This document shows positions 1 to 57,880 of a DNA stretch of 57,880 nucleotides, piece after piece. Position numbers and translations under genes: made by a program. Each line of letters begins with the position of its first letter. Within the stretch, counting starts at the first letter, position 1. The notes under the pieces are model-generated. The model ran no database searches. It saw only the letters and a list, made by a program, of their open reading frames with translations, and was not told the DNA's origin. The DNA is from Octopus bimaculoides (taxonomy: Eukaryota), in NCBI RefSeq assembly GCF_001194135.2, contig NC_068996.1:6230347-6288226 (forward strand). Reading direction: 5' to 3'.

Positions 1-148
1 GGTTGGCGTTAGGAAGGGCATCCAGCTGTAGAAACTCTGCCAAATCAGACTGGAGCCTGGTGTTGCCATCCGGTTTCACCAGTCCTCAGTCAAATCGTCC
101 AACCCATGCTAGCATGGAAAGCGGACGTTAAACGATGATGATGATGAT
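1..148 (+). mobile_element. RTE-3'UTR-derived short element ending in (GAT)n
   Basis: Same sequence as the RTE 3' end at 50830..50989; nearly identical to the reverse complement of 22080..22235. Confidence 0.85.
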
Positions 149-269
149 GATAGTTCCAGGTCAGTCCCACTGTATGGCACCTTGGGCAAGTGTCTTCGAC
201 TATAATCTCAGACTGACCAAAGCCTTGTGAGTGGATTTGGTAAACAGAAACTGAAAGAAAGCCATCGTA

Positions 270-323
<54 letters not shown>

Positions 324-883
324 CATCATCATCATCATCATCATTTAGTGTCTGCTTTCCATGCTGGCATGGATGGGTAGATGGTTTGTTGAGTGAAACT
401 AGTAAGCTGGAGAACTGTACCAGGCTCCAGTCTGATTTTGGCTCGGTTTCTACAGCTGGATGCCCTTCCTAACACCAACCACTCCATATGTGTCGTGTCT
501 GTATTAGTTTCCCGCTACCACTTGACAACCAGTGTTGGTATGTTTACATCCCTGTAACTTGGCAGTTAGGCATAAGAAACTGATAAAATAAATGCCAGGT
601 TTAAAAAAAAAAAAAAAGTAATGGGGTCAATTCATTTGACTAAAGATTCTTCAAGGTGGTGCCCCAGCATGGCTGCAGTCTAATTGCTGAAAAAAGTAAA
701 AGATAAAAGATAAAAAGGCTGATTAGTTGTTGCTTGTGTGCTTAGAAATTATTTGTAGGAAAGAAGAGCAATTAAAAAAAGTGCTGTCGTAGCAGTGCTA
801 TATAATTTAATGAGGTTGTGTGTCAGTGCGATTCAGAGGTAAATTAAATACTGGCATAGCTTATGAAAGCCATAATGTTTTCT

Positions 884-1257
884 NNNNNNNNNNNNNNNNN
901 NNNNNNNNNNNNNNNNNNNNNNNNNNNNNNNNNNNNNNNNNNNNNNNNNNNNNNNNNNNNNNNNNNNNNNNNNNNNNNNNNNNNNNNNNNNNNNNNNNNN
1001 NNNNNNNNNNNNNNNNNNNNNNNNNNNNNNNNNNNNNNNNNNNNNNNNNNNNNNNNNNNNNNNNNNNNNNNNNNNNNNNNNNNNNNNNNNNNNNNNNNNN
1101 NNNNNNNNNNNNNNNNNNNNNNNNNNNNNNNNNNNNNNNNNNNNNNNNNNNNNNNNNNNNNNNNNNNNNNNNNNNNNNNNNNNNNNNNNNNNNNNNNNNN
1201 NNNNNNNNNNNNNNNNNNNNNNNNNNNNNNNNNNNNNNNNNNNNNNNNNNNNNNNNN
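884..1257. other. assembly gap (N-run); others at 24054..24066, 38285..38685 and 46192..46377
   Basis: N characters in the sequence. Confidence 1.
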
Positions 1258-1432
1258 ATATATACACACATATATACGACGGGCTTCTTTCAGTTTCCGT
1301 CTACCAAATCCACTCACAAGGCTTTGGTCGGCCCGAGGCTACAGTAGATGCTTGCCCAAGGTGCCATGCAGTGGGACTGAACCCGGAACCATGTGGTTGG
1401 TAAGCAAGCTACTTACCACACACTCCTGCGCC
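1258..1432 (-). mobile_element. family A SINE head, truncated by an assembly gap
   Basis: Nearly identical to 55030..55200. Confidence 0.85.
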
Positions 1433-2380
1433 TAATTTATTAATTTTGTTTTTGCTCTTTCAACAAAAGAATTTCAACAAAAGAACTCTTGTACAAAAGA
1501 ATTGAAGGAATTATATGTGATCCCTTAAAAATATATATAAGTAAATGACTGTTTAGTCCCAGGTTGTCTCTTATTAAGCAGCTGTATGATCAAGGTAATT
1601 TCAGCTGTGACCATTTTGCCTTCACTTCAGACATGATATATTTAAACCTGTATTATCCAACTAGCAGTATAACCCGACGTTGTCTGGGTGTGACTTATTA
1701 CGCTATCTATGATAAGTCTTGCTAGGTGAAAATCAACTAAAAAAGAAAGCCTTACAACGAAAAAACCCTTATGATGTAAATATGTTCAAAATTCAAAAGA
1801 TGATGAAATTAATAGGAAAAGTCTAAAGGCTGTTTTGTGTAACATTATTAAGCATATGTAAATTTCATCCGTCTAATTGGCCATACAAATGCTTGTGCAA
1901 AACAACTTTTTGCGCTGCCCTGATTATACAAAGCAGGGTAATCCCTTTTTGCAGGAGCTAGGACGGCAATTTGTGATGAAGCAATTGCTGGCGATCTGTT
2001 GCTACACAGTTTTGCCAGAATTCTATCAGATTGGGCAGAAGATGTTAATGCACCATTTTGCATTTTCTATCAGATTGAATGATAACATAAAGATTTTCTT
2101 GTTGGTTTGAGCAATGAGTGTGAAGTTAAGGTATTAGACTTCCTTCTTTAGCACTTACCATTTTATAATAAACTATAAAGTGGTTGATGCTAGGAAGGGC
2201 ATCCAGTCAGAAATCATGCCATATGAAACATACACAAGACATAGTCATCCAACTTGTCTAGAACAAGAATGTTTGAATAGAATCTGACGAAGCCCCATAC
2301 CACCATAGTAAACAGATGTTAAATGATGATGACTGCAGGATGTGACAGACTATCACATTTCTCAATGTATTTGCTTTCAG

Positions 2381-2420
2381 GTTAACTGAGAAATTGTAGA
2401 AACAGGATTTGGCAAATTCG
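2381..2420 (+). other. possible non-coding 5'UTR exon of beta-adaptin
   Basis: ttgctttcag|G acceptor and CG|gtactt donor. The exon at 7028 begins with an acceptor, so at least one upstream exon must exist. Confidence 0.25.
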
Positions 2421-3259
2421 GTACTTTTACATCATATTGGTCATATTTTCTTGTTTCAAAGTAAAACGAGATTTAAATGTGTTATAAATATTTAACTTAC
2501 AAGCAGTTTATATTTGTGCTTTTATATACATTATACCATTATGTACATACATACATATAATATAAATAATATATATATACATATATGGGTACAGGATGTC
2601 ACCAACAGTAAACAACATGAAATACGAAAACAAAATGAATTAAATACTCAAATAATGAGAGTAAAAAAAAGGACAAGTAATACAAAGAATGACCCTTCAT
2701 CAGTTGTCGGCTGTCTATCTACTCTCCATTTTGAGCAATCAAAGACAGTTGCTCCCATAAAGACCAAAATAAAATTTGGGATTTATGGAGGGCCAAAGTT
2801 AGGAACAAAAACAGGACAGTGGAGTTATACAGGGAAACTGAACAAAAACAAACATGGAAGGTTGTTAGACCTGAATGAGGGGGAAAATAGTGAGCGCTGA
2901 GAGAAATATTTTCTTTGAAAAGAGAAAAGATAGAAGAGAGAGATAGGAGACATCCAGTCCTTAGAACATCTGTGCAGGAAAGAAGGATGGTTATGTGAGG
3001 AAAAGAAAGAGGGACGATGGTCATGTGTGAGCAATGAGAGAGAGAGAGAGAAAGAGAAAGAGGGGAGAGAGAGAGAGACAGATAGAAAACAGTGAAAGGT
3101 AGGAAAAAGAAAATTAGAGAGGATAGGGGAGACAGGGTGGGCCAAAGTCATGCACCAAAACATGACTTTTTGCATTACATTATTCATTTCATTTATAATT
3201 AGATTAGTTTACATCTTGGTGCATGACTTTTGGACCATTCTTTGTATGTATGTATGAAC

Positions 3260-3307
<48 letters not shown>

Positions 3308-4149
3308 TCATCATTTAAAATCCATGTTCCATGTTAGTATGGGCTTAATGGTTTGACAGGATCTGATGAGTCCAAGGACTACATTGTGTTCTATTGTCTG
3401 CATTGGCTTGGTTCCTACAGCTGGATGTCCTTCCTAATGCGAACCACTTTACAGTGTCCAGGGTGCTTTTTTCATGCCCTCATCTCTGGTGAGGTCACTG
3501 TGCAGCTTGCAAGATTATTGATCCCAAATGGGAGTGGTGCCAACATTATTCTGAGAGAGGAGGAATAAAGAAGGGTACAGTGTGAGAGAGAGAAGGGCTG
3601 AAACAGAACAGGTTTCTTGTAGAGGAACTACATGGCTACTCGCATATTGGAAGAGAGGCCGGGAGTGATCAGGTTGAGCTGGAAAGCAATACAAATAATG
3701 GTGATGAGATGTCACAAGACCTTCAAGATACGAAATGGATCAGAATGAATAGGACAAAGGGACCAGGAGTGAGCAGGAGGAGTAGATGTTTGATTGTGCA
3801 GTGCAGCAGAATTATAATGATAATGCAGTAGACAGGAGAACAACAAAAGAGAGGTGACATACTGTTGGGTTGGTTGCAAGGGTGGATGGGGAAGGGAGAG
3901 GAGGCATAATTAGTGTATGCGGGGATGAGGAGATAATTCAGTGGCTCAGTGGGGGTGGGTGATCAGTGAAAGTGTGGGTGTGGAGAACAGTAAGGATGAA
4001 GAGTGGATAACAAGTGAAATGGTTCTGGGTAGTAAGAAAAGTGGTATCGTGGAAGAACTACACTTAGGGGAGATGATGGTGGAGGAGGGAGGAAATTGGG
4101 TGAAGGTTCCACTAATTTATACACACACCCACACAGCCTTTACCAGAAC

Positions 4150-4760
4150 TCAGTTTTGCTGAGGTGGCTGGGTCTTCTTGAGAACCACATATCACCAATC
4201 ATCCTCCATGAGGTTCAAAGTTCTAAGATCAGTTTTCACCATCTCATCTGATGTCTTCCTGGGTCTTCTTCCACCAGCTCCATCCATTTAGTGATTAGCA
4301 CTTCTTTATACAGCTGTCCTCTTCCATATGCATCACATGTCTATACCAGTTCAGTTTTCTTTCTTCTTGCACTGTACATCTGATTCATCTTATATCCAAT
4401 TGTTTTTTTCTCTCAATCATTTATATTGACAATCATGCACATTTTCATTGCACATCCAACAGTACATGCTTGTTTCATCTCTTTCCAATCTCCCAGAGTC
4501 CTCTACATTCATGGCTTATGTCTCACTACCATGCAACATTTTAGTTCTAATAAATGTGTCATAAAAATCTGCCCTTTACTTTGAGAGAAAAGACCTTAGT
4601 TGCCAGCAGCAACAGCAGTTGTAGCTCCCTTAACCTGTTCTTACTCTGGCTAGTATATTTTCATAGAAGCAACCTTCCTTGCTAATTACATCTAGATAAC
4701 AAAAGCTATCACCTTTATCTAAACTGACACTGGTATCCTGATCCTCTTCTGCGAACAACC
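4150..4760 (-). mobile_element. old RTE LINE fragment
   Basis: Reverse complement resembles the GRGRPRKTW / LRWYGHV region of the RTE at 50340..50520; boundaries approximate. Confidence 0.55.
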
Positions 4761-7027
4761 ATATTTTATCTTACTCTGCTCTTAGAATACACTGGCACAT
4801 TTTGACATTTTGCAGAGTATGGAATTGGATAATGAAGCTCAACAATTTGAGTGAGCTTGATAAAATTTGCAGTGTCTAAACTTATTTCAACATAGGAGTA
4901 AAGGAATCGACAAGCAGTTGTGATGTGAATTTTCATTTTATTTTATGCAACACCAATGTCATTTTGCATTTTGTATCTTAAATGAGATCAATGAAATAAG
5001 GAAATAAAGTATCATAATAAAAGTACTGTTGAGATAGTTGACTAAAACTTTTGTAAGAGGTTCCCCAGCATGGCCATTGTCTACAACTGAAGCCATTAAA
5101 TAAATGATAGTACAAAATATCAAGAAATAAAGACAGAGAGATAAACCCTTTCAAGCATTTATATAGAAAAATTAAATGGTTCTAAATATTGCTGTATGGT
5201 TAAGAAGTTAATTAAGCAAATGTATAGTTCAAACTTTGACCTCACAGGATGGTACCTAGAGCAGATGTCTCCTATAGCTTCTTGGAATGGAATTTGGTAC
5301 ATAGAAACTACAGAAGTCTATGTGCATATGTATCGGTGAAGGATGTGAATATCATCAAGAAAACCAAAAAGCTGATGTTTTTTAAACACAATCACTTGTG
5401 GTATTTATTCTGCATCCTGTTAGAGACACTCCCCCTATCTTTCTCATTGTCAGAAATGCAGTGAACCACTTATTTTCCTGTTGGAAACTTGTAACTGACA
5501 ACTCTAGAGGTAATTGCACCTGATATAAAATAAGTAGGAAATAAATCCAAATCTCAGACTTTGCAGAGAACTTATCACTTCTGTAAAACTTAACGAAGAA
5601 TACTATTTATGGCTTAACCGTTATGTATTCAAACTGGCCGTATTCCAGCCCAAATATTCTACCCATTTTAGGTTCAAACTGACCAAATCCTATTTGTCAC
5701 ACCTACCTTACATTATCATTCTAAAAATAAATTATTACATCATCAACATCTTGAAGCTATGAGATAATGTCTGATTAATTCAAACAATGTGAATAAATAA
5801 GCTTTATATTTAACAGAATAATCTGAATGTTAAATGGTTAATACAATTTTTTCATTTCAAACAAACTTGATGGACATCAATTTTTATAATTATCTTTAAT
5901 TAATATATAGAGAAAATGTTTTATATATTGTTACATTGGTATCGCTCAAATATTTTGTTTGTTTTGATAATTATCATTTAATATGTCTTCCCTGCTGTCA
6001 TGGGTTGGACAATTTGACTGGATCCAACAAACTAGAGGACTGTGTTAGGCTCCAGTGTCTGTTTTGGCATGGTTTTTATATGACTTGATGCCCTTCCTAA
6101 TACCAACCACTTTACAGAGAGTGTCCTGGTTGTTTTTCCTCAGGAGATCAGCATTTGTGAGTTCACCAAGTTACTTTTAAGACAAAGAAAAGAACCTTGA
6201 CTGAGTAGGGTTGTAGTAGAGAGAAAGGGCTTTATGTCAGGTGCTGAGAGGCTAAAGTATGATATAGGGACAAGCACAGGTATCTTGCTTTGATGATGAT
6301 ACATGGTTACCCTACATTATATAAGAGTGGGTGGGAGTAGCTGGAAAGAAGATGGTAATGGTGGTGATGAAAAGAAGTCCTATTTGCATTCGTGTTGTAT
6401 TTTTAGTTAAGGAATTCAGCCATTGTTCTTTAACCCCAGGTCTACCACTGAGATGCCTGTGATCAAATGTGTTCTAGCTGCAACCATCCCGTTTTTGTTG
6501 CATATCTTTGATTACGTTATAAAATATATCATTGTCTTTTTTATTCTAAGTCAGTACAGTGTGATTCAGCAGGTGGGGATTTGACTGCTGTTTTTTGCAA
6601 CTCAAATGGCAACATAAGAGTTTCCATCTCATGTAGCCTATAACTAATAAAAGTGACTATTCTTTAATATTTGTCTTTATCAAAGCAATGGTGAGACTGG
6701 AAGGATAGTGCACTGGACAAAATGATTTGCAGTTTGTAGTTCTCTCCTATATTCTCAGTTTGAATCTGACCCCTTACAGAGTTGATAAAAAATGAACCAG
6801 AACCAGTTTTGATTTCGTTCACTAGACCCATTCTCTACAAACAGTGACCCTGTATGTCAAAGATGAAATCAATATTTACTCTTATTATATTATTATACTT
6901 GTATTATTAATGCCATTGCATAAGGTATAAACTTACATTTGCACCATTGCTCCTTTCTCTGAAATAAACAAGCATTTGTGTCTAATTAAAAAATGAGAAA
7001 TTAATATCATTTACTCTTATATTGCAG

Positions 7028-7089
7028 GTACCGTGTGACCAATAACATCAAGATGACAGATTCAAAATATTTTACCACCACTAAAAAAG
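7028..7089 (+). CDS. AP1B1/AP2B1: beta-adaptin first coding exon (5'UTR 7028..7052, ATG at 7053; [13 protein letters not shown])
   Basis: Acceptor ttgcag at 7027 and donor G|gtacag at 7090; the peptide is the conserved beta-adaptin N-terminus. Confidence 0.95.
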
Positions 7090-10000
7090 GTACAGTTTCT
7101 GTTTTTGTTTTTTTTTAATGCCAAGAATTTATCTTTTTTTCCTTTTTAAATATAAAACGGTTTGAAATAGATTTCATATTTTCTTTTCTGTCAAATATTT
7201 CTGTTGCAGAACACTTCTTAGTCTTATTGTTGTACATTGGGAGTTTTTTCTCACCCCTTACTTCTAAATAACATGCACTGATTAGGGTTCACTTCAGTTT
7301 TATTGTTAACTAATCAATTGATCAATTTTTTTATTGTTATAAATTCTTTTTCTCATAGTATTGGGGCCTTTAATGTTTTCTTAATCTGCAGTTGGTATTG
7401 TCTTGTGTTTCTTGTCAGATGTCATCAAGGACATGTGTGTGTATGTATGTTATGTTACTTTGTCATTCTCATTGTGTGTATGTGTGTGTATGTTGTTATA
7501 AAGTACAAAAATATTGATTTCAATATATGGTTTAATGTCATGATTCTTGCAAATTCCAGTAAGATATTTCTTTGTCTCATTTAGACTAATTTTTACTTTA
7601 GAATGTTATTCTCATTTAGTTCTAAATATTTTTGTGGGATTTCCTTTCATTTAGGTGAGATATTTGAGCTGAAGGCTGAATTAAACTGCGACAAGAAAGA
7701 GAAAAAGAAGGAAGCTGTGAAGAAAGTTATTGCCAGCATGACTGTTGGTAAAGATGTCAGGTTAGTATTTTACTAAACTTATTCATTAGATGTTTGTAGC
7801 TCAAGTTATTCTTTTATTTGTTTTTATCTTTCAATCTTTTTGGACCATGGGGCATGCTAGTTTTATTTTTGTCTCTTAGTCGAATCTTAGTACTTAATTT
7901 GATTGATTTCTCTTAACTAGCTGTGTCCAACCACTGGAGTAAAGAGTGGTGACTCAAACAAATCACTGTAAGATATTTTCATTCAATCACCATGGTAGAT
8001 CATTCTGTTAATGTCCAACATCTTTATTTTAATTTTAATATATGTGATGCATCAGTCTCTTAGTGCTAGCATAATGGGTCATTCTATTAATGGTAAGAAT
8101 TTAATTATATGTTTCTCATTAAAGTCAATATATGTCAAATTTGAAATTTATCTTCTAGTGCGCTCTTCCCTGATGTCGTTAATTGTATGCAGACTGACAA
8201 TTTGGAATTGAAGAAGTTGGTGTATTTATACCTGATGAACTATGCCAAGAGTCAACCAGATATGGCTATCATGGCGGTTAACACTTTTGTCAAGGTAAGC
8301 TTGATATATGTATATATATATATAAAATATCAAGAACAGAAAGAGGGAATGTGTACAAGTGGGAGATTTGAAGGGAGTACAGTATCAACACCAACTCCAC
8401 GACCAGCACCACAAACAACATCAGCATTGTTAACACTACACCAATCACAAATACAACTCCATCTACACTCAAACCTTATAACAAGGACAAAACCTGCAAA
8501 GGAAACATCATAAACTTCATAGCCACAGACGCAACGATTAATTAACGAACTGTACACATTAACACACAAAACACTACGCAATAACTACACCACACCAATA
8601 TACCATGTCAAACAGCTGCTATTGCATGTATGATGGAACTGGTTAAGTCCATTGTGAAGATTGTCTTGTCTCCTTCCTTTTGTTGGGAATTGTAGTTTTT
8701 ATCCGTCTAATGGAATTGGTAAAAGAGGTTTTGTTGTGGACTTTAATGAAAAGGGCTGAAAACAGACATCTCCCTCTCTGGCTCGTCCCTCATCGAGTTT
8801 TTCAAGTTACACTCAAAAAGAGAGATGTGGGTGGAGAGGGAAGTGCTACTTCCCAGTAAATTTGTTGAGAAGTGGATGAGTGATGAATAAGGTCTGAGTG
8901 AACAGACCTGCTCTGATAATGTACTTCTCGACTGGAGAGGGACAGAGGGTTGAGGGTGCTTGTCTTAGTCATTGTGGTGACTGTAGTTTTGTGAGGTTTT
9001 TACAAGTAACTCTCAGAAGCCTCCTTTCTTTTGAATATTTTTCTGTTTTAATTCTTTTTGTTTTTGTTCTTTTTTGCACATTTTTTTTATGTACACCTCA
9101 CCCCCCACTCTATTGTCCTGTACTGTCGGTGATGATTTTGTTAACCTCCAGTGATTAAGAAGGTCAGCATTATTGAATTTGCAAAATCATTGAGTTGAAA
9201 GAAATGTTTTGTAGTATGTTGTTCTGACTGTTTATACTGAGTTCAAATCTCACAGAAGTCAACTTCACCTTTCATCCTTCTGGGATCAATAAAATAAAGT
9301 AACAGTCAAGTAATAGGATCAATGTAATTAACTTGCCCCCCCCCCCTCTCAACTCACCTTAAATCATTGGCCTTGCACCAAAATTATTATTCTTCAATGT
9401 TACCTTTGGCTTTCATATTTTTTTTGTGGGGTGGGGCAGGTTCGATAAAATAAAGTAACTGTCAAGTACTGGAGTTGATGTAATAGACTTGTCCCCCTCC
9501 TTTCAAAATTTCTGGCCTTGTGCCAAAATTTGAACTAACTTTTGATATTATTTAGTAGTATGTTACTGAAGACTGGGTATTTGGATTTTTCTTTTCATAT
9601 TATCTGTAATAATATCTATTAACAGCTGTCTTAGATTTCCTCTTAATAGTGAAATCCAGCAGGGTAAAAATTTATTTCTTTATTAATGTCAAAATATGAA
9701 AAGTTGCCAGTACTGCTGGACTGGCTCCTGTGCAGGTGGCACATAAAAAACACCATTTTGAGTGTGGCCGTTGCCAGTACCTCATGACCGGCCTTCGTGC
9801 TGGTGGCACCTAAAAGCACCCACTACACTATCGGAGTGGTTGGCCACCAGTCCTCAGTCAAATCGTCCAACTCATGCTAGCATGGAAAGCAGACGTTAAA
9901 CGATGTTGATGATGATGATTTCCAGTGAGCAATGTCGCTCTTTTCAAGTGAATGAATTAAGCTCTGGTTTCGTGAAAAGCAGCTGAGCTATGGAATGACA

Positions 10001-13000
10001 TTAACATATAATTTGATATGTGAAATGCTGAAGAGTCGAATAAATAGTAAACTTCCTGAGTCTGAGACTATATTGTCATTTCTTAGCTGTAGTATCACTG
10101 CTGTAGTTATATGTTTAGGAAAGGCATGACTGTTACAAATTGCATTTTTCTCTATAAATTTTGATCAAGGACTTGTGAAAGTTCAAGTAATTGAGCTGCT
10201 TGTTTATCTTATCATTGCACAGAATAAATGTCCTCTATTATTGTATCTTGATAGTATGACATTGTACCAAGATATGATAAGACCTCTTGGGGGTAAAAAT
10301 CTACGTTCTTATCTTGTGCCTCATTTTATAATTAATTAATGCTCTTTATACATCTTTATTCAATTCATATTTTATCTGGCTATTAATTTGTATTCAAAAA
10401 TAAAAAAAAGCTAAGTAAAACACCACTTAACCTTTAATTATCTTCTTATATCTGTTGAAATACAATGCTGTTGCTTCAGTTCATTTTTAAAATAATGAAT
10501 TTAGTAAAATTATTTTGTTGTTATTAAGCTTGTGTTTGGAACACAAATTCACATGAAATCTTGATGGAAAGATAACTTTTAAAACAAGAAATTCTTATCA
10601 TGCAAACAGGGGTGTTCTTAGGGTGGTTGGTATTAAAAGGGTTGATATAATTAAATACAAAAAGTAAGGAATTGACGTAATTGTGAGGGCATCAGACCAT
10701 ATGCTTCATGGTATATAGTTTTGGCCTCTATGTCCTGAGTTCAAATGTGAATGAAATCAGTTTTACCTTCCAATTATCTGTGATTGATAAACTAAAATAC
10801 CTGTGAAACACAACATAAAGGATCTGTTTAACTATTTATTTACTTCCTCAAATCGTGGCCTTGTTCCTTATATAATAAGGGGAATGTGTATGCTTGAAAT
10901 AGCAGCCAAAACTCTCAAGTTACATCTTACCAGTTTAGTTCTTTTGATACCGACCATCTGGAACCATCCTTGGTTGAATGTTACAAACTTAGTGTTTTAA
11001 AGTGTTTTAAATTAAAATTTTTCATCATAATTTATATTCCAAACACCAGCTAAATAATGACAAAGTTATTTTACTAAATTCTCCGTTATTTTCTGAATTA
11101 ATTGTAACAATGGCATCATATTTCAGCAGAAATATGGCAACAAATGGGTTAAAATTTAAAAGAAAAAAAAAAAAAAGCTGCAGGATTAACCCTTTCTTTA
11201 ATGTATTTCTGAAAATATATCATCTTTGTAATACCATTAATTTTGAAGATGACAGAATTTAGTAAAATAACTTAGTAATTTATAAGGTTGGTGTTTGGAA
11301 CATAAATGAATGTGAAATTCTAGTGGAAGGTTTTTAGATGACTTTAAAATGGGAAGTTTGTATCATAGAACCAGGATGGTCTCAAACAGGTTGGTATTAA
11401 AAGGATTGCATTTGATTATAGATTATCTTAAGAATTTACCTGAGGCTAAACTATATAGGAATATATTCTTTATCACAAACAAGGTAATTTCATTTGAGCT
11501 AAACATCTTGGATAACTCTAATATTATCTATGGTTAACTACATAAGTGTATATACACAATCTTTTTTATGGTGGCTGGCAGGATTTGAACTTAAAATACA
11601 AAGAGCCAAAACAATTACCACAAAGCATCCTGTTTGATTTTTTTTATGATTCTGCTTGGCCACCACCCTAGACTGGTGCTTTATCAACTCTGGAAAGTAA
11701 AGTTGATCTCACCGGGATTTGAACTCAAACTGCTTAGAATTAGAATAATTATCTCAAAAAATCTTGTCTGTTTTGCTAATGCTACTGCCAATTTGCCACT
11801 ATTGAATTTATTTTATTTAAAATTACAATATGTCATCCTTTTGATATTTTTCTAGGATTGCGAAGACAGTAATCCATTGATCAGAGCCCTTGCTGTTCGT
11901 ACCATGGGCTGCATCCGCGTTGACAAAATAACTGAATATCTCTGTGAGCCACTGCGTAAATGTCTCAAAGACGAAGATCCTTACGTTAGGAAGACCGCTG
12001 CTGTGTGTGTGGCTAAACTGCATGACATTAATTCACAGTTGGTGGAAGACCAAGGATTTTTAGATCTTTTGAGAGATTTGTTATCGGATTCTAATCCAAT
12101 GGTAAGTTGTTTTTGTGTTTGATTTGGAATAAGTTTGCACTAAATGTGAGTAGCCATGCCAATCCTCTACAAGAACTGCTTCTGAACTCTACTTCGCTAA
12201 TAATATTATAACCCCATCATCCTCTAGCATGAAGTTTGTAGTCCTGTGAGTCACATGATGACTTAATAATGCTGGTGGCACAAAAAAGCACTCAATCCAC
12301 ACTATAAAGTGGTTGGCATTGGGAAGGGTATCCAGCTGTAGAAATCATGCCAAAGCAGACCCTGGAGCTTGATGCAGTCTTTGAACCTATTGGATCTTGT
12401 CAAACCAGCCAATCCATGCTAGCTTGGAACACGAACATTGAATGACAATGATAATGTGCATAATTTTTGTGTGTGTGTGAGAATGTATACATATGTATAT
12501 GTATGTGTACATATTTTGTTTTTGCAGTCAATATCATAAGCACAGGAATGGTTTTGTAGTTATGAAGACACACGGAAAGAAACACATCAGCACACACATA
12601 TACATGTCTACTCTTCCATGCTTGAGGTGTAGGTGTGGCAAGTGTCATTTGCTATATCCGTAGGCCAGCCAAATCCTTGAGTGGACTGGGTAGATGGAAA
12701 CTGAAAGAAGCCTGTCATATGTGTCTGTGTTTCCTTGTCTTGGCATTGCATGATAATTGTAAATGGTTGCCAATGTTATATAATCTGTTTCATTTATTTC
12801 TAATATCCTGCAAAAAAACATGTCTGACCATAGGGAAATATTACTTTGCTTTGGGGGTTGGTGACTGGAAGGGCACCCAGCCATAAGAAATCTACCTTAG
12901 TTATCTCTGTCTGACCCATGCAAGCATGGAAATATGTATGTTAAAACGATGATGATTATGATGATGAATGGATCTGACAAGGATATGTTGGGGTAGATTT

Positions 13001-16000
13001 TCTATGGTAGGACACCCTTCATGTTGTTAACCACCTACTTGTTTGTAAGTGAGATAATAGTTTCCCAGTCCATCAAACAATAAACAGCCTGGATGAATGC
13101 AAAGAATAGAAACAATCCTGTAAGAATAAGTCTCTGTGTATATGTATATACATATGAGAGTGTATGTGTGTGTGCGCACACATTCAATGCATGACAAACT
13201 TCCATGCAGTGGTCAGCTTGACACAATAGTAAATGTTTGTCCAAGGTGCCCTAGACCCTGAAACCATGCAACTATGATTCAAGCAAATAAAAGAAAACAA
13301 AAATTATATGTAATATGTTTTTTTTTTTTTGTCCCTTCCTCAAGGTTGTTGCCAACGCAGTGGCTGCCATATCTGAGATTCTAGATGCTTCACCAAGTGC
13401 TCAACAAGTATTAGAAATGACCTCCAATACTATTAACAAGCTTTTGACTGCTCTCAATGAGTGTACAGAGTAAGTACAATGTTGGCCATTTAATATGATT
13501 GTGTGTGTGTGAGAGAGAGAGAGAAACAGATGTTTTTAAAAAATGTTACTTAAAAAACTTGACATGTCTGATTTTTTTTTCATACTGGAATATTTCATGA
13601 TGAAATATGGAAAAAAAAAACACTTTAATAAAAATAAAAGTAGATCACAATTGTGTTTTCAATATGTATATGTGTGTGTGTGTGTGTGTGTGTATTAAGA
13701 TTTTGCTTAGGCATAGTAATACTTATAACCTGCTGTTAGAACCCAATGTACATATATTTCAAAATAATGTGTTAAGCAAGTACAGAACATATGGAATTAG
13801 AGAAATGACAAGGGAACAGGAATTACATAATCAGCTTCATTAGTTTACAGCTGTTTCTGTTATAAGACGTAGTGTGCTGAGTGCTTGTGCATCACCTAAT
13901 AGTTTCCTCAGAGCCTCTAAAATTTGTATGTTTGTATTTACAAATTTGCAACTCTTACAAAAAGCATTTTTGATTCAGATGAAAAAAGAAATTAACAAAG
14001 GGCAAGGTAACTGAAGAATTTTTAGTATGAAAACAAGGGAAGAAAATAAGATTCAGTACAATTCAATTTGGATTTTTTTTTCAAGTTATATTATGGGTTT
14101 CTAAAATATGTGCTGCCATGAATCAATGCTAAAAATTAAAGAAAAAGAAATCTCTTTTTTTTTGTGGGGTTACAGAATAGATACAGTTGTGAGTAGTATT
14201 TTTTTAATCTATAGATTTCTTATAATTACATTTTCAAGCATTTCAATTATTGACTATATTGTTTCATAATATATATATTACATGTAATTTGTGAGTGTGT
14301 ACAGCCTAGCGGTTTGTGTGTTGCACTCATGATTACAAAATCACGGTCTCATTTCTTGGACTGTGTGGTGTATTGTGCCCTTGAGCACAATGCTTTGTCT
14401 CCTGTTGTTCTGGGACACTTCAACATCTGATGTTTTGTACACCATGAAGCTGTTCAGGCAACATCAGTTTGATGGAAGATCCTAATGCGCAGCAGAAACA
14501 TTTAATCAAATCATATGTACAGGTCTTTCAGCAAGAAATTGCAGAACATTCTTTCTCGTATTATGCGAGACTGCCATCATCATCATCATCATAACATGTA
14601 ATTTAAATATTATTTATTTATTTTATTTAATTGCTTTTTTTTTTTTGTGAACAGATGGGGTCAAGTGTTTATCCTTGATTCGATTTCCAACTTTACACCA
14701 AAAGATGAGAGAGAAGCTCAAAGGTAAATCATTTTTTTCTTTATGGTTTTGTTAATAAAATACTTTTCAGTGTAAATGACAATTCAATGCTAATTTGAAT
14801 CTTGCATTGAATTCTTATTCTACTTCTAAATACACACCCAACCACAAAAATGTGTGTATAAATAAACTCATTTTTTAATATGAACATTGCTAGAACAGTG
14901 AATTGCTAGACTGATTGTCTTTTGGTATTGAATCTTGTGTCATTAGATGCTGGGATCAAATCCCATCAGGTTTGACTTCACTTTTGCATCTCGTAAGGCT
15001 TGGTAAAATAAATATTGGTAATAGAAAAACGTCAGTTCAATCTATTATATTCTTCAGAATTTATGAAATGGTTCTAAGGTTACAACTGATTCTGAGGCCA
15101 TTTTTTACCTAGTAAAGCAGGGATTAGCCTTGTGGGTCCCATCACAGTCTCATTCATCATAGTTCTCTTCTCATGATAGAGCTTCTTGCTAGCCCATTTT
15201 TAGTCACTGCTTTCAGACATGCATGTATTTATTTTAAAACTGTAAATCTGTATTTTATAAGTAGGTAGGATAGACATTTGAATGAATTTAATGCTAAAAG
15301 CTATGTTAAATCTATTAGTTTCAGACCTTACCTTCCATTAAAAGTATGAAAAAAAAAAAAAATGACATTATCACATGGGCTGAGGAATTGAAATGAAAAT
15401 GTGATGTGGAGGAGAGACAATGTGAGAAGATCAGAAATCTGGGCTGCAAAATGAACAAAGGAGAGAAAAGTTAAGAATTGGGGCGATAGAAATAAGAAAA
15501 ATGCAATGTTTCAAGCAAGGTTAAAAGAAAAAAAAAAGTGAAAATTCAAGAACGGTGGGAAAGGGGAACAAATTGAATATAATTAGCTGAAGACTAAGTG
15601 TGCACACTTAAATCTATTCAAGGATTAAAAAAATACTCAGTATTTCATTTCATTTTGTAAACTTTTTAGTTATTTTTCTGCAGTTACTGATTTTGAGGAT
15701 TAATGAAGTTTATCTTTTCTTTTTTTAAAATTCTTTGATTATTTCAGTATTTGTGAAAGAGTTACTCCAAGACTTGCCCATGCCAATGCAGCTGTTGTAT
15801 TGTCTGCTGTCAGAGTAAGTTTCTTTTAAAGGCCACATATTGTTGAAACCTTTCAGAGTCTATCATATTGGATTTTATTAATATATTGTACCTCTTTAGT
15901 TTTCCTATTTTTAAAAATGTTTCTTATAAAAAGAGTGAAAAATTAAGTTTTTGATTTTGCCATCATGGTTTATAATTGATTGTTCTTTATTCAGAGTAAT

Positions 16001-19000
16001 TAACAAAACCTATTTGGTAGTCTGTCGAATGGGCTGCCCTTATTTTTTTGGCAACTTAATTCTATCACTCCATTTAGCACCACCACCACCACCACCTGAC
16101 CTTTGAGTGCCTTTTGTAGAATATTCTCTTTTGTAAAATTCATACCAAGTTGCTGGCTTGATGTAGTTTCCTCCCTCCCAACTAGTCCTGGTGGTATGGA
16201 AAATCTGATGGGCATTGTTCTTTCCTATTCAGGCCATAAATAAAAAAAAAAAAGGCATCTTGACATGTATTCATCTATAATTATCTTAGACTGCACCTTT
16301 CTCCATATCAGACCTGATTACATATTCTCTGTCTTTGATTCATCTGGATACAATAGATAACATCTATTACATTATACGTAGACATCATCATAGTCAAACC
16401 AACCAAAATACATCTATATAGTAGTTTGAATTGCTAGCAAAAAAGCATTGAATTTTTCATTTCATCATCATCATCATCATCATCATTTAACGTCCACTTT
16501 CCATGCTAGCATGGATTTGGCAGAGTTTCTACAGCTGGATGCCCTTCCTAACGCCAACCACTCTGAGAGTGTAGTGGGTGCTTTTTACGTGCCACCGGCA
16601 TGAGGGCCAGTCCAGTGAAAAATTGACTTAATAGATAATGTGGTTTTGAGTACAATATTCCACAAAATAAGATTGAAAAGGTCATGATCTAAATGCCTTT
16701 GGACCATAGGTCTGTTAATCATAGCTGACCTGGATGTTAAACAAAAACAAAACATCAAGCATGGTTGTGTATCTTGTAGATCATTGTCTGTCATTGAAAC
16801 GGCCATTTTTCTCATTCACTTTCTCAACTTTATTTGTAAAAGTGCACTAACATCTACTAGACTGTCCTCAGTTCATTTTTATCCATGCACTACTTATGCT
16901 CTGTTGTTTCTATATATGCAGTAAGTCTGACAATGAGTTGTTATTGTATTACATTTATTGTTTCAAGAATACATGGTTCAGAGTCATCATGGTGTCTCTG
17001 AACCGTGTACTCTTGAAATGATCATAATGAAGGAATGAATGTAATCCCGTAACCTCCATTCTTAGACTTACTGTATTATGCTTCACGATTCATAAATTAT
17101 TCCTGGAATTTCAGTTTGCATGGAATATTTTCCTTTAAGGGAAACTGTCCACTTCTATACACTCTGTTACCTGGTATATGAAGGCGTGGTTTAGTGGTTA
17201 AGGTATTTTGCTCACGATTGTAAGGTCGTAGGTTCAATTCCTGGCGACGTATTGTGTCCTTGAGTAAGACACTTTATTTCATGTCGCTCCAGTCCACTCA
17301 ACTGGCAAAAATGTGTTGTACCTGTTATTCAAAGGGCAGGCCTTGTCACATTGTGTGTCACACTGAATCTCCCTTTGAGAACTATGTTAAGGGTACACTT
17401 GTCTGTGGGAGTGCTCAGTTACTTGCACATTAATTTCACGAGGAGGCTGTTCCGTTGATTGGGTCAGCTGAAACCCTTGTCGTAATCAACAGAGTGCCAG
17501 TTAGCTGGTATTTGCACAAGTGCTGATAGAAGATATCCTGTGTAACACTAGAGTTCAAATCCTCTCTTTTACTTGCACTATAAAAATATAGTCTCCATAG
17601 ATTTTTTACTTGTTTTAGTCATTAGTCTGCAGCCATGCTGGAGCACCACCTTGAAGAATTCTTAGTTGAATGAATGAATTGACCCCAGTACTTACTTTTT
17701 TTTTTTTTAAAGCCTGATACTTATTCTATCAGTTTCTTTTGCTGAACCATTAAGTTATGGGTTTTAAACACACCATTACTGGCTGTGAAGCAGTGGTGGG
17801 ACAGATACACAAATATGCACACACACACACCTGACACACTTCTTTCAATTTATATCTATTCACTTTATGTATAGAAGATACTATTTGTTAGTATTTTCTA
17901 TTAATTTTTTTTTTTTTTTTTTTAAATTTTAGGTGATAATGAAATTTATGGAAATGATGGAACCTCAAAGTGAATATATCAATATGTTGGTTAAAAAACT
18001 GGCTCCTCCATTGGTCACTTTGCTCTCAGCTGAGCCAGAAATTCAATATGTTGCTCTACGTAATATAAATCTTATTGTGCAGAAGAGGTAAGATATTTAA
18101 AGCAAAGCATTTTTTTTTAACCTTTTGATTTTGTAATAGTTCAGCATTTTATTAAAAAAAAACAAAACAAAAAAAACCTCAACAATATATGTCCCTGTTT
18201 GTTTCAGACCTGATATATTAAAGCATGAAATGAAAGTGTTTTTTGTGAAGTATAATGATCCTATCTACGTCAAACTGGAGAAACTCGACATAATGATTCG
18301 TTTGACCAATCATTCCAACATTGTCCAAGTTCTCTCTGAACTCAAAGAGTGAGTAAATTTATTTCTTTATAAGCAATATAAATTGTTTTTGACTCTGTCT
18401 TGTTCAATTTTTTGAAAATGATAAGCACTTAATAGGAAATATACTAATTATAAGGCATGGACGGGCAGTTATGAAGTTTGCTTTGCAACCATATGGTTTC
18501 TGGTTTGATCCCACTACTTGGTGCCCTGAGCATCTACAAGAACTTTAGGTTGACAAATTCCTTGTAAGTGCAATTTCACAGATGGAAGCTGTGTAAAAGC
18601 TTGTTGTGTGTCTGTGTGTGAAATAACTTCTTTCAGATGTTTCGAAGCTTCCTTAGAAATATCTGATAATTTCTGTTACCAAGGTAGCATAATGAGCAGT
18701 AGAATAGGGCATTCCGAAAGCAAAGCAATTGGTCATAAAAAATTGATGGAGCTATTATCTCTGCTTGCAACAAAAGGATTCTCTCTCTGAATGGTGGATA
18801 GATTGTATGATGCTTGTGTGTAAAATATGATGCTGCATGGCAGTGAAACATGGGCATTGAATGTGAAGGATGTGCAAAGGCTGGAAAGAAACGAGGCAAA
18901 CATGCATAATATTAGTGTGTATGAAAGACAGGCCACAAAAGAATTAGAGATGAACAGGGTGTAAGAGTAATTAGATATAGTGTGCAAGACAGAAGCCTAA

Positions 19001-22000
19001 ACTGATACAAACATGTGATGGGTATGAAGAATGACAGTTCAGTAAAGAAGTGCTAAGCAGTCCAAATGGCAGGAACCTGTGGAAGAGGGAGACCAAGGAA
19101 AACATTGAAAGAAATGGTGAAATATAATCTCATTAGACTTAGTCTCCCAAATGAGCTGATTGCAACAAATGTCTGAATGCTATGTTAGAAAAAATCCAAC
19201 CAATGCATGCAAGCTTGGAAAAGCAAACATTAAATGATTATAATTACATCTACAATGTGTGTTGTAGCTTTTTTTTGTTGATGCGTATTGGTGAAAGAGG
19301 TATATTTGGCCAAAAGCACCTGATTAACATATGCTTTTAAAAATAAAAAAAAATCTTGTATTTTTCCTACCCAAATTGCACAACCTCCCTTAAAATATGT
19401 CAATGTTTATTTTTTCTAAAATATTTGTGCAATTTTACTTAGTGCAAAAAAATGTAATGTTTCTTTTCATTCTTATTTTTTTTTGCTTTTTTTTTTATAG
19501 GTATGCCACTGAGGTTGATGTGGACTTTGTACGTAAATCTGTCAGAGCCATTGGTCGATGTGCTATCAAAGTCGAACAGGCTGCTGAGCGATGTGTTAGC
19601 ACGCTGCTTGACTTGATCCAAACTAAAGTTAACTATGTTGTTCAAGAAGCTATTGTGGTCATCAAGGTATAAAAACAAATGATAAACGTTATTTCAGTTT
19701 GCTTTGTTACTGATATAATCTTTGGATAGTATTCAATCCTTTGGATTTTTTTTTTATCTCCATATATATGTGTGGTCTTGTTTATAAGCGGAGTGATTGA
19801 AAGTGTCATAAATGGCTGGATAGCAGTATAAATGCTTAAATAAAAACATTTATTGAAAAGCTGTATAAGGCAAATTTTTTCATTTGAGTTTCTAATTTTG
19901 CAAGTGATTCTTAAACTTCTAATATTTTTTTTTTTAAGGATATTTTCCGAAAGTATCCCAACAAATATGAAAGTATTATTGCTACTCTGTGTGAAAACTT
20001 GGACACCCTTGATGAACCAGAGGCAAGGTAAGCAGCCTGATTTCCTACTTGAAATTATTGGTTCTTGATAGTAATGCTGAGATGAAATGATGAGGAAGAT
20101 TTTTGATGCAAGCTGATAACTTTAGATGAAACATATTACTTGGCTTTTTTGTTATTATTATTGTTGTTATTCATTTATACAGTGGAGGTGCAATGGCCCA
20201 GTGGTTAGGGCAGCGGACTCGCTTTCATAGGATCGCGGTTTCGATTCCCAGACTGAGCATTGTGAGTGTTTATTGAGTGAAAACACCTAAAGCTCCACAA
20301 GGCTCCGGCAGGGGATGGTGGCGAACCCTGCTGTACTCTTTCACCACAACTTTCTCTCACTCTTACTTCCTGTTTCTGTTGTGCCTGTAATTCAAGGGGT
20401 CAGCCTTGTCCCACTGTGTCACGCTGAATATCCCCGAGAACTACGTTAAGAGTACACGTGTCTGTGGAGTGCTCAGCCACTTGCATGTTAATTTCATGAG
20501 CAGGCTGTTTCGTTGATCAGATCAACTGGAACCCTCGACGTTGTAAGTGATGGAGTGCCAACAACAAATTCATTTATACAGAATGAGGCAAAATCTATAA
20601 TATTTCTTTTATTTGAAACAAACAATGTTTGATATTATTGAACATTATTTGAATTTTGATTATCTTTTAAGTCACATCATCATCATCATCATCTAATGTC
20701 TTCTTTACCATGTATGATATATTGATTGAATGAAATATTCCATCAAAAATTTGGAGATTTAAGAATAAACCTTTTCATTGGCACCGAAAGCTTCTAGTGA
20801 AATCAGATTTCGTAACTTGTGATATTGGTTTCAGCCTTTACTGGAGTACTGCTTTTAAGGGCTTTAGCCAATTACACCAATCAACAATAATTTGTCTGGT
20901 AGTAATGATCAAAATAGTGTGCCTTGATGGGAAGGGATGTAACTCAATACTTAAATTTCACAAGGTATTTTTGTTTGGTCCACCCACCCACACACATACA
21001 CACTCACACAAGTCTTGTTCACACTTTTCTGTCTCCAAAAATGAACTCACAAGACTTTCATTGACAAGTGGCTATGACAGAGGACAATAGCCAAAGTGCT
21101 AGTCTTAAAGATCAAAGCAACAACCATGTGGTTGAAAACCAGACTTCTTAACCATGTGGATGCCTAATTAATTAGAAAAATACAACAGTCATAAGTACTT
21201 ATATCGCTCCAGCAAGGTCACAGTCTGAAACCAGTAAAAAGAACAAAAGAAGCAAAAATATCTCATCTAGCTTCTAATTGATGCAAGAAATTTTTATGAC
21301 AATCTTGAGATTTATGAAGAATTTTTTTTTCTTTTTAAAGACTTATCCATTTGTTCACTTCCTGTGCATATCCTATGTACTGTTCATGCAGTTTTGCTTA
21401 CTCTTTTCTTGTTGTTTGCTAATGTTAATGTTTTAATTGTAGAGCATCCATGATTTGGATCATTGGAGAATATGCTGAGCGTATTGATAATGCAGATGAA
21501 CTTCTGGAAAGTTTCTTAGAAGGATTTCAAGATGAAAACACACAGGTATGATAGGCCATGTTTTATTCAATAATAATTAGGCAATTGTTACACAAAAAAA
21601 AAGGTGTAATGAAATTGAAATCTTCAAAAGATTGTACGAGTAAATGAAATCGATCCAATGAATATATGTAATCTGTTTTTGAAAATTACAAAAAAATTAT
21701 ATAAGCAGCAATCAGGGGCCTCCAACTATGACTGGGTTGCTATCCAATAACAAGTTATACAGAAGGAATAAATTTTAAAATTCCACTTCAATTTAATGAA
21801 GTATCACAGTCTGCAGAGGGGTTTTGCAAGCTATGAAACATATGTAGTCTGGATATTATCTACTCCATTCCCTAAATTTGGATTCTTATTTGCAAACACC
21901 GCAACCCCAGCTGCTAATCATAAGCTATAAAATAACTTATTGAACTTTGATATGGGTAAAATTTACAACCTTCAATGTCAATAAACCACTATTGTTCCTG

Positions 22001-23815
22001 GAAGCTGTTTTTTTATGCCTTCTACAGACTGCTCGAAGCTTACTAGCTTCCTACTCCCTGGTCCTTGGATCTTATCTTCATCATCATCATCATCATCATC
22101 GTTTAACGTCCGCTTTCCATGCTAGCATGGGTTGGACGATTTGACTGAGGACTGGTGAAACCGGATGGCAACACCAGGCTCCAATCTGATTTGGCAGAGT
22201 TTCTACAGCTGGATGCCCTTCCTAACGCCAACCACTCAGAGAGTGTATGTATTATATATGCTGAGAATTAAATTATATGTTATTCACTTTGTGTATCGTT
22301 AAGTGCATTGTCTTGATCTGTGGTGCAAAAAAGGTCAGTGGCTGCTACTTTGTTTGTAATGCATCTCTTAAAATAAAAATGCATAATTTGATTGACTGAC
22401 AACATGCATTAGCAATTAGTCTTTTTTTTTTTTGTTAATGTTCTGAGTTCAAATACTACCTTGGGAAACCTCTCACCTTTTTTTGTGGTTGATTAAATAA
22501 AGTAGTATTCTATGGAATACTATGACTTTGACACTCATTTTATTTTGTTTTGTTTTTACTTCTTTGTTTCTTCATGCAGGTCCAATTGCAGTTACTAACT
22601 GCTATTGTGAAACTGTTTTTGAAACGCCCTACTGACACACAAGAATTAGTTCAGCAAGTTTTGAGTTTGGCCACTCAGGTAAAAAAAATTACAAACACAT
22701 TTGGTCTGTTCTTTGTTTTAGAATTATAAACTTAGTCAAATACAAGATGTAAAATGGTTTTAGCTTATAATTTCTAGTGTTGTTTGGAACTAGAAACGTT
22801 TATGATATGTATTTGAATTTTTGTTTTTAAACTCCTTTTTAGTCTCAAAGAAATCTGGAAGTTATATGTAAAATATTTAGTGAACCTGTTATGTAATTAA
22901 TACTAAAATATTTTTCATGGTTATGTCAGAGAAATAAGGGAAATACTGAAAGACCCTTTCAGGGCCTATAAGACTAGTGGGAGGAAGGGAAGAGGTAAGT
23001 TATCCCCAGGATGGAAAACTGGGCTAAATTGCTTGTATTAGAATAATCTCTATTTAAGGCTACCCAAGGACGAAGTGTTGGTGTTAAGCCAGGCAACAGA
23101 TCAAGTCTACCTACCCTACCATCTATCTATACCTTGTCAATACCAAAGCTCTTGTAGAAGACATCTACCCAAGTCACTGTTCTGTAAGCTTCAAACTCAA
23201 AACCCCACAACTGTGATGCAAATTTTCTTAACTTCACGTTTATGCCTCTACTGTCCCAGCTTTTTATAGAGATGAGATTGCTTGAAAAGCACCATTTAAA
23301 CAGAAATTTTAGAAAGCCAAACAACTATGACAATATTTCTCATCATTATACATTCAGATTATCCCCTAATTTAAATTTGTGATTTTACATGTTTTATGCT
23401 AGCTAAATATCAATTTCTTACAAAGACATTCATATATAGGAGAGTAGAATAAATACAATTAACACTGGTGTATTTGGTATATACTTCCATAACTGTGGAG
23501 CTATGAAGGACAGAACTGATCCCAGTAGAATTTGTAAAAACGATATAAATAAATAGCACAAGGTATTTTAACTGATGTTGTACCAATATTATTCCCACTT
23601 GCCCACAAATATAATTCAGGTCTGTCTTAACAAATTTTGCTTTGTAACCACATAGTACTAGGTTCAACCTTACAATATGGCACCTCAAGAAAGTGTCTTC
23701 TAATTCATCATCACATTAACCAGTGCTTTGTAAGTGGAATCTGGTAGATGGAAGAAACTATTAAAAAGGCTTGTTGCACATATATTTATATATGTATGTG
23801 TGTTTGCATGTGTGA

Positions 23816-23852
<37 letters not shown>

Positions 23853-24298
23853 GAGACAAAATCCAAAATTACAGGTAAAAAACTCAATTAAAATCAATTT
23901 ATAAAAATTAAAATTAAATTGAGCCTTATAGATAAAGTATATATATATTATATTATATTATATTTATCTTATGATATTTACTTTACTTTATATTATACTC
24001 ATTTATTGTGCTTTTAATTATTAATTTTTCTATATGTGATAGTGGATTTTCATNNNNNNNNNNNNNATATATATACCTTTTACTGAAGTACATTATTAGT
24101 TACAGATTCTGTGAATGTGATGTTTGTGTGTGTGTGTGTATAAGCATGGCTGTGTGGTAAGAAGTTTGTTTCCCAGCCACATAATTCCAGGTTCAATGCT
24201 ATTATGTGATACCTTGGGCAAGTGTCTTCTACTATCACCATGGACCAAATAAAGTGTTGTGGGTGAATTTGGTCAACAGAAACTGAAAAAAAAGTATG

Positions 24299-24350
<52 letters not shown>

Positions 24351-27300
24351 TAGTGTGTATGTTTATGTTTGTCCTACATCACCACTTTACAACTGGTGCT
24401 GGTTTGTTTGCATCCCTGTAACTTAGTGGTTCAGCAAAAGAGACGAATAGAATAAGTACTGGTTTAAGAATAAAAACATAGTACTGTGGCTGATTTGTTC
24501 AAGTAAGCCCATTTAAGGAAGTGCTTCAGCACAGTTGTAGTTAATGGCTGAAACCACTAAGTATTCTGTTGTCAATTTGTTCCTAATTGAAAAATATTTT
24601 CTTATTGATAATTTTAATAAAGTAAGGGTTCATTTTAGAGAATTGCATTGCTTTGGGCTTACGTACCCTTCTGCTTTGTTCTGCAGATGTTTAAATCCTT
24701 ATTTTGTTTATTACTTAAAGGATAGTGATAATCCTGATTTGAGAGATCGTGGTTACATTTATTGGCGTCTCCTTTCAACTGACCCAGCTGCTGCAAAAGA
24801 TGTAGTATTGGCTGAGAAACCCTTAATCTCTGAGGAAACAGACCTTATAGAACCAACTCTTCTTGATGAACTCATCTGTCATATTGCCAGTCTTGCTTCA
24901 GTTTACCACAAACCTCCAAATGCATTTGTTGAAGGCCGTTCAAGCACACGAAAGGCTCTACCACCTCGTTCTACATCGTAAGTTCACATGTTCTGTTTGT
25001 TTTTGTTTTTTTCTTTTTATATATTCCTTCTGTTCATTTAATGGTTTCAGTCATTGGACTGCATCCATGTTAGGTGCACCACCATATCAGTTTCTAGTTG
25101 CCAAACTGTTAAGTTACAAGACATAAAAGCACAAAATTTTAATACAGATATAGGCACATTTGCAATACAAGCCTATCCACATTCAATCCCAAAACTCCAT
25201 CCACTTATCATCATCATCATCATGTTACACACGTCACCCTTCACTAGATCTATGTTTTTTTTCATACTGGCATGGGTTGAACAGATGGATCTTACAGTGT
25301 CTGTCCATTGTAAAGCTCCTTCATCATGTGACACTAACAGCAACAACAGAGAAAATTGCTAGTCTTTGTTGTTGAGTGTGTTATATATTGAGGCATTATT
25401 TTCACATGTAGATGCTCTCCTTATAACCAACCATTTTATAGCATAGAATGAATAAGTTTTATTTACCACAGGCTGTAGAGATGTTGCTTGTGACCGAATT
25501 AAAGCGACCCCTTTATCCAGGACCAGTTCCTATTCAAAATTACCGCTCCCTTTTGATGGTTTGTCTTCGCTGCTGCTTGTGGGATCTGATAACTCCATAA
25601 ATTACTTACTTTATATTAAATGGATATAGTGTTAATGTGAACATTACTAAAAAAAAAAAGGAAGTTGGATTGGAGTGTGTCTGTGTTTGTCTCCCCAACA
25701 TCGCTTGAAAACCGATGCTGGTGTGTTTATGTCCCCCGTAACTTAGCAGTTTGGCAAAAGAGATTGATAGAATAAGTACTAGGCTTACAAAGAATAAGTC
25801 CTGGGGTCGATTTGCTCGACTAGAAGCGGTGCTCCAGCATGGCTGCAGTCAAATGACTGAAACAAGTAAAAGAGTAAAAGAGTATCTTTACCTTATTATT
25901 TTTAAAGAAAATTATGATATACTTTATTTTTTTGAGAAAAATACAATAAATTTTTATGTTTTCTTGAAATTCTATTTTGATATTTAGCGGCAGCTTGGTT
26001 GAAGAAGCTAACCAAACTAACCAAACTGTGTCAGCCGATCAAAACAGTACTCAACCTACAGTAATTCCGGGAGTTGATTCTCTCATTGGTGATTTGTTAG
26101 ACATGGACCTTGCTCCACCTATGCATCAACAACAGCAACAACAAATGTATTCTACTCAACAAATTCCAACTGCTGGTGGTGGAATGGATATCCTAGGTGA
26201 TGGACTTGATACACTAGTGAGTATTATTTTTATGCAAAAACGATAATTTGAAAGGAATTATCTATAAAAAAAAAAGTTTTAAAAAAATGTTTTAATTCTT
26301 TTTTTTGTTTTCTTTTTCATGTTACATGTAAGAAAGAAGGTTTTCTTTTATTAAAAAAAACAATTTCAGTCATTCATGATATTGGAGCAAGTATTTTCAC
26401 AACTGATAATGTGCATGGCTGTATGGTTAAGAAATTCACTGTGCAACCCTGTGATGATAAGTTCAATCCTACTGAACACACTACTACATAGCAAAAAAAA
26501 AAAAAAAGAAGTTATCATTTCATGTCCTTTATTCCATGCTGGTATGGGTTGAATGGTTCAACAGAAACTGATGAGCCAGAGGAGTTCCAGTGTCTACTTT
26601 GGCATGATTTTTATGGCTGGATGCTCTTCCTAATGCCAAGCACTTTACAAAGTGTATTGAGTACTTTTTTATGTAGCACCAGCCCTGGTGAAATCATCAA
26701 GTATCTGCAAGACAAGATCCCTTTTCATGTGTGATTGTGTATTGTCACCATCATTTAACATCTGGCTTCCATGCTGGCATAGGTTGGACAGTTTGTTAGG
26801 AGCTGGTAAGCTGCTTGAGAACTGTGCCAAGATTCACTGTCTGCTTTGGCATGAATTTTGCAGCTGGATGCTCTTCCTTGCCCCAACCACTTTACAGAGT
26901 GGTTTGTATAATTGCCAGCCATCCAGTGTCAATAATTCTGCTAGTAACCATCAGGCATATATTGTTTTGATCTGGAGAAAACCACTAGGCTGAAGGCCTT
27001 TGCAGGCCCTCAATAACTGTGAGATTGACATGGTTACCATTCCTCTTGAGCAGCTCCAGTCAATGACTGCAGCAAAAAAGCATGAACAAGGAGGGATTTA
27101 CAAAGGGCCAATATTCTGAGAAGTAAGAACTAGGTGTAGTAATTTGTGTGCGATTTGGGAGCAAGGTGTTTGTAATTATTTGCATGCAATAACGTTCAGA
27201 TGTATATCATCATCATCATCATCATCATAGTGTAATGTTCATTTTTTTCATGCTTCCGTGGGTTGGACAGAATTTACCAAGACAGATTTTCCACAGCCAG

Positions 27301-30300
27301 ATACTCTTCCTATCATCAACTCTCATCTATTTCCTTATAAGTTAGTATCCCCCATGACCAAACATGATTTCATGGAAGACTGGAAATGAAGAACACTGCT
27401 TGCATTACAGGGACATTCTTCTACAACACTTGAAGTTTGGGCAAAGCAATAGTAACACATACACACACACACACACATGATATACATACATATATACATG
27501 GTAAACTTCTCCAGTTTTTATCTACCAAATCCACTCACAAGGTTTTAGTTGGCTCAGCTATAAGAAGAAACTGAGCTAAAGTGAGACTGAACTTGAGACC
27601 AGTGGTTGGAAAGTTAACTTCTTATCAAAGCCATACCTATTCCTAAATACTAGTTAAATCTCATTCAAGCTTCTAATTTGGCTGTTTTCTTCATAACAAA
27701 AAGGCTATATTTGAAGTGTCATTGATTATTAATGATATCAGGGATAAAATGTAGGAGTAAAATCTATTGTCAACCATCCTGAGAAAAGCTGAATTGTGTA
27801 ACTTGCTCAAGAGGCAATAAATGTTTGTACCATTGTCAAGTAGGGTTTCAAAGATTTTTGCTTTGAAACTGTAGAATATGAAAATAAAAGAATAGAAAAT
27901 TTGAATTAACAACTTTTTCTTTTCCTTTTTTTTTCACAGTTAGGAACCGGTGTCAGTAGTGGTGATGCTTTAGGTGGTCTTGGAGATATATTTGGATTGC
28001 CAGCCACCCAGTTTTATGTACCGCCTCAGGAGGTAATTTTTCAATTATATTTTCTATTAATGATTGTGGAAGTTCATGGCTTAGTAGTTAGGGTGCTGGA
28101 CTTATGATCATAAAATTGTGGTTTCAATTCCTGGACTGGGCAATACATTGTGTTCTTTCACGTTGCTGAAGTCCACTCAGTAATCCTGTGATGGACTAGC
28201 ATATTATCCAGGGGGAATATATGTATGCCAAAGAAATCCAGAAACCAGCCCTATGCTTCCTGCAGAGTGGAGTGGACTATCCATATTAACGATTAATTGA
28301 ATAGCAATTATGCTTTATTCATTCCAGTTCATGTGATATTCTTTGTTTGTTTTTGATAAATGTGAAGAATAACTGAAAGAGTAGAATCATGGATACAAGC
28401 AACAAAAATGAAGGATTCTTGGAAGGATCTCTGGAGTAATGTTACTTGAGAGGATGCATAGCTCAGAGACCAGAGAGTCTCTCCAGGTTGAATTGCTACT
28501 TCTCTGCATTGAGAGGTCACGATTCCAATACTATGAACATGTGATTTGAAGGTTGCAGGAAAGAATCACAAAACAGAACCTTGAAACTGAGCAGCAGGCA
28601 GCTGACCTAGGGGTAGACCAAGAATGAGATGGTTGGATAATATCCTAGGTCTCAGTTGATCATGCTTGTCAATCCTGCCAGAAAGTGTGTAGGAAATTGG
28701 TTATACACCATTAGGTGTACACCCAATTTCCTATATTAAATTAGAAAGAACGGAACGCAGAACTCCAAACTATCAACTCAACAATATTTATTTATGGAGG
28801 TAAATATACAGCTTTACTCTTGGTTGTTGAGACGCCTTCTGTGTGTGAGAACATGGTTGCTGAGACGCCGGAATGTTGATGTGAGCTGTCTGGCATGAGT
28901 TCGAAAGATGGAGAGAAGGCTTGACGCGTCCATGCTCAATGCCGGCCAGGCGAGAAAGAGACAGAATAAAGCGGGAAACGCTTGGATGTTGAATTCCACG
29001 CATGCACGAGACTACGCATGCGCACAGCGTTACTACAAGTGTAATGACATTTGCTTCTGAGGTGGCAGACGATTCTACTCCCATGACTCTCTCAGGAATA
29101 GTGAACAGAGAAACTGAATGAATGGTGGGTGAAGAAATATTTGTTGCATATTTCAGGTTATTGTTCAAAATGAAAAAACCAAATGTTTTCTGGTAGCAGT
29201 TAAGATGGGTCCATTTTAATGAAATTACAATAAGAACAAAGGACAAACATTTAAAAGAGAAATGTTTGTTCTATGTTCTTATGTCTTTTGTTCTACAGTT
29301 GAAAGAATTCAATATATGTTTTTAGGTTTGGGTTCCAGCTATAAAAGGAAAAGGTCTTGAAGTTAGTGGAACATTTACACGAAAGAATGGTCAAATAATG
29401 ATGGAAATAACACTCACCAACAAAGCCATGCAAGCAATGGGTGGATTTGCAATTCAATTCAATAAAAACAGGTATTAAAGCGCTTCTACTTAAAAAAAAC
29501 AAAAAAAAACCTTTTTACTGGGTGAAAAGTTTATATATTTTTATCATCAAATATAAAGTACACATTTTTGAATTCAAATAATTTTCGCATATCAAAATAA
29601 AACTAATCTATGATGATAATATTTAAATGTGAGATTGGTAACACATATTTTATTCAACTATGTATTGATATGAATTTAGTAATAATTCTTTTCATTTTAA
29701 TGTAAGATTCGAAAATATGTATGGCAATAGAACAGTCATTGGCAGGTTACTGTAAAACATCTGATTTGCTTATATTTTCAAAAACCTGTTATCAACAATG
29801 GCCTTATGAAAAGCACTATATGAAATGAATAAAATGTTTTGAGAGTGTAAGGCAAGTCCATTTGCCAAGAAGCATTGGTTTTCATTTTAATTAAAAGTTG
29901 TCTAATGCGAAAATAATTTCTGTAATCTAGAATTATCCTACTGAAAGAATTATTATAAAGTCTTTGTATATTAGAATGATAAGTTTGTTATTAATCAGCC
30001 AATGAGGGAAGAAAACACTCAAAAACTGAATTTCTGTTGATACACAATGAAAATTGAATACAAATTTCAAAACATAGAATTATTAAAATTTAGGGGAAAC
30101 TATAAATGAAATTTTACAAAGAATCACCTTTAAAACATGGCACTGTGATTCATCCTGAATTTCTTTCAGTAAGAATTCAAATGTTTAAATGCTTCCTTAT
30201 CTTTTCTCTGACACTTAAACCACTTTATAAAACTAATACTGGATCCGAATTTATACAGCATGTTACTTGTTTTTATTTATAGTTTCATAAATTTTTCAAT

Positions 30301-33300
30301 TTCATGTTTTTTTTTTATTGATTGTATGTCTGTTGTGAGGAAGGGTGTGATGTTAAGCATGTTATGTTCTGTGGGTTGCCTTTTCTTTCTTTTAAAAAAA
30401 CTTTTATCTGTCCCCTAATTTTATATTACTTGTTTAACTCTTGTTTTCAAACTCTTTTGGTTTAAAGCTTTGGTCTGCAGCCAGCACAATCTCTACAATT
30501 ACAAGGTCCCCTGAACCCTAACCAAACAGCATTCACATCTCTACCACTTAATACTGTTGGACCAGTTTTGAAAATGGATCCTCTAACTAATTTACAGGTA
30601 CTTGCTTTTTTTTTAAATAGATTTTTAGTGTTTTATATGTCTTTATTAGGGGGTCACTTTCAATGCTCTCAGTGCCACAGGATCTGCCTATCTGGTATTG
30701 GTCTTATCAGCCATGTCTGCTCCTATAAGAAACAATGTGCTAGAGGTGGAGGGGGATGAATGTCTTGTACCTGGGCTGTCATAAGCAAGCTAAGCAAAAG
30801 TTGGGGAAGAAAGAGTCAGCTGCCATGAATCTTTTTCAGGGTTTCTATGATGGAAAGGAAGAGGTTATCTTTGGACTGGAGACGTAACATGTATGAAAGG
30901 GTGCTGAGAAGTTGCTGGCTTTTTAGGGTATTGTGAAAGGCCTGGTTGGAAACCCAACCTTTCGAGTTCTTTTCCAGGGCTTAGAAAAACTGAAGGACTG
31001 CTGCAATAAGCGTATGAATCTGAGAGGAGAATATGTTGAATAAAATCATAATTAACTGATCCTCCTATATTCTCTTTTACCTAATGCCAGGAATGTTTCA
31101 GCACCCCTTCATCATCATCATCGTTTAACGTCCACTTTTCCATGCTAGCATGGGTTGGACGATTTGACTGAGGACTGGTGAAACCGGATGGCTACACCTG
31201 GCTCCAATCTGATTTGGCAGTTTCTACAGCTGGATGCCCTTCCTAATGCCAACCACTCCGAGAGTGTAACTGTTAAAAGTACTCAAGGACCAGGTGTTGA
31301 GGTTAAACTTGGTGATGGATTCAGTATATCTCTCAAGAACAAGAACAGCCTCCCTGATGTATTTATACCCATTTTATATTCATCAAATTTTACAAGGATT
31401 TAGTTAACCTCAAGCTACAATAGAATTCAATTTGTTACATTTGAATACTAAATTTTAACGACTGAACAATATAACCTTTTCGATACCAACCTGTCTATAA
31501 CGAGCCCTAATTCTGATATAAACCCATCTGGTTTGAAGTGTTCACATTTAAATTTCAACCTTCCTTGATATATTATGTAATTTTTATGTATAATTTCATA
31601 ATTTATGTAAGAACTGTTTTGTTAAACTATGTTCCAAACGTTAATAATAATGGGAAAATTATTTTCGTTAAATTCATTGAAATTTTTGATGTATTTTAAT
31701 CACTTTTTAAAATAATGGACAATGAATTTCTATAGAAATATGTTCCCCTCTCCTCAAACCAAGAAGGTTGAATAATAAATTGTTTGAAATGATTCAAGAA
31801 TTGTATATTATATATTAGTGTTCCCTGTTCTGTTGTAGTTCAGTATACAATTGCATTTGAAACATCCAATGCAAAAGTTCCAAACAACCACAGTGATGAA
31901 ATATATAAGAGAACGTATGAATTAAACTTGTGTTTATCATAACTAGTAATGATGATGGATTCTTTCATCAAAAATGATGTATGAGCATCTGCTTTTGTTA
32001 AACGACCAGCACAAATGATTTGTGTTTGTAATGATCAAATGTTTGTGCTGTTCATTGGCTCTCTCCCTTCACCGAATCCACATTGCCTGAACGGGAGCAC
32101 GGTGTACAACGCATTAGGTGTCAGAGTGATTGCAGAGCAATGCAAGACGAAGCGTTTTGCACCATTTGGTCTAAGAATTGAAACCATGATCTCACAATCA
32201 TGATTGCAACACCCTAACCACTAGGCCATGTCTCTTCACATAACTCGTAATACTAAGTATAATAGTAACCAAATCACTGAACTGGCAGCAGATTGGATGA
32301 GGATAATTTACATGGAGCTCTAAACTCAACATTAACAGGTGTAAATCTATTTGTATACACAAGGTATACTATATTTAAACGATATATTGTTTTTTAATTA
32401 TTCTCAGCATGCTAAAAAATAATTTTTCTTGTTCTTTTCTTTTTTTCAGGTTGCCATTAAAAATAACATTGATGTGTTTTACTTCAGTTGCGTAGTTCCA
32501 ATGCATATCTACTTTGTTGAAGACGGTGAAATGGACAAAAGAGTATTCTTAGCCACATGGAAAGACATTCCAGCTCAAAATGAAGTGCAGCATACCATAA
32601 ATGATGTACAACTCAATGCTGGTAAGTGCCATCAGTATCCATGGTATTACTGAATATCACCATGTAGGTGCAGGCATAGCTGTGTGGTTAAGAAGCTTGC
32701 TTTGCAACCATATGGTTTCAGGTTCAGTCCCACTGCACAGCACCTTGGGCAAGTTATCTTCTATTATTGCTTCAGGCCAATCAATGATTTATGAGTGAAT
32801 TTGGTAGGTGAAAACTTTTTGGAAGCCAGTCATGTGTTTGTATTTGTTCCCCCACCCCATCATCAACCATTCCTTAACATTTGGTTCAGTTTGTTTATAC
32901 CCCTGTATCTAGCAGTTCAGAAAATGAGATTGATAGAATAAGTACCATAATCATCATTATTTAATGTCCACCTTCCATGCTGGCATGGGCTGGACGGTTT
33001 GATAGGAACCAGGCAGGAGCCTGCACCAGACTTCTGTGTCTGTTTTGGCATAGTTTTTATGGTTGGATGCCCTTCCTAACACCAACCACCCAGCAAAATG
33101 GACTGAGTGGTTTTTCCAAACACCAACCACTTTACAGCGTGGACTGGATGCTTTTTAAGTGGCACCTGCACTGACAGGGTCACCAAGTAACTTGCAAGAC
33201 AAAGATCATTTGAGAGGGGGAAGGGACATTGAAAGAGGTGATCTTGTGTCGGATGATAAAAGGTTATGGTAAGACAGAGAGACAGAAACAGGTGTCTTGC

Positions 33301-36300
33301 TGCAAAGGAGATACATGGTTACCCAGCCTGAGGGAAAAACAGGAGGAGAGAGAGTGGGAGACAGCTAGAGTATGAGAGAGAGCAAGAGAGAGTTGGTTGT
33401 GAAGTGCTGGACATACTCACAAGTGACAGGGGATCAGAATATAATGGGATGGTCGAGTAAAAGGAGAGAGAGATAGATGGTGGCCAGACATTAAAAAAGA
33501 AAATGTACTGCGTTGGATTTGTTTGACTAAACCCTTCAAGGCAGATTCTCAGCATAACCACAGTCTTATGATCAAAACAAGTAAAAGATGAAAGCCACCA
33601 CATTAGCTCTCTCAACACCAAACTGCCTGCATGTCTCTTTTATAAAGCATTCATGTTTAGTTAATTCATTCTTGGATTAGATTGCTTATGTTTGGTCCAC
33701 CGTGGGATGAAGGCTTCAGCATGTTCTCTCCACCAAGAGGTCACACTGGTTTGATGAGCTTACTCTGCTACACTGGCTAAACACGGCTTGGCATAGGAAT
33801 GCAGTTTTTGTACTCAAGAGTAGTTAAGTCAATTACTGTCTTATTATAATCTCACCCATATTTCAGGCCTCATGCCTAAATTATGAAAATAATTACGGTC
33901 CGAATGATATTGTAAGTTATATATATAATATGTATATATGCTAGAGTGTTACCCAATCTATGACGGGTAACTTTCAAAGTATACTTTTGCCTCCATGGAA
34001 ATATGGCATACATACAATAATTATGATTTAATTTTTCTCAAGTTTTTTCATGGTTATACAAAATGATGAAATGAATTCTAATTTTCAAAAGAAAAATATT
34101 TATTACCTTAACTTGGTAGCATTTAAATTGGCCAATGTGAATAAATAAACATTGCATTTGACAAAGAAACCTGAATGCGAAAGGGCTAAAATATGATTTA
34201 GTAGCACACCTCATGCTTTTACTTAAAGTGCTTAGGTAGCCACAGCCATTCATAGATACCTTCCTGGCCCTTCTGATCCTCACAAAGTGAAACATCCAGG
34301 ATTTGACAGCTAGAGGGAGAGATATCTGCACAAGCACTAGGCTGGTGTTCATTTTCAGCTGAGTAGGCAGGAGCAATGTGAAATGAAGTACCTTGCTCAA
34401 GGACACAATGAACTTCCTGTTTCAGGAATCAAACCCATGACATTATGATCATAAGTTCAACACCTTGAGTCACTTACAAAAGAGTTAATGTTGTAGATGC
34501 TGCCAGTTATTTTCTTCTGTATTAATTCATAATGTATTTTAACGATTTACAACTAATTGCTATTTTGTAGATATGGTTTCCCAAAAACTTAGAAACAACA
34601 ATATTTTCACTATTGCCAAGAGGAATGTCGAAGGACAAGATATGTTGTATCAATCACTCAAACTGACCAATGGCATCTGGGTATTGGCAGAGCTTAAAAT
34701 ACAGCCTGGAAATCCTAGTTTCACTGTGAGTAAATGCAAAAGTTATTGGCTATTACAACTACGCCTGGTTTTTCTTTTTTAACTTTGATGTTCTTTTTCT
34801 TTGCTTTCTAAACAAATACTTTAAAAATTGTATGGTATGGTGTTTTTTCCTTCTTCTTCCTCTCAAATTAATCTCAGCTAAAACTTAATTTTATCAATAT
34901 CTATTTCTATATTGGTATTGCCAAACACTACTAGGTTATTCCTTACAATTTTAAATTAAAAAAAAAAGAAAACTATTTAAAAACGTTATCACTTTTCTGT
35001 TCATTTATAGCATGAGCACTAACTAATCTTTTAACATTATTAAATATGCAAGTTAAATCCTAACTGGTCTTTCACTTAACTTTATTTTTCTCCTAATATT
35101 TAATTAACTTGAATATTTCCCTAATACTCTAATACTTCAATTTTCATATATTTTTTTTTTGTTTTTGATAGAACTACAAATTTCTAAAACTGTGATGGTT
35201 TTCAAAATATATTTATTTATTTATTAAGCATCTATTTTCAGTTACTTCAAATTATTCAAAAGCGTTTTATAATGAAATCTTTTACTCCAAACCAGAAAAA
35301 AACCTTCAAAAAAAAAAAAAAAAAAAAAGAAAAGCATAAAGCTATTTTAATCTTTGTCTAAGTAAATTTACAAATTTTGTTTCATTATCAAAGTAAACTT
35401 ACAAATTTTGTTTCATTATCAAAGTAAACTTACAAATTTTGTTTCATTATCAAGGGGTAAATATTGCTCTAATATAGTGGTTTTCCTTCAGGGTGTCATG
35501 TTACCCTAGGGAAACATGACAATAATTAGAATTATTTTGGAGCTTATGCTTTCTTTTATGGTGCAAAAATAGTCACATATTTTAAGCATCTGAAGATAGA
35601 ATCAATGATTTCAGAGAAATGAGGGAAACCACTGTGTTAATAATGTCTGCCACACCAGTTTCTACTTATAACTTGTTTCTTTTTATAATGTCTGCCACAC
35701 CAGTTTCTTTTTATAACTTGTTCTTTGTTGCATTTTATATTCATCTACTACTATGTTAATTTTGTTTAATAAATAGGCACAGGCATGACTGTGTTTCAGG
35801 TTTAGTCTTACTGTGCTGCACCATGGGCAAATGTCTTCTACTATATCGCCAGGCTGATCATTGCCTTGTGAAGGAATTTGGTTGACAGAAATCATGTAGA
35901 AGCCCATTGAAAGAGCGAGCGAGTGAGAATGAGTGAGTGAGTGAGCGAACGAGCGACTGGCTTAGCAGTTTGGCAAAAGAGACTGAGACAATGAGCATCA
36001 GACTTTAAGTAAAAACAAAAGTTAATACTGGGGTCAGTTTGTTCAACTAAAGCCCTCCAAAGGAAGTACCCCTGCATTGTTGCAGTTCAATGACTGAATC
36101 AATTAAAAGATAAAAGAAAAATGTAATCTGTGACAGAAAAGCTGTATCTGTCAGTGATTTCTAATTTTGTGGCTATCATAGAGTTCATAGAGTTATTTAT
36201 TGTGTTGCACTTAAATTATAATAATATTGTTACTAAATTTTCTCTTGTTTGCTTGCTTTCATTACTCTGTTGTTCAAAAAATTTTGCCTGTAAACCTGAA

Positions 36301-39300
36301 ACATTTATTTCATGGAAAAATTATAAAGTTCTTGCTTTCACTGAACAATAATAGCAATATTAAAAAAAAAAAAGGGAGTGGTTGGTTGGTGTTGGGAAGG
36401 GCATCTAGCTATAAAAACCCTGCTAAAACAGACAGTGAAGCCTGGTGCAGACTTCTGGCTTGCAAGTCCTTGTCAAACCATCCAGCCGATGCCAACATGG
36501 AAAATGGATGTTTAATGATGATAGCCATGTATTCACCTTCAGCAAGACACATGCTCCTGTCCCTTTGTCTTGGTTTCTTATCCCTCAATACTATACCCAA
36601 CTCTGATGAGGGGTCTTATCTTGCAGGTACTTGGTGACATCAACAGTACTGGTACCATGTAAAAAGCACCCAATACACTCTGTAAAGTAGTTGGTGTTAG
36701 GAAGGGCATCCAGCTGTAGAAATCAGGCCAAAACAGATGTGATGTACCTGGCAGGGCCCTCTGGTTTACCTGTTCTTGTCAGCATAGAAAAGGGGACATT
36801 AAATGATTATTATGATTAAGGTAAATAAGACAAGAGCACAGAATTGAAGGATTGAATATTGGGATAAAGTTCTGTAAACTAAACTTGGGTAAAATAGTTT
36901 TGTAAAAAAAAGAATTGTTGAAATGAAAAAAATAAAATTAATTCAATTTGCATATCTAATGAAAAAAACTCTATCTTGACATCAAAGGCACTGTAAATCT
37001 TCATAGACCAAAAGTGTTTTCATTTTTTAATTAATGTAGCTGAGTCTTTACATAGCTTAGTGGTTGTGGTGTTAGTCTTATGATCATAAACTTGTAGGTT
37101 CAATTCCTGGACTGGGCAATATGTTGTATCCTTTATGTAATAAATACTAAGTGCTCAATGCTCTAAAGTAGAGCTAAAATAGTGAAATACATAAAATACA
37201 CAAGTATGTGTGCTTGTCAGCTAAAGAGTCAATATTTTAAATCAAGACATCAGTAGTCCTTTGAAAATACATTCTGGAATGTCACCCACAAGGGCTTCCT
37301 CAATAACCTGTTATTTTTGTTATTGGCATCAGTGAAAATATAATTAAAATGCCAAGTAAGGAATTTTAACCATCCTCCTTTTCTTCCAGCTGGAGTACCA
37401 TATATCTCCCTTAGAGCAAGACACCTTTTCCTGTTCCCCTATCATGTTTTAACCCCTTTGTTACGATATTTCTGTTGAAATACATTGCCTTTGTTTCAAT
37501 TATGGCTGAAAGTAATGAAGAATTTAGTAAAATAATTTAGTCATTATTAAGCTGGTAACTGGAACATAAATTAACACTGAATTTTGATGGAAAGTTTTAA
37601 CTGAAATCACTTCAAAGCATGAAGTCTATATCATAAAACCAAGGGCGGTCTCAGGTGGGTTAGTATCAAAACGGTTGATGTTTTACCTGGCATAAAGCCA
37701 CCTTTCTCAGTACTTCTCCCCTTGATTCAATTGAGAGGTGTTACCTTGCAAGTTACTTGGCAACCACAGTAATGCTGGTGCCATGTATGAAAAAATTGCC
37801 CCCCACACACACACTACAGTGTACACTGTAAAGTGGTTGGCATTAGGAAGGGCATCCAGCTGTGGAAACCATGCCAAATCAGACTGGAGCATGGTGCAGT
37901 CCTCTAGCTCATCAACCCCTATTGAACTACCTAAAACAAGTTAAGTGATGATGATGGGAGATGGGTGGCGGGTGTTGGAACAATCCAGAGAAATTAAATT
38001 TCTTCATAATAATCTTTTTCCTGATTTAAACATAAAGCAAAGAATATAATTAATGGCAGAAAAGAAGTGTCTTCTAAAACTTTAACTGTATTCTATTTTG
38101 TTCTCCCCTTCCTCCTCCTTCTCTTCTTCTTCCTCCCCTCTTCTTCCTCCCCTCTTCTTCCTCCCCTCGTCTTCCTCCCCTCTTCTTCCTCCCCTCTTCT
38201 TCCTCCCCTCTTCTTCCTCCCCTCTTCTTCTTCCCCTCTTCTTCCTCCCCTCTTCTTCTTCCCTCTTCTTCCTCCCCTCTTCTTNNNNNNNNNNNNNNNN
38301 NNNNNNNNNNNNNNNNNNNNNNNNNNNNNNNNNNNNNNNNNNNNNNNNNNNNNNNNNNNNNNNNNNNNNNNNNNNNNNNNNNNNNNNNNNNNNNNNNNNN
38401 NNNNNNNNNNNNNNNNNNNNNNNNNNNNNNNNNNNNNNNNNNNNNNNNNNNNNNNNNNNNNNNNNNNNNNNNNNNNNNNNNNNNNNNNNNNNNNNNNNNN
38501 NNNNNNNNNNNNNNNNNNNNNNNNNNNNNNNNNNNNNNNNNNNNNNNNNNNNNNNNNNNNNNNNNNNNNNNNNNNNNNNNNNNNNNNNNNNNNNNNNNNN
38601 NNNNNNNNNNNNNNNNNNNNNNNNNNNNNNNNNNNNNNNNNNNNNNNNNNNNNNNNNNNNNNNNNNNNNNNNNNNNNNNNNNNNNTCTTCTTCCCCTCTT
38701 CTTCTTCCCCTCTTCTTCTTCCCCTCTTCTTCTTCCCCTCTTCTTCCTCCCCTCTTCTTCCCCCCTCTTCTTCCTCCTTTTCTTTCTCCTTTTTTTTTTT
38801 GTTTTCCTTCATGTAAATCATGTTCATCAAAAAATTAATAGCAAAGCATCTTGATCTGTTCTGGCATATATTGACTGCAAAGTCAATATACTTATGTTTT
38901 ATGTTGAACAATTTAAATCAATGTTCTCATTTTGTTATATTCTCACACCAGAGCATGTACTACAATTTTTTTTCCTCCAGTATTTGTTTTCAAAATTTAT
39001 TTTACATTTTCATTTCTAAGTATTTTCCTCTCTTAGAAAATAGAGACTGGTTGTGTGTGTGTATGTATATATATATATAGTTTAATTATTCTATAATTAT
39101 GAGGATATGTGGTTCTGGATGCACTGTGTGGTGAAAAGATGGATGGTCACTGCTGGGATACCTTTTTGATTGTAGATGTGTTTTCTGGGCAATCTAATGT
39201 ATAAAAACAGATGAAGCAGTGTAACATATTCAAACAATCTTATTACAGTCTATGTGATTTCATCACAGTATGCTGTTTGACCTTCAGTAAGGCAGAGACA

Positions 39301-42300
39301 TAACTGAAGCTACAGATCTGTTCAACCAACTACCTGTGTGCCATATGTCTGCTTGATCAATTCACTTCAGGCTACAAAACAACAGTAACCCTAAAGCTTC
39401 ATCTTGTCTTTTTTTTCGACCTTAGACACTCTTAAGAGTATAAGCTTATTAATTTGCTTCAGTAGCTGCAATAAAAACAAAACAAAAAAAGAAACTAATT
39501 AGATAGGTGCAGATGTGCTGTTTGGTTGAGAAGCTTACTTCCCAACTACGTGATCTTGGTTTCAGTCCCATTGTGTGGCACCTTAAACTCTTGTCTTGTA
39601 CTGTAGCCCCCAGGCTGACCAAAGCCTTGTGAGTAGATTTGGTCGACAGAAACTGAAGAGGCCTGTTATTCTTTTCCCTTGAGTACCAGTGATTTCTGCT
39701 AAAAAGTTTTACGATTTTGGTGCTTTTGTCTTCATGTTTCTTTTTTTTAAATGCGTTCTCCCCACCAACTAATTGATAAAAAATATCAGCTTAAAAAGCA
39801 GTCAAATTGTATTCACATATATTGGTGTCCAGTTATCAAAACACGAGAAAAAAGTTTAAAATTCCAAACTGAAATTAGGTTAATATTTTATTATATTTAT
39901 TTGTCTTTGTATGACCCTTTGTAAGTTAAGTTTAGTTTTGTGAAGATATATCATCTGTGTGTATATGTATGTGTGTTTCTGTGTACCCTGTCTAGGTGTC
40001 GTGTGATTGAAAATGAGCATCACCATCATACTAGTGACGTTCATTTTCATTCTTCCATGAAAAGCATGTTTAGCTATGGGGTAATATTAGCTTGCTTGGA
40101 AACAGATGAGGGTTGGCAACAGGAATGGTGCCTGCTCATAGAAAACCTGCTTTGACAAATTCCACCTGGCCCATTCATGGAAAAGTGGACATCAAACAAC
40201 AACAATGATGAGAGAGACATAATGTGTGCCATATAGAATATCTTACTGTATATAGTTACACTTATGTATAGCTAGAAGTGTTGAGTATACCCAAGTTCTG
40301 TTTAACATTTGGTCTTACTGGCAGTGAAAACTACATCTAAGTATATAGTCAGAGGAGTGACAGTTAGTAATTATTCTGAAATATTCTATAATGGAACTTT
40401 GGGCTGTGTAGACTGAAAAAGAAGTAGACAGAATTGCCATGTTTGATAAAATTAAAATAGTTTTTTTTTAACTTTTAAAATTTGTCTGACAGCATGGCAA
40501 ATAAAGATTAATTATAGGGATGTAAACTCTTGTTTTATCTTCTTATTAATGAAGATGATGTGGGGTTGAGGAAAAAATTTTACTCTTTCTTTTGCAAATT
40601 GCTGCTCTTTTTTTATTCTGATTGTTACCTTTTTTTTATATATATATAATTTTATCTATTATTGCTACTCATTTAAGAAATTAACTAATGCTTGTGGTGT
40701 TAGTGGTGATGGTGGTTATATATCTATTTTCATTGGTCTTTTCCTTCTTTTTTTGTTTGTAGTATTATAATAAAGTGTAATTAGTCTATTTTTAAATGTA
40801 CTTTCAAAATTTTATCTTAATCATTTCATTACCATATTTTTGATAAAATACAGTAACTTTATCATAGTCAATTTTGAAAATAACAAAGAATTTAGTAAAA
40901 TAAGTTTGTCATTATTAATCTGGTGTTAAAAACTTAAATCAACATGAAATTTTGATGAAAAGTTTTAATTTAGATAATTTTTGAACAGGAAGTATGTATT
41001 GTAGAACGAGAGACTATTTTAGATGAGTTGCTATCAAAAGGATTAAACACTATAATTCATTATTTAATGAAAAAGAAAAGAAAAGAAAAATGAAATCTAT
41101 TATTAAAATGCTGTTTAAGTTATCAAATGTCAACATAGAGCATCGGCTTCCTTGGTGCCATTAAATATAACTTGTTTGTAACAATAGTTGGGAACTGCTC
41201 TGCTGTGTCTTCTTGAAATGTCACAGTTACATCAAGGGTGACGACACACGATTCGTCTTGAGACAACTTTGTATACTTACCAAATGTTTCTATCCTCCTT
41301 CCCATCTCTTCCTTCCTTTCTCTTAATCTGACCAAAATTCTTTCCCTTCCCTCACCTCCTCCCTGCCTGCTACTTTATTTACCTTTCTGTACTCTTCACA
41401 ATTGTCATCGGCTTTCTTCTTGTCTTCAGACTACTTCTCCGCCAATACAAAATACATGTCAAGTGCAGGTAAGTTTTGTAGTCGAGATTATTGCATACTA
41501 GTAAATTGTTATATACTAGTCTCAGTACTGGATGTTTGTTGTTGTTGTTATTTCATGTATTTTTTTTTTTCATTTGTTTTAATTTTTTAATTTTCTTTCC
41601 TTTTTTATTTGCATTTCAAATGAGTTCAATGTGCACAATGAAGATGGGAGAGAAAAAGTAACGGGTGTGGGTGGGGGGTCTGATTGCAAGAACGGTTGAA
41701 ATTTCATTTTATTTATTGATTCATAAGATGTCAAAAGTTTGTATAAACCTGGATTAGCCTCTACATAGTCATTAAATTTGCTAGAAATAACAACAAAAAA
41801 ACACTCATATTTTTGTGAAGAAACCTATATGTGGTCGCTAAATATATTGCAAAAATGGTGTTGGAAGTTTCTTAAATATTTTCAGTTACACCCCCCACCA
41901 TCTCACTTAAACATTTATTCCTGTTTCCCGAAATTACTTACAAAGATAAAGGTGTAAGCATTTAGTTTAGTCTTTGCTAAAAAGAATTATAATTATTTTC
42001 TTTTAGACTCTTTAGTAGCCATTATTTAAACAACTTTGGTGCTAAAAACACTTTTTTAATGAACTACAGAATCTAAATGTTTCAATTTATTTAATGTATT
42101 CATGAAATAAAGGAATTTAATTAAAATTAATCATTGCTTGAATGTTTGGAATATAATTTGACAAAAGATTCTATCATAATGGAAAGAAGTAATTTGGATA
42201 TAAATATTTTAAAATGGACAAATTTTGTATGGCAGAGTAAAGAGGCAATCTTAGATGGGTTAGTTTTAAATACTCCTTTACTAAAAGATTTTAATATTCT

Positions 42301-45300
42301 TATGAATTTATATCTCACCCCCAAAATCTTTTTCCTTGCATTTGTCGAGATTCAAAATTATCCTAAATTTTTATTATGAAAGATCCACCAAACTTGCCCC
42401 TATGCCTCTCAAAGAAGCTGCTTTCCTGATACTACCCCCACCCCACACAGAGCAAAGTATGCTTTCCTTTTAGATCTTATCAGAAGGATTGCTGTATCGT
42501 TTCAACGTGATTTAAAGAGATTTATAACTATAGCTTCCAGCAAAGTATCAAAATGTATAATCTCTCCTTCATATACTGGTCTGATAAATATTTGACTTCA
42601 GTATTCTGGTTGGAGCTGAATTCTAAGGTGAAACATCTCACATAATCTTTGAATGTAGAATTGGTAAGTGTAGAAATGAGTATGTAATGATTGGAAAGTT
42701 AAAGAAGGAATTCAGTATTATGTATAATTCCAGATACCAGTTGCTGATATGAAACAAATCAGTTGCTTTTGATATATAAGTTACTGGATGTTTTCCAAAT
42801 AAAATCAGTTAATAAACTCCATGGCAAATTTTTATAAAATAATTATCTGAAATATTGACTCATCATAACATGATTTTTTTTTTTGTTTTTAAATTTCAAT
42901 TAATCCTTATTTTATTACCATTTCACCAAAACATGGATTACCATTTGCATTTTCATAAAATTTTCCTTTTTTTTATGGAAAAAAAATATTGTTAGTTGAT
43001 ATTTATTGTGTACATCATATTTGAGGAAACAGTTAATATTTTAAATATATAATATATATATTTTAAAGTAAATTAATGAGTTACTAACATTTTTTTTTTC
43101 TTTGAATAACCATTTCACTGCACATTCCACTCCAAGATTCCGACTGATTCACACCTCAGAGCTTGCTCCCCAATCACTTAATCTAATTGCATGGACATCA
43201 ATGTTGGCATGTCATTTTTACCTTTACTATTGCATGGATTAATTGTTTAAATAATATTGAGAAACATTAATTAACACTTGTGATGCTCTAAGTTTCAAAC
43301 TATTGCACTTAGTTTTCAGATACTTGTAATATGATCATTGTAATTTTTACAAACTTTTAACCTCATCTTTGGTAGAGTTGTTAAAGCATCAGACTGAATG
43401 CCTCGTAATATATGTTCCAACTCCTGTACTCTGAGTTCAAATCTTGCTGAGGTCAACTTTTCCTTTCATCATTCAGGATAGAGATTTAAGATACCAATCT
43501 AGTATGGTAAATTGATAAGATTGTTAGAGAGTTGGATGAGATGTCTTGTGGTAACTATTTTAGTTCAGAAAATAAAGAATAATTATGCAGAAAGTTTTAA
43601 AAATAGCTTTATATTTCAGGTGCAAAGACCTCTCTTCAGAAGAATGCCATCAAAGAAATGTGTGTTTGCATAGATTTTACCATTTTGGATAGACCAGTGC
43701 TTGTGCTGGCACAAGAAGATAGCTTGTGGCAAGCTGGTAGAAATGTTAACGTGCCGGGCAAAATGCTTAGTGGTATTTTGTTCCTCTTTTCGTTCTGAGT
43801 TCAAATTCTGCCGAGGTCGACTTTGACTTTCATCCTTTTGGGGACAATAAATTAAGTACTAGTTGCGTACTGAGGTCGATCTAATCAACTGGCCCCCTCC
43901 CTCCAAAATTTTGTGCCTTGTGCCTAGAGTAGAAAAGAAGATAACTTGCTGGCACAAGCACTGGACTATCCAAAATGGCAGGATTTGTGTAAATACACAT
44001 TTCTTTGACTGTATTCTTCTGAAGATAGGAGTTTGCACCTGAAATATAAACTCTCTGCATCGTTAGAAACCTTCATTCATTGTTCAGCTTCTGTACTACA
44101 ATGCTTCAAGCAAACTGCAACACTCTAGTATTGTGTACTTGTTTCTTTTTGTATCTGATATTTGTTATGGATCTTCTATAAGAATAAAGCTGTATCCCTT
44201 AAATTGCCATTTCTATATACGAAGACCAAGAAGAAATCTTGCGAAAGTTGAGTTATTTTGTTGAGATATTTCTTGAAATCACCTGAGAAGATACATCTAC
44301 ACCAATGGATACACCTAAACCAGATGTTCAGTATCCTATCCGCAAGGGATTGATGCTAGCTGGGTCAAAACAGTTGTAGTGATCAACAAAGATTCTCGTA
44401 TCTTCTCTCTTCTGTCTCTCTCCATTAATCATATACATACATGCATACATACATACATACATATATATATGTATAAGATTGAGATGAATTATAGTAGTAC
44501 TGAGCAGTCATAAACAACTCTTCTTTGCACATTCAGCTTTGCACATTCAGTATTTAGCAGATTTCAATGTTATAACAGTTGTAGTGATGAATATGACTAG
44601 CGCTGCAGTTTTAACACAATTTCATACATATCTAATGACTTGTTTTGTTTGGCATTAATCAGTCTTGTTTAGTTCTCACAGAATATTAGTTGCATTGCTT
44701 TATCTTCATTTCAAATATAATTTCTAACAAATTTCTAATGAAGAGGTACAAGATTTTTTTTCTTTTTCAAAAGTAATTACACAGGCATAGCTGACTGATT
44801 AAAGAAATGTTTGTTTGCTGTCTACATGATTTTGGGTTTAATCCCACTGCATGGCACCTTGGGCAAGTGTCTTCTACTATAGCTCTTGATCAACAAAGGC
44901 TCAGTGAATGGATTAGTTTGATGGAAACTAAAAGAAGCCTGTTGTGTGTATCTGAGAGAGTGAGTTTATTTTCTACTTCTTCACATGCTGGTTCCCTTGC
45001 TGGTTGAAAGCAGTAGCTTCACTGATGGGGCTGTAACTTGAAATTGACGGTATTGACCAGATTGTTGCTGGTCACAAGGAGTTTCTTTGCATTGTTGTAG
45101 CTTTCGAATGATGCCATCTCACTGGTTAGGCAAGCAGACCAACATTTCCCCTCAAAAGAACAGCAACAGTCTGTCACTGAGTTACTCATTTACAACTGAG
45201 GAGTGGACTGGAATAACATGAAATGTTTTGCTCCTCAAGTGCACAATGCAAATCCAATTTGGGAATCGAAACCACACTCTCATGATTGCGAGTGGAACAT

Positions 45301-45314
45301 CCTAGCCACTAGGC

Positions 45315-45357
<43 letters not shown>

Positions 45358-45449
45358 ATCTTAGTCAAAATTTCTAATCATGAGTTTTCAGCTGTCAGTC
45401 AAATGAACCTCTGTATTCATTGAATTAACTTATAAATGATTGGGTATTA

Positions 45450-45490
<41 letters not shown>

Positions 45491-46377
45491 TCTTAATATA
45501 ATTTTCAGACAGAAAATCAGCATGACACTGAAATTCAGGAACAGCCAAGCCAAGGAGCTTCCACACAGTTTCCATTTACCCAATTTCATTCATATGATAT
45601 GAGATAATCTGACATTACACAAAATGGCAATTGCCCAGATGCCAATATTTCTGTGGTGTAATAGGATACATACACAAGAAAACTCAAACACATTGTCCCC
45701 TTTGGCCTAACCCAGGTCCTCATGATTGCAAAGCAAACCCTTTAACCATCTGGCTATCCTGCACACACACACACACACCTCTTTCCATTTACCAATAGAA
45801 TATCCTATCTCATGCGGATAATTTCTGTAAAGCTTTTCTAAAGCAGCAAAATTTTTTTCTATCATATAAAAGACGTTTGCAACAGTTACAGAATTGAACA
45901 CTTTTTTTTTTGTCATGCATAGTTTTGTCACTTGACATTCTCATAGAATGAACCTGTAATTATTTCTATCTTTGGTTTCATTATTATTTACACAAACCTT
46001 CCTTTATGAATCACAGCCTAATCTCAACTCTCAAAATCTTTGAAAAGGCAAGTTGAGTCATCCCAAATTTGATTTGTTATAATCTATGGCTACTGCATTG
46101 AGTGACACCCAATATTAGGTTTATTGAAAAAGCAGAAATAATAATTAACTGTCAGATTTTGCAATTCCTAACACACACACACACACACACANNNNNNNNN
46201 NNNNNNNNNNNNNNNNNNNNNNNNNNNNNNNNNNNNNNNNNNNNNNNNNNNNNNNNNNNNNNNNNNNNNNNNNNNNNNNNNNNNNNNNNNNNNNNNNNNN
46301 NNNNNNNNNNNNNNNNNNNNNNNNNNNNNNNNNNNNNNNNNNNNNNNNNNNNNNNNNNNNNNNNNNNNNNNNNNNNN

Positions 46378-46422
<45 letters not shown>

Positions 46423-47141
46423 CTTTCTCTCTCTCCCTGGAGTCCTTAGATTACTTTTTAAAGCTTTGTATGTTAAGGCTTAAAAAATTGCCTTATTCTT
46501 TACATATTGCTTAACAGAAAATAAACGTCAATTTTACTGAATCAGTTATCAATCATTAATTGGTAATTATGCCAGTTTTTTATTTTATTTTTATTTCTTA
46601 AATCTTAGAAAACAAGTTTAAAACCATGCCTCAGATATTTTTAGTGCCCCGGGCCAAATACTCTTTTAATTCCTCTCAGTTAATTTGTTACCTGCTTCTG
46701 GATTGTCTATAAAATATGTTGATATATTGCCTGCATATATGTGATGGTAGTGCTATTGTTTAAATTGAATGTTTATTTACTTTATAACTATCTTTGTGGT
46801 ATTATTTAATGTTACACAGCACACATATCCCCCCTCTCTCTCCCTCTCTCTTTTGCATATTTTCACTCATACATATACATTCTCTTTCACTTATAGCCTC
46901 TTGCCCTCTCTCTCTCACACACAATATACATACACACACTCTCTGTCTGTCTATGATACTCTCTCAAACTCATTCATATATAGGCAATAACAAAAAAGAA
47001 AAAAATCTCTTGATACTGTGAAAAATTTGTTTCAATATCATCAAATGTTAATGTTGCTTGTTTCAGCTGTCTCTGAAAGCACGTGCGATGGAGGTTTACC
47101 AAGGAATGCAACTTGCATATGAAACTATTTTGCACAATTGA
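7053..47141 (+). CDS. AP1B1/AP2B1: AP-1/AP-2 complex subunit beta (beta-adaptin), spliced CDS of 21 exons, 931 aa
   Basis: Manual splicing gives an open frame from [22 protein letters not shown] to [24 protein letters not shown]. Exon lengths sum to 2796 nt and all 20 introns are GT-AG with compatible phases. The protein shows the adaptin N-terminal trunk, hinge and appendage sequence typical of beta1/beta2-adaptin. Invertebrates generally have one gene orthologous to both AP1B1 and AP2B1. Confidence 0.97.
7655..7760 (+). CDS. AP1B1/AP2B1: beta-adaptin coding exon 2 ([36 protein letters not shown])
   Basis: ttag| and |gttagt boundaries, 106 nt, frame continuous. Confidence 0.96.
8159..8294 (+). 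CDS. AP1B1/AP2B1: beta-adaptin coding exon 3 ([45 protein letters not shown])
   Basis: ctag| and |gtaagc, 136 nt; overlaps ORF 8187..8513. Confidence 0.97.
10427..11408. mobile_element. three copies of an approximately 220-bp TTAA-type (piggyBac-like) MITE in +,-,+ orientation
   Basis: Copies 10427..10645, 10934..11152 (reverse) and 11186..11408 have TTAACC(C)TT-like ends and share the core gaatttagtaaaataa...ggtgtttggaaca. Related copies lie at 37449..37680 and about 40800..41046. Confidence 0.7.
11856..12101 (+). CDS. AP1B1/AP2B1: beta-adaptin coding exon 4 ([24 protein letters not shown]...SDSNPM)
   Basis: ctag| and |gtaagt, 246 nt; overlaps ORF 11877..12122. Confidence 0.97.
13345..13469 (+). 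CDS. AP1B1/AP2B1: beta-adaptin coding exon 5 ([12 protein letters not shown]...[13 protein letters not shown])
   Basis: caag| and |gtaagt, 125 nt. Confidence 0.96.
14655..14723 (+). CDS. AP1B1/AP2B1: beta-adaptin coding exon 6 ([23 protein letters not shown])
   Basis: acag| and |gtaaat, 69 nt. Confidence 0.96.
15748..15814 (+). CDS. AP1B1/AP2B1: beta-adaptin coding exon 7 ([22 protein letters not shown])
   Basis: ttcag| and |gtaagt, 67 nt. Confidence 0.96.
17180..17505 (+). mobile_element. tRNA-derived SINE (family C variant)
   Basis: ggcgtggtttagtggttaagg head, gtgtccttgagtaagacacttt core, same tail as 20181..20567. Confidence 0.8.
17933..18087 (+). CDS. AP1B1/AP2B1: beta-adaptin coding exon 8 (VIMKFMEM...[32 protein letters not shown])
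   Basis: ttag| and |gtaaga, 155 nt. Confidence 0.96.
18208..18348 (+). CDS. AP1B1/AP2B1: beta-adaptin coding exon 9 ([32 protein letters not shown]...VLSELKE)
   Basis: ttcag| and |gtgagt, 141 nt. Confidence 0.96.
18700..19220 (+). mobile_element. degenerate RTE LINE 3' ORF fragment
   Basis: Encodes [35 protein letters not shown], homologous to 50130..50290; boundaries approximate. Confidence 0.8.
19501..19666 (+). CDS. AP1B1/AP2B1: beta-adaptin coding exon 10 ([25 protein letters not shown]...[10 protein letters not shown])
   Basis: atag| and |gtataa, 166 nt; overlaps ORF 19397..19672. Confidence 0.97.
19939..20027 (+). CDS. AP1B1/AP2B1: beta-adaptin coding exon 11 ([30 protein letters not shown])
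   Basis: taag| and |gtaagc, 89 nt. Confidence 0.96.
20181..20567 (+). mobile_element. tRNA-derived SINE (family C)
   Basis: Head GGTGCAATGGCCCAGTGGTTAGGGCAGCGGACTC with B-box GGTTTCGATTCC. The tail gtgtctgtggagtgctcagccacttgca is shared with 17180..17505 and 55835..56110. Confidence 0.85.
21443..21545 (+). CDS. AP1B1/AP2B1: beta-adaptin coding exon 12 ([34 protein letters not shown])
   Basis: gtag| and |gtatga, 103 nt. Confidence 0.96.
22079..22246 (-). mobile_element. RTE-3'UTR-derived short element
   Basis: (CAT)n-cgtttaacgtccgctttccatgctagcatggg...; further copies at about 9700..9920 (+), 12255..12450 (+), 16463..16615 (-), 31110..31268 (-), 32950..33200 (-), 36380..36515 (+), 37780..37955 (+) and 54105..54350 (-). 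Confidence 0.85.
22580..22678 (+). CDS. AP1B1/AP2B1: beta-adaptin coding exon 13 ([33 protein letters not shown])
   Basis: gcag| and |gtaaaa, 99 nt. Confidence 0.96.
24145..24565 (+). mobile_element. older family A SINE copy with internal (TG)n(AG)n
   Basis: gcatggctgtgtggtaagaag head and gcttcagcacag..gttaatggctgaaacc tail. Confidence 0.8.
24721..24977 (+). CDS. AP1B1/AP2B1: beta-adaptin coding exon 14 ([22 protein letters not shown]...ALPPRSTS), end of trunk
   Basis: aaag| and |gtaagt, 257 nt; overlaps ORF 24544..24981. Confidence 0.96.
25670..25882 (+). mobile_element. family A SINE 3' half
   Basis: Matches 52970..53150. Confidence 0.85.
25988..26216 (+). CDS. AP1B1/AP2B1: beta-adaptin coding exon 15, hinge with clathrin box LLDMD (26094..26108) and a poly-Q tract
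   Basis: ttag| and |gtgagt, 229 nt. GDLLDMDL matches the clathrin-box consensus (human beta2 LLNLD). Confidence 0.94.
27940..28032 (+). CDS. AP1B1/AP2B1: beta-adaptin coding exon 16, hinge ([31 protein letters not shown])
   Basis: Poly-pyrimidine acag| and |gtaatt, 93 nt, phase 0/0. Confidence 0.92.
28688..29037 (-). mobile_element. solo LTR (350 bp) with 4-bp target-site duplication AGTG
   Basis: Termini TGTAG...CTACA. AGTG lies at 28684..28687 and 29038..29041. The segment is CpG-rich relative to its flanks. Orientation is inferred from a minus-strand AATAAA about 100 nt from the end and is uncertain. Confidence 0.8.
29326..29471 (+). CDS. AP1B1/AP2B1: beta-adaptin coding exon 17, start of appendage ([17 protein letters not shown]...FAIQFNKNS)
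   Basis: ttag| and |gtatta, 146 nt. Confidence 0.95.
30468..30597 (+). CDS. AP1B1/AP2B1: beta-adaptin coding exon 18 ([15 protein letters not shown]...[11 protein letters not shown])
   Basis: aaag| and |gtactt, 130 nt. Confidence 0.95.
32450..32621 (+). CDS. AP1B1/AP2B1: beta-adaptin coding exon 19 ([12 protein letters not shown]...[16 protein letters not shown]...)
   Basis: tcag| and |gtaagt, 172 nt; overlaps ORF 32429..32653. Confidence 0.96.
34571..34725 (+). CDS. AP1B1/AP2B1: beta-adaptin coding exon 20 ([51 protein letters not shown])
   Basis: gtag| and |gtgagt, 155 nt, ends in phase 0. Confidence 0.96.
35362..35454. repeat. 3 x 31-bp tandem repeat GTAAACTTACAAATTTTGTTTCATTATCAAA
   Basis: Units start at 35362, 35393 and 35424 and are nearly identical. 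Confidence 0.95.
35641..35726. repeat. 45-bp tandem duplication (TAATGTCTGCCACACCAGTTTCT...)
   Basis: Units start at 35641 and 35686. Confidence 0.9.
38096..38790. repeat. pyrimidine-only (CTT/CCT) satellite, unit about CCCCTCTTCTTC(C/T)T, spanning a gap
   Basis: Seen directly; N-gap at 38285..38685. Confidence 0.95.
41430..41468 (+). CDS. AP1B1/AP2B1: candidate alternative cassette exon of beta-adaptin ([13 protein letters not shown], 39 nt, phase 0/0)
   Basis: Acceptor tttcttcttgtcttcag|, consensus donor CAG|gtaagt, length 3n with no stop in the required frame, and no AG between 41263 and 41427. No transcript evidence is available here. Confidence 0.6.
43733..43938 (+). mobile_element. 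SINE family D (ctgagttcaaattctgccgaggtcgactttgactttcatcctt core)
   Basis: The core recurs at about 9235..9400, 9400..9530 and 43430..43500. Confidence 0.7.
47067..47141 (+). CDS. AP1B1/AP2B1: beta-adaptin terminal coding exon ([24 protein letters not shown])
   Basis: tttcag| acceptor and TGA at 47139..47141; resembles the human beta1/beta2 C-terminus LSLKCRAPEVSQ...ILKN. Confidence 0.93.
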   Translation: MSLKARAMEVYQGMQLAYETILHN

Positions 47142-47380
47142 AAGTTCTCTTGAAATATTCCAAAAGACATGTTCTTCAAGTGAAAAAAAAAAGAAAGATG
47201 TTCTTCAAAGTGAAACAAGGGAAAAAGAAAAACGTAGTTTTTAAACTGGAATACAAAATAATATCTTTTGTATAATCACTTTTAATAGTAAATAGACTGT
47301 GGTGATATATGATATCATTGAATAGTTACAAACGAGTGATATATTTCTTTCTTCTCCTACACTTCCTATGAAATGGTGGT

Positions 47381-47409
47381 AATAAAAGAAATTTTAATTT
47401 TGAAATAAA
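47381..47409 (+). terminator. candidate polyadenylation signals (AATAAA at 47381 and 47404)
   Basis: Two AATAAA hexamers about 240-270 nt after the stop, followed by T-rich sequence. AT-rich context makes chance occurrence possible. Confidence 0.45.
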
Positions 47410-48557
47410 CCTTAGGAATGGGTTAAAGTTAAAAATGATTTAAAAATTTTTATTAATTTTTTTTCATCTTTCCTGATTTTAAATTTATATTTCACCACAT
47501 CTCAATTTAAAATAGAAATTATATTTGGACTGATTTGTCTTAAGTCTCCCGAAACTTCAACATGTTCACTGCATGATATTAGGGTTAAGTCACTGAGAAT
47601 CCCTTCCTGCTCTCATAATGTTACCCAATATTTAATGCACAATATCAAATTAATGTCAGTGATTTTAAAATCAAAATGGAAAAAAAAAAGAAAGTTAAGC
47701 CTATCAGTCATAAGAATATCTGTTATTAAATCTGTATATGTTGTCAAGTTTTAAGGACTTTTTATAGTAGACACCTTTTAACTAAAATTTTAATTTAATA
47801 GATTTAACTGATAACACATTTAATTTGTGGCAATCTGTGGTCTATTAGTATACATAAAAATTAAAGTGAATCATATTATTGTTCCATTTAGTTTAAAACC
47901 TCAAACAAATTAGTTTTTGTTTTTTATGGAAATGAAATTGGAAAATCTCCATCTATGCCACCGTAATTTTCTTCTTCCTGTACTTTCCAATACATGTTTT
48001 ATTATTATGAATGATGCATATTGTTGAAAAAAAAGAAAAATCTGTATTAAATATATTGATGTAAAAGTTTTTCTTTTGTTCTGAGTTTTCATTACCCTGC
48101 ACACATAAGCAAAAGCAGGGTATTGTAATCACTAGTCTTTGTTTGCAAAATTACTGGAAAATGGCCAAACAGATTTTCACCACATTTTGTAGAAATATTT
48201 ATTGGGTGAGTGACTCAAAATGATGAACATTTGGTTTGATTATCTTAAAAAAAAAAACCCCAGAAAATTTCAAAATTGAATTTACAAATTTCCCGATAAT
48301 CAAGTGGTCATATTATTTTGTTCACTTTTTTTTTTCATATGAACTGACCTGCGTCTGCATGTTTATAGATCATGGGGTATCTATTCTCATAGGCACGTGG
48401 GTATATACATACATAAATATATACATAGATAGGCAACTCTGTGTGTGTACGTACAGTGATGGATTCAAAGATTTCATGTATTTACGACTTGATTTCTTAA
48501 TTTCATCAGAGTATAAATACCTATAATAGTGATACCTAATTTACAATTTTACTTCTT

Positions 48558-50989
48558 AGAGGGACCAGCTATCTGAATTGACAGTAGCTTGGTAGATAAA
48601 GCAATTAAGGGTATGAGGACAGAGAAAGCCCCTGGCACATCAGGAATCACTGCTGAGGTGCTTAAAATATCTGGTGGTGTAGGCTATAGACTAGTCACCC
48701 GCATACTCAACCAGGTGATACATGGAGTCATACCCAATGACTGGTGTAGCAGCACCATAATCAACTGCTACAAAGGTAAAGGTGACGCATTAGATAGGAA
48801 TAATTACAGAGGTATCAAATTGTTGGATCAGGTGATGAAAGTCACAGAGAGGGTCATAGCCCAGTTAGAGAGAGAGTTAGTTTAGATGAGATGCAGTTTG
48901 GTTTTGTGCCAGGAAGAAGCACCATTGATGCTATATTTCTGGTAAGACAGCTTCAGGAGAAATTCCTAGCCAAAGATAAACCTCTGTACCTGGCTTTTGT
49001 TGACATGGAGAAAGGATTTGACAGGGTCCCCTGTTCTCTTATCTGGTGGTCAGTGCAGAAACTAGGGATAGATGAGTGGTTAGTGAGGGTTGTACAAGCC
49101 CTGCTGTCATTAAGGTGAGGGCTGGCAACGAGTATAGTGAAGAATTCCAGGTAGGAGTAGGGGACAACCAAGGATCAGTCCTCAGCCCCCTCTTATTCAT
49201 CATAGTCCTCCAGGCAATAACAGAGGAATTCAAGACAGGATGCCTCTGAGAGCTCCTCTATGCTGATGACCTTGCTCTTATTGCTGAGTCACTACCAGAA
49301 CTAGAGAAGTTTCAGGTGTGGAAGCAAGGTCTAGAATCAAAGGGCCTTACAGCCAATCTAGCAAAAACCAAACTTTTAGTAAGTAGGAAGGCAGACAATT
49401 CACAAACCCCTTCAGGTAGATGGCCCTGTTCAATATGTAGAAAAGGTGTAGGTAGTAACTCTATAAGATGTACCCAGTGTAAGCTGTGGACACATAAAAG
49501 GTGCAGCAATATCAAAGGAAGGTTAATTGGGAAAATAGTTTTTGTGTGTGGCAATGCACTAGGGCTGGCATTATCTTCACTTTAAATGACAGCTGGCATT
49601 ACCTTCACTGAAACGACGGAGGATGCGGGGAGATCTCATCCTGGCTTTCAACATCTTCAACGGGAATGTAAACCTACCATTTGTAGAGATTTTACCCCTG
49701 AGCTGAATAGGGGTCTTCGTGGGCCTGATTGCAAACTCTATCCCCGACATCTTCGACTCAGCAGGCAGAAGGCTGCATTCTCCATCTGTATTGCAGCCCC
49801 GTGGAACAAGCTACCACAAAATGTCATTCAACTGCCCACCACTCCCTTGTTCAAAGAGGCTCTCAACAACTGTGGTAACTATGTATATAACTGTAACTGT
49901 TTTTCTTTTTTACATGGCTTAAGCACATTGAGCTTTTCTCCTGCCAATAAATTTGATTTGATCAATAAACACTGAAAATGTGCAGAAAACAGCTTCCATC
50001 GTATGCCAGGAGGAAAAACTAGAAGTAGTTGATAGCTTCTGTTACCTAGGTAACCAAGTCAGTAGCCGGGTGGATTCTCTGAGAGTGTAGCTGCTAAAAT
50101 AAGAATAGCCTGGGCGAAGTTCAGAGAGTTCCTACCTCTGCTGGTAACAAAGGGCCTCTCAGAGTGAAAGGCAGACTGTATAACACGTGTGTGAACAGCC
50201 ATGCTACATGGCAGTGAAACATGGGATGTGACAGCTGAGGACGTGTAAGCTTGAATAAAAAAATGAAGCTAGGATGCTCTGCTGGATGAGTAATGTCAGT
50301 GTATAAGTTCCCTGAAAGAAAAGTTGGACATAAGAAGCATCAGATGTGTGCAAGAGAGACAACTGTGCTGGTATGGTCATATGTTATGTATGGATGAGGG
50401 CAACTCTACGAAGAAGTGTCACACCCTAACAGTAGAGAGAACCTGTGGAAGAAGTAGACCCAGGAAGACCTGGGATGAGGTGGTGAAGCACGACCTTTGA
50501 ACATTAGGCCTCACCGAGGCAATGACTAGTGACCAAGACCTTTGGAGATATGCTTTGCTTGAGAAGACCCAGCAAGCCAAGTGAGATCGTAGCCATGGCC
50601 TATGCCAGTGTCGCATAAACGGTCCATTTAAGAGTACCCTTCAATTGTTGGGCAATATGCTGAACTTGAGAAGACCTGTTGAGTCAAGTGAAATTGTTGT
50701 CTTTACTGACGCCAGTACTGCCTGAGTGGCATGTAAAAAGCTCCATTCAAGTGTGGTAAGCATCAGTGCAACCCGACTGGCTTCCATGCCAGTGACATGT
50801 AAAAAGCACCCACTACACTCTCAGAGTGGTTAGTGTTAGGAAGGGTATCCAGCTGTAGAAACATTGCCAGATCATATTGGAGCCTGGTGCAGCCTCCTGG
50901 CTTGCCAGTCCTCAGTCGAACCATTCAACCCATTCCAACATGGAAAGCAGACGTTAAATGATAATGTTGATGATGATGATGATGATGAC
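48558..50989 (+). mobile_element. 5'-truncated, degenerate RTE-clade LINE (reverse transcriptase, 3'UTR, (GAT)n tail)
   Basis: RT motifs YRGIKLL, FVPGRSTIDAIF, LAFVDMEKGFDRVP, QGSVLSP, YADD (49259..49270) and HGSETW, with stops and frameshifts; ends in gatgatgatgac. Confidence 0.93.
49564..49960 (+). mobile_element. CR1/L2-type LINE 3' fragment inserted into the RTE element
   Basis: Encodes LPSLKRRRMRGDLILAFNIFNG and LRG..KL...AAPWNKLPQNVIQ...FKEALN, typical of the CR1/L2 ORF2 C-terminus. Ends in AATAAA-TTTGATTTGAT, after which RTE sequence resumes at caataaacactgaaaatg. Confidence 0.8.
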
Positions 50990-51879
50990 CAGAGTATAAA
51001 TATAATGGTGACACTTAAAAAAAAATTTTGTTTAAAAATCAAACTTACAAATTTCCTGATAAACAAGTGGTCATATTTTGCTCACTACGCATGTAGACGT
51101 GTGGGTACATAGATACATACATAGATATATACGCAGTTATACAACCGTGTGTGTGTGAGCGTACAGTAATGGATTCGAGAGTTTCGATTATTTACAGTTT
51201 GATTTCTTAATTTCACCGGAGTATAAATACCTGTAATGGTGATACTTAAAAAAAAGATAAAAAATAGAATTTTAAAAAATCGAACTTACAAATTTCTCAA
51301 AAGGCAAGTAGTCACATCATTTTATTCACTTTCTTTTTCATATGAAGTGACCCTCATCTGCGTGTGTATAGATCATGGTGTACCTATGCTCGTAGGCACA
51401 TGGGTACATACATACATAGATATGTGACTGAACATGGGTGTCTGTGTGTGCATATGTGTGAGTGTACAGTGATGGATTCAAGGGTTTTATTTATGAGTTG
51501 GTTTCTTGATTTCACCAGATTATATGGTGATACTTATCAAAAAAAAAAAAGAAGCTTAATTCAGTTCAATTAAAAGGCATGGGTAAGCAACCTATTGTAA
51601 ACCACACTATATAAATTTATCTGTGTGCAGGGTATGCATCACCCCTCCAATGCCTTTTTTTTTCATTTCTTTCTGTTTGTCAACTGAGAATTCTTATTTG
51701 TTTGGTGTCACATTTAGTAAAAAAAAATTCCATTGGGGTTTCTATATAAGAACGCAATCCATTCCAGAGCCATGTTCATCAATCAAATTGATTGTTAGGT
51801 GAATAATTGAAATACACTGAACCACAAAAGCAACGGGAGACGTGTGTGACTGTGAAATATGTTTTAATTTCATTATGTC

Positions 51880-52275
51880 AGAGATAAATTTTGATAAATC
51901 TAATAAAGTCAATTGCTTGGATGCACTTTGACCACAGTCCATGGGTCATTGTCATGTGTTCTGGTAGTGGGCGGATCCAGCACATCGAGATTGTAGGGTG
52001 TGACATGTTCAATACCGTGTATACCCTCCCTGGGTGTTCAAAACAGCCATACACCATTGGTACATGGAGTGCATGAAGCGGTTCACAAAAACCATTGGCA
52101 CCTGTGCCCACACCCTGAAGAAAGCTGCCTCTAGTTCCACACAAGTTGTTAGCTTTGGGACCACCTGGTTCAGTTGTCTCTGAATCCGAGCTGAGAGCTG
52201 GCCACAGCATGGTTCTGATGTTGTGTTGACGCAGGAAGTCCATAATAACCCTAGCTATGGTGACATGCAAAGTAG
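51880..52275 (-). mobile_element. Tc1/mariner transposase remnant
   Basis: Minus ORF 51878..52270 begins HVTIARVIMDFLRQHNIRTMLWPALSSD, resembling the Tc1 region H.A......L......L.WP..SPDLNPIE; it degenerates afterwards. Confidence 0.6.
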
Positions 52276-52718
52276 AATTTGAAATCAGAATGTAAAGATG
52301 GATGAAATGCCGCGATACTTTTTGCCTGGTGTGCTAATCATTCTGCCTTCCGGCCACCTTGTTAAAGGAAAATATTAAAATACCTTATAACATATGCTGT
52401 TATGTGATATTTTAATATTTGATATTAACCCTTTGCTTGACCTATGCATTCATTACATGTGATACATAACATATTTCTCAGGCATCCATGCATTATGTAT
52501 AATACACAATTCCAATTTTTTTTCAACCACCAGAGTAACTTGGAATTTACAAAAGGAAAGCTTTCAGAACGTGTGAAACAAAAGCTAACTAAAAATCTGA
52601 AAACAAGCATGGACATTTAAGACAAACTTATGAAAATGGATTAAAGACTTAATATAAATGTTACATAGAATGACAGGGTCCTAGTAATTTGAGTGAGATT
52701 TGTCTGCTATTTCTAACA

Positions 52719-52879
52719 GGCGCAGGAGTGGCTGTGTGGTAAGTAGCCTGCTTACCAACCACGTGGTGCCGGGTTCAGTCCCACTGCATGGCACCTGGGC
52801 AAGTGTCTTCTACTATAGCCTCGGGCCGACCAAAGCCTTGTGAGTGGATTTGGTAGATGGAAACTGAAAGAAGCCTGTC

Positions 52880-52966
<87 letters not shown>

Positions 52967-53150
52967 CTTGTGTGTCTGTGTTTGTCCCCCACCATCGCTT
53001 GACAACCAAACTTAGCAGTTCGGCAAAAGTGACTGATAGAATAAGTACTAGGCTTCCAAAGAATAAGTCCTGGGGTCGATTTGCTCGTCTAAAGGCGGTG
53101 CTCCAGCATGGCCGCAGTCAAATGACTGAAACAAGTAAAAGAGTAAGAGA
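52719..53150 (+). mobile_element. near full-length tRNA-derived SINE (family A) with internal (TA)n
   Basis: Head GGCGCAGGAGTGGCTGTGTGGTAAG with B-box-like GGTTCAGTCCC, body GGCACCTGGGCAAGTGTCTT, tail GACTGAAACAAGTAAAAGAG; many copies in the window. Confidence 0.9.
52881..52957. repeat. (TA)n microsatellite inside a SINE
   Basis: Seen directly. Other microsatellites: (TG)n 45317..45354, (CA)n 45452..45486, (CA)n 46169..46419 across a gap. Confidence 0.95.
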
Positions 53151-53414
53151 GGTCTTCTGTGATGCCACTTTTAAGAGTATAGAGGCTCTTACACAACACC
53201 AAATGGCATGTGTTGAAATTTTGTGTAGAGTAAATGTCATTTCATTTCCTTTTGTTTAAAAGTTCATTTTTTCATGTTTGCATGGGTTGGAAGGAAATTT
53301 AATGAAGTAAATTTTCTATAGCTGGATACCTTCCCTGTTACCAACCCTTCCCTGTTTCCAAGCAAAGATAATATTTCTCTATGGCCGGATATGATTTCAC
53401 AGAATATAACAACT

Positions 53415-53505
53415 ATTTACAACTATTATATGATATCAAGACAAGGACACACACTTATTTACAACTATTATATGATATCAAGACAAGGACACACACACAC
53501 ACACA
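53415..53505. repeat. about 42-bp tandem duplication (TATTTACAACTATTATATGATATCAAGACAAGGACACACAC)
   Basis: Two adjacent near-identical copies. Confidence 0.9.
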
Positions 53506-54785
53506 ACCGACGAGCTTCTTTCAGTTTCTGTTGACCAAATCCACTCACAAGGGTTCGGTCATCCAGGGGTTATAGTGGAAGACAACCAAGGTGTCATGCA
53601 GTGGGACTGAACCCGGAATTATGTGGTTGGGAAGCAAACTTCTAATCACACAACCACGTCTGCATCTATAATCTCTCAATAAAAAGAACCCAAAGTAGAA
53701 ATACTAACCAAATCTCTTAGCGCCAATCACGACATAATTTGTTATTTAATCTTCAAAGAAATTGGGGATATTCAAGAACCTTAACTCTTGTTATCCTTTG
53801 AAAAGTCAGTCCTGTTATGATTCTACTTGAAAGGGATGTCAGGGGAACGGATAAGAGTATTCTCCCTTGCATTACAATGTTCCTCACTTCCTTCTGCACG
53901 ATTCCCTATCTTATGCTTCAATCATTGGACTTGAAAGTTTTAGTGGAACAAAGCTTGCCCCGTACAAATGTTGTTTTTTTTTCTTCTTAAATCGGTACTT
54001 ATTCTATCAGCTCCTTTTGCTGAATTGCTCAGCTACAGGGACGTTAAGAAAAACCAACACTGGTTGTCAAGTGGTGGCAAGGAGGGAGTGACAAACATCA
54101 TCTTTTAACGTCCGTTAACAATGCTGGTATGAGTTAGATGGTTTGACTGAGGACTGGCAAGCCAGGAGGCTGCACCAGGCTCCAATTTGATCTGGCAAGA
54201 TTTCTACAGCTGGATGCCCTTCCTAATGCCAACCACTCAGAGTGTAGTGGGTGCTTTTTTACGTACCACCGGCACAGGAGCAAGACAGGCGGCACTGGCG
54301 TCGACCACGTTTGGATGATGCTTTTTACATGCCACCGGCACGGGGAGCCAGTCAAGTGGAACCGATAGATACAAAACACTCACACAAATATATACATGAT
54401 CACATGATCGACCAGACTATCAAATGTTACACATCACTGGTTACAATGCACTTTGCATTGTTTTAGCTTTTGAATAATGCTACCCCACTGCCTAGGCAAG
54501 CAAGCCAACATTCCCCACTGATCCGAAGGTCAGTCCATTTGCAGCTGAGAGAACTGGAGCAACATAAAATGAAACGTTTTGCCCCAAAACACAATGCATT
54601 GCTTGGTCTGGGAATTAACCCATGATTTAGCAATTGTGAGCATGATACCCCAGCCACTAGGCCCCATGTGCCTTCACACATACACACACAACAGTTCATC
54701 TCTTTATATTTTTCTCCCCTCATCTATCCTTTCCTATAGAAGAATGTAGGCTTGAACTGTAAAAGATTTCTTCCATTTTTCCTAT

Positions 54786-54991
54786 TTTACTCTTTTACTT
54801 GTTTCAGTCATTTGATTGCGGCCATGCTGGAGCACCGCCTTTAGTTGAGCAAATCGACTCCAGGACTTATTCTTTGTAAGCCTAGTACTTATTCTATCGG
54901 TCTTTTTTGCCGAACCGCTAAGATATGGGGACGTAAACACACCAGCATCGGTTGTCGAGCGATGCTAGGTGGGGACAAACACAGACACACA

Positions 54992-55035
<44 letters not shown>

Positions 55036-55200
55036 TACGACGGGATTCATTCAGTTTCCATCTACCAAATCCACTCACAAGGCTATGGTCGGCCCAAGGC
55101 TATAGTAGAAGACACTTGCCCAAGGTGTCACGCAGTGGGACTGAACCCGGAACCATGTGGTTGGTAAGCAAGCTACTTACCACACAGCCACTCCTACGCC
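54786..55200 (-). mobile_element. near full-length tRNA-derived SINE (family A), inverted relative to 52719..53150
   Basis: Reverse complement of the same head, body and tail. Confidence 0.9.
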
Positions 55201-55834
55201 TACAGGAGTATAAACCTGAGTATAAACCTAACACAACCTTTTTGTTGTCCTTTCACCTCATCTATGTGGTCCTTTTTTTTTTTAACCATATATACACGAG
55301 TAGCTTTCCAAACAGTTTCTGTCTACCAAATTCACTCACAAAGTATTTGTTGGCATGGTTGTATAGTAGAAGACACTTGCTCAAGGTGTCAAGCAATGGG
55401 ACTGAACCTAAAACCACATGGTTGCAAAGTATGCTGTAAACAAAATTGATGTGATTCTTGTAATATTGTTTGCTTCAAGTCTGACCGACTAATATGGTAC
55501 TGTTTTGAACAGAAAGGTAAGAATTAATGTAAATAATGCATTCATGGCTCAGTGGTTAGAACGTCAGTAGTAGTGAGTTCGATTCCTGGACTGGGCTGCA
55601 TGTTATGTTCTTGAGCAAGACACTTTATTTTACATTGTTCCAGTTCACTCAGCTGTAGAAATGAGTTGCAGTGTCACAGGTGCCAAGCTGTATCGGCCCT
55701 TTTGCCTTTCCCTTGGATAACATCCAAGGCATGGAGAAGAGGGGCTGGTATGCATGGGTGACTGATGGTCTTCCATACAACAACCTTGCCTGGACTTGTG
55801 CTAATGCATTCTAGTCTACTGGTTTAGTTGTGAA

Positions 55835-56110
55835 GGCATGTGGTTTAGTGGTTAAGGTATTTGGCTCATGATAGTAAGGTCGTGAGTTCAATTCTTGGCA
55901 GTGCATTGTGTCCTTGGGCATGGCACTTTATTTTAAATTACTGCAATCCACTCAGGTGGCAAAAATGAGTTGTACCTGTAATTCAAAGGGCCATTCTGTA
56001 TCATGTTGAATCTCTCTGATAACTACGCATGTCTGTGGAGTGCTCAGCCACTTTCATGTTAATTTCATGAGCAGGCTGGGACCCTCGTTATTGAAACTGA
56101 CAGAATGCCA
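55835..56110 (+). mobile_element. tRNA-derived SINE (family C variant)
   Basis: Same head, core and tail as 17180..17505. Confidence 0.75.
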
Positions 56111-57880
56111 GTTAGTAGGTTCACAAGTTTTCTTGTAACTTTATTTATTTGACACACAGTGGAGTTGTATAGTGATGACCATTCATTACAGACAGGAAAA
56201 AAAAACATGTCATTTAACATCAGCTTACAAATCCAAGTTTGTTTCAGAGACAGATTGGTCAAGTTTCTAGGTGTAAGAAATATCAAAACAATCCTTGGTG
56301 ATATATATCATTTAAGGACCAGGAAGTATTGAAGACACTGCCAAGTCAGGGTCCAAGAGAAGGGATTTTTAACAGGTTTCAGTAATTAATATGTGACCAT
56401 GTAGGAGTACTGTCGTCTGGAGTACATCCATCCTAGTAATTAATATATATGCAAATATACGTGTGTGTATGTACATATATAAATAATGTGTGTGCATTTA
56501 AAGCACTTGAGCAGTTTGTACAATGTATGTGTGGCCCTAATATTTAGGTGCATTACTTACAATATCCAAGGAGCACATATTTTCTGACCGTTAATTTAAA
56601 ATTTTTCAATCTTCTGATAAAGTGGCAATTATTATTACTGTTGCTGAATCAATTGTAAAGGCTTGAAATTTTGATAAATATATTTTCTCCTATTACATAC
56701 CCTACCTATCTATGAAATACTACAAGCAAATAAATTCAGGAAGAGATTACTCAAGCTACCGAAGGAATGGAATATACCATATTTGATGGCGTATAGGATG
56801 CACCCTAGCCTAGGCTATAATTTTGTAAAATAAATTACCACTAAAATAATGTTTTAACTCCTCCACTTACTTGTATAACTTTATGTTATTACTGGTAATT
56901 ATAAGCCTTCATCCTTTGGAGCTGACTGGATTCATGCCAATTCCACTAAGGCATTTCTGACCCACTTGTGTCCCCTCTTCTCATTGCCTTTGTTATATCC
57001 CCCACACCCATAAAGGCCCTGCACTGTATCTAGTTCTTTTCCAGAACACACAAACCCTCTTGAATTCCCTTCCTACTCATATCTTTCCTGTCAGTATTGG
57101 TTTTGGATTGTTCAAAGGGTTACATCAATAGCATCAGTCTCACCATTCTAGAAAAGCCTGCAAAGGTCATGGATACTATCCATTCCTCCAGACCCAGATA
57201 AAAAAAAAAAAAAATTCCAACAAAATAAACTACCAGCTGATATCTAAACGTTAACACAAAAAGAAAGAAAGAAAGGATAAAAAAAAATTAATCAAACCAA
57301 GACTGAATTATTTTTATATTTTAGTTTATTGAAATAAAGGCCTTTTACAAAGAGCATTCTTTGCTAGATTACGCAGAGCAAAGTAATTCGGGTAACGAGA
57401 GAGTATCTGAATGTTATAAGATGAAACCATAATTTATCTTTAAGGCACTAAATATTAAAAAAAGCCTCTCCCTGTGTGCTGATAAAGCAATAAGGTATCC
57501 CTTGAAAAGGTATCCCTTTTAAAGTGATTCGGAGAAAAATATCAGGAAATTCTGAGACAATAATAGATACCAAGAAGTTTTTTTTTTCTCATTTCACATC
57601 AAAGAAATTATTGTAATTTGCTTTACATACATACACACATATACACAAGCACACCCACACACACACACACATACATGTGTATAAAAAAAATCTCTCAGCA
57701 ATACCATTGAAACAAAAAAATGTCAAATCACTAAAACTTAAGGGTACCAGCATTTTAAATTCCTTGAAAAATATCAAGTTAAGCAAATCAAGCTAAACCT
57801 GATTCAAGATATTTCATTCCAAGCTGGAAGAGATGGCCTGCATCACATTCACTTTAATTTTTTTCTTTTAATGTTTACTA

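What the first reader, a model, noticed from the sequence alone, without database searches (positions are those of the whole stretch)
41263..41474. Hidden in-frame 39-nt cassette exon in the beta-adaptin appendage, with a 165-nt AG-free pyrimidine tract
Seen: within the 12.3-kb last intron, 41430..41468 is bounded by ttcttgtcttcag| and the consensus donor CAG|gtaagt. It is 39 nt long and reads [13 protein letters not shown] with no stop in phase 0, matching both neighbours (...QPGNPSFT | LSLK...). Upstream, 41263..41427 has no AG and is strongly C/T-rich, with branch-like TACTTAC (41274..41280) and CTGAC (41328..41332) and TGC motifs. Established: long AG-exclusion zones with distant branch points mark regulated exons, as in tropomyosin and alpha-actinin. 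As I recall, human AP1B1 has a 9-nt alternative microexon (DLE) at this junction (PGNPSCT-DLE-LSLKC); this should be verified. The platform subdomain of the beta2 appendage binds beta-arrestin, ARH and epsin, and the W, Y and E residues involved appear conserved here (LATWKD, DMLYQS, LAELK). Inference: a single invertebrate beta gene serving both AP-1 and AP-2 may make a tissue-specific, possibly neural, ear variant at an ancestrally alternative site.
Basis: partly seen in the sequence, partly recalled or inferred. Interest (0 to 1): 0.75.

Follow-up and report, generated by a model that had tools for sequence, protein, structure and literature searches.

The report
Real, already annotated beta-adaptin cassette exon
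The 39-base segment is a genuine, alternatively spliced exon of the octopus beta-adaptin gene that adds 13 amino acids to a loop of the protein's ear domain; it is conserved across octopuses and cuttlefish but is already present in public gene annotations, so it is a correct call rather than a discovery.

Summary
The bases 41430..41468 lie between ttcttgtcttcag| and CAG|gtaagt, read [13 protein letters not shown] in phase 0, and follow a 165-nt AG-free tract that is 78% pyrimidine.

The cassette-exon interpretation is also correct, but the exon is not hidden. The 944-aa protein I assembled with this exon is identical to RefSeq XP_014773113.1 (Octopus bimaculoides AP-1 beta-1 isoform X3) and UniProt A0A0L8HE61. 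The skipping form is annotated too.

The same insert is annotated in O. sinensis, O. vulgaris and Argonauta hians. A 12-aa version (TTSPIQNSCQVQ) is in Sepia esculenta larval transcripts. Between Octopus and Argonauta, the exon plus about 57 nt upstream and 41 nt downstream is the only conserved island in the whole intron. Substitutions within the exon are mostly synonymous.

AlphaFold models place the insert in the hairpin after the strand that carries the E902 equivalent. The loop grows from 6 to 16 residues, and the insert's C-terminal end (V-Q, with C-Q extending the strand) takes the place of F-T.

Not shown: neural or tissue specificity, a distant branch point, and an ancestrally alternative site. 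Other phyla carry optional inserts at this junction with no evident sequence similarity. Novelty: already known.

The parts
7053..47141 (+). Coding region of the beta-adaptin (AP-1/AP-2 beta) gene: 21 constitutive coding exons plus the cassette
   Evidence: Spliced model. The 931-aa product equals the C-terminal 931 aa of XP_014773112.1. The 944-aa product equals XP_014773113.1 exactly. Pfam: Adaptin_N 14-534, Alpha_adaptinC2 705-811, B2-adapt-app_C 821-942.
34571..34725 (+). Penultimate constitutive coding exon, ending ...IQPGNPSFT, donor ACT|gtgagt, phase 0
41263..41427 (+). 165-nt AG-free, 78% pyrimidine tract upstream of the cassette acceptor
   Evidence: It is retained in O. sinensis (156 nt) and Argonauta (122 nt).
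41328..41332 (+). CTGAC, the only CTRAY branch-point-like motif in the AG-free zone (-102)
   Evidence: O. sinensis has CTRAY at -93/-88 and Argonauta has TACTAAC at -107 (plus CTGAC at -25). Branch-point use was not tested.
41373..41429 (+). Upstream intronic block conserved between Octopus and Argonauta, including the polypyrimidine tract and acceptor ttcttgtcttcag
   Evidence: Alignment A1. With the exon and the downstream block, it forms the only significant match between the two last introns.
41430..41468 (+). 39-nt cassette exon, phase 0, encoding [13 protein letters not shown]
   Evidence: Exact match of the inclusion protein to RefSeq and UniProt entries. Orthologous inserts in O. sinensis, O. 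vulgaris, Argonauta and Sepia.
41469..41509 (+). Donor GTAAGT plus a conserved downstream intronic block
47067..47141 (+). Last coding exon, [24 protein letters not shown] plus the stop codon

Best explanation
Window 41430..41468 is a bona fide, evolutionarily conserved, alternatively spliced 39-nt cassette exon. It lies in the last intron of the Octopus bimaculoides beta-adaptin gene.

Shown:
- mRNAs and proteins exist both with and without the exon.
- It is in frame and adds 13 residues (11-13 in other coleoids) inside the C-terminal platform subdomain of the appendage.
- The peptide is under purifying selection.
- The exon with about 57 nt upstream and 41 nt downstream is the only conserved island of the intron.

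Inferred from AlphaFold models:
- The appendage fold is unchanged.
- The beta-hairpin formed by WVLAELKIQ (which carries the E902 equivalent) and FTLSLKA keeps its strands.
- The insert's last residues take over the strand: V-Q replaces F-T and C-Q extends it.
- [16 protein letters not shown] is pushed out into a flexible 16-residue Ser/Thr/Pro-rich loop, in place of a 6-residue turn.

Inferred, not tested:
- The enlarged loop, which carries a conserved [ST]-P, lies next to the 'top' ligand site (W841, Y888, E849, E902) and modulates binding of helical DxxFxxFxxxR-type partners or clathrin.
- Inclusion is regulated through the short exon length, the long pyrimidine tract (many UCUU/CUCU elements, possibly a distant branch point) and the conserved flanking intronic elements.
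For: - Exact identity of my 944-aa inclusion model to XP_014773113.1 / A0A0L8HE61, and of the 931-aa skipping model to A0A0L8HDQ5.
- Inclusion and skipping pairs in O. sinensis (XP_036367565/XP_029648499 vs XP_036367566) and O. vulgaris (CAI9734700 vs CAI9734701). The O. vulgaris isoforms were added by PASA from Iso-Seq and RNA-seq. Argonauta hians carries [13 protein letters not shown].
- Independent transcript contigs from Sepia esculenta larvae encode TTSPIQNSCQVQ at the same junction (runs tied to papers).
- An octopod transcript has the skipping junction (P0250, SRR3401912).
- Codon pattern: Argonauta shows 3 synonymous and 1 S->T change. Sepia shows 5 synonymous changes, 1 T->S and one codon deletion. 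This resembles the flanking exons (29 synonymous / 1 nonsynonymous, and 13/3).
- The only island conserved between the Octopus and Argonauta introns is 41373..41509.
- AF2 inclusion model: pLDDT 92.7, strand 222-230 = CQVQLSLKA, loop 206-221 with block pLDDT about 54. AF2 skipping model: pLDDT 95.0, strand 211-217 = FTLSLKA.
- The inclusion model matches 1E42 with TM 0.98 and rmsd 1.1 A.
- Ligand-site residues are invariant; their roles are from PMC1540706.
Against: - No junction-read counts or tissue data could be obtained, so regulation and tissue specificity are unproven.
- In Sepia, every transcript in the cluster carries the exon, so it may be near-constitutive there.
- The insert loop has low model confidence, and no coordinates were available to measure its distance to the ligand groove.
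- The AG-free zone is largely explained by base composition (P~0.2).
- Intronic conservation stops at -57, so a proximal branch point is at least as likely as one at -102.
- No Rbfox GCAUG motif is present within 200 nt in Octopus, and the TGC/YGCY motifs are not conserved in Argonauta.
- No significant RNA structure was found (z = -0.14 and -0.47).
Confidence: 0.9

Rival explanations
1. The exon is a neural-specific micro-exon of the SRRM4/eMIC-type programme. Under this reading it is included mainly in nervous tissue and gives a neuron-specific ear variant of the shared AP-1/AP-2 beta subunit.
For: - The exon is short (39 nt) and frame-preserving, with a perfect donor and a long pyrimidine tract.
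- The host is an endocytic gene.
- The flanking introns are conserved.
- Cuttlefish hatchlings, which have a large share of nervous tissue (my own knowledge), yield inclusion-only contigs.
Against: - At 39 nt it exceeds the strict 3-27 nt micro-exon definition.
- There is no UGC within 60 nt of the acceptor, and the TGC motifs at -66/-62 are absent in Argonauta.
- No tissue data were obtainable.
- Whole-larva libraries assembling only the inclusion form fit broad inclusion just as well.
Confidence: 0.2
2. The exon is effectively constitutive (or effectively always skipped) in Octopus. On this view the second isoform in the annotations is splicing noise or a pipeline artefact.
For: All nine members of the Sepia cluster carry the insert. 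The only octopod Logan full-length contig lacks it (P0250). RefSeq 'X' isoforms are model predictions.
Against: Three independent annotation efforts report both forms: Gnomon for O. bimaculoides and O. sinensis, and PASA with Iso-Seq for O. vulgaris. Strong conservation of the exon and its peptide in octopods argues against 'always skipped'. A skipping transcript from an octopus library exists.
Confidence: 0.08
3. It is a chance pseudo-exon: a splice-site look-alike in a long, repeat-rich intron that is never spliced in.
For: By pattern alone, about 0.5 such candidates are expected per 12 kb, judging from the rest of the window (2 others in about 45 kb).
Against: Refuted by the exact match to annotated inclusion isoforms, the orthologous insert in Sepia mRNAs, the island of conservation and the synonymous substitution pattern. 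The region is single-copy in the window.
Confidence: 0.01
4. The conserved island is something other than a coding exon, such as an intronic non-coding RNA or an element of an antisense gene.
For: The island is short (137 nt) and includes non-coding flanks.
Against: No Rfam match at E<=1. No stable structure. Substitutions follow the + strand codon frame. The sequence is present in mRNAs in frame.
Confidence: 0.01

Closest known systems
Annotated isoforms of the same gene: O. bimaculoides AP-1 complex subunit beta-1 X1/X3 (XP_014773111.1, XP_014773113.1; UniProt A0A0L8HE61) versus X2 (XP_014773112.1; A0A0L8HDQ5)
   Same: Identical. The inclusion protein built from the window equals X3 residue for residue, and the skipping protein equals A0A0L8HDQ5.
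   Different: Nothing at the sequence level. My literature searches found no paper that describes or tests this isoform.
Human/vertebrate AP1B1 isoforms with and without Asp-Leu-Glu (PGNPSCT-DLE-LSLKC)
   Same: An optional in-frame insertion at exactly the same phase-0 junction of the platform subdomain. Like V-Q in the octopus insert, the L-E end fits the hydrophobic-polar pattern of the strand residues it precedes.
   Different: It is 3 aa rather than 13, with no sequence similarity. The codons GAC TTA GAG end in AG, so it may arise from a tandem alternative acceptor rather than a separate exon. It occurs in a beta1-specific paralogue, whereas the octopus searches returned only one beta1/2 cluster.
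Optional inserts at the same junction in other invertebrates: Littorina saxatilis X1 (12 aa, a 36-nt cassette), Mytilus spp. (6 aa, plus two alternative last exons), crayfish (21 aa)
   Same: The same intron and the same phase. In Littorina it is a separate small cassette exon in the intron (L017 28338-28373). Skipping isoforms are also annotated.
   Different: The insert sequences show no evident similarity. The Littorina exon has a 16-nt AG-free zone and unrelated flanks. The evidence fits recurrent origin or rapid turnover, not demonstrated common ancestry.
Regulated exons with long AG-exclusion zones and distant branch points, repressed through polypyrimidine-tract-binding protein (alpha-tropomyosin, alpha-actinin; established knowledge)
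   Same: A long pyrimidine tract without AG (165, 156 and 122 nt in three species), many UCUU/CUCU motifs, and a CTRAY or TACTAAC motif about 100 nt upstream.
   Different: No branch point has been mapped and no binding or tissue regulation is shown. Conservation is confined to the proximal 57 nt. The absence of AG is largely compositional.
AP-2 beta2-appendage structures (PDB 1E42, 2G30, 2IV8/2IV9)
   Same: The same fold (TM 0.98, rmsd 1.1 A, 62% identity). The ligand-site residues are all conserved.
   Different: The solved structures represent the form without an insert. The 16-residue loop has no structural precedent in the PDB hits.

Membership tests
AP-1/AP-2 beta-adaptin (beta1/beta2) | N-terminal adaptin trunk (Adaptin_N) | tested here: met
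   PF01602, residues 14-534, E = 3.7e-167
AP-1/AP-2 beta-adaptin (beta1/beta2) | Bipartite appendage: sandwich subdomain plus beta2-type platform subdomain | tested here: met
   PF02883 at 705-811 and PF09066 at 821-942. PDB hits AP1B1 and AP2B1, E~1e-99. The model matches 1E42 with TM 0.98.
AP-1/AP-2 beta-adaptin (beta1/beta2) | Conserved top-site and side-site ligand residues (W841, E849, Y888, E902, Y815) | tested here: met
   W140, E148, Y187, E201 and Y114 of the appendage query are invariant in 72 sequences. Numbering was checked. Roles are from PMC1540706.
Alternatively spliced cassette exon | Canonical AG/GT boundaries; length a multiple of 3; open in the frame set by both neighbours | tested here: met
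Alternatively spliced cassette exon | Both inclusion and skipping mRNAs exist | tested here: met
   Both forms are annotated in O. bimaculoides, O. sinensis and O. vulgaris. There are inclusion transcripts in Sepia and a skipping transcript in an octopus library. Direct junction counts in O. bimaculoides were not available.
Alternatively spliced cassette exon | Conservation of the exon and flanking intron in related species | tested here: met
   Alignment A1, island 41373-41509, codon pattern
Exons with a distant branch point / AG-exclusion zone, PTB-type regulation | AG-exclusion zone of about 100 nt or more upstream of the acceptor | tested here: met
   165, 156 and 122 nt in three species; the longest of 21 acceptors in the gene. 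Largely compositional.
Exons with a distant branch point / AG-exclusion zone, PTB-type regulation | Experimentally mapped distant branch point | not testable with these tools
   Only motif positions are available: CTGAC at -102, TACTAAC at -107 in Argonauta. Proximal candidates lie inside the conserved 57 nt.
Exons with a distant branch point / AG-exclusion zone, PTB-type regulation | Tissue-regulated inclusion dependent on a pyrimidine-tract binding repressor | not testable with these tools
   UCUU/CUCU motifs are frequent (11 in 200 nt), but there are no binding or expression data.
Neural micro-exons (SRRM4/eMIC-dependent) | Length 3-27 nt (strict) or <=51 nt (broad) | tested here: inconclusive
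   At 39 nt (36 and 33 nt in decapod transcripts) it fails the strict definition and meets the broad one.
Neural micro-exons (SRRM4/eMIC-dependent) | UGC-containing enhancer close to the 3' splice site | tested here: not met
   The nearest TGC is at -62/-66 in Octopus, and there is none within 200 nt upstream in Argonauta.
Neural micro-exons (SRRM4/eMIC-dependent) | Neural-enriched inclusion | not testable with these tools
   No tissue-resolved junction data were reachable. The supplements of the one relevant preprint are not held.

The most novel reading that the evidence does not exclude
The last, phase-0 intron of beta-adaptin may be a recurrent hot spot across Bilateria where lineages independently evolve optional mini-exons or alternative acceptors. 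Examples are cephalopods (11-13 aa), Littorina (12 aa), Mytilus (6 aa plus duplicated last exons), crayfish (21 aa) and vertebrate AP1B1 (DLE). Each would re-form the final beta-strand with its own C-terminal hydrophobic-polar pair and enlarge the hairpin loop beside E902. That would tune (or, through the conserved [ST]-P, phospho-regulate) top-site binding of arrestin/ARH/epsin-type helices or clathrin. In animals with one shared beta subunit, this would be a way to diversify AP-1/AP-2 function by tissue.
Probability: 0.2. Interest if true: 0.55.

Novelty: already known. Interest (0 to 1): 0.3.

Why it matters
As a sequence feature it adds nothing to public annotation. It does show that the first-stage reader can recover a real 39-nt alternative exon from raw sequence alone.

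The biological interest is modest. A peptide conserved since the split of octopuses and cuttlefish (roughly 270 million years by my own knowledge, not tested here) is inserted beside the ligand-binding site of the clathrin-adaptor ear. My searches found no paper describing it. The same junction carries optional inserts in several other phyla.

If the insert changes partner binding, it would be a simple way for animals with what appears to be a single beta1/2-adaptin to diversify AP-1/AP-2 function. That idea is testable with ordinary pull-downs and existing RNA-seq.

Tried and rejected
1. A short junction query (87 aa) returned only short genomic read-through fragments and no cephalopod hits. 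It was useful only for confirming vertebrate forms with and without DLE and the conserved intron position.
2. Exact look-ups of the 944-aa and 931-aa proteins, and of O. sinensis X2, in the contig index failed because only the longest product per gene is indexed. I then used the longest isoforms.
3. Tissue assignment through run accessions yielded only Sepia esculenta whole-larva libraries and an 'octopus' metatranscriptome. No tissue-resolved information came from this.
4. A preprint with O. bimaculoides tissue splicing data does not mention the gene, and its supplements are not held.
5. Literature searches for an AP1B1 micro-exon or a beta-adaptin appendage splice variant found nothing relevant.
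6. A conserved RNA hairpin pairing the 3' splice-site tract with the donor was suggested by RNAalifold on three sequences. I rejected it: the z-scores are -0.14 and -0.47 and there is only one compensatory pair.
7. The intronic ncRNA idea was rejected because there is no Rfam match.
8. The repeat or transposon origin of the exon was rejected because the region is single-copy in the window.
9. I looked for homology between the cephalopod and Littorina inserts by eye only and found no convincing alignment.
10. The third protein search (249-aa appendage) found one more Sepia fragment with the insert and no octopus fragments.
Full report
**1. Observation**

Every statement about the sequence holds.
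- Bases 41430..41468 read ACTACTTCTCCGCCAATACAAAATACATGTCAAGTGCAG, which translates to [13 protein letters not shown].
- The segment is preceded by ...ggctttcttcttgtcttcag and followed by gtaagt, so the donor is the full consensus CAG|GTAAGT.
- The previous AG is at 41261-41262, so 41263..41427 (165 nt) is AG-free. It is 78% pyrimidine.
- N gaps lie at 38285-38685 and 46192-46377.

**2. Gene context**

I used a human AP2B1 sequence written from memory only as a tblastn guide. Junctions were then chosen by GT/AG, frame and similarity.
- The result is a 21-exon coding model on the + strand, from ATG 7053 to the stop at 47141.
- The last intron is 34726..47066 (12,341 nt) and both of its junctions are phase 0.
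- The 931-aa product is identical to the C-terminal 931 residues of Octopus bimaculoides XP_014773112.1. The window is therefore this gene, or a sequence encoding an identical protein.
- Pfam places Adaptin_N at 14-534, the sandwich subdomain at 705-811 and the beta2-type platform subdomain at 821-942. The insert lies inside the platform subdomain.

**3. Is it more than chance?**

By pattern alone, only moderately.
- A scan for at least 10 of 12 pyrimidines + AG, an open frame of a multiple of three, and a GTRAGT donor finds one candidate in the last intron (this one). It finds three in the whole window.
- The tract's pyrimidine content is in the top 0.24% of 165-nt windows.
- Its AG-free length is the longest of the 21 acceptors in the gene; the others are 18-110 nt.
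- With the local base composition, however, the absence of AG has a probability of about 0.2. The 'AG-exclusion zone' is therefore mostly a restatement of the pyrimidine tract.
- The region is single-copy in the window.

**4. Decisive evidence**

*Annotation.* The 944-aa protein built by including the exon is, residue for residue, RefSeq XP_014773113.1 (AP-1 complex subunit beta-1 isoform X3, O. bimaculoides) and UniProt A0A0L8HE61.
- Isoform X1 (XP_014773111.1) also contains the exon.
- The 931-aa skipping form is UniProt A0A0L8HDQ5, and the same skipping junction is in RefSeq isoform X2, which carries the 76-aa N-terminal extension.
- The same 13 residues are in O. sinensis X1/X2 (X3 skips) and in O. 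vulgaris CAI9734700 (CAI9734701 skips).
- Argonauta hians carries [13 protein letters not shown].
- The O. vulgaris isoforms were added by PASA from Iso-Seq and RNA-seq evidence.

*Transcripts.*
- Contigs of about 3 kb from many sequencing runs encode TTSPIQNSCQVQ (12 aa) at the same junction.
- A related set encodes an 11-aa version, TSPIQNSCQVQ.
- Four of these runs are named in papers on whole larvae of the cuttlefish Sepia esculenta.
- A full-length octopod transcript from an 'octopus' metatranscriptome has the skipping junction.

**5. Conservation**

I fetched the O. sinensis (L004) and Argonauta hians (L005) loci.
- Neither has gaps in the last intron, and both carry the exon between the same two constitutive exons.
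- The O. bimaculoides contig between the gaps is collinear with the O. sinensis intron.
- Between Octopus and Argonauta, the only significant match in the entire intron is 41373..41509: 57 nt upstream, the exon, and 41 nt downstream.
- Within the exon, Argonauta differs at four positions: three synonymous and one S->T.
- Sepia differs by five synonymous changes, one T->S and one codon deletion.
- This pattern resembles the flanking constitutive exons, which show 29 synonymous to 1 nonsynonymous and 13 to 3. The peptide itself is therefore under constraint.
- The AG-free tract is kept in O. sinensis (156 nt) and Argonauta (122 nt).

**6. Splicing signals**

- The only CTRAY motif in the Octopus AG-free zone is CTGAC at -102.
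- O. sinensis has such motifs at -93 and -88. Argonauta has a perfect TACTAAC at -107 and also CTGAC at -25.
- UCUU/CUCU elements are frequent.
- No GCAUG motif is present within 200 nt in Octopus.
- The TGC/YGCY motifs at -66/-62 are missing in Argonauta.
- Conservation reaches only -57, and that block contains CAAT/TCAT candidates. A distant branch point is therefore plausible but not shown.
- A hairpin pairing the acceptor tract with the donor, proposed by RNAalifold, is not supported: z = -0.14 and -0.47.
- There is no Rfam match.

**7. Protein consequence**

The appendage matches AP1B1 and AP2B1 chains in the PDB at E~1e-99.

| Model | Mean pLDDT | First strand | Loop | Second strand |
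|---|---|---|---|---|
| Skipping | 95.0 | 197-204 | 6 residues, QPGNPS | 211-217, FTLSLKA |
| Inclusion | 92.7 | 197-205, WVLAELKIQ | 16 residues, 206-221 (residues 211-220 average pLDDT 54) | 222-230, CQVQLSLKA |

- The inclusion model superposes on 1E42 with TM 0.98 and rmsd 1.1 A.
- The insert's last residues therefore re-form the strand. V-Q replaces F-T, and [16 protein letters not shown] is expelled as a flexible Ser/Thr/Pro-rich loop.
- The first strand of this hairpin carries E201. By the numbering check, E201 is E902 of human beta2.
- E902 and E849 bind the arginine of the beta-arrestin DxxFxxFxxxR helix, and W841 and Y888 hold its phenylalanine (PMC1540706).
- All of these residues, and side-site Y815, are invariant in the 72-sequence alignment.
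- That the loop affects ligand binding, or that the conserved [ST]-P (TTSPP, TTTPP, TTSPI) is phosphorylated, is inference only. The tool gives no coordinates, so I could not measure distances.

**8. The wider claims**

*DLE.* Vertebrate AP1B1 exists with and without DLE at this junction, and the PDB AP1B1 chains carry it. The codons GAC TTA GAG end in AG, so a tandem alternative acceptor is as likely as a 9-nt micro-exon. I could not inspect the human genomic sequence.

*Other phyla.* Optional inserts at the same junction are annotated elsewhere.
- Littorina saxatilis: 12 aa, a separate 36-nt cassette at L017 28338-28373 with a 16-nt AG-free zone.
- Mytilus species: FVN[VL]LT, combined with two alternative last exons.
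- Crayfish: 21 aa.

The inserts have no evident similarity. The site looks like a recurrent hot spot, and common ancestry of the alternative event is not shown.

*Single beta gene.* This is consistent with the search, which returned one O. bimaculoides cluster. It was not tested exhaustively.

*Tissue or neural specificity.* This could not be tested. In Sepia whole-larva libraries, only the inclusion form is present among the cluster members.

**9. Verdict**

The exon is already annotated in RefSeq and UniProt, so it is not new.

The regulatory and functional readings remain hypotheses: distant branch point, neural variant, ancestral alternative site. The first is plausible. The second is untested. 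The third is weakened by the unrelated insert sequences.

Noticed in passing
window 7026-7053: RefSeq isoforms X1/X2 carry a 76-aa N-terminal extension (MCYHTG...TNNIK). It comes from an upstream 5' exon spliced to an acceptor at 7026|7027 and reads into the conserved start ATG at 7053. Other species' proteins start at MTDSKYF, so the extension looks like an upstream-ATG annotation artefact.
   Followed up: partly
window 25982-25996: The hinge exon has two acceptors 6 nt apart (tatttag|CGGCAG|CTT). The annotated proteins use 25988, which adds Gly-Ser. Position 25994 would be an in-frame tandem alternative.
   Followed up: partly
L017 28338-28373 (Littorina saxatilis); proteins P0156, P0260-P0272 (Mytilus); P0236, P0276-P0281 (crayfish): The same phase-0 junction carries optional inserts with no evident similarity in a gastropod (12 aa), mussels (6 aa) and crayfish (21 aa). 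Mussels also have two alternative last exons (LSLKAR... or VSLRSGTPDIF...), used in all combinations with the 6-aa insert.
   Followed up: partly
L018 252-296 (vertebrate AP1B1 transcript contig): The optional DLE is encoded by GAC TTA GAG directly before CTG TCC. It therefore ends in AG and could be produced by a tandem alternative acceptor rather than by a separate 9-nt exon.
   Followed up: partly
window about 3338-3565, 22159-22299, 26492-26731, 32965-33171, 54151-54315 (+ strand frames), with related copies on the - strand: A dispersed repeat family recurs through the introns and flanks. It is recognisable by ORF fragments such as ...[13 protein letters not shown]... and ...[17 protein letters not shown].... 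It is probably a SINE or other transposon family.
   Followed up: no
window 42809-42993: A second long AG-free stretch (185 nt) lies in the same intron, 1.3 kb downstream of the cassette. The pseudo-exon scan found no exon-like candidate next to it.
   Followed up: no
window 48577-48882: An open frame downstream of the gene (…NYRGIKLLDQVMKVTERV…) looks like a fragment of a retroelement reverse transcriptase, but it gave no Pfam match at E<=0.01.
   Followed up: partly
window 41501-41506: A second donor-like GTAAAT lies 32 nt downstream of the cassette donor, inside the conserved downstream block. It is conserved in Argonauta. Using it would shift the frame and meet a TAG, so it is more likely a regulatory element than an alternative donor.
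   Followed up: no
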